Origin: an uncultured Candidatus Saccharibacteria bacterium
Lineage (GTDB): Bacteria > Patescibacteriota > Saccharimonadia > Saccharimonadales > JAUPVS01
Assembly (NCBI GenBank): GCA_964410185.1
Contig: CAYPFM010000002.1
Location: 200,047-240,253 of the forward strand
Length of the DNA: 40,207 bases
Direction of reading: 5' to 3'
Shown here: one piece after another, positions 1 through 40,207 of the stretch
How the letters are laid out: each line of letters begins with the position of its first letter
How positions within the stretch are numbered: the first letter of the stretch is position 1
Notes under the pieces: generated by a model
The model's database searches: none
Told to the model about the DNA's origin: nothing
Seen by the model: the letters and a program-made list of their open reading frames with translations, nothing else
Translations under genes and position numbers: made by a program

Positions 1-1389
1 GAAACCACCGATGGCTCAACCGTCACGGCCTTTGCCTTGAACCTGATGGAAGACGAAATCGGTACGGTTATTTTGGGTGAAGACACGCTGGTGAAGGCCG
101 GTGCCAAAGCTCGTTTGACTGGTAAGGTTTTGGAAGTTCCGGTCGGTCCAGAACTGATTGGTCGCGTGGTTGACCCGCTTGGCCGCCCACTCGACGACAA
201 GGGTCCAATCAAGACTCGTCACACTGGTTTGGTAGAAAAAGCTGCCCCCGGTGTTTTGGATCGCAAATCTGTCCATGAACCACTGATGACCGGTATTATG
301 GCCATCGACGGCATGGTACCAATCGGTCGTGGCCAGCGTGAGTTGATTATTGGTGACCGCCAAACTGGTAAAACTGCCATTGCTATCGACACCATGATCA
401 ACCAGCACCAACAAGGTACTGGTGTGATTAACATCTACGTCGCCGTTGGTCAGAAGCTGTCTAAGGTTGCTCGTATGATTGAGCGCCTCAAGCGCGAAGG
501 TGTGATGGATCAAACCATCGTGATCGCCACCAGCGCCTCAGACCCTGCTTCCCTGCAGTACTTGGCACCTTACGCCGGTACCGCCATGGGCGAATACTTC
601 CGCGATAACAGCCAGCACGCGCTGATAATTTATGATGATTTAACCAAACACGCCGCCGCCTATCGCCAGATGTCACTATTGCTGCGCCGCCCACCGGGCC
701 GTGAAGCCTACCCAGGTGACGTCTTCTACCTGCACTCCCGCCTCTTGGAGCGTTCCGCTAAGTTGTCCGACGAAAAAGGTGCCGGTTCCCTAACCGCCCT
801 GCCAATCATCGAAACTCAGGCCGGTGATATTAGTGCCTACATCCCAACCAACGTTATTTCCATCACCGACGGTCAGATCTTTATGGAAACCAGCTTGTTC
901 TACCAAGGTATTCGCCCGGCTATTTCGGTTGGTTTGTCGGTCTCACGTGTGGGTGGCTCGGCCCAAACCAAGGCTGTGAAGTCGGTGGCTGGAACCTTGC
1001 GTCTGAGCCTGGCCCAGTTCCGCGAATTGGCCGCTTTTGCCCAGTTCTCAACCGACCTCGATAGCGAAACCAAGCAGCGCATTAGCCGCGGTCAGCGCTT
1101 GACTGAATTGCTCAAGCAACCACAGTTCTCACCAATGAGTGTCTGGGAACAAACGGCCGCCTTGATGGCGACTACCAACGGCGCCTTTGACCATGTTCCC
1201 GTTGAAAAGATTAAAGATGCTGAAAAAGCCTTACTGACTCGCCTGCACTCTAGCAACCGCAAGGAAATGACCGAGCTGGACAAGGGCGACAAGCCATCCG
1301 ACAAGACCAAAGACCTGATCATTAAAGCTGCCGAACAGGTGGCCAAGAGTTATCATGCCGAAAAGCCCAAAGAGGAAGCAAAGGCCTAA
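1..1389 (+). CDS. atpA: F0F1 ATP synthase subunit alpha (5' partial, open to window edge)
   Basis: Frame 1 is open from nt 1 with no upstream stop. Walker A GDRQTGKT is present and the sequence is F1-alpha-like throughout ([27 protein letters not shown]). Stop is TAA 1387-1389. Confidence 0.95.
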
Positions 1390-1391
1390 CA

Positions 1392-1775
1392 ATGCCCATA
1401 ATCGCCGACCGGATTAGTCAGCTTGCTCCGCCCAACGAACTTGATTTATGGCGAGCTAAAGCCCACTGGCGCAATAGTTCGCTGCGCCCGGAAGCGGTGC
1501 CTGGTTACGAAGGTGTGCCAGTTGATGCGCTGGCAGTCTTGTGGGGTGCTATGCGACAGGGTGGTGTACAACGAGTGCTCGGCGAATCAGTGGCCGACCC
1601 CTTCGATTATGCAGATGCAGTAAAAGAAGTCTCCAATGCATGTATTGAATATGCGATTGCACTCACCGGAATTGAAATGACGGATAAAGTTGATCATCTG
1701 ACAGGTGGATTAGTGCCTTTCCTGGACGCAATTGTCGTTAATCATTCTATGGAAGCGGAGGCCGCCAATGGCTAG
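1392..1775 (+). CDS. hypothetical acidic 127-aa protein inserted between atpA and atpG
   Basis: The ATG lies 2 nt after the atpA stop. The TAG stop overlaps the atpG ATG by 8 nt, so the ORF fills the gap exactly. No TM segment, signal peptide or recognisable motif. Confidence 0.6.
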   Translation: MPIIADRISQLAPPNELDLWRAKAHWRNSSLRPEAVPGYEGVPVDALAVLWGAMRQGGVQRVLGESVADPFDYADAVKEVSNACIEYAIALTGIEMTDKVDHLTGGLVPFLDAIVVNHSMEAEAANG

Positions 1776-2630
1776 TACCCAACTCCTCAAGCGTCGCATG
1801 GGTTCAATTAAGAACACCAAGCAAATCACCAAGGCCATGGAATTGGTGTCGGCCAGCAAGATGCGCCGCGCCCAAGAAAGCGCCTACAAATCGCGTGACT
1901 TCCGCAATGTGGCTCGCGAAATTCTGACTCGTCTGCGTCAATTGACTGATGTTGAGCAGCACCCACTGTTCAAGCAACGTAAGATTAAGACTCGCTTGCA
2001 CGTGGTGATTGCCAGTGATCGAACGCTAGCCGGTGCTTACAACAGCAACATTATGAAGGCGTTTGCCAGGGCCTTACAAGAAGACCAAGAAATGGGCATT
2101 ATCAGCCAGGCCATCGTCATTGGTCGGCAAGCTGCCCGCTTTGCGGCAAAGTTACAAAATCTTGAAGTCGTGGCCGTTTACGAGCATTTTGCCGAGCACC
2201 CTACCGCCAATGACATTCGTCCGATTCTTAACACTCTTGTCGACAAGTTTGCTGACCGCACCGTTGACGCGGTTGATATCATCTACACTGACTACAAGAC
2301 CAGCTTGCGCCAAGAAGTTGAAGTTCAGCGCCTGCTACCCGCCGCCTTCCAAGATATTGAGATCGAGCCGGACCTGGAAAAGGCGATTTTTGAGCCATCA
2401 GTGCGGGCGGTTTTGGATAATGTCACCCTGCGTCTGATCGAGGCCCAGCTCAGCCAGGCCATTCTGGAAAGCTTTGCCAGCGAACACTCTATGCGGATGC
2501 TGGCCATGAAGAACGCCAGTGACAACGCGACTGAAATTATCGATGACCTGACCCTGGCCTTTAATAGTGCAAGGCAAGCCAGTATTACCCAAGAAATAGC
2601 AGAAATAACCGGTGGGGCGGAGGCAATCGC

Positions 2631-2634
<4 letters not shown>
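1768..2634 (+). CDS. atpG: F0F1 ATP synthase subunit gamma
   Basis: The N-terminus from ATG 1768 (MASTQLLKRRMGSIKNTKQITKAMELVSASKMRRAQ) is a canonical gamma start. GGAGG at 1757-1761 sits 6 nt upstream. The C-terminus ITQEIAEITGGAEA is typical. Confidence 0.9.
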
Positions 2635-4639
<2,005 letters not shown>

Positions 4640-5068
4640 GTGCTACGCTTTCAACTCGTAACCCTCGAAGGTACTAAACTAGACGAAGAAGTCTACGAAG
4701 TGCGCCTGCCTACCCCAGATGGTGAGATTGGTGTTTTTACCAATCACGCGCCACTGGTGAGTGTGGCTGTGCCAGGGGTTATAACGGTTAAGCGCGGCGC
4801 CAGCGACCCGGAAGCCAAGTGGGAATACTACGCCAGCAACGGTGGGGTTATCGAAATTGTCGAAGGTATTGTGCGCGTCTTGGTTGATGAAGCCGACCGC
4901 GAAGATGAGATCAACGAGCAAGAGGCTCAAAAGGCCTTCGAGAAAGCCAAGTCGATGCAAGCCGATGCCAAAGATCAGGTGACGCTCGAGCAGGCGCAAG
5001 ACTTAATCGACCGCCATGCGGTTCGTTTGCAGGTTGCCAACTTGCGCCGTCGCAAGACGCGCCGCTAA
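4640..5068 (+). CDS. atpC: F0F1 ATP synthase subunit epsilon
   Basis: GTG start directly follows the atpD TAA. The N-terminal beta-sandwich pattern (LPTPDGEIGVFTNHAPL) and helical C-terminus are epsilon-like, and the position is the last gene of the operon. Confidence 0.85.
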   Translation: MLRFQLVTLEGTKLDEEVYEVRLPTPDGEIGVFTNHAPLVSVAVPGVITVKRGASDPEAKWEYYASNGGVIEIVEGIVRVLVDEADREDEINEQEAQKAFEKAKSMQADAKDQVTLEQAQDLIDRHAVRLQVANLRRRKTRR

Positions 5069-5134
5069 TCAAACTGGCCATTTTTGCGTTTTCGTACTAT
5101 GCTATAAACATATATAACAAGGAGTGAGGGTATC

Positions 5135-5815
5135 ATGAAGCGAAGAATTTTAGGTATGGTCTTAGCGGAGTTTCTCGGCGTAGCCATTCTAACGTCAGTC
5201 TTGCTGGCCGTTGGTAAATCAGGTGTTGGTTATTCATACTTTCTAAGTTCAGGTGTCGCCATCGCCTTCATTGGTGCTTCGATGCTACTGGCTCGCACTT
5301 CTGGTGCGCAATTTAACCCAGCAGTTACGTTGGGTCTGTGGTCAAGCCGCCGCATTCCTACCACCAAGGCTGTCGCTTATATTGCCGCGCAGTTTGCCGG
5401 TGGTGCCTTTGCTTGGTGGCTTTACACCTACCTGACCAAACAGCCATTGCCAACCACACCACAGACGTTCGCTTGGAATGTGTTTGTGGCTGAAATGATT
5501 GCCGGTTTTGTCATCGCAGCCGGTGTAGCCGCGGCTGTTTATCACGAAATTGATGGTTGGGCCTTTGCGGCCACTGTGGCAGGTGCTATCTTTGTTGGTA
5601 CCTTGATTGCTTCACTTGGCTCAAATGGTATCGGTAACCCGGCTATCGCCTTGGGTGTTCGCAACTGGAGCTGGGCGTATGTTGCTGGACCACTTGTTGG
5701 TGGTATCGTTGGTACCAACCTATACTTGTATGTTTTGGCGCCTCGTGCTGATATGACGAAGGCTGTCGCCATGGCCGCTCCTGCCAAGAAGCGTTCTACA
5801 AAAAAGACTAAATAG
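5135..5815 (+). CDS. MIP family channel (aquaporin/glycerol-facilitator-like)
   Basis: Two NPA boxes ([11 protein letters not shown] and [10 protein letters not shown]) and about 6 TM segments. AAGGAG SD lies upstream. Lys-rich C-terminal tail. Confidence 0.85.
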
Positions 5816-8800
5816 TTCCGTTTAACAGGTCGTCCTCAAACTGCTTAATGCCTTTGAGGTCGGCAGAATACAAACTGGTGTCCGGGAAGTCGAGCTGCAT
5901 AATATGTTGCCAGACCACCGCCACCAGTTTTTCAATGCGCGCCACATCTTCTGCCTTAGGTACGTAATTGAGTTGGTGTATGACGCCATCTTCGTCAGGC
6001 TCGACAAACTGTAGCCCGAGCTGACTGACGTCGTATTGTTTAAAGTGGGCCGAGCCGTTAACGAGCAACTTATAAAAGACCAGTTGTTGCTGGTAGAGAT
6101 GGGCGGTTCGGCGCCGATCGGGGCTGGGGTGCCAACTCGTCAAAGGACGACTGGTTTTGTAGTCGATAATCGCCAGCTGATTGGTATCAAGCTCACGCAT
6201 AACATCGATTTTGCCGGTCAGTCGTGCTTCGCCGAGCACGACGCCCTCTTTTGCAAAGTTGTACTCGCTGCGGTCATTTGGCTTGAAGGATGTTTTTGCC
6301 TCGGGGTAGAAATCTTCCAGTGCGGTCTTGCCCCTATCCAGCAGTAGTTGCTTGTCGGCCTCGCTGAGACTCGACGACAACAGATTATCAGCAAAGACTT
6401 TCTGGACCATGCCCAAGCTGGGGAGTTTGAGGTGGCGGGCGTGCTGGGCGTGCATGTAGTGGAGAGTTTCGTGAATGGCGGAGCCGTAGACCGAACTGGC
6501 CGTAAAGGCTTCTGGGAAGTGCAGCAAATGGCGCATGAAGAAGTGTTGTGGACCGGCGTATTTGACATCGAGGAAGCTATTTAAGTGTGTGGCGCTGAGC
6601 TGATAGTTTTGCAGTGTGTGGCGCAGGCTGTCGGCTAAGGACTGCTTTTGTGGAGAGGTTATCTCCCAGTGGATTTCTTGGGTGCGCACTAAGTCGGCAG
6701 TTTTAGCCGGTGGCACCATTGTAATTGGCGGCAGCCCCAGAACCGCCTCGTTGAGCCAGCTGACTGGTTCGGTACTCTTACCGGCTAATGTCTGGCCGTA
6801 ACTCATGAGAGTAAGTCGTTGGCGGGCTCGCGTAAGCGCGACATAAAACAGTCGCAGATGATCATCATTACTTTCCCGACCTGGCTTAATCCAGGCCAGG
6901 TTGGTCGGTAGGCCAAAGCGGTAGCTATTATGACGGGTCTTGATGCCCCAGACGTCATTATGGACGGCGAGTAGGTAGACACTGTCCCACTCCATTCCTT
7001 TAGCCTTGTGCGCGCTCACCAGCTCGACGGCGTCGCTGCTGGTGCTGTGTGGATTGGTGTCAAGCAAATTGAGGCCGCTCTGCTGGTAGAGCTCAACAAA
7101 CTCGAGCAGATTGCTTAGGGTGAGTGGTTGCCCTGGTCGATATTCACGCAACTTCTCGCGTAAAGTGGTCAATTGTCCTAGTAGGCTGAAGTAATCCTGG
7201 CTGTGCGTTTGGAGGCGCTCCTGACTAAAGTAATACTGGCGATACGGAACGCGCCAACCTGGCACCACTTCCTGGTTACCGAGTAATAGATCAAACATGA
7301 CGTCAAGTGGCTTGCCAAGCGCCTGCTGGCTGAGCGCCGGTAGCGCTTGGGCAAAGCCTCGAATCGTTGGATCAGCGTGGTTTGCCATGACTTCTAACCA
7401 AAGTTGTTTTGATTTGTAGGCCTCGATGGACAGGTTCCATAAAACCAGCGGGTCAAGCTGCCAGTATTCGGCAGCCAACACCTTGGGAAGGAGGACATCA
7501 ACCTCTTGCCAACGCCGGTCGGCGGCGGCCTGAACAAGTTGCGCCAGTTGTATGACTTCAGCCACGTGCGGCTGAGTTAGGATATGTTCGCGTTTTTCGT
7601 AGTTAACCGGTACGCCACGATCGAGCAGATATGGTACCAGGGCACGTAGGTAGGCGTGCTTGGGTGCGATGACGGCGATACTACTCGGCTTGGCTCCCTG
7701 CTTGATTTGTTTGGCGATTGAGTCGGCTACCTGGGCGTACTGATCAAGCTCCGAAACAGTCTGGTAGCGGCTAATTTCGACTTTGGGTGCCGGTTGAAGG
7801 CCGCTACTGAGTTGTTTGGAAATGTCGGGTAAGCGGTTTTCGAGACGGTCGTCACCCTGGGTGATAACTTGTCGAGCCAAGTCCAGCAAGGGTTGCCCGG
7901 AACGGTAATTCTTGGTTAATACAATTTGTTGAACGTTCCGCCACTTTTGCGCAAAGTCGACCATGATTGATAGTTCGGCGCCCTGGAACCGAAAGATACC
8001 TTGGTCATCGTCACCGACTACCATAATGTTAGGGCGCTGTTCATTGACGGGGTTGTCGCACAGCAGGTCGAGTAGCTTGTTTTGGGCGCCGTTGGTGTCC
8101 TGGTACTCGTCCACCAAGATGTACTGGTATTGCTCTTGTAGGGTAAAGCGTAACTCGGGCTCAAGTTCCAACGCTTGGCTGGCGCGCAGGATCATGTCGT
8201 CGTACGAATACAGCCCCTTGCTTGCCAACGCGGCCTGGTAGCGGCTGTAAATAGTTGTCAGCGCCGCCAGCGTTTTGGTGCTACGTCGATCTTTAAGGAT
8301 CCACTTCTTGTGGTCGTTCTGAACCAGCCATTTATTGCGCCAGGCCGTTACGCTGGTTGCGAAACGCTTAGTCGGGTCGACCTGTTCGACGGCGGTGGCA
8401 AGTTCAGCAATAAAAAGGTCAGCCAGCGAGCGATCGGCCGACTTTGGGTTGTAGTCAGACAACTTTTCTAAAAGAGCCCGATAGTGTGGTAATTGTTTGG
8501 CGCTTGGGGTTTCGGCAAAGACTGGTTCGACCAGTGGTTCGGCGAACGCGACAAATTCTTGGTTGGCGTGCGTAATCGCGGTGAGTTGCTCGGGAGTAAT
8601 GCCAGCCTGCTTCAGCCAGCTAATCGCCGCACGAGCCGAGTTCAGATAGAAGAATTCGTTATCAAGTTTTTTTTGCAGGGCGTTGCTGTGTGGCAGGGTT
8701 GCAAAGACGTCAGACAGAATTTCGAACGCTCCCAATTCCTCAACCGGTTTAACGAGTGGGTGCTCGCTAAAGTACTCGGGGTAGCGTTGAATGATTTCGG

Positions 8801-9086
8801 TTCCAAAGCCGTGGAAGGTGTAAATGCCAACGTGATAGGCGGCTTCGCCAATCTGTCGCGCCAGACGCTCGCGCATGTTGCGGGCAGCGTTGTCGGTAAA
8901 AGTTAAACAGAGGATGTTGTTCGGGTTCACGCCGGGCTCCTGCAAAATCCGTGCCACCCGTGTGCTCAGTAGCTGTGTTTTACCGGTGCCAGGACCGGCG
9001 ATTACCATAACTGGACCGTCAATTGTTTTGACGGCTTGTTGTTGGGCGGAATTGAGTTGCCGAAAGGCCTCCTGAAAATCACTCAT
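5808..9086 (-). CDS. UvrD/PcrA-type superfamily-1 helicase fused to a C-terminal PD-(D/E)XK (RecB/AddA-like) nuclease
   Basis: N-terminal Walker [10 protein letters not shown] and LVDEYQDTN (motif II). C-terminal nuclease motif GKIDVMRE...AIIDYKTS. 1092 aa. Confidence 0.85.
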
Positions 9087-9108
9087 GCTACCCTCTAGTA
9101 TAAAGTAC

Positions 9109-9138
9109 TTGCATTACTTTGGTGCACGGCAGTATGAT
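9109..9138 (+). promoter_or_regulatory. candidate sigma70-type promoter TTGCAT-N18-TATGAT for the 177-aa membrane protein gene
   Basis: TTGCAT at 9109-9114 and TATGAT at 9133-9138. AAGGAG SD at 9161-9166 lies 6 nt from ATG 9173. Confidence 0.35.
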
Positions 9139-9172
9139 TTGAGTAATACATAACCGTTCTAAGGAGATACTA

Positions 9173-9706
9173 ATGGCCTCATCACTCGAGTCACTCGAAA
9201 CTAAGTTAAACGAAGCGTTGGTTAAAAACGCCCCTTTCCAACTGCCTGAAGGTGCCCGCAAGTGGATTGCGACCTATGCTTGGGTATTTGCTTTGATTGG
9301 CCTTATCTTTGGTATCTTCACCTGCCTCGCGCTATTGCCATTGCTGGGCTTTGCTTCCGTTTTGGGCAGCGCTGTCGGTGCTGGTGTTTACGTTTTCTTT
9401 GCTTGGATCTCGCTGTTGGTTTTGATTGGTTACACCGTCTTGTTGGGTGTGGCGACGCCAAAGTTGAAGCGCATGGAAAAGAGTGGTTGGAATCTGATTT
9501 TCTACAGCTCTCTCTTCTTCTTTGCTTATGACGTTTTTAACGCCCTGACAAACTTTGGTGCTGGCGCTATCTTTGGTCTGATCTGGAATGTGTTAATGAC
9601 GACGGTGAGCCTGTACTTCATCTTTCAGGTTCGCAAGTACTTCCTAGGCAAAAAGCCTGCTGACGTTGCCGCTGCTGCCGAGAAAAAGCCAGCAGCCAAG
9701 AAGTAA
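9173..9706 (+). CDS. hypothetical integral membrane protein (about 4 TM) with Lys/Ala-rich C-terminal tail
   Basis: Strong SD and hydrophobic segments. The tail is KKPADVAAAAEKKPAAKK. Confidence 0.7.
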   Translation: MASSLESLETKLNEALVKNAPFQLPEGARKWIATYAWVFALIGLIFGIFTCLALLPLLGFASVLGSAVGAGVYVFFAWISLLVLIGYTVLLGVATPKLKRMEKSGWNLIFYSSLFFFAYDVFNALTNFGAGAIFGLIWNVLMTTVSLYFIFQVRKYFLGKKPADVAAAAEKKPAAKK

Positions 9707-10699
9707 TTACCCCGCTAGCGGTAAGCTGATCGAGAAAGTTGAGCCTTTGCCCTGTTCGCTTTTGACTGAAATTGTGCCGCCTTGTAACTCCAGCAGTTGC
9801 TTGGCAATCGATAGGCCCAGGCCATAACCTTCGGTTTGAATCTTAGTGCGTGACTGATCGCTCCGATAAAAGCGGTCAAAGATGTGCGGCAGGTCGGTCT
9901 TACTAATTCCCTGCCCTTTGTCGGTGACGGTAAGGATGGCGTTGTGACCTTCTTGATGGCTGGCTAAAATGACTTCCCCAGCCTGGGAGCTGTACTTGAT
10001 GGCATTATCAAGCAGAACTTTGAGCACTTCGGCCAAAGCGACCTTGTCGGCTTGGACCTTGAGTGGTTTGACGTTGTTTTCAAAGACCATCTTTTTAGCC
10101 TGGGCAGCTTTGACGACATTGCTCATGGCTTCGATGGAAATATCCTCTAACGAAACGGCCTCTAGATTCAGCGCCTGGTCACCATTGCGAGCCAGCTTGA
10201 GGAGGTTTTCGGACAGGGCGCGCAGTTTACTGACTTCTTCGAGGTTGCTCTGAAGTAATTCCTTGGCTTGGGCGGCTGTAAGATCGCGTTTGCGCAGCGC
10301 GACTTCGATCTCGGTTTGCATGGCGGTGAGCGGCGTCCGCAGTTCGTGCGAGGCGTCGGCCGTAAAACGACTTTGTGATTCCATCGCCTCTTCAATTGGC
10401 TGCAAGGTTCGTTGCGCCAGAACGTAGCTAACTACACCGCCAGCTAGCAAAATGAACAGATTAAAGATGAACAAGTTGAAGATAAGATTGGCGTGGGCTT
10501 CATCCATGCGATCTTGACGGAACTGCTCGAACTCCTGGCTGAATAGGTTACTGGTGTAGCCTGGTCGTCGGAGGCCGCGGTCAAGCTCGTTGCTCGAGAC
10601 GTGATACAAAAAGAGGCTAAAGCCCAGGCTCAGCCCAACAATCATGGCCAGATAGTACATGGTCATCTTAAAGACCGCTGATTGAATCAGGGTTTTCAC
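9707..10699 (-). CDS. sensor histidine kinase (two N-terminal TM segments, short extracytoplasmic loop, HisKA + HATPase_c)
   Basis: H-box ADASHELRTPL, N-box LLDNAIKYS, G-boxes DKGQGI and GYGLGLSIAK. GTG start overlaps the response regulator stop (GTGA). Confidence 0.9.
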   Translation of the reverse strand: MKTLIQSAVFKMTMYYLAMIVGLSLGFSLFLYHVSSNELDRGLRRPGYTSNLFSQEFEQFRQDRMDEAHANLIFNLFIFNLFILLAGGVVSYVLAQRTLQPIEEAMESQSRFTADASHELRTPLTAMQTEIEVALRKRDLTAAQAKELLQSNLEEVSKLRALSENLLKLARNGDQALNLEAVSLEDISIEAMSNVVKAAQAKKMVFENNVKPLKVQADKVALAEVLKVLLDNAIKYSSQAGEVILASHQEGHNAILTVTDKGQGISKTDLPHIFDRFYRSDQSRTKIQTEGYGLGLSIAKQLLELQGGTISVKSEQGKGSTFSISLPLAG

Positions 10700-11379
10700 T
10701 CTTTTTGGTCCCCGAGGCGATAGCCGAAGCCACGCACCGTATGTATCAAAGCAACGCCTTTAAATGGTTTATCGATTTTCTGCCGTAAGTACCCCATGTA
10801 GACCTCAACCGTGTTGGGCAAAACGTCGGCGTCAAAATCCCAGACATGGTTAATGATGTTTTGTTTGGAAAGAATTCGGCCCTTGTTGCGCATCAAGTAT
10901 TCCAACAGGGCAAACTCACGCTTAGATAAGGTGATGATTTTGTCATGGCGTTTGACGGTAAAGCTCGCCGGGTCGAGTGATAAATCTTTGACTCGCAAAA
11001 TTGGGCTGGCAGTATCTTTTGGTCGTCGCAAGAGTGCGCGAATGCGAGCCAGTAGTTCTTCGAAAGCAAAGGGTTTAATGAGGTAGTCATCGGCACCACT
11101 ATCCAGGCCTACAACCCGATCGCCGATCTGGTCTTTGGCGGTTAACATCAAAATCGGGGTGTGAATACCCTTTTGGCGGACTTGTTTGCAAATACTGATG
11201 CCGTCCGCGGAACCGGGCAACATGCGGTCGAGAATCATCAGGTCATACGATTCATTAAGGGCGTTAGCCAGACCCTGGTCGCCGTCGTAGGCCACGTCAA
11301 CAGCGTAGGACTCTTGTTCGAGCCCTTGTTTAATGGCGTTGGCTATCTTGTGCTCGTCTTCGACAACTAATAACTTCAT
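10696..11379 (-). CDS. OmpR/PhoB-family response regulator
   Basis: Receiver domain (MKLLVVEDE, DLMILDRMLPG, MLTAK) plus a winged-helix C-terminus (LSKREFALLEYLM, VRGFGYRL). Confidence 0.93.
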   Translation of the reverse strand: MKLLVVEDEHKIANAIKQGLEQESYAVDVAYDGDQGLANALNESYDLMILDRMLPGSADGISICKQVRQKGIHTPILMLTAKDQIGDRVVGLDSGADDYLIKPFAFEELLARIRALLRRPKDTASPILRVKDLSLDPASFTVKRHDKIITLSKREFALLEYLMRNKGRILSKQNIINHVWDFDADVLPNTVEVYMGYLRQKIDKPFKGVALIHTVRGFGYRLGDQKE

Positions 11380-11386
11380 ACCACTT

Positions 11387-11392
11387 ATTGTA
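11387..11392 (-). promoter_or_regulatory. -10-like TACAAT 7 nt upstream of the response-regulator ATG (leaderless candidate)
   Basis: Plus-strand ATTGTA at 11387-11392. ATG at 11379. There is no SD in the 7-nt gap. Confidence 0.3.
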
Positions 11393-11404
11393 CCCCACTG
11401 TAAC

Positions 11405-11421
11405 TGAGAAATAATTGAGAA
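11405..11421. promoter_or_regulatory. direct repeat TGAGAA-N5-TGAGAA (11-bp phasing), candidate OmpR-family binding site
   Basis: TGAGAA at 11405-11410 and 11416-11421. The repeat sits between the two divergent -10 elements of the regulator/membrane-protein intergenic region. Confidence 0.3.
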
Positions 11422-11440
11422 TAGGACTAGTCAACAATTA

Positions 11441-11449
11441 TGGTATAGT
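11441..11449 (+). promoter_or_regulatory. extended -10 TGgTATAGT for the 308-aa membrane protein gene
   Basis: TG at 11441-11442 and TATAGT at 11444-11449. AAGGAG at 11461-11466 precedes ATG 11472. Confidence 0.3.
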
Positions 11450-11471
11450 ATAGGTAATATAAGGAGTTATC

Positions 11472-12398
11472 ATGCCAAAAATAAAGTTCATGCACCAAGT
11501 TATCCTGACGGCAGTCATCGCTGCGTTATTGCTTTTTGTGGCTAATACCGCCATTTGGGCGAATCGGGCAATTTTTGATACGAATACCTTCACTACCACA
11601 GCTGTGACATCGTTGACCTCCGAATCGAGTCGTCAAGCGTTGGCTCAGGAAGTTGTCGACCGTGCCTTGGCCGACAAGCCAACAATTAAGAGTGTTATTG
11701 GTGGCACCGCAACCAAGCTAGTGAGTGGTCTGCTGGGTACGAGCCAGTTCAACGCTGTGCTCGAAAAGGCCGTGGGCAAACTGCAGGTCTACATGACATC
11801 GAACAACCAAAAGTCGATTTCCCTCGACCTGTCGGGTGTTAAGAACACCGTCGAAAAGCTACTGACCGTCGCCGATTCAAGGGGTGCTAACACCGAAAAC
11901 GCCAGCGAACGCGTCAGCGCCTTGCCGGATGAACTTGTCTTGCTGAATGCCGAGAACGTTCCAAGTTTTTACAACTACGGCCTCGTCTTCTTGTGGATGG
12001 GCCCACTTTGCGCAGTCGGCGCGCTTGCCTTGCTGGCCTACCCGTACCTGCGTGATCGACGCCAGTACTACAAGGTCGCTCTTATTCAGGGCTCAGCTTT
12101 GGTTGTTGCTGGCTTGCTGTGTCTACTAGTTGGTCCATTGGTTCGCCCACCGGTACTCGCCAACATTAATAGTCCAAATATGCGCGTAGTGGTCGGTAAT
12201 CTCTATGATTCGTTTGTGGCGATCTTTAATCAACAAGCCTACTGGCTGATTGTAGCTGGTGTTCTTTTGGCGCTGGTTCCGTTGGCTGTCCGTTATGGTC
12301 TCAAGCTCGCTGCCAAGCGCACCGCCAAGTCGGCTGTTACTGTGAGCAAACCCAAAACTGTTGACAAGACCAAAGCCGCTACTCGTAAGAAAAAATAG
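11472..12398 (+). CDS. hypothetical membrane protein with Lys-rich C-terminal tail
   Basis: N-terminal TM, a soluble segment, then about 3 C-terminal TM segments. Tail is KPKTVDKTKAATRKKK. Strong SD. Confidence 0.7.
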   Translation: MPKIKFMHQVILTAVIAALLLFVANTAIWANRAIFDTNTFTTTAVTSLTSESSRQALAQEVVDRALADKPTIKSVIGGTATKLVSGLLGTSQFNAVLEKAVGKLQVYMTSNNQKSISLDLSGVKNTVEKLLTVADSRGANTENASERVSALPDELVLLNAENVPSFYNYGLVFLWMGPLCAVGALALLAYPYLRDRRQYYKVALIQGSALVVAGLLCLLVGPLVRPPVLANINSPNMRVVVGNLYDSFVAIFNQQAYWLIVAGVLLALVPLAVRYGLKLAAKRTAKSAVTVSKPKTVDKTKAATRKKK

Positions 12399-12399
12399 T

Positions 12400-14058
12400 C
12401 TAGTGGCTGTAGAAGCCGCGCACTGCAGTGTCGGGTGCCATCATTAAGCTCACGCCGGCCGTCTTCATGGCTGCCTTGACCTTATCGTCACCCAACGAGC
12501 CGCTGGAAGTAAGAATGGCGCTAATGCCGGCCTCGGCCAGAATGGTCGGACCATCGGGGAATGGGAAGAAACTGTCGCTGTAGGCCACTGCCCCGGCCAA
12601 CTTTTGTTTGTCTAAGGTGATGGTCAGAATCAGTTTGTCGCCCTTGGTAGCGAAGGCTGGCATGGCCGTGGTGGTGCGCGAGACGGCCAACTGACCGGCG
12701 CCGATACGGTCTTGTTGACCAACGCCGTTACCAATTAATTGCCCATTCTTAACCAGTGTAATTGTGTTGCTATTGCTGGTGCTCCCCACCGCCCAGGCGA
12801 GAATGGCATCACGCTTTTGTTGGCTGCTGACTTTGCCGATAATTTCCATATGGCTGGCCGATAAGTCATGTACAAAGGTGTAATTTGGCTGCTCCAGGGT
12901 GCCGCCACGCACGGGGCGTGATCGTCGTTTGGTGTCGAGCGAGGCTTCGGTGAGGTCGGCTAGCGCCGGGTTGACGATGACGCGCAGCTTGGCGCGGTTT
13001 AGTAGCTCCAAAGCTTCGTCTGTTACCGAGGCGCCAACCAGCCCATCGAGCATTCGTTTGCGCCCTTCGGGCATAAGATGATTCATTAAGGCATCTGCCA
13101 CGGCTTTATCAATGGTGCCGTTAATCATGATGACGCCGCCAAAAATCGCCCGTTCATCGCCTTCTAACATTAACTTAGCGGCTTCAACGTGGGTTTTGGC
13201 AACGGCCGCGCCACAGGCATTGCCGTGCTTGACGCCAACGGCCATGGCTGGGACTTCACCAAAATTACGCTCAAATCCAGCCGCGACGTGGGTGATGGTT
13301 TGCAATAGTCGGTCGACATCGGTCATATTGATGTAGCTTTTGGTCATCCCCTGAATGTGCTCAAACTGGTCGAGACCGAGCGGGTCAGGATTAACACGAT
13401 TATCGGCATAAAAGGCGGCGTCGGCCTGTTGTGGATTTTCGCCGTACTTCGTGGCCGAATCCTTACGCGCGATAAAGGCGCTGACATCTGTTTGGTTGGT
13501 GTGACGAACGATTGGTTGGTAGTAGCGGTTGGTTTCGTAAAAGGCGCGCGCCGCTAAGCTGGCGATGTACTCGGCTTCGTTTGGCTTGCCAGCCTTGAGC
13601 CAATCCAGGGTAGCTTGGCGCTGTTCGGCAACGGTTAGGACGATGCGACCCGACTTGGCAGCGCCGTTAATCATGGTTGGCCCGCCGATATCAATCTTTT
13701 CGATAATCGATTGTGCCGTAGCCTTGGCGTTGGCGATCTCGGACTCCAAAGGATACATATCAACACACACCAGCTCAAAGACCGGAATCTTCATTTCTTG
13801 TAAGGTTTTGAGATGTTCGGGTTTAGAAAGATCGGCCAAAATACCCGCATGGACGTTAGGATGAAGGGTGACGACACGGTGATCGAGAATGGCACCAAAG
13901 CCAGTTAGGTCGGCTACGTCAGTCACGGGAATCTTGGCTTCGCTGATGGCCTTACACGTACCACCCGAGGCGTAGAGTGTAAAACCTTCTTCGGCCAAAC
14001 CCTTGGCGAACTCAACGATACCGGTTTTGTCATATACAGAAATTAGTGCGTTCGGCAT
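12400..14058 (-). CDS. purH: bifunctional AICAR transformylase / IMP cyclohydrolase
   Basis: N-terminal MGS-like domain (ALISVYDKTGIVEFAKGL) and C-terminal AICARFT domain. AAGGAG SD lies upstream of the ATG. Confidence 0.95.
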   Translation of the reverse strand: MPNALISVYDKTGIVEFAKGLAEEGFTLYASGGTCKAISEAKIPVTDVADLTGFGAILDHRVVTLHPNVHAGILADLSKPEHLKTLQEMKIPVFELVCVDMYPLESEIANAKATAQSIIEKIDIGGPTMINGAAKSGRIVLTVAEQRQATLDWLKAGKPNEAEYIASLAARAFYETNRYYQPIVRHTNQTDVSAFIARKDSATKYGENPQQADAAFYADNRVNPDPLGLDQFEHIQGMTKSYINMTDVDRLLQTITHVAAGFERNFGEVPAMAVGVKHGNACGAAVAKTHVEAAKLMLEGDERAIFGGVIMINGTIDKAVADALMNHLMPEGRKRMLDGLVGASVTDEALELLNRAKLRVIVNPALADLTEASLDTKRRSRPVRGGTLEQPNYTFVHDLSASHMEIIGKVSSQQKRDAILAWAVGSTSNSNTITLVKNGQLIGNGVGQQDRIGAGQLAVSRTTTAMPAFATKGDKLILTITLDKQKLAGAVAYSDSFFPFPDGPTILAEAGISAILTSSGSLGDDKVKAAMKTAGVSLMMAPDTAVRGFYSH

Positions 14059-14067
14059 AACTACTCC

Positions 14068-17000
14068 TTACTTGCTTTGCTTCTCTGCCCAGTGCCGGGC
14101 GTTTTGGAACATCCGCAACCATGGCGACTGAGCTTCCCAGTTTGCTGGGTGCCAAGATAACTGCTGGGTCAAAAAGGCTCGTTCGGGATGAGGCATCATG
14201 ATGGTGACGCGGCCGTCTGGAGTGGTGAGGCCACCAATGCCCAGTGGGCTGCCGTTGGGGTTCTGTGGGTAATTGGCGGTTGGCTGTGCCTTGGAGCCAA
14301 CGTACTGAATGGCCACCAGGCCGTCAGCGATGGCCTGTCGGGCGGCTTTGGCGCTGTAGGCGGCTCGTCCTTCGCCATGAGCCACCGGAACCGGCAAACA
14401 GGCCGTTTGCATGTCTGTGAAGAAAATCGAAGGGCTGTCATTGACGGTGACCGTTACCAGCCGGGCTTCAAAGCGTTCCGAGGTGTTGGTTAAGAACTTT
14501 GGCCAACTTTGCGCGCCCGGAATCAGCTCCGACAAATTACTCAGCATCTGACAGCCATTGCAGACGCCCAGACTAAAGGTGTCGGGGCGATGGAAGAAGT
14601 CGTAGAAGGCCTGGCGCAGTGTCGGGTTGAAAAGGATTGATTTGGCCCAGCCCTCGCCAGCCCCCAAAACATCGCCGTACGAAAAGCCGCCACAAGCTAC
14701 CAAGCCAGCTAGCTCTTGGAGGATGGCTGGATTGGCAATGACATCATTAAGGTGTAGGTCGATGGCCGTAAAGCCAGCCGTATCAAAGGCGGCGGCCATT
14801 TCGACCTGGCCGTTAATTCCCTGCTCGCGGAAGATTCCAACTTTGGGTCGGGTTTTGTAGGCGGTTTTGGCAAGCGTTGGTTCGTTAGCGGCAAAGACTC
14901 CCGTAAAGGACGCATCACTAATGAGTTTATACTCCTGGTCGGCACCATGGGGGTTGTCGCGGAGGCGTTGAATCTGGTAGCTCGTTTCGGACCACCAGGT
15001 TTCGAGCTGGGCCCGGTCTTGCTGATACACAACCGTATTCTTATTGCTGAACACAATTTGTTGTTCGGCTCGTGGTTTGCCAATCTTGTAGACCGAGCTC
15101 TTGCCCAGGGCTTTAGTCAGGGCGCTGGTTACGGTGGCCACGTCTTTGTCGCGTACCTGCACAACCACGCCAAGCTCTTCGTTAAACAGTTTGTGCAGAT
15201 TGTCGCCTGGTAGGGCGCCGACATCAATGGCAAGGCCGCAGCGGCTGGCGAAAGCCATCTCTGCTAGTGTCACCAACAGGCCGCCATCAGAGCGGTCGTG
15301 GTAGGCCAAAAGTAAATCCTTGGCTTTCAGGCTTTGGATGGTGGTGAAGAAGTTTGCGAGTGGTTTGGCCTCGGCATCGGGCGTTTCATTACCGACCTGT
15401 CCATAGACTTGGGCTAAAGCCGAACCGCCCAGTCGTTGCTTGCCGTTGGCGAGGTCGATCAAGAGTAAAGAGCTCGCTTCGTCGACGGCCAACTCTGGGG
15501 TCAGTGTTTTGCTGACATTGTTGACAGGACTAAAGCCGGTAATCACCAATGACAATGGTGAGGTGACGGACATGTCGGTGCCACCATCTTGCCACTTGGT
15601 ACGCATGCTTAGGGAGTCTTTGCCTACTGGTATGGTCAGGCCCAGATCTGGGCAGAAGTCTTCGCCAACTGCTTTGACGGCATCAAATAGATGTTCGTCT
15701 TCTTGACCATAGCCGGCAGCGGCCATCCAGTTGGCTGATAGTTTGATGTCGGACAGTTTGCCGATGGAAGCGGCAGCCATGTTCGTAACTGCCTCAGCAA
15801 CGGCCATGCGCGCCGAAGCCGCGGCGTCGATCAAGGCAATCGGGCTGCGTTCGCCCATACTCATGGCCTCACCACTCTTGCTGCCAAAACCACTGGCCGA
15901 GACGGCCACATCGCTGACCGGCACCTGCCACGGTCCGACCATCTGATCACGGACGGTCAGGCCACCGACGTTGCGATCACCAATGGTGATGAGGAACTTT
16001 TTGCTGCCGACCGCGGGTAGTTGCAGGACTCGCTTGACGGCCTCAGAAAAACGAATGTTTTTAAGGTCAAGCTCGTCGTGCTCCACCTGCTTGCGCTCTA
16101 TGCGGCGATTCATCTTGGGTGGCTTACCGAACAGTACATCCATTGGTAGATCAATCGGGTTATTGTTGAAGAGTTCATCGTGCAACACCAGGCGCTCTTC
16201 TTTAGTGGCGGTACCAACTACGGCGATTGGGCAGCGTTCGCGCTGACAGATGGCTTCTAGCTGCGGCAGATCTTTTGTATCAAGTCCCAGAACATACCGT
16301 TCTTGAGCTTCATCACACCAGATTTCCAGCGGAGACATGCCGATGTCTGCATTGTGAATGGCCCGTAGCTCAAACTGTGCACCCAGGCCGGAATCATGCA
16401 CCAATTCCGGCAAGGCGTTGGACAGTCCACCAGCGCCAACATCGTGAATCGAGATAATCGGATTCTGTTTACCCAAAGAGGCCATGGCTGAAATTACCTC
16501 CTGAACACGGCGCTGCATTTCGGCGTTGCCACGTTGGACGGAAGCAAAATCGAGACTTTCATCACTGTCACCTTTCTGCATACTGGACGCGGCGCCACCA
16601 CCCAAGCCGATTAACATCGATGGACCACCTAAGACGACAAGCTGAACGCCATCATGTAAAGTGCCCTTTTCGACATTGTCGTCATCGATGGTGCCGATGC
16701 CACCGGCGATCATTAACGGCTTGTGATAGCCCCAAACTTCTTGATTGTGCGCCTGCTCAAAGGTGCGGAAGTAGCCCAGCACGTTCGGGCGCCCAAACTC
16801 ATTATTAAAAGCTGCACCACCCAAAGGTCCCTCAATCATGATGTCCAGCGGGCTGGCGATGCCGGAGGGTTTGCCGTAAGGCTTTTCCCATGGCCGTCCA
16901 TTACCAGGCAGATTTAGATTCGAAACATTAAAGCCGCTCAGACCCATCTTTGGTTTTGCGCCCCGCCCCGTGGCGCCCTCATCACGGATTTCTCCTCCCG

Positions 17001-17925
17001 AACCTGTCGCCGCGCCCGGGAATGGCGCGATGGCGGTGGGATGATTGTGTGTCTCGACCTTAATAACAATGTTGTCGGCTTTAGTGGTATAGCCATATTG
17101 GTGAGTCGAAACATCCGGCTGTAGCTGGTCGACTGGCTCGCCCTTCAGTATGGCGGCGTTGTCGGAGTAAGCCGACAAAATGTCGGTGGAAGATTTTTCA
17201 TAGGTGTTACGAATCATCTTGAACAAACTCTTGGGCTGCTTCTTGCCGTCGATGTGCCAGTCGGCATTAAAGATTTTGTGGCGGCAGTGTTCACTGTTGA
17301 CGACGCCGAACATCATCAGCTCAACATCAGTCGGGTTGCGGCCCAACTGCTGGTAGGCCGAGCAGAGATAGCTCACCTCATCATCTGCTAAAGCCAGTCC
17401 TAGACGAAGATTGGCGGCGGCGAGGTTTTTTGCGCCGTCATCACCAAGCACGTCGACGGTTTCGAGTCGTTTTGGTTGGGCTTGGTTGAATAGCTTTGCG
17501 GCGGCCTTCAAGCTTGGCAGAATCACTTCCGTCATGCGGTCATGAAGCAGATTGCCAACCACCTCTTTGTTGAACGGCTGGGTCGCATCGATGTAGTAGA
17601 CGACACCGCGCTCGATGCGTTTGACCTGGCTGAGACCGGAGTTACGGGCAATGTCGGTGGCCTTGGATGACCAGGGTGAAATGGTGCCCAGTCGTGGGAC
17701 GACAATCAGTTGACGCGACTTGTTGGCACCCGGGAATGGTTCGCCATAGGTAAGTAGTTCTTGTAGCTGGGCATTAGTTTCGGAAGAAAGGTGGCCCTCA
17801 AAGTCAACGAAGTGAATATATTCTGCCGTGATGCCGGAAATTTTTTCTCCGGCGGTTTTGAATTGTTGCAGCAGTTTTTTTTGTTGGAAGTCCGAAAGCG
17901 CGTTGATGCCGGTGTAGGTCTGCAT
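14068..17925 (-). CDS. purL: phosphoribosylformylglycinamidine (FGAM) synthase, single-chain large type
   Basis: 1285 aa with PurS-like N-terminus, duplicated PurM-like core and a C-terminal glutaminase (GVCNGCQ, HGEG). The start directly abuts the purM stop (TAAATG). Confidence 0.95.
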
Positions 17926-19062
17926 TTAGAACTTCACCTTTGGCTGCTTAGCGGCGAAAAATCCTTGATTGGCAATAGTGATACCCGGTTTGTCGGTAAT
18001 GATGCCGGCGGTTTGGGCTTCAATTCCGTGGGCCTTGGCGACGGCGATGACAGCCTCAGGATTAGGTGTGACAATTAGCATGCCATTGCCCATGTTCCAG
18101 GTGCGGTAGGCTTCTTCATCGCTGACATTACCCAGCGCTTGGCAGTGCAGCATCAGCTCGCACGGTGGGAATGGGTTGTCGATGACCGCACCTAAGCCGG
18201 AAGCACTCAGATTGCGACCGAGCTTTTCTGGGATGCCACCACCACTGATGTGAGCGACGGCGTGTAGGGCAGCTTTGGGCTTTTGCGACAGGTCATAGCC
18301 GCCAAACATCTCTACTACGGCCGCGGAGTAAATTTGCGAGGGTTGCAGGGCCAGGTCGATAATTTTCTTACCGTTCAGTTTGGCTGTTTCCCAATGCTCA
18401 CCGTACTCGTCTTTTAAGAGCTTGCGCACCAACGAAATGCCATTGCAGCGCAGACCCGTCTCGCGCATTGAAACAATGCTGTCGCCGGCTGCAACATCGT
18501 AACCAGTAATTAAACGTGACTCATGCGCGAACCAAGTGAGGTCGGCGCTCCATTCTAGGCGGAACTCGTCCATGTGGCCAATGCGGTCGTTCAGCTGGGC
18601 CAGCTCGCCATTAATGATGGCGACGTTGGCTTCTTTTGCGGCGGCCACGTAGCCTTTGGCCAGTTGTTCGATGTATGGCAGGCGGCTGGCGTCGGCGCCA
18701 AGGGTGTTAACATCCAGAACGCTCTTTACTAGTACCGGCACGCCACCGCGTACCACAGCGTCATCACAGACCATGGCCATCAAGTCGTAAGCTAAGGTGT
18801 CGTATTTGCCGGCGCGCTCGGCCAGTTCGGCCTTGGTGGCAACGCCATCAGAGCCACCGTACATTACCGTGCCGGCGGGGAGCTTATCGACACGGACAAA
18901 CCGGAGACCGGCGAAATCGTCATATGGCACAATAACTTCACCGAGGGCGCCCTTGCGGTTGGTCCAGGTTTGCTTAGAGGCGTTGTACAAGATTTTGGCG
19001 GCTTGAGCTTCGGTGTCGATGTCGACCCCAACTTGAGCATAGGTGGTTGCTGGTTTATTCAC
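17926..19062 (-). CDS. purM: phosphoribosylformylglycinamidine cyclo-ligase (AIR synthetase), long form
   Basis: YAQVGVDID N-terminus and DGVATK motif. GTG start is preceded by GGGAGA. 378 aa. Confidence 0.9.
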   Translation of the reverse strand: MNKPATTYAQVGVDIDTEAQAAKILYNASKQTWTNRKGALGEVIVPYDDFAGLRFVRVDKLPAGTVMYGGSDGVATKAELAERAGKYDTLAYDLMAMVCDDAVVRGGVPVLVKSVLDVNTLGADASRLPYIEQLAKGYVAAAKEANVAIINGELAQLNDRIGHMDEFRLEWSADLTWFAHESRLITGYDVAAGDSIVSMRETGLRCNGISLVRKLLKDEYGEHWETAKLNGKKIIDLALQPSQIYSAAVVEMFGGYDLSQKPKAALHAVAHISGGGIPEKLGRNLSASGLGAVIDNPFPPCELMLHCQALGNVSDEEAYRTWNMGNGMLIVTPNPEAVIAVAKAHGIEAQTAGIITDKPGITIANQGFFAAKQPKVKF

Positions 19063-19119
19063 TCAATCTCCCGCCTTTATGTTCTTAGTTTAATGGGTAT
19101 GGGCTGCTTCGCAAACAGT

Positions 19120-20403
19120 CTAAAGTACAACATTTGGGCTGGGCCTGAGGCCGATGTCGGTGCGGAACTGCATACCGTCAAAATGAATGGCTTTGATGGC
19201 TTGGTAGGCTTTGTGTCGGGCGTCGTCAATATCAGTTCCGTGAGCAGTCACATAGAGGACGCGGCCGCCGGCGGTTTTGGTGACGCCGTCTTCTTGGACG
19301 GTTCCGGCCTGGAAGATGACGATGTCGGGCTGGCTTTCAGCCTCTTCAATTCCGGTAATAGTAAAGCCTTTCTGATAGTTGCCAGGGTAGCCCTGGGAAG
19401 CCACGGCCACGGATATAGCCGTACCATCCTTCCAGGCCACACCCGAAGGATCGAGCTCACCCTTGGTGCAAGCCAGTAGTGTTGCATAGAGGTCACCATC
19501 AAATAGGCGCATATAGGTTTCAGCTTCGGGGTCGCCAAAGCGGGCGTTGAACTCAACCACATTAACGTTGTCGCCATCAATCATTAGGCCAGGATACAGA
19601 CAGCCGGTGAAATCGGCCTTCTTGGCTTGCATACCTTTGAGTGCTGGCTGGACGACCGTATCCTTGACGGTTGCCAAGTGGTCGGCAGTCACCCAGGGCA
19701 CGGGTGCAAACACGCCCATACCACCGGTGTTAGGACCTTTGTCGCCATCAAAAACCTGCTTGTGGTCCTGAGAAGCCGGGAACAAAACTGCTTGCTTACC
19801 GTCACAGAGTGCGTGCATGGATACTTCTTGGCCCTGCAGAAAATCTTCAATCACGACGGTGTTACCGGAGTCGCCAAACACCTTGTTGACCATGATGTTG
19901 TCGATGGCCGCTTGGGCTTCCTCAAGGTTTTGGGCGATCACGACACCCTTACCTTCGGCTAGACCGCTGGCCTTAACTACGATTGGGAGCGACCGAGTTT
20001 TGATATAGTCCATGGCCGCAACTGGATCTTCAAAGTTCTGGAAGGCCGCCGTTGGGATGTTTTGGTCCTGCATAAGTAGTTTCGAGAACGCTTTGGACGA
20101 TTCAATCTGGGCGCCAGCTTTGTCGGGTCCAAAAACGGCTAGTCCAGCTTCGCGAAAGACGTCGACGACGCCAGCGGCACTGGCGGCTTCTTGCCCAATC
20201 ACCGTCAGGTCGATGTTATTGGTTTGGGCGAAGGCCAGGAGCGCGGCGGCATCAGTAAAGCCAATCGGCACATTCTCGGCAATCGTGGCCGTACCGCCGT
20301 TACCAGGCGCCACAAACACCTTATCGACTTGCTTCGACTGGGCCAGTTTCCAGGCCAGAGCATGCTCTCGCCCGCCACTTCCAATCACTAAAACCTTTGC
20401 CAT
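19120..20403 (-). CDS. purD: phosphoribosylamine-glycine ligase
   Basis: N-terminus MAKVLVIGSGGREHALAWKL and an ATP-grasp core. The start overlaps the purN stop (TAATG). Confidence 0.95.
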   Translation of the reverse strand: MAKVLVIGSGGREHALAWKLAQSKQVDKVFVAPGNGGTATIAENVPIGFTDAAALLAFAQTNNIDLTVIGQEAASAAGVVDVFREAGLAVFGPDKAGAQIESSKAFSKLLMQDQNIPTAAFQNFEDPVAAMDYIKTRSLPIVVKASGLAEGKGVVIAQNLEEAQAAIDNIMVNKVFGDSGNTVVIEDFLQGQEVSMHALCDGKQAVLFPASQDHKQVFDGDKGPNTGGMGVFAPVPWVTADHLATVKDTVVQPALKGMQAKKADFTGCLYPGLMIDGDNVNVVEFNARFGDPEAETYMRLFDGDLYATLLACTKGELDPSGVAWKDGTAISVAVASQGYPGNYQKGFTITGIEEAESQPDIVIFQAGTVQEDGVTKTAGGRVLYVTAHGTDIDDARHKAYQAIKAIHFDGMQFRTDIGLRPSPNVVL

Positions 20404-21074
20404 TACTGGGCTCCTTTCTTGATAAATTCAGCCACATCAACGGGTAGTTTTTCGCGTTCGACGGCTCGAACCCGATCAAACAAGCTGTCCGGGGTATCCC
20501 CTTCTAGTACGGGCACCATATTTTCTGCTACGACCGGGCCGTCGTCATAGCCTTCGGCCACGACATGGAGCGTTTGCCCCGCTTCTTTAAGCCCTACTTC
20601 CAGGACGCGTTCTTGGACGTGGACGCCAAACAGTCCCTCGGTGGCCGGGAGCAGGCCTGGGTGGGTGTTAAGCATCGTGGCTTGGTAGGGACTGGTGTAG
20701 TCGTTACGCCACCCAAACTCGTGTACCAGCGTTGGGCCAATCTTCTTCATGTATCCCATCAAAACGATGGCGGCATACCGTCCTGCTCGTAAGACTTCGA
20801 GGAGTGCTTGTTCTTCGGCCTTGGATTGTTGTCCGGGACTAAGCGTTTCACTATCGCTGGGTGGGTGGGTTGAACGACCAATCACGAGGGTTTGAATACT
20901 CAGCCCGAGTTCGTTATTGAGGTTGGCGACGCGTTGTAAGATGCCGGCCTTGGGGTTGCTGGCAATAACCAGGCCAACCACCGGTTCAATTTGGCCGGCT
21001 GCACTGGCTCGGATGAAGGCTTCGGCAGTAGTCCCCTCCCCAGACGCCAGAATGGCAATAACTGGTCGGTTCAT
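20403..21074 (-). CDS. purN: phosphoribosylglycinamide formyltransferase (with ~30-aa internal insertion)
   Basis: Motifs NTHPGLLP and LHVVAEGYDDGPVV match the PurN active site. Confidence 0.85.
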   Translation of the reverse strand: MNRPVIAILASGEGTTAEAFIRASAAGQIEPVVGLVIASNPKAGILQRVANLNNELGLSIQTLVIGRSTHPPSDSETLSPGQQSKAEEQALLEVLRAGRYAAIVLMGYMKKIGPTLVHEFGWRNDYTSPYQATMLNTHPGLLPATEGLFGVHVQERVLEVGLKEAGQTLHVVAEGYDDGPVVAENMVPVLEGDTPDSLFDRVRAVEREKLPVDVAEFIKKGAQ

Positions 21075-21083
21075 GCCAAGTGC

Positions 21084-22544
21084 CTAGGCCAGTGCCTCAA
21101 CTTGTTGAGCTGTAAACGGCGTTGGGTTTTGTTTGTGTTCGTGGACTTTACTAAAGGTTTTGGCTTGGTCGCCAATGGCGATTGGATAGATTCCGTCAAA
21201 GCACGACATCGATAGTTGGTCTTGTGGCAAGCCCGTGGCGCGCACCATGCCCCTGATGGACAGGTAGTGTAGGCTGTCGGCACCCATGTAATCACAGATT
21301 TCGTCGTTGGACATGCGGGCGGCGATTAAATCGTCTTGCTCAGGCGTGTTGATACCATAAAAGTCGGGGTACAAGACTGGGGGTGAACTAATCATCAGGT
21401 GAATTTCTTTGGCGCCGGCATCGCGCAAGATACGTACCACTTGGCGCATGGTCGTGCCACGCACAATTGAATCATCAACCAAAATAATGCGCTTGTCTTT
21501 GATGCTCTCGACGATTGGGTTGAGCTTCATCTTAATGTGTCGTTTACGCAGCTCCGCGGTTGGCTGAATAAAGGTGCGGTGGATGTAGCGATTCTTAATA
21601 AGGCCCATATCAAAGGGAATGCCGCTGGACTGTGAATAGCCCAGGGCGGCCGGAATTGAAGAATCGGGCACCGGGATGATGACATCAGCTTCGACATCGA
21701 ACTCTTGCGCCATTTCGTGTCCCAGATTCTGGCGTACCTTGTTAACGCGCTGTCCGTTGATGATGCTGTCCGGTCGGGCAAAGTACACCAACTCAAAGAC
21801 ATCGAGCTTAGGATTGGCTTTAACAACCTGGTGGGAGGTAATGCCGGATTCATCAATCACAACGAGCTCACCTGGCTTTACGTCACGCAAGAAGGTGGCG
21901 CCGATGGTGTCAAAGGCACAGGTTTCGGAAGCAATCACATAACTGTCCTCGAGTACGCCAATCGACAGGGGGCGGATGCCGCATTCGTCGCGGAAGGCAA
22001 TCAGCTTGTCTTTGTCCATGGCTACTGACGAAAAGACGCCTGTAAACAACGGATAGGCTTCGATAATTGCTTCTTGCAGGCTTAAGCCGTCGGACATGTA
22101 TTCGGCAATGGCTGATTCCATTAAGCGGGTGTCGTTGTGCAGATCAACCGACACGCCACGCTTCTTTAAGAAGGACTTGAGTTTGCTAACATCTGGTAGA
22201 TTGCCGTTGTGAGCCAAGGCGAACTGCTGTGGTTGATTCAGGAAAGGCTGATTATAAAAATCGCCAGCACCACCAGATGTAGCGTAGCGATTGTGGCCGA
22301 TGGCAATATGACCCTTGAGCGCTTGAATGTTGTCGTCATGGTAGACATTGGCTACCAAGCCAGCTTCGGCATGTCGATACAACGCACTGCCGTCACTCGT
22401 CACGATGCCTGAACCCTCTTGTCCGCGATGCTGCAACGCCCATAACCCGTAAAAGGTTACACGAGCTGCTTCGTCGTTCGGGCTAAATAGTCCAAAAACC
22501 GCGCACTTCTCAGTTAACTGACCACTCAATGCCCCCATTTGCAT
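21084..22544 (-). CDS. purF: amidophosphoribosyltransferase
   Basis: Ntn catalytic Cys in TEK|CAVFGL after a 13-residue leader. PRTase motif IILVDDSIVRGTT and YFARPDS are present. Confidence 0.95.
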   Translation of the reverse strand: MQMGALSGQLTEKCAVFGLFSPNDEAARVTFYGLWALQHRGQEGSGIVTSDGSALYRHAEAGLVANVYHDDNIQALKGHIAIGHNRYATSGGAGDFYNQPFLNQPQQFALAHNGNLPDVSKLKSFLKKRGVSVDLHNDTRLMESAIAEYMSDGLSLQEAIIEAYPLFTGVFSSVAMDKDKLIAFRDECGIRPLSIGVLEDSYVIASETCAFDTIGATFLRDVKPGELVVIDESGITSHQVVKANPKLDVFELVYFARPDSIINGQRVNKVRQNLGHEMAQEFDVEADVIIPVPDSSIPAALGYSQSSGIPFDMGLIKNRYIHRTFIQPTAELRKRHIKMKLNPIVESIKDKRIILVDDSIVRGTTMRQVVRILRDAGAKEIHLMISSPPVLYPDFYGINTPEQDDLIAARMSNDEICDYMGADSLHYLSIRGMVRATGLPQDQLSMSCFDGIYPIAIGDQAKTFSKVHEHKQNPTPFTAQQVEALA

Positions 22545-22583
22545 ACGCGTTGCTTCCCCTCAATTACACGAACTCTTACGTTT

Positions 22584-22611
22584 ATCATACCATGCTGCCA
22601 CAAGCTGGCAA
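22584..22611 (-). promoter_or_regulatory. candidate promoter TTGCCA-N16-TATGAT upstream of purF
   Basis: Minus-strand -35 is plus TGGCAA at 22606-22611. Minus-strand -10 is plus ATCATA at 22584-22589. The predicted leader of about 33 nt contains GAGGGG. Confidence 0.4.
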
Positions 22612-22621
22612 CAGTCCTGGT

Positions 22622-23158
22622 TTAGGCTAGGTTGGCATGCTGAAGAATGAACTGGGCCCGTTCATTGGGGCTCAAAACCGGCACGCGGATGGGCGTCATA
22701 CCGTACTGACTGTAGGCGTCGTGCAGTAGCTCGGTGATCTTGTGGGTGAAGGCGGCGTCTTCGGTGCGGGCGTAATCTTGCTCAAACGTCGGCAACGGCT
22801 CTAACAAGAAAACCGTCTGGTAGCGGGCGGCTTGGAGGGCTTTTTGCATTGCTAGCGTTGGCTTCCAGCCTAGTGACGTGTAGTAGGCCAAGGAGTCATG
22901 CATACCTCGATCTAAAAAGGTCACTTGCCCAGGTTTAAGGCCAGCCTCGATGTCGATCTTGCGTGCCAGCACATCATCCTGAAACCGCTTCTCGTCGCGC
23001 CGAATTTGCTTGATGGTTAACCCACGTGCCAGTCCGTCATCAATTACCAAACGAGCAGCTTCGGGAATTGTTCTATGACCCTGTTGCTCGAATAGCTCAA
23101 GTAACGTAGTTTTGCCACTAGAGGGTCCACCCGTTAGCACAAACCAATTACTGGGCAT
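22622..23158 (-). CDS. AAA_28 / NadR-C-terminal-like P-loop ATPase (nucleoside-kinase-like)
   Basis: Walker A GGPSSGKTT and a FLDRG..D..AY pattern typical of the family. ATG 23158 is preferred over 23191 because the overlap with the upstream gene is shorter. Confidence 0.75.
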   Translation of the reverse strand: MPSNWFVLTGGPSSGKTTLLELFEQQGHRTIPEAARLVIDDGLARGLTIKQIRRDEKRFQDDVLARKIDIEAGLKPGQVTFLDRGMHDSLAYYTSLGWKPTLAMQKALQAARYQTVFLLEPLPTFEQDYARTEDAAFTHKITELLHDAYSQYGMTPIRVPVLSPNERAQFILQHANLA

Positions 23159-24116
23159 GATTAACCGCCGTTCTACCTGCAAAGGCGCCAATGCCTAAGT
23201 ACTCTGCGGCTGACTGCCAACCCTCTTGCGTGTCGTCGGGATTAATGTGAATAAAATCGACGTCACTATTGCGAGCCAAGCCACCATCTTTATGGCAGTC
23301 ATCGCCAACGTAGAGAACCTGGTTTTGGTGTTCAAAGTCGTGCGGTAGATCGTAGTTCCGCAGCCACTGCTGCCGAGCGATATCCATCAGGAGCGGCGAC
23401 GGCTTGGATAGTTCGGCTGGCGTGCAGACCCGCATGAGGCCAAGTTGACCGAGTAACTCCGTGCTAATAAGTATGTCTGGCGGCGGCACCTGCCAGAGTT
23501 CGTAGACTCGATGAATAAACTCATGGTGACCAGCCGAGATGGTAGCCGTTGTGATTTGTTCCCCATCTGTCCGGGCGGCTTCGAGCTGGGCGCTAAAAGC
23601 GAGATAGCCATTGGTTGGGCGTGGCCAACGATCGCCATCTTCAAACGGCAAACCAACCTGACTCAGTAAGTATTCCAGCTTCACGTCAGTCAGTAACTTA
23701 GTAATGGCTTCTAGTTCTTCGGGATCGAGCTTGCTGCGGTATCTGCCGTTGGCAGCCGCGTTAAGGTTGCTCAGTGATTTTATGATGTCGGCAGGCGCGT
23801 AGTCCAGCTGCGTCATGACGGTGATTTGCTCAAAGATTCGTACGTCCTTGGCCTTCGATACCAGACTGGCGGCAATTTCAATTGGCGTGCGGTTGTTGTG
23901 CTCGCCGCTGGCAATATAGGCGGCAAGGGCTGGTGCGCCATAGATATCACGAATACTTTTTCGGTAGGCTTCGTTGACACCAATGCCACCGGGCGAAGGT
24001 TCAAAACTCTGACACTGCGTACCGTCAAAGTCTGAGCTGAACAGCTTGGCCCCCTCAAAGTCGGCCGGATTGGCCGGGTGTTCGACAGGAAGTGTCAGCT
24101 CAGGCAATTCCGTCAT
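23148..24116 (-). CDS. HAD-superfamily (subfamily IA-like) phosphatase with enlarged cap region
   Basis: Motif I FSSDFDGT, motif II TISAG, motif III Lys in LSKPSP, motif IV YVGDDCHKD. Confidence 0.75.
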   Translation of the reverse strand: MTELPELTLPVEHPANPADFEGAKLFSSDFDGTQCQSFEPSPGGIGVNEAYRKSIRDIYGAPALAAYIASGEHNNRTPIEIAASLVSKAKDVRIFEQITVMTQLDYAPADIIKSLSNLNAAANGRYRSKLDPEELEAITKLLTDVKLEYLLSQVGLPFEDGDRWPRPTNGYLAFSAQLEAARTDGEQITTATISAGHHEFIHRVYELWQVPPPDILISTELLGQLGLMRVCTPAELSKPSPLLMDIARQQWLRNYDLPHDFEHQNQVLYVGDDCHKDGGLARNSDVDFIHINPDDTQEGWQSAAEYLGIGAFAGRTAVNHAQ

Positions 24117-24119
24117 AGG

Positions 24120-24638
24120 TTACTCCGGTATCTGGCTGCGCCAATCTTGCTGGACGGCAGCATCAAGTTTCACGACGTCACTGGCCATTTGGGCGCGGAA
24201 GGCCTGGTATTCGGCATGAAGAGCGTCATTATTCATGGCCAGCAGCTCAACGGCGAATAAACCGGCATTGTAGGCACCGTTTTCCGGGAAGACGGCCAGT
24301 GGCGCACCTTTGGGCATTTTGATGTTGGACCAGAGCGCCTCGTGATCGTGGTTGTCACGCTTAACCGGCACGGCCAGCACAGGAACTTCGGCCATAACAG
24401 CGGTCATGCCCGGGAGGTGGGCCGAGCCACCGGCTCCAGCGATAATTAAGCGAATGCCCCGCTCACGCGCGCTCATCGCGTACTCGCGCATCAGTTCTGG
24501 TGTACGGTGAGCCGAAATGAAACGGACTTCGTACGGAATTTTGAATAAATCAAGCGCATCGGGGGCACCTTGCATGATGTCGAGGTCTGATTTTGACCCC
24601 ATGATTACTCCAACGACTGGTGCTTCTGTTTTGCTCAT
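24120..24638 (-). CDS. purE: N5-carboxyaminoimidazole ribonucleotide mutase
   Basis: GVIMGSKSD and GAGGSAHLPG motifs. ATGA overlap with purK. Confidence 0.93.
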   Translation of the reverse strand: MSKTEAPVVGVIMGSKSDLDIMQGAPDALDLFKIPYEVRFISAHRTPELMREYAMSARERGIRLIIAGAGGSAHLPGMTAVMAEVPVLAVPVKRDNHDHEALWSNIKMPKGAPLAVFPENGAYNAGLFAVELLAMNNDALHAEYQAFRAQMASDVVKLDAAVQQDWRSQIPE

Positions 24639-25765
24639 ACTGCAATTCCCTTTCTGGCTTGATTAGCGCGCTTGCTGGCCTGGCGGGTGTTCTTACCGGT
24701 GCTGGTAATATGACCCATCTTACGATCAATTTTAACAGGTGTTTTGCCATACCAGTGAATATGCGTATCGGCCCGGACCAGCGCTTTGCTAAAATCTGGC
24801 TCGGCATCGCTGTTGCGAGTGCCCAAAATGTTAACCATCGACGCGGCGGGAGCTACTAAACTGGTATCGCCCAAAGGCAGGCCGGTAATGGCCCGAATAT
24901 GCTGTTCGAATTGCGAGGTGACGCAGCCTTCGATACTGTAGTGACCGGAATTATGGACGCGCGGAGCGATTTCATTCACCACTACTTCATCGTCTTTGAG
25001 CAGGAACATCTCGATGGCAAAGACGCCTGCTCCTTGCAGATGCTTGGCAACACGCTTCGCCAACTTGGTGGCATTCTTATAGGCTGGTTTACTAATGCTG
25101 GCGGGGGCCAAGGTCTCCAAACAAATGCTGCGTTCGTGGATCAGCTCGACCACTGGATAGAACTTGGTTCGTCCCTTGGTATCGCGGGCCACGATAACCG
25201 ACAACTCTTTTTTAAAGGGCAACAACTTTTCGGCGTACAGCTGGTCGGGCGCGAAGTGCTTCATGGTCTTGCGTAGTTCCTTGGTGTTTTTGATGACGAA
25301 GTTACCGCGACCATCATAGGCACCATAGCGAGCTTTAAGAATCATGCTGCCACCAAAGTCATCCAGGGCCACAAAACCGGCGCCCAGGTCGTGAATCGGT
25401 AGGTATGGTGCGACGGCCACGCCAGCCTTGGTTAGGAATTCTTTTTGCAGGAATTTGTCCTGAATCATGGCGATGGTCGCTGGGGCGGGATGCACTGGCT
25501 TCCCGCTGTCGGCGATTTTTTGCAGGCTGGCCGTGTCTAAGTGTTCGATTTCGACAGTGACCACATCACAGGCCCGCGCCAGCTGCCGCAACGCCTTTTT
25601 GTCATACAAACCACCAACGATTTGTTGGGCCCCTACCTGGGCTGCCGGGCAGTTTTTGGCCGATTCAAGCACCACGACGTTAAAACCGAGCGGCTTGGCG
25701 GCGAGCGTCAGCATGCGTCCGAGTTGCCCACCCCCCACAATGCCGATGGTTTTAACATTTCGCAT
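24635..25765 (-). CDS. purK: N5-carboxyaminoimidazole ribonucleotide synthase
   Basis: N-terminus IGIVGGGQLGRM, an ATP-grasp fold, and a position upstream of purE. Confidence 0.9.
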   Translation of the reverse strand: MRNVKTIGIVGGGQLGRMLTLAAKPLGFNVVVLESAKNCPAAQVGAQQIVGGLYDKKALRQLARACDVVTVEIEHLDTASLQKIADSGKPVHPAPATIAMIQDKFLQKEFLTKAGVAVAPYLPIHDLGAGFVALDDFGGSMILKARYGAYDGRGNFVIKNTKELRKTMKHFAPDQLYAEKLLPFKKELSVIVARDTKGRTKFYPVVELIHERSICLETLAPASISKPAYKNATKLAKRVAKHLQGAGVFAIEMFLLKDDEVVVNEIAPRVHNSGHYSIEGCVTSQFEQHIRAITGLPLGDTSLVAPAASMVNILGTRNSDAEPDFSKALVRADTHIHWYGKTPVKIDRKMGHITSTGKNTRQASKRANQARKGIAV

Positions 25766-25785
25766 TTAGCATATAATAACCCATC

Positions 25786-25812
25786 TTGGTCAAATTTGCT
25801 GCATGGTACAAT
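25786..25812 (+). promoter_or_regulatory. candidate purC promoter: TTGGTC-N15-TGgTACAAT, 8 nt from the ATG (leaderless candidate)
   Basis: TACAAT at 25807-25812 with TG at 25804-25805. ATG at 25821 with no SD. The same 55-bp spacer carries a minus-strand TATTAT (plus 25773-25778) 7 nt from the purK ATG. Confidence 0.35.
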
Positions 25813-25820
25813 AAACCGTA

Positions 25821-26771
25821 ATGATGCAGACGATTCCAGAGACCAACTTTACTTTTCCGGGCCAAACCGCCGTCTATCATGGCAAAGTCCGCGACGTCTA
25901 CACCATCAATGACGACTTCATGGTCGCCATCGTCACCGACCGTATCTCGGCCTTTGACGTCATCTTGCCTCGAGCCATTCCCTACAAGGGCCAAGTCCTC
26001 AATCAAATTGCTGATCACTTTTTACAAGCCACCACGGACATCGCGCCCAACTGGCTGACCTCAACTCCCGACCCCAACGTTTCCATCGGCCTCAAGTGCG
26101 AGCCATTCAAGATTGAGATGGTAATCCGCGGCTGTTTGGTCGGCTACTCCTGGCGGCAATACAAAGCCGGCGAACGACAACTTTGCGGCGTAACTCTACC
26201 AGAGGGCATGCAGGAATACGACATCTTTCCTGAGCCAATCATTACCCCGTCCACCAAAGCCGACGAAGGTCATGACGAAGATATATCAGCCCAAGACATC
26301 GTCAAAACTGGCCTGGCAACCCAAGAGGAGTTTGACGAACTGTCTCGCCTGGCGCGCGCTCTCTTTGCTCGCGGACAAGCCATGGCCAAACAGCAAGGCC
26401 TATTCTTAGCAGATACCAAGTACGAATTTGGTAAGAAGGACGGCAAAATTTACGTCATCGACGAGATCCACACGCCCGACTCATCACGCTACTTTTATGA
26501 GGACAGCTACCAAGCCTACTTGCAGAATCATCAAACGCCACCGCATCATCTTTCTAAGGAATTTGTCCGCGAATGGCTGATGGATAATGGCTTTCAGGGT
26601 AAGGACGGCCAAGTCGTGCCCGAAATGACCGATGAATTTGTCGCGTCGGTCAGCCAACATTACATTGAATTATACGAACAGATTACTGGTAAAACATTCG
26701 TGAAAGACAGCAGTGATGACATTCAAAAGCGTATCGAAGCCAACGTTACAAAAGCGCTGGAGAAACTGTAG
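25821..26771 (+). CDS. purC: phosphoribosylaminoimidazole-succinocarboxamide synthase (long ~315-aa form)
   Basis: GKVRDVY and [10 protein letters not shown] motifs. Confidence 0.92.
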
Positions 26772-28165
26772 TGGCCTTTAAACCAATTCGTCTGCCCAAG
26801 GTGGCGACACAGCTTAGTCTTTCAGCCATTGATCCTCTGGACGGCCGCTATTACGATGCCGAAACCGCCCAACATCTATCCGAGGAAAGCCGGATTGCCT
26901 ACCAGGCCTATGTGGAAGCCGCTCTCGCTCAAACTCTGGCCGATTTTAAGGTTTGTACAGCGGCGATTGCTGACGAAATCGAAGCCGCCGCCCGAAAGGT
27001 CAAGGCCGCGGATGTTTATGTAGAAGAACAGACCACCAAGCACGACATTAAGGCTCTAGTAAATTGCATCAAGCAGCAGATTAGCCCGGCAGCACAACCA
27101 TTTGTGCATTTTGGGGCAACTTCCTACGATATTGTCTCGACGGCTGCCGCCCTGCAAATGCGTGACACCATTCAACAACTGGTTGTACCCCGCTTAGTTA
27201 CCTTGCGCCACACTATTGCCAAGCTTAGCCAGGAACATGCGGCCACCACTCAGATCGGGCGAACCCACGGCCAACACGCTGTGCCGATTACTTTTGGCTT
27301 TGCGCTGGCTGAGTATGTCAGTCGTCTCGGCGCCTCTACCGCGGCGCTGCAAGACCTGAGCGACATGTTGGTGGGTAAGTTTTCTGGTGCTGTCGGTGCT
27401 TACAACGCACTAAGTCTTTTTGTCGATGATCCTTTCAAGTTCGAGAAAGAACTATTGGCAAAACTCGGCCTCAAGCCGGCTGAGTATTCAAACCAGATTG
27501 TTCCGCCCGAAGCCATGGTGCGCCTAGCCGACGAACTGGCGGTCGTGGCCGGCATTATGGCCAACTTGAGTCACGATATGCGTCACCTGCAGCGAACCGA
27601 AATTGCCGAGGTTCAAGAGCGTTTCGAAAAAGGCCAAACCGGCTCCTCGACCATGGCGCACAAACGCAATCCCTGGAACTTTGAGAACGTCATTAGTATG
27701 TCCAAACAGGTTGTTGCCCAAACGATTAACGCCAACCAGAACTTGTCGAGCGAACACCAGCGTGACCTGACCGACTCAGCCTCCAGCCGCTTCTACGCTA
27801 TCGCGCCGGCCAGTGTGGCCTCAATGGCGACCCGCCTCAACAAAATTATGGGCAAGCTCGAAGTTAACAGCGACAGTATGCAACGTAATCTGAGCCTCAC
27901 CGGTGGCGCGATTGCCGCGGAGCCACTCTACTTGCTATTTGAAAAGTACGGCCACACCCAAGCCCACGAATTGGCCAAAGAATTAGCCCACACGGCGCTA
28001 GCACAGCACAAACCATTGGCAGGAGTGGTAGCTAGCAACAAAGTTGCGGCACCGTATTGGCAGCAGTTTAGTGCCAAGGAAAAACAGATTATAGAAGCAC
28101 CCGAGAAGTATTACACTGGCTTGGCTGAAGCCAAAACCAAAAAGATCCTGGCCACTTGGGCCTAG
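26771..28165 (+). CDS. purB: adenylosuccinate lyase
   Basis: Fumarase/lyase signature GSSTMAHKRNP. GTG start overlaps the purC stop. Confidence 0.92.
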   Translation: MAFKPIRLPKVATQLSLSAIDPLDGRYYDAETAQHLSEESRIAYQAYVEAALAQTLADFKVCTAAIADEIEAAARKVKAADVYVEEQTTKHDIKALVNCIKQQISPAAQPFVHFGATSYDIVSTAAALQMRDTIQQLVVPRLVTLRHTIAKLSQEHAATTQIGRTHGQHAVPITFGFALAEYVSRLGASTAALQDLSDMLVGKFSGAVGAYNALSLFVDDPFKFEKELLAKLGLKPAEYSNQIVPPEAMVRLADELAVVAGIMANLSHDMRHLQRTEIAEVQERFEKGQTGSSTMAHKRNPWNFENVISMSKQVVAQTINANQNLSSEHQRDLTDSASSRFYAIAPASVASMATRLNKIMGKLEVNSDSMQRNLSLTGGAIAAEPLYLLFEKYGHTQAHELAKELAHTALAQHKPLAGVVASNKVAAPYWQQFSAKEKQIIEAPEKYYTGLAEAKTKKILATWA

Positions 28166-29334
28166 AGCACCTTCAGGTCGCTTAATTCGTCGGGCAAAAA
28201 CCCCTCCGGATGCTTAAAACCGGCTTCCCACTTGGTTCCCTTTTGGTAGCCTAAATCTTTCATCAGTTGGGTGGGCGCGTTGCGCAGATGCAATGGTACG
28301 GCCGCATCCGGAAAGTCGCGGGCGGCAGACTGCGCTTTGGTCATGGCGTCGGCGACAGTGCGAGACTTTTCGCATTTAGCCAACACCAGCGCGCAGTGAA
28401 ATAAATTGTACTGACACTCGGGCATACCAATGCGTTCGACAGCCTGAAAGGTGGCCACAGCCAGGTTGAGCGCCGGTGAAGCCGCGATACCAACATCTTC
28501 ACTGGCGAAGATAACCATTCGGCGGGCCACAAACTTAGGGTCTTCGCCGGCCTGTAACATCCGAGCTAAGTAGTACAGGCTGGCATTGGCATCGCTGCCG
28601 CGCATTGACTTAATAAAGGCACTAATGATGTTGTAGTGGTTCTCGCCCTTTTTGTCATAGCCAGGCACTCGTTTTTGGGCGGCCGTCTCGACTACTTCGG
28701 GCGTGATGGCATTATGCGCCAGCTGCATGGCTAACTCGAGGTTGCCAAGGGCCACCCTGGCATCTCCACCAGATAGTTCGGCCAGCAAGTCTATACTCGC
28801 CTTCGGCAATTTCTTGGCATTGAGTTGTTCTCGTTTTGCGGTCTTCTGAATAATCTTGATGATGTCGGCCTTGGATAATGGCTCCAGTACCAACACGCGA
28901 CTCCGGCTTAGCAAGGGATTAATAACCTCGAAGCTTGGGTTCTCGGTGGTGGCACCAATTAGTATGATGGTGCCGTTTTCGACGTGAGGCAGAAAGGTAT
29001 CTTGCTGAGCTTTATTGAAGCGATGGATCTCGTCTACGAACAGTATGGTTTGGAGTTTGAGACGTTGGTTGCCCTTGGCATGGTCGATCACCCGCGTGAC
29101 ATCGGCCTTGCTGGCTGTGACGGCGCTCAACTCAATAAATTCGGCGCCTGTTTCTTTGGCGATGATGCGCGCTAAGGTTGTTTTGCCACTGCCGGGCGGC
29201 CCCCATAGAATTAGGCTGGTGGGTTGTTTTTGCTCGATAATCTCGCGAATGATTTTGCCGCTACTGACCAAGTGCTCTTGCCCGATAACATCGGCCAAAG
29301 TTTGAGGTCGCATCCGCTCCGCCAGTGGTTCCAT
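28162..29334 (-). CDS. rarA: replication-associated recombination protein A (MgsA/RarA AAA+ ATPase)
   Basis: Walker A GPPGSGKTT, Walker B LFVDEIHRFNK, and a MgsA C-terminal domain. Confidence 0.9.
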   Translation of the reverse strand: MEPLAERMRPQTLADVIGQEHLVSSGKIIREIIEQKQPTSLILWGPPGSGKTTLARIIAKETGAEFIELSAVTASKADVTRVIDHAKGNQRLKLQTILFVDEIHRFNKAQQDTFLPHVENGTIILIGATTENPSFEVINPLLSRSRVLVLEPLSKADIIKIIQKTAKREQLNAKKLPKASIDLLAELSGGDARVALGNLELAMQLAHNAITPEVVETAAQKRVPGYDKKGENHYNIISAFIKSMRGSDANASLYYLARMLQAGEDPKFVARRMVIFASEDVGIAASPALNLAVATFQAVERIGMPECQYNLFHCALVLAKCEKSRTVADAMTKAQSAARDFPDAAVPLHLRNAPTQLMKDLGYQKGTKWEAGFKHPEGFLPDELSDLKVL

Positions 29335-29352
29335 GACTATAGTATACGTGGT

Positions 29353-29844
29353 TTAGAGCTGAATATCGGACAGTACAGCGTCAGGACCGTGCAAATCCTG
29401 CAACAAACCACAAAATAATTCCAGGCTGAGGCTGTCCTGAATGAGGGCCGCGGCAGGTTCTGACCGTTCGCGCTGCTCTTGTAGCGCGGCAGCCGAAACG
29501 TCCCTAATCCGATAGCGAGGTTCACCCGAAGCTCGAGCTGCCTCTTGGACGTGAGCAATGTCGACGACGTAGTGATAGTCATCGTCTTTGTATATAGCGA
29601 CAACGCGGGCCAGTTCGGCCAGGTTATAGCCAGCTTGGGTGACTTCATCTTCGCTCACCACTGGGTAGGTTCCGTCAATGTGCAACTCACCAGTATGTGG
29701 GTCGGCCCAAAGGGCATGCAGGTCGAGGTAGCTGTTTTCGCCCGGCGCAAGATCACAAACGTAGCGATATTGCATATCAACTTCTTCTTCGGGGATGACG
29801 TATGGTTCGGGCGTAAGTTCACCAGTTAAGATATCTAGTGGCAT
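29353..29844 (-). CDS. hypothetical acidic 163-aa protein
   Basis: Clean ORF located 18 nt upstream of rarA on the same strand. No recognisable motif. Confidence 0.6.
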   Translation of the reverse strand: MPLDILTGELTPEPYVIPEEEVDMQYRYVCDLAPGENSYLDLHALWADPHTGELHIDGTYPVVSEDEVTQAGYNLAELARVVAIYKDDDYHYVVDIAHVQEAARASGEPRYRIRDVSAAALQEQRERSEPAAALIQDSLSLELFCGLLQDLHGPDAVLSDIQL

Positions 29845-29851
29845 AAAACAT

Positions 29852-29880
29852 ACAATAGCCTATTTAGCAAAATGATGCTA
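29852..29880 (-). promoter_or_regulatory. candidate promoter TAGCAT-N17-TATTGT, 7 nt from the ATG of the 163-aa ORF (leaderless candidate)
   Basis: Plus ACAATA at 29852-29857 and ATGCTA at 29875-29880. ATG at 29844. Confidence 0.3.
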
Positions 29881-29918
29881 CTAACGCTTTTACCACCCAC
29901 CCTAGCCACAGTCTCAAT

Positions 29919-31577
29919 CTACGGAATGAGCAACGTCTCGCCACCCATCTTCTTCGCAAAGAAGCTGTCGTGAGAGATGTAGATGATGGCGCCGTGGTAG
30001 GTTTTCATGGCGTTTTCCAATTCCTCGATACTCGGTAGGTCGAGGTGGTTTGTCGGCTCGTCCAAAATCAGTATCTGTGGATCGTCAACCAACATGGCGA
30101 TAAGCTGCAAGCGAGCTTTTTGGCCGCCACTGAGCTTCTCGACTGGCATCAAGCCGTCCGAGGCGGGATTGAACAGGTAGTCGCTTAGGAGCTGTTTTAC
30201 CTTTTGGGGATTGATTGGCAGCTTCTTTTCGTCCAGGATTTGTTCAATGGCTTCGTTTAGAGTCATGGTTAGATAGCGCGGGTTAATTTCCTGCTCGTAC
30301 AGACCAATCTTAATCTCTTTCTCAACTTCAATTTCACCAGCAAAACACTGCGACTGGAGCTTCTCGCCGGTGACTTGCGCCATGATGGCCTGAACCAGCG
30401 TTGATTTACCGGCTCCATTACGACCATGGAGACGTAGGCGCTCACCTTCGTTAACGATAAAACTCAGGTTATCGAACAAGGGCTTGCCGTCGTAACCGAG
30501 GCTGACCTTGGTAGCTTGGACCAGCTTGCGGCCACCAATACCGTCTTCCTTTTTGCGGGTGGTCACCTTGATGTTTTTGGTTTTGTGTTTGTCGTAGGAT
30601 GCCGTTAGCTTATCGTTCATACCAGCGGCTGATTCTTGATCGATCCAAAATGACGGTTTAACGGTGTTGCGCAGTCGATTAATTTCTTCTTGGGCTTTCA
30701 GCTCCTGTGATTTGAAGCGGCGAATTGTACCAGGGGTTCGGGCTTTTTCTTTGAGCCGACGGAAACGAACGACATCTTCTTCTAGGTTGATAATGCGACG
30801 CTGTGACAGATCATACTCGTTAACCTGGTTGGTAATTTGGTTGGTGTTGTTCTTAAGGTAGGCTTCGTAGTTGCCACGGAAGCTGTAGCAACGGCCGTCG
30901 CGGATTTCGATAATGCGATCAACCTCACTGAGGACGTCGCGGTCGTGGGTGATGACCAGCACGGCCTCTTGGGCAGCTCGCAACCACTTCACAAAGGCGG
31001 TTTTGGCTACATAGTCCATGTGGTTGGTTGGTTCGTCAATAAGTGCGATATGCCCACGGCTCCGCTGGACTTTAATCAATTCAATCATGCGCTTCTGGCC
31101 ACCGCTCAAGGAGCCGACTGGCATGTGCATCTTGCTAGGGTCAATTTGGTATTGCTCAAAAGCCTGCTGGATTTCGTCTTCGATCTGGTAGTAATCGAGG
31201 TGTCCAAAACGCTCCAGAGCATCAGAAAATTCTTGTAGTTTTTTGGGATTACTTCCCATGGTGTCGGGATAGGTATCAATGATATGGGTCAGCTCGGCAT
31301 ACTCCGGCAGGTCACCCTGGATATATTCCAAGACAGTCTTGGCTTCGTGCCCGTAATGCTCCTGGCGGCTGCTGATAACCACGGTGCCTCGCTTAATTGT
31401 TACTTCACCTTCAAAGTCGGTGTCTTCCCCAGTAATCAGGTGGAGGAGCGTCGATTTGCCGGTGCCGTTACGACCAATCAAACCAACCTTCTCACCATCC
31501 TGAATTTCGAAGTTCAGATCGTGATAAAGGACTTTGTCGCCAAAGGACTTTTCAGAGATTTCTACATTGATGAGCAT
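29919..31577 (-). CDS. ABC-F family ATPase (two ABC cassettes, no membrane domain)
   Basis: Walker A GRNGTGKST and GRNGAGKST. Signatures LSGGQKRM and LSGGQKAR. A basic inter-domain linker separates the cassettes. Confidence 0.9.
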   Translation of the reverse strand: MLINVEISEKSFGDKVLYHDLNFEIQDGEKVGLIGRNGTGKSTLLHLITGEDTDFEGEVTIKRGTVVISSRQEHYGHEAKTVLEYIQGDLPEYAELTHIIDTYPDTMGSNPKKLQEFSDALERFGHLDYYQIEDEIQQAFEQYQIDPSKMHMPVGSLSGGQKRMIELIKVQRSRGHIALIDEPTNHMDYVAKTAFVKWLRAAQEAVLVITHDRDVLSEVDRIIEIRDGRCYSFRGNYEAYLKNNTNQITNQVNEYDLSQRRIINLEEDVVRFRRLKEKARTPGTIRRFKSQELKAQEEINRLRNTVKPSFWIDQESAAGMNDKLTASYDKHKTKNIKVTTRKKEDGIGGRKLVQATKVSLGYDGKPLFDNLSFIVNEGERLRLHGRNGAGKSTLVQAIMAQVTGEKLQSQCFAGEIEVEKEIKIGLYEQEINPRYLTMTLNEAIEQILDEKKLPINPQKVKQLLSDYLFNPASDGLMPVEKLSGGQKARLQLIAMLVDDPQILILDEPTNHLDLPSIEELENAMKTYHGAIIYISHDSFFAKKMGGETLLIP

Positions 31578-31585
31578 AACAGGGT

Positions 31586-31591
31586 ATTATA
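31586..31591 (-). promoter_or_regulatory. consensus TATAAT 8 nt upstream of the ABC-F ATG (leaderless candidate)
   Basis: Plus ATTATA at 31586-31591. ATG at 31577. No SD. Confidence 0.35.
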
Positions 31592-31661
31592 GGCCATCTG
31601 ACCCCTATAACCTATTCTTCTTGAGGGTGGATGACCCCAAGGTGTAATCTGGTCATCTTTT

Positions 31662-31670
31662 TGCTATACT
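31662..31670 (+). promoter_or_regulatory. extended -10 TGcTATACT 9 nt upstream of the glycosyltransferase ATG (leaderless candidate)
   Basis: TG at 31662-31663 and TATACT at 31665-31670. ATG at 31680. No SD. Confidence 0.3.
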
Positions 31671-31679
31671 TAAGCACAA

Positions 31680-32675
31680 ATGAGTAACAACTCAGATTCA
31701 CTACTTTCTATTGTTGTGCCGGTCTATAACGAAGCGGCTGGCTTAGTGGACTTTCAGGACAGTCTTCTGCAAGCGATAACGACTGCGCAGGTGGCCGATT
31801 ACGAAGTTATTTATGTCAATGATGGCAGTACCGATCAGACTACGGAAGTTGTTGCTCAGTTATGCGGTGAAGATGCAAAAACTCGCCTGATTAGTTTGTC
31901 TCGTAACTTTGGTAAGGAAAATGCCCTCTCTGCCGGCCTGGCCGAGGCCAAGGGCGACGCCATCATCACTATTGACGGTGATGGCCAGCACCCACCCGAA
32001 CTGATTCCTGACTTTGTAGAAGCTTGGCGCAATGGCGCCCAGGTGGTGGTTGGCGTGAGGGATGGCAGCGGCTCGGTATCGACCTGGAAGAATTTTCAAT
32101 CACGGATATTTTACAAAATTTTCAATCGCCTATCGGAACAAAAACTTATTCCTGGTTCAACCGACTTTCGTTTAATTGATAAGTGCGTACAGACGGCCTT
32201 TTTGCAATTAACTGAAACCGACCGAATTACCCGTGGCTTAATTGATTGGTTGGGTTTTAAACGACAGATTATTGTCTTTCGGCCGCAACCACGCCAACAC
32301 GGACAGGCCGCCTACAGCCAACGTAAACTTATGATTCTTGCGGTTAACAGCTTTGTTTCACTGACCCGTACGCCCCTATACCTTTTCGGCTATCTAGGGC
32401 TGATAATTACGACACTGTCTTTTGTGCTCGGAGTAACTGTTTTCTTCGAGCAGCTCATTTTGAATGATCCGCTCAACTGGGGCTTCACCGGTACAGCAAT
32501 GTTGGGCATATTGATTCTGTTCTTGGTTGGTATCATTTTACTTTCTCAGGGTATCTTGTCACTCTATATTTCCCTGTTGCATAATCAGAGTAAACAGCGC
32601 CCACTCTACGTCATTGATTACAAAGCCTCGGTAGGCATTAAACAAACTCCACATGGCCACAAGCAAAAAGACTAA
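31680..32675 (+). CDS. GT2 polyprenyl-phosphate glycosyltransferase (GtrB/CsbB/ArnC-like) with two C-terminal TM helices
   Basis: Motifs SIVVPVYNE, VNDGSTD, SRNFGKENA and TIDGDGQHPPE, followed by two C-terminal hydrophobic helices. Confidence 0.88.
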   Translation: MSNNSDSLLSIVVPVYNEAAGLVDFQDSLLQAITTAQVADYEVIYVNDGSTDQTTEVVAQLCGEDAKTRLISLSRNFGKENALSAGLAEAKGDAIITIDGDGQHPPELIPDFVEAWRNGAQVVVGVRDGSGSVSTWKNFQSRIFYKIFNRLSEQKLIPGSTDFRLIDKCVQTAFLQLTETDRITRGLIDWLGFKRQIIVFRPQPRQHGQAAYSQRKLMILAVNSFVSLTRTPLYLFGYLGLIITTLSFVLGVTVFFEQLILNDPLNWGFTGTAMLGILILFLVGIILLSQGILSLYISLLHNQSKQRPLYVIDYKASVGIKQTPHGHKQKD

Positions 32676-35367
32676 AGCAAACACCAAACCCAAGCCAACT
32701 GCTGCCAAAAAGCCGGTTTCAAAAAAACCAGCAGCCAAGCCGGTTAAAAAGACGCCTACTCAAGCCAAAAAGGTCCAGCCCAAAAAAAATCAATCCAAAA
32801 AAACTGTTGCCAAGACGCCTAAGTGGTATCTTTCGGTTAGGTTTAGTCGGGTGTATGCCGGTTGTTCGTTGGTCATACTGCTCCTGACCACAACGCTGTG
32901 GGCAACACTGAGCGCGCGTTTGCAGCAGAGTAATGCCGACCAGCTGGTTAATAGTTATCTTTTTGAGAATGCCAACACCTTTCATAAGTCGCTCCTCCCT
33001 GGTCAACACAGCTTTCTTCTGAAGTGGCCGGTTTTTTGGTTAATTCATGCGTTTGGTACCCACGGCGCGGCGCTAATTGGTTTCACGACGTTTGTTACGT
33101 TACTGTCGGTCGGTTTATTCGCCCTGCTTTTGTACGCCGTCGATAGACGCCCACTGGCATTTGGTACGCTCTGCCTGGCACTAGCATCAGTTCTGTTGGC
33201 TATCCCAGCGCAGCCATATGCTGGAGCGCTACTGCCGCTCAACATGGCAATGCTCGCCACCAGAAACATCGAGTACATCCTCTACATTGCTGGATTGCTG
33301 CTGGTTATCCGCTGGCATGAGGTTAAGAGTTTTGGCTTCTGGTTGGCTGTCCTTTGCTTTGGACTGGTTATGGCCAGCGATCAGTTGTTTTTGACGCTGA
33401 GTGCTGGTGGCGCGCTGTTGGCAATACTAACCTACGCATTTACGCGTCGCTGGAAGCTGACCCAGCTAACTGTAAAATGGCTTTTGGCGACTGTTTTTGG
33501 GGGCTTACTGGCTGGCGTGGTTATCTGGGCGATCGCGCACTATGGCGTGGCCGGCGTCTCCAGCTCTGCTTCGGTACTTTATGGTTTACAACGCAGTCCT
33601 CAAGGGCTGGCCTTGGGCTTGATTTACGCGGTTCTAGGTCTGGCCAGCAACTTTGGTGCCAACCCTGCATACGACGGGACCGTTCTACGTCAGGTTCCTC
33701 ATCTGTTAGCCAGTCGCCTATTCAACGTTGGTGGCTTCAGTTTTATCACCAACGCCACCGTGTTCTTGGTGGCCTTGTTTGCGGCTGTGAAACAAGTGCT
33801 CTTTAGCATACTTCCTCGGGGCAAACACACCTACCCAGAGGACTGGGTATCAAAGCTGACACTACTGTTGATGTGGACGACGCTGGCGGCGGTTGGGGCC
33901 TTTATTGTCACCGACCACTACTATGCTGTTGATGCTCGTTACCTGACCATCAGCCTATTTGCCTTGTTTGTGGCCCTGGCCGCTTACGCACGCCAAAAAG
34001 AATGGGCACCGCAGCGTATCTTTGCCGTTGGGGCGGTTTTGTTGGTAAGCATCGGGCTCGGTTGTCTCTTTGCCATCACGACCTACCAGCATCAAGCCAA
34101 GGCACTTAAAGAAACCAATGACCGTAACTCTTTAATCGCCCAGGCGCTCACCTACCATCCGGTTGACGTACTGGCTGGCGATTACTGGCGAGTCATCCCT
34201 ACCAAGCAAGCATCGAAGACCACGCTTAATGTACTACCGTTGGCAACGTGCTTGCAGCCAAGGGAAGTTCTGAGCAGCCAAGCCTGGCAACCAGACCTAC
34301 AAAAAACACGTTTTGCCTACCTACTTTCGCTTGATAAAAGCTTGACCGATTATCCGACCTGTACCTTGGATCAGGCCGTAACAGCATATGGTCGCCCGAA
34401 TGCCAGTGCTGTCATCGCTGGAACGCTAGAAAATCCCAAGGAAGTGCTGCTCTTTTATGACAAGGGTGCTCGCCAAAGTTCGCCGGCCATCAATGCTGCC
34501 GCCAAGCCGCCAGCCACCGTGGTGCCAATTGCCATTGACCAATTGCCGAATACAACTTGTACTGGTTTCTCGGTTATGAACATTGTCGCTCACGAAGATG
34601 ACGATTTGTTATTTATGAATCCAGACGTGTCACGCGACATCAGAGCTGGCCACTGTGTACGCACGGTCTATGTAACGGCCGGAGATGCCGGTAGCAACGA
34701 GTTCTACTGGTTGTCACGCGAGCAAGGCTCCGAAGCCGCCTATTCCAAGATGATCGGCGAAGAAAATGCCTTGTGGGTACAACGGGTTGTCAAGCTTGCC
34801 GACAAGGCTTATATCACCGTCGCAAACCCTAAGAACAACCCCCGCATCAGCCTGATTTTTATGCGTTTGCCGGATGGTAATATGCGCGGCCAGGGCTTTA
34901 GTAGTTCCAATCACGAAAGTCTCGAACAACTCAGTTATGGTCAGGTACCGAGTATCCGGACTGTTACCAACCAGTCCGACTATAGTGCCCATCAGCTGAC
35001 GAACGCCCTCACTACACTGATGCAAACCTATCAACCAAGCGAAATTCGCACCCAGGCAGATGTGGTCGGGCATGAGTTTCCTGACCACAGCGACCACCGG
35101 GCGGTCGGTCGCTTTACCGTCCTTGCCTACGAGCAGTACGAGCAAAGACAATTTGAAAATAAAGTCACTATTCCCTTCCGAAAGTATCTGGGCTACCCTG
35201 TTCGCGATCGCCAACAGAACGTGTTTGGGGAGGATCTGACACAAAAAGAAGCCGCATTCTTGGCGTATGCTGCTTTTGACGGCGGCGTCTGCCAGAATGC
35301 GGCTCAGTGTAATCGAACCTCTACGTACGACGGCTACCTAAAGCGTCAGTACGAATTTGGAAACTAG
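32653..35367 (+). CDS. fusion protein: Lys/Pro/Ala-rich N-terminal tail + ~13-14-TM GT-C-like membrane domain + C-terminal PIG-L/LmbE-family de-N-acetylase domain
   Basis: There are 20 Lys in the first 57 residues, then many hydrophobic helices up to about residue 500. PIG-L motifs are VAHEDDDLLFMNPD, VYVTAGDAG and HSDHRAVG. The start overlaps the GT2 gene by 23 nt. Confidence 0.8.
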   Translation: MATSKKTKANTKPKPTAAKKPVSKKPAAKPVKKTPTQAKKVQPKKNQSKKTVAKTPKWYLSVRFSRVYAGCSLVILLLTTTLWATLSARLQQSNADQLVNSYLFENANTFHKSLLPGQHSFLLKWPVFWLIHAFGTHGAALIGFTTFVTLLSVGLFALLLYAVDRRPLAFGTLCLALASVLLAIPAQPYAGALLPLNMAMLATRNIEYILYIAGLLLVIRWHEVKSFGFWLAVLCFGLVMASDQLFLTLSAGGALLAILTYAFTRRWKLTQLTVKWLLATVFGGLLAGVVIWAIAHYGVAGVSSSASVLYGLQRSPQGLALGLIYAVLGLASNFGANPAYDGTVLRQVPHLLASRLFNVGGFSFITNATVFLVALFAAVKQVLFSILPRGKHTYPEDWVSKLTLLLMWTTLAAVGAFIVTDHYYAVDARYLTISLFALFVALAAYARQKEWAPQRIFAVGAVLLVSIGLGCLFAITTYQHQAKALKETNDRNSLIAQALTYHPVDVLAGDYWRVIPTKQASKTTLNVLPLATCLQPREVLSSQAWQPDLQKTRFAYLLSLDKSLTDYPTCTLDQAVTAYGRPNASAVIAGTLENPKEVLLFYDKGARQSSPAINAAAKPPATVVPIAIDQLPNTTCTGFSVMNIVAHEDDDLLFMNPDVSRDIRAGHCVRTVYVTAGDAGSNEFYWLSREQGSEAAYSKMIGEENALWVQRVVKLADKAYITVANPKNNPRISLIFMRLPDGNMRGQGFSSSNHESLEQLSYGQVPSIRTVTNQSDYSAHQLTNALTTLMQTYQPSEIRTQADVVGHEFPDHSDHRAVGRFTVLAYEQYEQRQFENKVTIPFRKYLGYPVRDRQQNVFGEDLTQKEAAFLAYAAFDGGVCQNAAQCNRTSTYDGYLKRQYEFGN

Positions 35368-35630
35368 AGTCCGAGAATCTGCTTCTTCTTAGCATCAAAC
35401 TCTTCTTGAGTCAGGATGCCTTGATCTTTGAGTTGAGCTAGTTGTTGCAGCTCTTTGATTTGGTCTTCGTTCGACATTGCAGGTGCAGCTGCTACTGGCT
35501 CTGGGGCAGCTTCTTGTGGCTGCTCAGCCTGCCAGCGCTGTGCCTGTCGGCGACTGACATTATTTGATACAGCCGTAGCAGTACCGGCGATAACTGCTGT
35601 ACGGGCAACTCCTCGTAGTAATCCGGGCAT
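35364..35630 (-). CDS. SHOCT-domain protein
   Basis: C-terminal LKDQGILTQEEFDAKKKQILGL is a typical SHOCT motif. Confidence 0.75.
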   Translation of the reverse strand: MPGLLRGVARTAVIAGTATAVSNNVSRRQAQRWQAEQPQEAAPEPVAAAPAMSNEDQIKELQQLAQLKDQGILTQEEFDAKKKQILGL

Positions 35631-35631
35631 T

Positions 35632-36048
35632 TTAGGCCTCCTCTTGGTTAAGTTCTAGGTTAGCGTCGGGGTGAATGCGTCCCTCGGCAATCAAGACACC
35701 GTTGGCGTTGATGAGCGCTTCCTTGAGCGGCTTTGCCCAAAGATGTTCAATGGCCAGCAAACCAGCCGTGCAATTGTTCTCGATTAGGTCAGCAACTTCG
35801 TCAGTATCCTCGCTGTTGATCAAATCGTTGCTTGGCTTGTAGGTTTGAGTGAATTCGGTCAGGTATTCATCACCAAGTTCCGCAATGTCTAAAGTGCTGA
35901 CGGTGCCTTCGGCGTCTTTGCTGACAACCGCTAAGGCGACGAGGCTAATAATCTTTTTATCAATCGCGTCACTAAGTGCTTTTAGAATACTGCCATCAAA
36001 TTTATTGCCTTCGAAGCCGACGACAATGTAGTCTATTGGTCCCCTCAT
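35632..36048 (-). CDS. hypothetical protein, DUF6325-like (recalled family; usual partner of SHOCT proteins)
   Basis: N-terminus GPIDYIVVGFEGNKFDGSILKAL resembles that family from memory. It lies 1 nt upstream of the SHOCT gene. Confidence 0.55.
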   Translation of the reverse strand: MRGPIDYIVVGFEGNKFDGSILKALSDAIDKKIISLVALAVVSKDAEGTVSTLDIAELGDEYLTEFTQTYKPSNDLINSEDTDEVADLIENNCTAGLLAIEHLWAKPLKEALINANGVLIAEGRIHPDANLELNQEEA

Positions 36049-36101
36049 GTTTCCTCCTTATGTTTAGTGCCTTTAAATTGTAGCATGCCATAGGCGCCAG
36101 T

Positions 36102-36130
36102 TTGCATAAAATATACAGTTGTGAGATAGT
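36102..36130 (+). promoter_or_regulatory. candidate promoter TTGCAT-N17-GATAGT (TGa-extended) shortly upstream of ATG 36141
   Basis: TTGCAT at 36102-36107 and TGaGATAGT at 36122-36130. No SD before 36141. Confidence 0.35.
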
Positions 36131-36140
36131 ATTCTTGAAT

Positions 36141-36668
36141 ATGGCTGATTCTGAATTTGAACCCCTGTTAGAGCGCAACACCGCTAAATATCGTGAAAAA
36201 CTGTTGGCCGACCAAGTTATGCCAACGGCTGTCATCTGTATTCGATCGGCCGAGACTGGCGATGTATATTCGGTTACCACTGGCAATCGCCCCTCGGGCT
36301 TTCCAACTACAGAGCTCGCCAGCATGCAGCGAGAACAGCCGGTCGCATCATTTGTCGCGTACCGACTGAGGAAGCGCTTTGGATTGCACATTCCGCGTAG
36401 TCAGGTCCACGAAATCCCGTACGCTAGTAAGCCAGGACCGTATATCGAGGATCTTGGTAACAGTTGGTTCCCTTACGCGCACCATCGCCAATACTTTCCA
36501 TTCTTGGCGACTGTCGAAGAAGCGCCAACCTCAGGTCTTTTAGTGCCACTTTCGCCAGAACAGGCGCCGCACAACGTCGTTTCTCCCGGCGGAACTGAGG
36601 CAATTCAGCACTTTGCGCGCGTGCATGCCGAAATTCTGGAACGCTTCGTCGGCGTCGAGACAGTCTAG
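36141..36668 (+). CDS. hypothetical 175-aa protein
   Basis: ORF-track ORF 36102-36668. ATG 36141 is preferred because the TTG at 36102 coincides with a -35-like box. No motif recognised. Confidence 0.55.
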   Translation: MADSEFEPLLERNTAKYREKLLADQVMPTAVICIRSAETGDVYSVTTGNRPSGFPTTELASMQREQPVASFVAYRLRKRFGLHIPRSQVHEIPYASKPGPYIEDLGNSWFPYAHHRQYFPFLATVEEAPTSGLLVPLSPEQAPHNVVSPGGTEAIQHFARVHAEILERFVGVETV

Positions 36669-37057
36669 GCTTTGTCGGCTTCGGCTTCGTCGAGGGCTTT
36701 TTGCAGCTCCTCTTCGTGGGCTACCATCTTGGCGGTAATGTAGGCAATCAACGAGTGCAAAGCAGCTGCCATGATGAGGTACATGATGATCGCAAAGAGT
36801 GCTGAGGAGCTAAAGTAGCCGGTCTCACCGACTGGATGGGTTGGGAAGATGCCACGGAAGGGCTGTCCGAACTCAGCGGCGGTCTTGTAGATAAACTGTA
36901 CGAATGGCGTGGCTTGGTTGGCGCCAAAGAGCAGCAGCACAAAGGCAATACCTAAAAAGGTGCTGGCGACCAATGCATAGCCGTACACAAAGTAGGTAAT
37001 GCCACGAGAAATCTTGATAAATACTAGGGTTGAGTCGGACGGCTGGTTCTTTTTCAT
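36665..37057 (-). CDS. small membrane protein, possibly YggT-like
   Basis: There are 2-3 TM helices. The segment PFVQFIYKTAAEFGQPFRGIFP loosely resembles the YggT pattern. Acidic helical C-terminus. Confidence 0.5.
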   Translation of the reverse strand: MKKNQPSDSTLVFIKISRGITYFVYGYALVASTFLGIAFVLLLFGANQATPFVQFIYKTAAEFGQPFRGIFPTHPVGETGYFSSSALFAIIMYLIMAAALHSLIAYITAKMVAHEEELQKALDEAEADKA

Positions 37058-37096
37058 ACAAATCCTTTTACGATTACTATTTGGTTCTATTCTACT

Positions 37097-37813
37097 TTAT
37101 TGGGCCACACCTTGTAAAAAGGCTTTTCGCTCAGCCTGTGGGTAGTGTTCGATGGCATAGCGCAAGGTGGTTCGTGGTAGCTGCTGGTACTGATTGTCAC
37201 GCAAAAGCCAATCGTGCAGTACATCTCTGCCGCAGCGTTTGCCAATTTCTCGCAGCATCCAGCCGACGGCCTTTTGAATCAGGTCGTGTTCATCATGTTT
37301 TAGGAACTCGATAACATAAAATGCCGGTTCAGGGTCACCTTGTTGGATGGTGTAAAAACAAGCTAACATGGCGATACGGCGCTCCCAAAGATCGGCGGAC
37401 TTGGCGAGCTTTGCAAGCGTGGCCGCATAGTTGGTGCCTAGCTGTGGGCCGACAATATAACCGGCTGACGAATCAACCAGGTCCCAGTTATTGATCCATT
37501 TTGTATTGGCTAAGTAAGTTTTGTAAATCTTGGCCTGTTCGGCTTGGGTGCCTCGCTTGTACTGCCCCACCATGATGATTAGCGCGGTTAGTCGGTACTC
37601 GTGCACCGCCGAATGGAGCAGCTTAACGATTTCGTCGAGTGGTAGCTGTTTATAGGCCCGTGCGACCTTTCGTAGCTGTGGGACGGTGATCCCAATAAAA
37701 TGGTCACCTTCTCCGTACTGGCCCTTACCAGTTTTAAAGAAGCGGGCCGAGTTCATTGCTCGTTCGGGGTCAGCTAGTGCCTCCAAATCATGGATTACAT
37801 CACGGTGTGTCAT
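37097..37813 (-). CDS. DNA alkylation repair protein (AlkD-like HEAT-repeat family)
   Basis: LEALADPERAMNSARFFKTGKGQYGEGDHFIGITVPQLRKVA is a typical family N-terminus. ATG 37813 is preferred over 37852. Confidence 0.8.
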   Translation of the reverse strand: MTHRDVIHDLEALADPERAMNSARFFKTGKGQYGEGDHFIGITVPQLRKVARAYKQLPLDEIVKLLHSAVHEYRLTALIIMVGQYKRGTQAEQAKIYKTYLANTKWINNWDLVDSSAGYIVGPQLGTNYAATLAKLAKSADLWERRIAMLACFYTIQQGDPEPAFYVIEFLKHDEHDLIQKAVGWMLREIGKRCGRDVLHDWLLRDNQYQQLPRTTLRYAIEHYPQAERKAFLQGVAQ

Positions 37814-37864
37814 GAAGCTTACTGTAGTACAAACTCTCGAATATCGCCACAACTAGCAATTGCT

Positions 37865-38536
37865 ATGAAATTGACAACAAGTACAGCAACTTTTATAGTA
37901 TTGGCCAAGGAGAACACTGACGTGGCAGGAGATAGAGACCGATACAACCGGGCACTCAGGCACTGGGATGATTTGCGCACCAGCGGAGAGCTAAGTCTCC
38001 CCGCAGAGAAAGGCGTGACAGCAATTGTCTGCGCCCTACCAAACAGCGACCGATATCGACACAATAAAGATACTCGCATTTTTCGTAAAGAAGCCTTTGC
38101 GATTGCTGACTTAATTCGCAAGGAAGGCGGCATGCCTGAAGTAGTCATTAATCCGACAAGCTGGGACATTCTGAAAGCCACAGAGGACCCCACCATTGCC
38201 AGCATTATTAGTATTGGACACGGCTCGCTCGGAGAGCTTGAGATTGGTGACGAAGTTTGGAGCTGGGAACAGGTTGCTCATGACACCGACCACCTAAAAC
38301 AAGGTGTTTTTGAGCAACGGCAGTGCGGCGGAACAAGCTGCGACCTCAATGTGCCACTGGGAACATTTATGGTTGATAATCACCAAAACGTTCTTGCAGC
38401 TGTTAATGTTAAATTTGCGCCAAGCGGCCTCCAACATCCGGCTAACGACCACATTCGTCCAGTTTTTGATGAGCCTCGTGTCACCTATGATCAGGTTAAG
38501 GCGCAGCTGCCTAAGACCGAAGGGTTCAGCGCCTAA
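37865..38536 (+). CDS. hypothetical 223-aa protein with caspase-like (clan CD) His-Gly ... Cys arrangement
   Basis: ATG 37865 is preferred over 37790. IASIISIGHG (His119, nt 38219-38221) and VFEQRQCGG (Cys154, nt 38324-38326) each follow a hydrophobic strand. Confidence 0.5.
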   Translation: MKLTTSTATFIVLAKENTDVAGDRDRYNRALRHWDDLRTSGELSLPAEKGVTAIVCALPNSDRYRHNKDTRIFRKEAFAIADLIRKEGGMPEVVINPTSWDILKATEDPTIASIISIGHGSLGELEIGDEVWSWEQVAHDTDHLKQGVFEQRQCGGTSCDLNVPLGTFMVDNHQNVLAAVNVKFAPSGLQHPANDHIRPVFDEPRVTYDQVKAQLPKTEGFSA

Positions 38537-38543
38537 TACGACG

Positions 38544-39569
38544 CTAGTTGTGCGTGACGCTAAAACTGCTGCCACCGCCACTGAGCGATGAGGTTGTGAC
38601 CAGGGCTTGGCCAGCATTATTTACCAAGGTAATTGGTACGGCCAGACTGTTTAATATGTTACGACTGACGCCAGATGAGGTGGTCATACCATTCGTGAAC
38701 GTGGCTGTGCCAAAATTATCGAGCGGCACCAGCTGATCCTGAGCATTACTTGGGTCTTCCTGAATCCACTCGGCCGAAGAGCGCGAAGAAGCGTAGGCGA
38801 AGGTCTGCGTAAACGATTGTCCGTTGGTATTGTTGGTTAAGCTGATGGTCCACTGCCCTGGTGAGACTTCGCTGACTGACGCTGACAAGCTATCGCCAGG
38901 CGCGACGCTAACCGTGCTGATTGTCTGTGCAAAGGCCGGCAGTAGTTCGTAAAACGCCCAGGTGGTTACTCTCCCACCGGCCGAGACGCTGTTCATAGTT
39001 CCAACTTGAATGAGGTCATTGCTACTGACGCCGCCAATGCCAATCCAGGTGGCGTCCGCGGAAGTCGATCGTCCATTACCACTAACTCGCGGGGCCGTCC
39101 ATGAGCCCGAGACGCTCGTAAAGGTTCCGACTGTCGACATCCAGCCAGCCCAGTTGGTTGAGGTATAGCTGCTGGTGGTTGCGGGTGGGTTGCTGGCTGT
39201 TTGGGTTGAGTCGCCACTACCTGGTGTTGTCGCCGCAGGAACCGGCGCAAGGCCATTGACACTGCTCTCGGGCGCGGGTGTAACAACTGGTACGGGCTTT
39301 GCGCTACTAACCGTTTTGGGGGTAGCGACTTTCTTGGGGGTTGGTGGTGTTGTCTGGGCGGGAGCTGGTGCCGGTGCTGGGGCGGGCGCCGCAGGACTCA
39401 CCGCCTTCCCTGCTGGAGGTAGATTTTGTGCTACATGGCCAGAAACAGCCACCTTTTGCGAACGTGGATGGTGCGCTGGCACTGCCAACTGAACCAGCAA
39501 GACGATAACTAACAAGCCCGCTCCAAAACGGAGCGCAGTCAGACCTCTATTTTTGATTTTTGTTTTCAT
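38544..39569 (-). CDS. membrane-anchored/secreted glutamic peptidase, family G1 (eqolisin) with Pro/Ala/Thr-rich linker
   Basis: N-terminal anchor LLVIVLLVQLAV. The linker contains an (AP)n run (nt about 39357-39395). G1 motifs are TNWAGW, ATWIGIGG, LIQVG (Gln188, nt 39006-39008), WAFYELLP, GDSL and AEWIQED (Glu267, nt 38769-38771). Confidence 0.8.
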   Translation of the reverse strand: MKTKIKNRGLTALRFGAGLLVIVLLVQLAVPAHHPRSQKVAVSGHVAQNLPPAGKAVSPAAPAPAPAPAPAQTTPPTPKKVATPKTVSSAKPVPVVTPAPESSVNGLAPVPAATTPGSGDSTQTASNPPATTSSYTSTNWAGWMSTVGTFTSVSGSWTAPRVSGNGRSTSADATWIGIGGVSSNDLIQVGTMNSVSAGGRVTTWAFYELLPAFAQTISTVSVAPGDSLSASVSEVSPGQWTISLTNNTNGQSFTQTFAYASSRSSAEWIQEDPSNAQDQLVPLDNFGTATFTNGMTTSSGVSRNILNSLAVPITLVNNAGQALVTTSSLSGGGSSFSVTHN

Positions 39570-39648
39570 TAGAACAGTACTATTTTAACAGATAGTTCAA
39601 GCATATTGCCAGTATGGACGGCAGAGGGATGAATTGTTCCCAGGAAGG

Positions 39649-40077
39649 CTATTCTCGATTCGCCAGAACTCCCCACGTTCGGGCGAAGTGTTTGTAAAAG
39701 TCGTGCTCATTAGCACTCGGGAAGCGAGCAGATCCCTCTTCATTTTGATATACGGCAAACATATCGATTGGCACGTATCTATCTGGGTCTAGTGCTGCTC
39801 TAACTACAGCCCTGCCAGTGTGGTTCATCCAACTTTGGTCAAGAAAGTCAGCAGCGACTTCATTTTGCATGGCATGAAACTCAAGTCGATTCTTGTATGG
39901 ATGAAAGAACCCTCCAGCAGTAAACAAGATATATCCCACTTCTATGGGTGAGGTGAAGTGACTAACATGCTCAGTCTCGCGTGGTACTCTCAAATCCTCT
40001 CTATCAAAAGGCTTGAGCAACTCCTCGGGAACAAGGTCAGGAATTTCACTAATGGAACCAAACTTCTCTATTGCCAT
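39649..40077 (-). CDS. hypothetical 142-aa protein
   Basis: Clean ORF in a region that looks slightly more AT-rich. No signal peptide or recognisable motif. Confidence 0.5.
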   Translation of the reverse strand: MAIEKFGSISEIPDLVPEELLKPFDREDLRVPRETEHVSHFTSPIEVGYILFTAGGFFHPYKNRLEFHAMQNEVAADFLDQSWMNHTGRAVVRAALDPDRYVPIDMFAVYQNEEGSARFPSANEHDFYKHFARTWGVLANRE

Positions 40078-40120
40078 TCAAACATGAAACTATATGCATA
40101 ATTCGTTTGCAAGCACGAGC

Positions 40121-40147
40121 AAAAAAAGCACTCTATACAAAGTGCTT
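40121..40147 (-). terminator. candidate intrinsic terminator (minus strand)
   Basis: Stem AAGCACT (40126-40132) pairs with AGTGCTT (40141-40147) around an 8-nt loop, followed on the minus strand by a T-run (plus A7 at 40121-40127). It lies 25 nt downstream of an in-frame TAA (40172-40174) that closes a minus-strand reading frame entering from the window edge. Confidence 0.45.
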
Positions 40148-40207
40148 ATGCTTGGCTGGGGCTCGAGTTCCTTAATAGAACTTTTTCCATCCAGGAAGAT
40201 GATCCAA

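Follow-up and report, generated by a model that had tools for sequence, protein, structure and literature searches.

The stretch of DNA analysed here (40,207 nucleotides, referred to below as the window) derives from a Saccharibacterium (TM7, Patescibacteria), the habitat of which is apparently wastewater; its closest species representatives possess atpG genes that are 82–83% identical to that of the window. The beginning of the window is occupied by the F1 genes of an ATP synthase operon. The order atpA-atpG-atpD-atpC is a textbook invariant gene string; here two of its junctions contain an additional open reading frame, designated ORF127 and ORF213. The features of this region are:

37–1389, plus strand: atpA (F1 alpha), 5′ end truncated by the window edge, stop codon TAA at 1387–1389
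1381–1384, plus strand: weak Shine-Dalgarno-like AAGG within the final atpA codons, 7 nt 5′ of the ORF127 ATG, putative in function
1392–1775, plus strand: ORF127, a 127-amino-acid acidic orphan, predicted to be all-helical (open frame, homologues, purifying selection, AF2 model)
1757–1761, plus strand: atpG Shine-Dalgarno GGAGG inside the ORF127 3′ end, 6 nt before the atpG ATG, read from the sequence
1768–2634, plus strand: atpG (F1 gamma; PF00231, 5.5e-83; TIGR01146, 8.5e-82)
2619–2623, plus strand: GGAGG within the atpG 3′ end, 7 nt before the ORF213 ATG, read from the sequence
2631–3272, plus strand: ORF213, a second orphan (213 amino acids, pI 4.3) which fills the atpG/atpD junction
3257–4639, plus strand: atpD (F1 beta), 74–96% identical to atpD of related loci (tblastn)
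4640–5068, plus strand: atpC (F1 epsilon; PF02823, 5e-18), with a GTG start

The identity of atpA is based on its translation, which is 92% identical to a full-length Saccharibacteria homolog (locus L001). The ATG of ORF127 (1392–1394) lies 2 nt past the atpA stop codon, and its 127 codons are closed by a TAG at 1773–1775. Since atpG begins with the ATG at 1768–1770, the two genes overlap by 8 nt. A re-reading of the sequence showed that a preliminary description of this locus had placed the atpA stop, ORF127, the atpG start, the overlap and the embedded GGAGG correctly. In all five loci homologous to ORF127 a (G/A)AAGG motif is found at an equal distance upstream, and the counterpart of the atpG GGAGG reads GGAG, GAGG or GAAGG. 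When the segment was shuffled 20,000 times, the ORF127 frame was left open in only 0.2% of cases; the other five frames contain 3–10 stops each. Promoter-like sites are not in excess between nucleotides 1 and 5400, and neither a plus-strand terminator-like site nor a structured RNA was found there. As read from the sequence, ORF127 probably lies inside one transcription unit with the F1 genes and would possess neither a promoter nor a terminator of its own. The atpD/atpC junction of the window is empty (gap of 0 nt), the GTG of atpC directly following the atpD stop.

The codon usage of ORF127 sets it apart from its neighbours. Its GC3 is 0.45, against 0.58–0.60 for atpA, atpG, atpD and atpC and 0.57–0.63 for most other genes of the window, and the CGA codon occurs three times in ORF127 against once in about 1340 codons of the four atp genes. 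The codon choice had been judged by eye to be unlike that of the neighbouring atp genes, and these measurements bear this out. The product has a pI of 4.56, with 18 aspartyl and glutamyl residues against 9 lysyl and arginyl residues, and a GRAVY of 0.05. Inspected by eye, the sequence shows no hydrophobic stretch that could span a membrane as a helix, in keeping with the earlier view of an acidic protein lacking a transmembrane segment.

Homologs of ORF127 are few. A word-index search of 5.8 billion proteins matched nothing other than the protein itself. When 1.84 billion representatives were searched exhaustively with phmmer, three true relatives of 124–127 amino acids showing 34–41% identity emerged; three further matches (P0004, P0006, P0007) were discarded, as their scores were sums of weak matches to tandem repeats in giant repetitive proteins. 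A fifth cluster came from a profile search and one further locus (L084) from a metagenome scan, so that the family comprises five clusters (P0001, P0002, P0003, P0005 and P0009) plus L084. Every member comes from an atp locus of the Saccharibacteria type, lies directly after atpA and shows the same 8-nt overlap onto the atpG start. There is no paralogue of ORF127 in the window. The proposal that the gap between alpha and gamma is filled by a coupled cistron rather than by spacer is supported. Frame, length (124–127 amino acids) and junction geometry are kept in all relatives found.

The substitution pattern is that of a protein-coding gene. Identity across the family by codon position is 0.53/0.67/0.33, the second position being the most and the third the least conserved. 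Between L082 and L085 there are 51 synonymous and 12 non-synonymous differences (dS about 1.0, ω 0.04, p 1.6e-26), while the pair L083 and L084 gave an ω of 0.24 (p 0.003); no sign of diversifying selection was seen in these close pairs of the family. Three other assemblies containing ORF127 have identical DNA over the gene and hence yield no population-level dN/dS. Twenty-six residues are invariant across the family, among them W-R-A, a motif close to the N-terminus, and G-A-x-R-x-x-G-x-Q-R, a turn rich in glycine. The protein has nonetheless evolved fast: it is 34–40% identical where atpA is 91–96% and atpG 86–91% identical, and dN is about 0.6 against about 0.08 for atpG. Synonymous sites are saturated at that distance, and the divergence of ORF127 therefore represents long, weaker constraint and not recent explosive change. 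On these signatures ORF127 is a genuine protein-coding gene, selected and fast-evolving, and it founds a new, tiny, lineage-restricted protein family. The preliminary description had named a frame that is not conserved in relatives, or a dN/dS near 1, as evidence against its proposal; all relatives were found to keep the frame at 124–127 amino acids and the atpA/atpG position, and ω in the close pairs (0.04 and 0.24) lies well below 1. The four metatranscriptomes of the source study gave no coverage of ORF127, the organism being too rare in them.

The structure of the ORF127 product was modelled using AlphaFold2 with an alignment of four sequences only, which gave a seven-helix bundle (pLDDT 85, pTM 0.81). 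The protein is thus predicted to be small, acidic, soluble and all-helical. A fold comparison had been proposed as a check, and Foldseek disclosed nothing similar in the PDB (best E-value 1.6, TM 0.27) or in the PDB together with the BFVD library of viral structures (best E-value about 1.3–1.6, TM at most 0.42). ORF127 has no match to Pfam or NCBIfam at E≤1, to PHROGs or PADLOC, or to PDB sequences at E≤10, and the family is absent from phage records (tblastn) and from the viral contigs scanned. Aligned with hhalign against alpha, beta, gamma, epsilon, delta and b, the family profile attained a probability of at most 0.7%.

Membership of several known families could be rejected. A core subunit of the F-type ATP synthase is incompatible with the lack of homology and with a family limited to five clusters in 5.8 billion proteins, and is also contradicted by the 40 of 80 related atp operons in which the gap between alpha and gamma is 30 nt or less. 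None of the known F1 inhibitors and chaperones (zeta/DUF1476, IF1, AtpTheta, Atp11, Atp12) was matched in Pfam, by PDB sequence or by Foldseek. An accessory of the AtpI/AtpZ type is at variance with the absence of a Pfam match, the GRAVY of 0.05 and the model of a soluble helical bundle. Neither ORF127 nor ORF213 matches PF05635 or phrog_3206, which removes the 23S rRNA intervening-sequence protein/Avd from consideration. A substitute for the missing N-terminal part of a short delta subunit was also discarded: delta has about 131 amino acids in all 55 loci, with or without an alpha/gamma ORF, and Foldseek revealed no fold match of ORF127 to delta/OSCP.

The second orphan of the same operon, ORF213, was overlooked in the preliminary description. 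Its start is joined to the atpG stop in an ATGA, its end overlaps the atpD start by 16 nt, and its GC3 is 0.42. No Pfam or NCBIfam match above threshold was obtained, the search of 5.8 billion proteins returned ORF213 alone, and tblastn gave no match in any related locus. A single 151-nt metatranscriptome contig matches ORF213 exactly at 2669–2819. Its single-sequence AF2 model (pLDDT 38) was too poor for a fold search.

The 80 species-level atp loci most similar to the window were surveyed together with the window itself (81 in all). Gaps of at least 150 nt were present at alpha/gamma in 34 of 80 loci, at gamma/beta in 53 of 78 and at beta/epsilon in 35 of 70, while at the four upstream junctions (a/c, c/b, b/delta and delta/alpha) the corresponding counts are 1/53, 5/54, 1/53 and 0/56. 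On the operon strand the large F1 gaps are 84–93% open (shuffles, 42–55%), and none of the alpha/gamma gaps is open on the reverse strand. As a rule the ORFs at these junctions (121 examined for position) have their start no more than 4 nt from the stop of the preceding gene, and their end coincides with the start of the next gene or falls just short of it. Their products are acidic (median pI 4.5–4.7), in 62 of 65 loci GC3 is lower in the ORFs than in the atp genes, and recognisable pairs show pN < pS, a coding signature. Each of the eight possible combinations of filled and empty junctions occurs, and in 15 of 69 species all three are empty. The preliminary description had presented ORF127 as a lone oddity. 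The ORF itself is real, but it is one of two in its operon and belongs to a phylum-wide pattern.

After iterative profile searches 116 of 156 junction ORFs remained singletons, and such families as emerge are junction-specific. Weak similarities (E≤0.1) link 54 pairs from the same junction and 22 other pairs, 35% same-junction pairs being expected. Pfam families other than atp fragments were matched by three of 148 junction ORFs (L007, L039 and L056), in each case 23S-rRNA-IVP/Avd, and these genes occupy two different junction types. No other phage family was found among the 148, and the defence library gave one marginal match (SspC, 2.5e-4). Neither ORF127 nor any of the 148 possesses a detectable nuclease domain, and the deoxyribosyltransferase/DUF4406 fold shows no weak Pfam enrichment among the junction ORFs. 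Searches of the literature on Saccharibacteria and Patescibacteria, on atp operons and on inserted orphan genes revealed no description of genes at these junctions. The earlier statement that no accessory gene has been described between alpha and gamma agrees with this result, and the recurrently occupied F1-junction slots of Saccharibacteria seem to be an undescribed pattern.

In a rough neighbour-joining distance tree, based on part of atpA and part of atpG, the loci of the ORF127 family form one clade, and within it ORF127 looks vertically inherited. The sister of this clade (L001) contains an unrelated ORF of 161 amino acids at alpha/gamma, the next lineage (L002) an ORF of another family (agB), and the following two (L003 and L004) have a compact alpha/gamma junction with no ORF. 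No link between ORF127 and other alpha/gamma ORFs was found by family HMM, profile-profile comparison, iterative search or cross-frame tblastx and blastn. Two other alpha/gamma families, agB and PPLP, are scattered over the Saccharibacteria tree and in the surveyed atp loci always occur at this junction. The patchy occupancy, the unrelated occupants of sister lineages and the scattered families indicate that the slot is old and recurrent and that its content has often been gained, lost or replaced. Alternatively, the content could have diverged past recognition, in which case families that now appear unrelated might be one. The suggestion that ORF127 was acquired later and is not a stoichiometric core subunit receives support from its restriction to one lineage, from sister lineages with other ORFs or none, and from its deviating GC3.

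The explanation that we favour, with a probability of roughly 0.55, is that ORF127 is a later-acquired orphan which rides in a slot of the F1 operon and relays translation, and that it is a dispensable passenger or accessory rather than a core subunit. One sub-clade of Saccharibacteria would have acquired the gene in the atpA/atpG slot, where it would be transcribed together with the F1 genes. Ribosomes ending atpA would re-start on ORF127 (TAA, 2 nt, ATG, with the weak AAGG), cross the atpG GGAGG in the course of its translation and stop 8 nt into atpG. The extra 378 nt would in this way stay translated, the coupling from alpha to gamma being relayed and not broken, with no untranslated RNA exposed. 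The geometry is read in the sequence, and from it we infer the translational coupling. The gaps would be filled so exactly because only insertions translated in this manner would persist.

As the ORF127 protein is under purifying selection, it must do something. The many unrelated families in each slot, the patchy occupancy, the orphan-like composition and the presence of occupants unrelated to F1, such as the IVP/Avd genes and a deoxyribosyltransferase-like protein of Southlakia (see below), speak for a passenger or accessory that can be dispensed with. We see an even chance that the protein is such a passenger, with a function not necessarily tied to F1. The most likely specific role would be to modulate or assist F1 without being essential, the protein being produced in step with its alpha and gamma subunits; this is a tentative guess from position only. 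A cytoplasmic function unrelated to F1, which exploits the expression of the operon, is at least as likely. The preliminary description had proposed a regulator, inhibitor or assembly factor of F1; such a role is only possible, since the searches gave no link in sequence or fold to any ATP-synthase subunit or accessory protein.

The strongest competitor, which we hold to be possible though doubtful, is a dedicated lineage-specific accessory of F1 that binds alpha and/or gamma and either assists assembly or holds wasteful ATP hydrolysis in check. It would be encoded in the operon so as to be made with F1, and the other junction ORFs would be analogous fast-evolving factors. The restriction of junction ORFs to alpha/gamma, gamma/beta and beta/epsilon, with near absence upstream, is what such a protein would lead one to expect, as are the constant position of six out of six ORF127-family members, the enrichment of weak similarities within the same junction (54 against 22 pairs) and the tight coupling geometry on both sides. 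The inhibitors epsilon, zeta, IF1 and AtpTheta, moreover, arose independently (PMC9317440; 10.1101/2021.07.30.454416), and as Saccharibacteria have no respiratory chain, how the direction of the enzyme is controlled is a relevant question (PMC10633639). Against the accessory stand the absence of any resemblance, whether in sequence, profile or fold, to ATP-synthase subunits, inhibitors or chaperones, the patchy occupancy (15 of 69 species with none), mutually unrelated families at each junction with turnover between sister lineages, occupants from families without an F1 connection, and the orphan-like composition. The comparative picture weakens the case for a function in F1, given the many unrelated families, the patchy occupancy and the occupants that have nothing to do with F1. 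A passenger alone, on the other hand, fails to predict the confinement to three F1 junctions, which is a hint of an F1-linked function, and the scattered agB and PPLP families, being always at alpha/gamma in the surveyed loci, also fit a position-specific function.

A bolder form of this idea, which we consider rather unlikely, is that the F1 block of Saccharibacteria encodes fast-diversifying, junction-specific partners of the F1 head, with one slot each after alpha, gamma and beta. Were it true, the junction partners would fit the ATPase to the episymbiotic lifestyle of each lineage by tuning its assembly or its direction and latency, and ORF127 would be the alpha/gamma-slot member of one sub-clade. 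In another speculative reading the junctions, being always translated, would be nurseries for the birth of new genes.

Improbable by comparison is a mobile or conflict cassette, with the atp junctions serving as recombination landing pads in naturally competent Saccharibacteria, whose small junction genes would pass horizontally and evolve in an arms race with phage or host. It would account for the replacement of the alpha/gamma occupant between sister lineages with neither a remnant nor cross-frame similarity, for the scatter of agB and PPLP over the atp tree, for the low GC3, and for the 23S-rRNA-IVP/Avd genes, known from many genomic contexts, at two junction types. However, no phage family other than Avd is matched among the 148 junction ORFs and the single defence match (SspC) is marginal; the ORF127 family is not found in phage records or viral contigs, its clade is apparently vertical and under ordinary purifying selection, and ORF127 has no associated repeats, integrase or nuclease. 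The last candidate, a bridge acting in cis only, for which translation across the spacer matters (polarity, coupling to atpG) and the protein is irrelevant, agrees with the exact same-strand filling seen in the window as in the majority of the large junction gaps, and with the extremely fast protein divergence, but it is rejected because selection acts on the ORF127 protein sequence (identity highest at second and lowest at third codon positions, ω of 0.04 and 0.24 in close pairs, 26 invariant residues, a confident fold prediction, and pN < pS in other junction ORF pairs), and its extreme form, a chance ORF, meets a probability of 0.002; we give it next to no credence.

A later-acquired orphan of this kind can be compared with one case from a cultured species. 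The product of SEML1_0356 of Southlakia epibionticum ML1, listed as a hypothetical protein, is encoded between gamma and beta (PMC10633639 supplement); the gene shares 4 nt with the end of the preceding gene and 8 nt with the start of the following one. Its predicted fold was annotated by the authors as nucleoside-deoxyribosyltransferase/DUF4406-like, and both it and the whole atp operon proved non-essential in Tn-seq (PMC10633639). Like ORF127, it is a same-strand orphan wedged into a Saccharibacteria F1 block, and it is the gamma/beta counterpart of ORF213. It differs from ORF127 in its junction, Southlakia having no alpha/gamma ORF, and is set apart by its fold annotation as against a helical bundle. 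Since this gamma/beta example resides in a cultured, transformable species, the question of the junction genes is directly testable.

A whole phylum of ultra-small episymbionts repeatedly keeps selected, putatively coupled, mutually unrelated genes at three F1 junctions, which is either a lead to new partner proteins of the ATP synthase or a clean natural system for the study of orphan genes. The former would matter because the role of the ATP synthase in these organisms is itself in question, the enzyme being dispensable in Southlakia (PMC10633639); the latter would show how orphans enter, survive and turn over in an essential-type operon. For ORF127 the practical gain is modest, in that it should be annotated as a genuine gene from a new family and be given no function, and the broader pattern of junction slots is more interesting than ORF127 alone.

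The atp operon of Southlakia is headed by an AtpZ/AtpI gene. AtpI/AtpZ, and AtpQ/AtpR of the N-type operons, are small membrane proteins encoded before atpB or among the Fo genes. They resemble ORF127 as non-core genes that travel with atp operons; ORF127 differs from them in that its product is predicted to be soluble, in its location between alpha and gamma, and in the lack of a match to their Pfam models. In T4-like phages, free-standing homing-endonuclease genes sit between conserved genes, and they resemble the junction ORFs in their presence or absence, and replacement, exactly between highly conserved genes. The junction ORFs are, in contrast, located in a cellular genome, contain no nuclease domain and give no evidence of homing.

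Lineage-specific inhibitors of F1 include the epsilon C-terminal domain, zeta (Paracoccus), IF1 (mitochondria) and AtpTheta (cyanobacteria) (PMC9317440; 10.1101/2021.07.30.454416). These share with ORF127 a small size, a mostly helical structure, non-core status and occurrence in separate lineages, and an inhibitor would be sensible in a fermenter with an enzyme that may run in reverse; they differ from it in showing neither homology nor a fold match. No case is known to us in which zeta, IF1 or AtpTheta is encoded between F1 genes. By analogy with these three proteins in other lineages, ORF127 may modulate F1 in a lineage-specific manner.

Among established concepts the closest is that of orphan genes inserted beside native genes and expressed from the native promoters (Price, Arkin & Alm 2006, PMC1480536; review PMC12315717). 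Unlike known orphan pairs, ORF127 lies inside a highly conserved operon and is not appended to it, with coupling geometry at both ends, and the same three junctions are filled repeatedly across the phylum by many families with no detectable phage source. Like the orphan genes described earlier (PMC1480536), ORF127 has a narrow range, being confined to one clade, is short and AT-richer at third positions, and evolves fast under purifying selection, and so displays, as judged from its sequence, the features of this class; like them it lies downstream of a native gene, on the promoter of which it probably depends.

At the junction between atpG and atpD the window carries a second orphan, ORF213, which overlaps both of its neighbors.

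2631–3272, + strand: ORF213, 213 aa, pI 4.3, GC3 0.42, occupying the atpG|atpD junction

A strong GGAGG lies 7 nt upstream of this gene, the start of which overlaps the atpG stop (ATGA), while 16 nt are shared with atpD. A search of 5.8 billion proteins and of the related loci, including the closest (L081 and L084), revealed no homologs of ORF213. One 151-nt contig from X3, a metatranscriptome run of the wastewater study that yielded this genome, matches ORF213 exactly (window 2669–2819). No other sequence from the RNA libraries is specific to the atp operon of the window, and this contig may itself stem from DNA carry-over.

The window has its nearest relatives in L081 and L084, with approximately 95% identity in atpA and atpD, and both carry a member of the family of ORF127, the 127-aa orphan of the alpha|gamma junction. 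At the other junctions they differ from the window, which has no ORF at beta|epsilon, and their gamma|beta (atpG|atpD) ORFs are unrelated to ORF213.

L081, 1948–2720: gamma|beta, two ORFs of 165 and 92 aa
L084, 4036–4575: gamma|beta, one ORF of 179 aa
L084, 5975–6148: beta|epsilon, one ORF of 57 aa

Three junction ORFs of other related loci belong to the 23S-rRNA-intervening-sequence-protein/Avd family (PF05635; best E-value=2.9e-35), the only family to occupy two different junction types.

L007, 3963–4337: PF05635 gene, beta|epsilon
L039, 3617–4009: PF05635 gene, beta|epsilon
L056, 1315–1524: PF05635 gene, alpha|gamma

A further alpha|gamma candidate, L061 3317–3820, was rejected since the domains ATP-synt_ab and ATP-synt_ab_C are recognized in it, so that the atpA of this locus is either split or frameshifted, owing to pseudogenisation or assembly error.

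The delta subunit (atpH) is only about 131 aa long in these Saccharibacteria (55 related loci; e.g. L001 1576–1971 and L084 816–1211) and 126 aa in the cultured Southlakia epibionticum. The ~131-aa form aligns with positions 54–170 only of the 172 in the Pfam OSCP model, and about half of the helical domain at its N-terminus, which normally holds the N-terminus of alpha, is therefore missing. The short delta is independent of the presence of junction ORFs. In L012, L019, L029 and L059 the atpG match spans 930–996 nt versus 861 in the others, and gamma is 20–45 residues longer than in other related species, which suggests an insertion within this subunit. L087 (JGI 3300045319) lacks 92 nt inside atpG (window 2332–2423), a deletion which would frameshift the gene and may reflect either an error of assembly or a defective variant; its atpA has two non-synonymous differences from the window, and the remainder is identical.

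Three further genes of the window resemble ORF127 and ORF213 in their low GC3 (0.40–0.48), and may be further recent acquisitions.

31680–32675, + strand: low-GC3 gene
35364–35630, − strand: low-GC3 gene, 88 aa, SHOCT domain
39649–40077, − strand: low-GC3 gene, 142 aa, no Pfam match

Pfam analysis also revealed a de novo purine biosynthesis cluster with purH-, purM-, purD-, purN-, purF-, purE-, purK-, purC- and purB-like genes, together with an AAA_28 gene and, between the purF- and purE-like genes, a 322-aa orphan.

12400–28165: purine biosynthesis cluster
14068–17925: 1285-aa ORF inside this cluster

To our knowledge, such a cluster is unusual for Saccharibacteria, a group usually described as unable to synthesize nucleotides.

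Follow-up and report, generated by a model that had tools for sequence, protein, structure and literature searches.

What would a member of the Saccharibacteria do with a polyprenyl-phosphate sugar synthase whose gene runs into that of a large membrane protein ending in a zinc de-N-acetylase? This question is raised by two plus-strand genes in the window, by which we mean a 40,207-nt stretch of contig CAYPFM010000002.1 (assembly GCA_964410185.1) of an uncultured Candidatus Saccharibacteria bacterium. The two open reading frames encode proteins of 331 and 904 aa and overlap by 23 nt, exactly as claimed in a preliminary description of this DNA (Table 1). A divergent 102-bp spacer lies upstream of the 331-aa gene and a convergent gene downstream of the 904-aa gene, and the window contains no genes for acceptor synthesis. 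Our analysis indicates that this two-gene unit probably makes a lipid-linked N-acetyl sugar, which one large fusion enzyme would transfer to the surface and deacetylate outside the cell. The literature searched contained no description of a physical fusion of GT-C and PIG-L, and the unit of GT2 and GT-C/PIG-L fusion is a previously undescribed variant of three-component surface glycosylation.

Table 1 Features of the gene pair, with positions in the window.
Feature	Residues	Position	Strand	Evidence
GtrB/CsbB/ArnC-type polyprenyl-phosphate glycosyltransferase (candidate)	331 aa	31680..32675	+	ORF, Pfam, NCBIfam, PDB match, TM helices
GT-C/PIG-L fusion gene	904 aa	32653..35367	+	
Lys/Pro/Ala-rich disordered cytoplasmic N-terminal tail (predicted)	1-57	32653..32823	+	Composition, pLDDT <50
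GT-C-fold membrane glycosyltransferase domain (predicted)	62-475	32836..34077	+	AF2, Foldseek, hhalign, invariants
Stalk helix and extracytoplasmic alpha/beta middle domain (predicted)	476-605	34078..34467	+	pLDDT, secondary structure, conservation
Short connector	606-635	34468..34557	+	pLDDT
Extracytoplasmic PIG-L/LmbE zinc de-N-acetylase (predicted)	636-904	34558..35367	+	Pfam, Foldseek, invariant motif

The 331-aa protein consists of a cytoplasmic GT-A (GT2) domain (aa ~9-230; Pfam PF00535, E 7.4e-33, aa 10-159) with a DxD-type motif (...ITIDGDGQHPP...), followed by two C-terminal hydrophobic helices (aa 238-256 and 275-293). Comparison with PDB sequences revealed collinear, full-length matches to the solved GtrB sll0501 (5EKP; aa 3-313 versus 22-327, E 1.6e-62) and to ArnC (aa 9-313, E 1.5e-30), in agreement with the earlier reading of this gene as a GT2 polyprenyl-phosphate synthase with two C-terminal TM helices. 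The best NCBIfam match was PgfS (E 2.5e-70, 237 bits), followed by ArnC (E 2.6e-39, 135 bits), both over the full length, and there was a weak match to PpgS (E 4e-9, 36 bits). Since these scores all lie under the respective cut-offs (500 and 529, both equivalog, and 370), orthology to PgfS, ArnC or PpgS was rejected. The sugar specificity of GtrB-type enzymes cannot be read from sequence; it is from the presence of a de-N-acetylase, and from this only, that we infer a HexNAc.

The 904-aa protein begins with a tail containing 20 K+R and zero D/E (mean across 68 family members, 10.7 K+R), followed by a membrane domain with an AF2 pLDDT of 87-90 (89.6 in a domain-only model), in which we counted 11-13 TM helices rather than the 13-14 reported before. 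Foldseek searches with this domain returned only GT-C structures at a probability of at least 0.9 (PglB, AftA, ArnT, DPY19, STT3, Pmt4 and Emb), led by PglB (E 2.4e-4) and AftA (E 2.8e-3) for the domain-only model; the TM-scores to solved GT-C enzymes, 0.40-0.44, indicate superfamily-level likeness only. Alignment by hhalign of the TM-domain alignment (A2) with 22 PMT_2 proteins from Saccharimonadia genomes gave a probability of 96.3% (E 1.9e-9, 187 columns), against 23-25% for reversed controls. The GT-C call, which the preliminary description had based on topology, thus gains support from both comparisons. A transporter or another non-GT-C fold was rejected, with Foldseek probabilities of at most 0.28 and transporter TM-scores near 0.1.

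The TM domain had no sequence match in Pfam, NCBIfam or PDB; PMT_2 (PF13231) was matched neither by the 904-aa protein (E up to 0.1) nor by relatives consisting of the GT-C part without PIG-L (E up to 1). As judged from profile comparison, the domain is a distant relative of PMT_2 and not a member of that family as curated. TM1 (aa 62-91) leads into a first outer loop (aa 92-137, with helices 95-102, 107-111 and 122-133), in which N94 and D96 do not vary among 68 homologues or 57 genome loci, and which also carries H119, K124 and P126. Other invariants are R204, N205, E207, Y208, D243, NFGANP (333-338), H422, D427, R429 and Y430; in all, about 20 polar residues of the TM domain are invariant, among them the aspartate after TM1, a residue typical of GT-C enzymes. 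An extended hhalign alignment placed NADQ within 1-2 positions of the PMT_2 'dE' motif, in a region of low confidence. Fold and profile homology support the membrane part as a distant, putative GT-C glycosyltransferase; its predicted transfer of sugar from a polyprenyl-phosphate donor to an acceptor is drawn from synteny and occasional fusion with the GtrB-type synthase and GtrA.

Between the membrane domain and the deacetylase, where a linker of about 140 aa had been assumed, there is instead a folded, conserved middle domain (aa ~502-605) with an alpha/beta pattern, a pLDDT of about 90 and the invariants G509, Y511, W512, C533 and C570. Low confidence is confined to about ten residues of the connector (about aa 611-620; pLDDT 63 in the full-length model), and these are disordered in a model without PIG-L. 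In two related loci (L090 and L092), the middle domain stands behind a single TM anchor and is fused to PIG-L. Its position is that of the periplasmic C-terminal domain in ArnT, PglB and AftA.

The C-terminal domain matches Pfam PF02585 (PIG-L, CE14; E 1.9e-13, aa 642-825, 51.5 bits versus a gathering threshold of 28.2) and has the motifs AHEDDD (646-651), TAGDAG (675-680) and HSDH (812-815), as expected of the complete PIG-L domain described earlier. The motif comprising HxD1D2 and a further H serves metal binding and as general base in LmbE-like proteins (PMC4101496). The corresponding metal motif (H647-x-D649-D650 and H812-S-D814-H815) is invariant in 57 genomes, and conservation of the key motif residues extends to all 68 homologues as well as the 57 genome loci; C636, C668, C880 and C886 are also invariant. 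Foldseek matched the domain to 2IXD, 1Q74, 1UAN, 4XM2 and 6P2T (E 7e-6 to 3e-4), with BC1534/BshB, MshB, TT1542 and diacetylchitobiose deacetylase among its matches (E 7e-6 to 1e-3) and TM-scores up to 0.62 on the target, while no sequence match to any solved LmbE member was detected.

Which side of the membrane does this domain face? To our knowledge, the characterized LmbE/PIG-L members are soluble intracellular enzymes. A 2014 review of the LmbE family leaves location unstated, and the words 'extracellular' and 'secreted' are absent from it (PMC4101496). Where this PIG-L subfamily occurs as stand-alone proteins, these begin with a signal peptide or a single N-in anchor, which argues for an outside location, and they carry domains of glycan-binding type (DUF7402/discoidin, PA14, PKD or fn3). 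The positive-inside pattern across the family predicts N-in/C-out for the 904-aa protein; six invariant cysteines in the C-terminal half, and the existence of the form with single TM anchor, middle domain and PIG-L, were also counted in favour of the outside. A plain count of 12 hydrophobic helices, if taken alone, would put the C-terminus inside, and the C-out reading holds only if helix 316-333 is interfacial or re-entrant. The deacetylase thus most likely faces outward; the relatives' N-termini and extracellular-type domains, together with the charge pattern, speak against an intracellular location for this clade.

We compared related loci in 57 genomes, 55 of which had readable upstream sequence. 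The usual order was GT2, GtrA and fusion gene, and the synteny of the pair was evident, with a GtrB-like GT2 gene directly upstream in 43 of the 55 informative loci, most of these also having GtrA: 28 had GT2, GtrA and fusion, 11 GT2 and fusion, and 4 GT2 with GtrA fused to the fusion protein. A further 7 loci had GtrA and fusion, giving 39 of 55 with GtrA in cis (28 separate, 4 fused and these 7). The absence of an adjacent GtrA gene, pointed out previously, holds for the whole window, and the cassettes of most relatives include such a gene; the present genome has two elsewhere, on contig C1, where both belong to a Wzx/Wzy polysaccharide cluster, and 8 of 9 other genomes without a cassette GtrA contain 2-4 GtrA genes elsewhere. 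GtrA is part of the ancestral cassette and was lost several times, including in the present genome. Among variants, GtrA-GT-C fusions without PIG-L and a GT2-GtrA-GT-C-only cassette occur, and two GT2-GtrA cassettes (L072 and L081) have a gene for a short membrane-anchored PIG-L instead of the GT-C gene. One relative's cassette (L006) adjoins genes for Wzm/Wzt polysaccharide export and for nucleotide sugars, and another (L087) adjoins amino-sugar genes. A survey of the distribution showed that about 7% of the species sampled from the class have the cassette; because it is absent from the other 93%, and from one genome of the same genus, it is not a core function.

We consider it likely that the pair is a two-gene operon for extracytoplasmic surface glycosylation of GtrB/GtrA/GT-C type, whose bifunctional last enzyme transfers a HexNAc and de-N-acetylates it. 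As suggested by its family, the 331-aa GT2 would transfer HexNAc from a UDP-sugar to undecaprenyl phosphate at the cytoplasmic face, and a GtrA-type protein, here supplied in trans by one of the two GtrA genes, would flip the lipid-linked sugar. The N-in/C-out GT-C domain, on the strength of its fold and homology, would then move the sugar to an envelope acceptor, most likely a wall- or membrane-linked polysaccharide, with the invariant D96 as the putative catalytic base. PIG-L, which the folded middle domain would keep close to the transferase, would strip the N-acetyl group from this presumed substrate, so that the surface would bear a cationic amino sugar. The preliminary description had also suggested HexNAc transfer with on-site de-N-acetylation; of that proposal the domain identities and the synteny stand, and the chemistry (which sugar is used, what accepts it, and whether transfer precedes deacetylation) is what we infer.

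Deacetylation after transfer is slightly favoured: the middle domain, at the position of a GT-C periplasmic domain, accompanies PIG-L in single-anchor proteins; the discoidin/PA14/PKD-type domains of secreted relatives are typical of enzymes acting on polymeric glycans; and homologous GT-C-only cassettes do without any deacetylase. None of these points is decisive against the reverse order, a possible though doubtful one, in which PIG-L acts first, removing the acetyl group from undecaprenyl-phosphate-HexNAc once this has been flipped to the outer leaflet, and GT-C transfers the free amino sugar. That order follows the logic of ArnD and ArnT and the proposed mycobacterial route from polyprenyl-P-GalNAc to GalN, and it accords with the cassettes in which anchored PIG-L replaces the GT-C gene; the compact full-length model (pTM 0.83, ~10 low-confidence linker residues) suits substrate hand-over. 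The founding activity of the family, according to the Pfam name 'GlcNAc-PI de-N-acetylase', is on lipid-linked GlcNAc, and the substrates of characterized members are GlcNAc glycosides with small aglycones (PMC4101496).

The remaining alternatives concern the acceptor and the membrane domain. Streptococcal Pgf machinery and PMT-type enzymes O-glycosylate surface proteins, and here too a HexNAc could be attached to a protein and then deacetylated, in line with PgfS as the top NCBIfam match for the GT2, the homology to PMT_2 and the presence of Pmt4 among the fold matches. However, the PgfS score is far under its cut-off, PMT_2 also includes ArnT-like lipid and glycan transferases, and PglB, AftA and ArnT score equal to or above Pmt4; moreover, relatives' cassettes stand beside polysaccharide export, nucleotide-sugar or amino-sugar genes, and no Ser/Thr-rich candidate substrate gene is adjacent, so that a protein acceptor appears unlikely. 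Saccharibacteria live on bacterial hosts, and an exposed PIG-L might be the sole catalyst, acting on pre-existing glycans such as their own peptidoglycan or the host's wall, with the membrane domain as an anchor, scaffold or other non-transferase. The stand-alone occurrence of the PIG-L subfamily, secreted or anchored, in many bacteria, the failure of any sequence model to recognize the TM domain, and TM-scores below 0.5 to GT-C structures would fit this reading, which we nevertheless regard as highly improbable given the invariant polar residues with the GT-C-typical aspartate, the controlled hhalign link to PMT_2, and the tight synteny, sometimes fusion, with a GtrB-type synthase and GtrA. 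The TM and middle module is, moreover, retained without PIG-L in GT2-GtrA cassettes, which would not be expected of a mere PIG-L anchor.

Returning to HexNAc transfer followed by deacetylation, we compared the unit with known systems. The three-component systems (GtrB/GtrA/Gtr(type) of Shigella phages, CsbB/GtcA/YfhO and GtlA/GtcA/GtlB of Firmicutes, and GacI/GacK/GacL of Streptococcus pyogenes; PMC8035078) have in common a GT2 polyprenyl-phosphate sugar synthase that ends in TM helices, a small membrane protein of GtrA type and an outside-acting polytopic GT-C. Gene order and translational coupling are as in these systems, and the GtrA counterpart is found in relatives' cassettes and in trans; unlike them, the present cassette lacks GtrA, its GT-C family has no Pfam model, and a zinc de-N-acetylase occupies the predicted outer C-terminus. 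Neither 'deacetylase' nor 'fusion' occurs in a 2021 review of three-component systems (PMC8035078). The unit also resembles the ArnC/ArnD/ArnE-F/ArnT pathway for lipid A aminoarabinose, in that the GT2 aligns with ArnC over its full length, ArnT is among the fold matches, the Pfam family of ArnT, PMT_2, is the hhalign partner of the TM domain, and removal of an N-acyl group would yield a cationic amino sugar at the envelope. ArnD, however, is a separate CE4-type deformylase acting on the cytoplasmic side before flipping, whereas here a PIG-L-type deacylase is part of the transferase protein and is predicted to lie outside; the GT2 score is also far under the ArnC cut-off.

A similar outcome is known from mycobacteria and corynebacteria, whose arabinogalactan is decorated with galactosamine (PpgS, Rv3632, Rv3779). 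In that pathway, too, a polyprenyl-P-HexNAc synthase is helped by a small membrane protein and followed by a GT-C transferase, and de-N-acetylation is needed for the wall polysaccharide to bear a cationic amino sugar; the GT2 matches PpgS only weakly. The deacetylase of the mycobacterial pathway is not yet identified (PMC9671496). On a possible though doubtful reading, this would be the first LmbE/PIG-L clade to act outside the cytoplasm, editing in Saccharibacteria the flipped donor, undecaprenyl-P-HexNAc, to undecaprenyl-P-HexN beside a previously unnamed GT-C transferase. Donor editing at the outer face would then be the first such case, and this would be an enzyme type to seek where a deacetylase is missing, as in the arabinogalactan decoration.

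Extracytoplasmic CE4 de-N-acetylases (PgdA, PplD, PgaB, IcaB) act in the way proposed for the PIG-L step, with zinc-dependent deacetylation of GlcNAc in the wall beyond the membrane, PplD by means of a TM-anchored catalytic domain (PMC8807736), but they have an unrelated (beta/alpha)7 barrel, a D-H-H metal site and no glycosyltransferase fusion. With the LmbE-like/PIG-L enzymes (MshB, BshB, TT1542, diacetylchitobiose deacetylase and teicoplanin deacetylases), the domain shares a Rossmann-like fold and the zinc motif of HxDD and H. Unlike characterized members, proteins of this clade bear a signal peptide or an anchor as well as conserved cysteines, and their metal-ligand spacer is 162-165 residues, versus the 97-148 reported for LmbE-like members (PMC4101496).

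ORF reading of the window confirmed the two genes claimed in the preliminary description, which overlap by 23 nt and encode a 331-aa glycosyltransferase (GT2) and a 904-aa fusion of a membrane domain with a PIG-L domain. The pair is preceded by a divergent ABC-F gene across a 102-bp spacer and followed by a small convergent gene, and probably forms a translationally coupled two-gene unit. The genome containing it is 1.09 Mb with a completeness of 97%; full-length, named homologues are annotated as Candidatus Saccharibacteria, Saccharimonadales or Patescibacteria, and the database name of the 904-aa protein is merely "PIG-L family deacetylase". The feature is real and joins the known three-component kind of glycosylation system as a variant with a fused deacetylase. 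The GT2 matched Pfam Glycos_transf_2 (E 7.4e-33). It aligned collinearly from end to end with NCBIfam PgfS at 237 bits and ArnC at 135 bits, scores that fall far short of the equivalog cut-offs, and it matched solved structures of the GtrB homologue sll0501 (5EKP; aa 3–313, E 1.6e-62) and of ArnC (E about 1e-30). Together with two hydrophobic helices (aa 238–256 and 275–293), these matches assign the enzyme, at the level of sequence, to the GtrB/CsbB/ArnC-type polyprenyl-phosphate glycosyltransferases, an assignment that names the type only and gives no sugar; the earlier claim of a polyprenyl-phosphate sugar synthase with two C-terminal helices therefore stands.

Features of the two-gene unit and domain layout of the 904-aa protein
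Feature	Position in window	Strand	Residues of fusion	Remark
GT2 ORF, 331 aa	31680-32675	+		23-nt overlap with next ORF
Fusion ORF, 904 aa	32653-35367	+		23-nt overlap with preceding ORF
Disordered Lys/Pro/Ala-rich cytoplasmic tail	32653-32823	+	1-57	
Helical membrane domain			62-475	
Stalk helix			476-501	
Folded alpha/beta middle domain			~502-605	
Short connector			606-635	low confidence at 611-620 only
PIG-L domain			636-904	

The membrane domain had been called GT-C-like on topology alone. Neither Pfam nor NCBIfam contained a credible model for it, GT-C-only relatives included; the single NCBIfam match, a B-4DMT transporter, was spurious (E 0.0066, 16 bits against a cut-off of 100, 35 residues). 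Sequence searches of solved structures with the whole protein, the PIG-L part alone, or profiles from the two family alignments (A1 and A2) returned nothing useful, the sole matches, EPSP synthase and an S1P receptor (E 0.5–1.6), being due to chance. AlphaFold2 models were built for the full-length protein from 68 homologues (pLDDT 87.5, pTM 0.83) and for aa 55–635 alone (pLDDT 89.6, pTM 0.89). In a Foldseek search with the domain-only model, all matches at probability ≥0.9 were GT-C enzymes, comprising PglB (E 2.4e-4), AftA (E 2.8e-3), ArnT, DPY19, STT3, Pmt4 and EmbA/B; transporters and channels reached a probability of at most 0.28 with TM-scores near 0.1, and TM-scores to GT-C structures were 0.40–0.44, which represents superfamily-level similarity only. 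Comparison by hhalign of A2 with 22 PMT_2 (ArnT-type) proteins collected from other Saccharimonadia genomes gave a probability of 96.3% (E 1.9e-9) over 187 columns that take in the latter half of the first outer loop and everything up to and including TM7, compared with 23–25% when either alignment was reversed. N94 and D96 are placed directly after TM1, the site of the catalytic acidic motif in GT-C enzymes, and the extended hhalign alignment put them, in a stretch of low confidence, within 1–2 positions of the PMT_2 "dE". Moreover, H119, K124, P126, R204, N205, E207, Y208, D243, H422, D427, R429 and Y430 do not vary across 57 genomes, in which identity to the window's TM-plus-middle region is 27–64%. 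On these three independent lines (fold, profile–profile homology and conserved residues), the GT-C call is upheld, and the membrane domain is a distant GT-C relative outside PF13231 as curated.

Analysis of the C-terminal part likewise supported a complete PIG-L zinc deacetylase domain, as originally described. It scored 51.5 bits against Pfam PF02585 (cut-off 28.2), and its Foldseek matches were BC1534/BshB, MshB, TT1542, diacetylchitobiose deacetylases and teicoplanin deacetylases (E 7e-6 to 1e-3). The HxD1D2+H motif that defines the PIG-L/LmbE superfamily (PMC4101496) occurs in the fusion as H647-E-D649-D650 plus H812/H815 and is invariant in all 57 genomes, showing that the catalytic residues are conserved in orthologues; the ligand spacer is 162–165 residues in the fusion family versus 97–148 reported for the superfamily (PMC4101496). 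The "140-aa linker" previously placed between the membrane and PIG-L domains was not borne out, since this region is modelled as folded and is conserved, with G509, Y511, W512, C533 and C570 invariant, and is thus no mere linker.

A plain count of hydrophobic helices (12) would leave the C-terminus inside, but this was rejected in view of loop charges, secreted and anchored relatives, and invariant cysteines. Loops rich in K+R alternate across the 68 homologues in a pattern that fits N-in/C-out; in the fitted layout, seven core helices start from an N-terminus on the inside and lead to a long outer region (297–360) with two weakly hydrophobic helices and an NFGANP motif, after which four more helices bring the C-terminus outside. 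Stand-alone relatives of this PIG-L subfamily, found in Arthrobacter, other Actinomycetes, Thermoleophilia, a gammaproteobacterial MAG, Yonathbacteria and Roizmanbacteria, open with signal peptides or one N-in anchor and retain the cysteine immediately ahead of VAHxDDD; the C-terminal half of the fusion contains six invariant cysteines. Many of these relatives extend into domains typical of glycan-active secreted enzymes (DUF7402/discoidin, PA14, PKD or fn3). In a form of about 500 aa (loci L090 and L092), a Lys-rich tail and a single TM helix precede a partial middle domain and PIG-L. The charge pattern, the relatives and the cysteines together argue for outward-facing middle and PIG-L domains.

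The Lys/Pro/Ala-rich tail is a family-wide trait, the N-terminal tails of the 68 homologues averaging 10.7 K+R, and a Lys-rich tail was found on anchored PIG-L proteins too. The ~500-aa proteins (L090:628-2136, minus strand; L092:1390-2901, plus strand) resemble the fusion's outer half attached to a separate anchor. At loci L074-L085 (e.g., L079:4791-9503, L083:6319-9477 and L080:4878-6206), the PIG-L subfamily occurs as secreted multidomain proteins, in the Actinomycetes (Arthrobacter ginsengisoli among them), the Thermoleophilia and the gammaproteobacterial MAG mentioned above, and also in other CPR bacteria. This secreted subfamily is apparently an extracellular branch of the LmbE superfamily, of which no description was found in the literature searched.

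Comparison of 62 loci with the fusion, the window included, revealed that the synteny of GT2 and fusion extends to relatives. Upstream sequence was readable in 55 loci (L050 counted as reassigned), and the GT2 was in the cassette at 28 + 11 + 4 of these, in the orders GT2, GtrA, fusion; GT2, fusion; and GT2 followed by a large protein with an N-terminal GtrA fusion, respectively; the other arrangements were GtrA, fusion (7) and the fusion alone (5). The window has the second arrangement, consistent with the earlier remark that no GtrA gene adjoins the pair. Clustered at 50%, the TM-plus-middle module makes up a compact family of 442 representatives; the profile search listed its 150 best matches, beyond which weaker relatives might connect the module with named GT-C families. 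The module also occurs without PIG-L, as proteins of ~550 aa and as GtrA–GT-C fusions of ~690 aa. One GT2-GtrA-GT-C cassette (L087) adjoins genes for GlmS, an acetyltransferase and a nucleotidyltransferase. Two GT2-GtrA cassettes (L072 and L081) end in a short anchored PIG-L, and the genome of L072 has two further genes, one for GT-C alone and one for an anchored protein of middle domain plus PIG-L. Given these split, fused and GT-C-only versions, the components are modular yet persistently linked.

The window's own genome contains two GtrA genes, both on contig C1 inside a Wzx/Wzy-type polysaccharide cluster with a Polysacc_synt flippase, two GT4 enzymes, GDP-sugar (GDP-mannose pathway) genes, a Bac_transf initiating transferase and a Wzy_C protein. 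Beside the cluster lies a second GtrB-like GT2 (C1:198422-199369; E 3.4e-88 to the window's GT2). This cluster is a candidate source of both flippase and acceptor glycan. Among the other GtrA-less genomes, 8/9 have 2–4 GtrA genes elsewhere. On the fusion-protein tree, where the window and L005 group with 100% support, the GtrA-less label needs 9 changes, at least 5 of them forced by well-supported branches, which rules out a single loss. GtrA has therefore dropped out of the cassette several times, and its supply in trans is plausible. The cluster with its neighbouring GT2 (L003 and L004) spans C1:198422-218000.

A Gtr-type pathway ending in a cationic amino sugar is the best-supported reading of these data, and a likely one. 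The results above show the domains, how they are conserved and linked, and a probable outward orientation; we infer which sugar and acceptor are used and whether transfer comes before deacetylation, as follows: undecaprenyl-P-HexNAc would be made in the cytoplasm, GtrA would flip the lipid-linked sugar, the GT-C domain would move the sugar onto an envelope glycan, and the tethered PIG-L would remove the N-acetyl group to leave a cationic amino sugar. Deacetylation of the lipid-linked HexNAc before its transfer by the GT-C domain, for which ArnD and the mycobacterial GalN route are precedents, would suit the known cassettes with an anchored PIG-L and without GT-C, the usual activity of the PIG-L family on lipid- or aglycone-linked GlcNAc, and the compact predicted assembly; however, the glycan-binding-type domains on PIG-L relatives, the retention of the middle domain with PIG-L in anchored proteins, and the existence of GT-C-only cassettes count for editing after transfer instead, which is slightly favoured over this donor editing. 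The deacetylase of the mycobacterial GalN route is still to be identified (PMC9671496).

The window's system is like GtrABC, CsbB-GtcA-YfhO and GacI-K-L in its way of working, and like ArnC/D/T and PpgS/Rv3779 in its predicted product, a cationic sugar. What sets it apart from those systems is a GT-C family that Pfam and NCBIfam do not model, a PIG-L-type deacylase that probably lies outside the cell, and the fusion of this deacylase to the transferase. To our knowledge, the cationic amino sugars known on envelopes are made by separate enzymes, and PIG-L-type deacetylases have been known until now only as intracellular enzymes. The known outside de-N-acetylases PplD, PgdA, PgaB and IcaB are CE4 enzymes, and streptococcal PplD was dropped as an extracellular PIG-L precedent for this reason (PMC8807736). 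A review of multi-component glycosylation (PMC8035078) makes no mention of a deacetylase or fusion, and no description of the fusion protein was found in the literature searched. A single polypeptide would unite a lipid-linked-sugar transferase with a PIG-L-type deacetylase. The family also offers a GT-C family new to Pfam and NCBIfam, an apparently extracytoplasmic PIG-L branch with glycan-binding-type domains, also present in Actinomycetes and other phyla, and natural split, fused and reduced versions usable to order the two reactions. Cationic amino sugars on envelopes alter surface charge, lysozyme and antimicrobial-peptide resistance, phage recognition and adhesion; Saccharibacteria are ultrasmall and attached to other bacteria, and their surface chemistry is almost unknown.

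The family was carried by 21/301 sampled species and 18/160 genera of the class, and was absent from a genome of the same genus. Such a scattered occurrence suggests that surfaces vary at strain level and that the function is not a core one. Ordinary PMT_2-type GT-C genes were found in 65/81 sampled genomes of the class, with none above the cut-off in this genus (the window's genome and G058); the fusion is the sole GT-C-type gene that these searches detected in its own genome. A weak PMT_2-like frame was seen there at C5:12738-13193 (E 0.002). In the hhalign printout, a PMT_2-type GT-C from another Saccharimonadia genome (L095:1192-2877, minus strand) had an apparent GT2-like N-terminal segment. 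Between rarA and the ABC-F gene, the closest relative with context, L005 (about 65% identity), encodes an MDMPI_N protein and a short free-standing PIG-L protein of 243 aa (L005:1796-3096); the only ORF at the corresponding place of the window is acidic and 163 aa long (29353-29844). A MAG labelled Bacillota (G005) carries a full fusion of 906 aa and a GT-C-only paralogue of 653 aa (L070:4602-6563 / L091, L088); its gene content resembles that of Saccharibacteria and its size is 1.4 Mb, so the label may stem from misbinning or wrong taxonomy.
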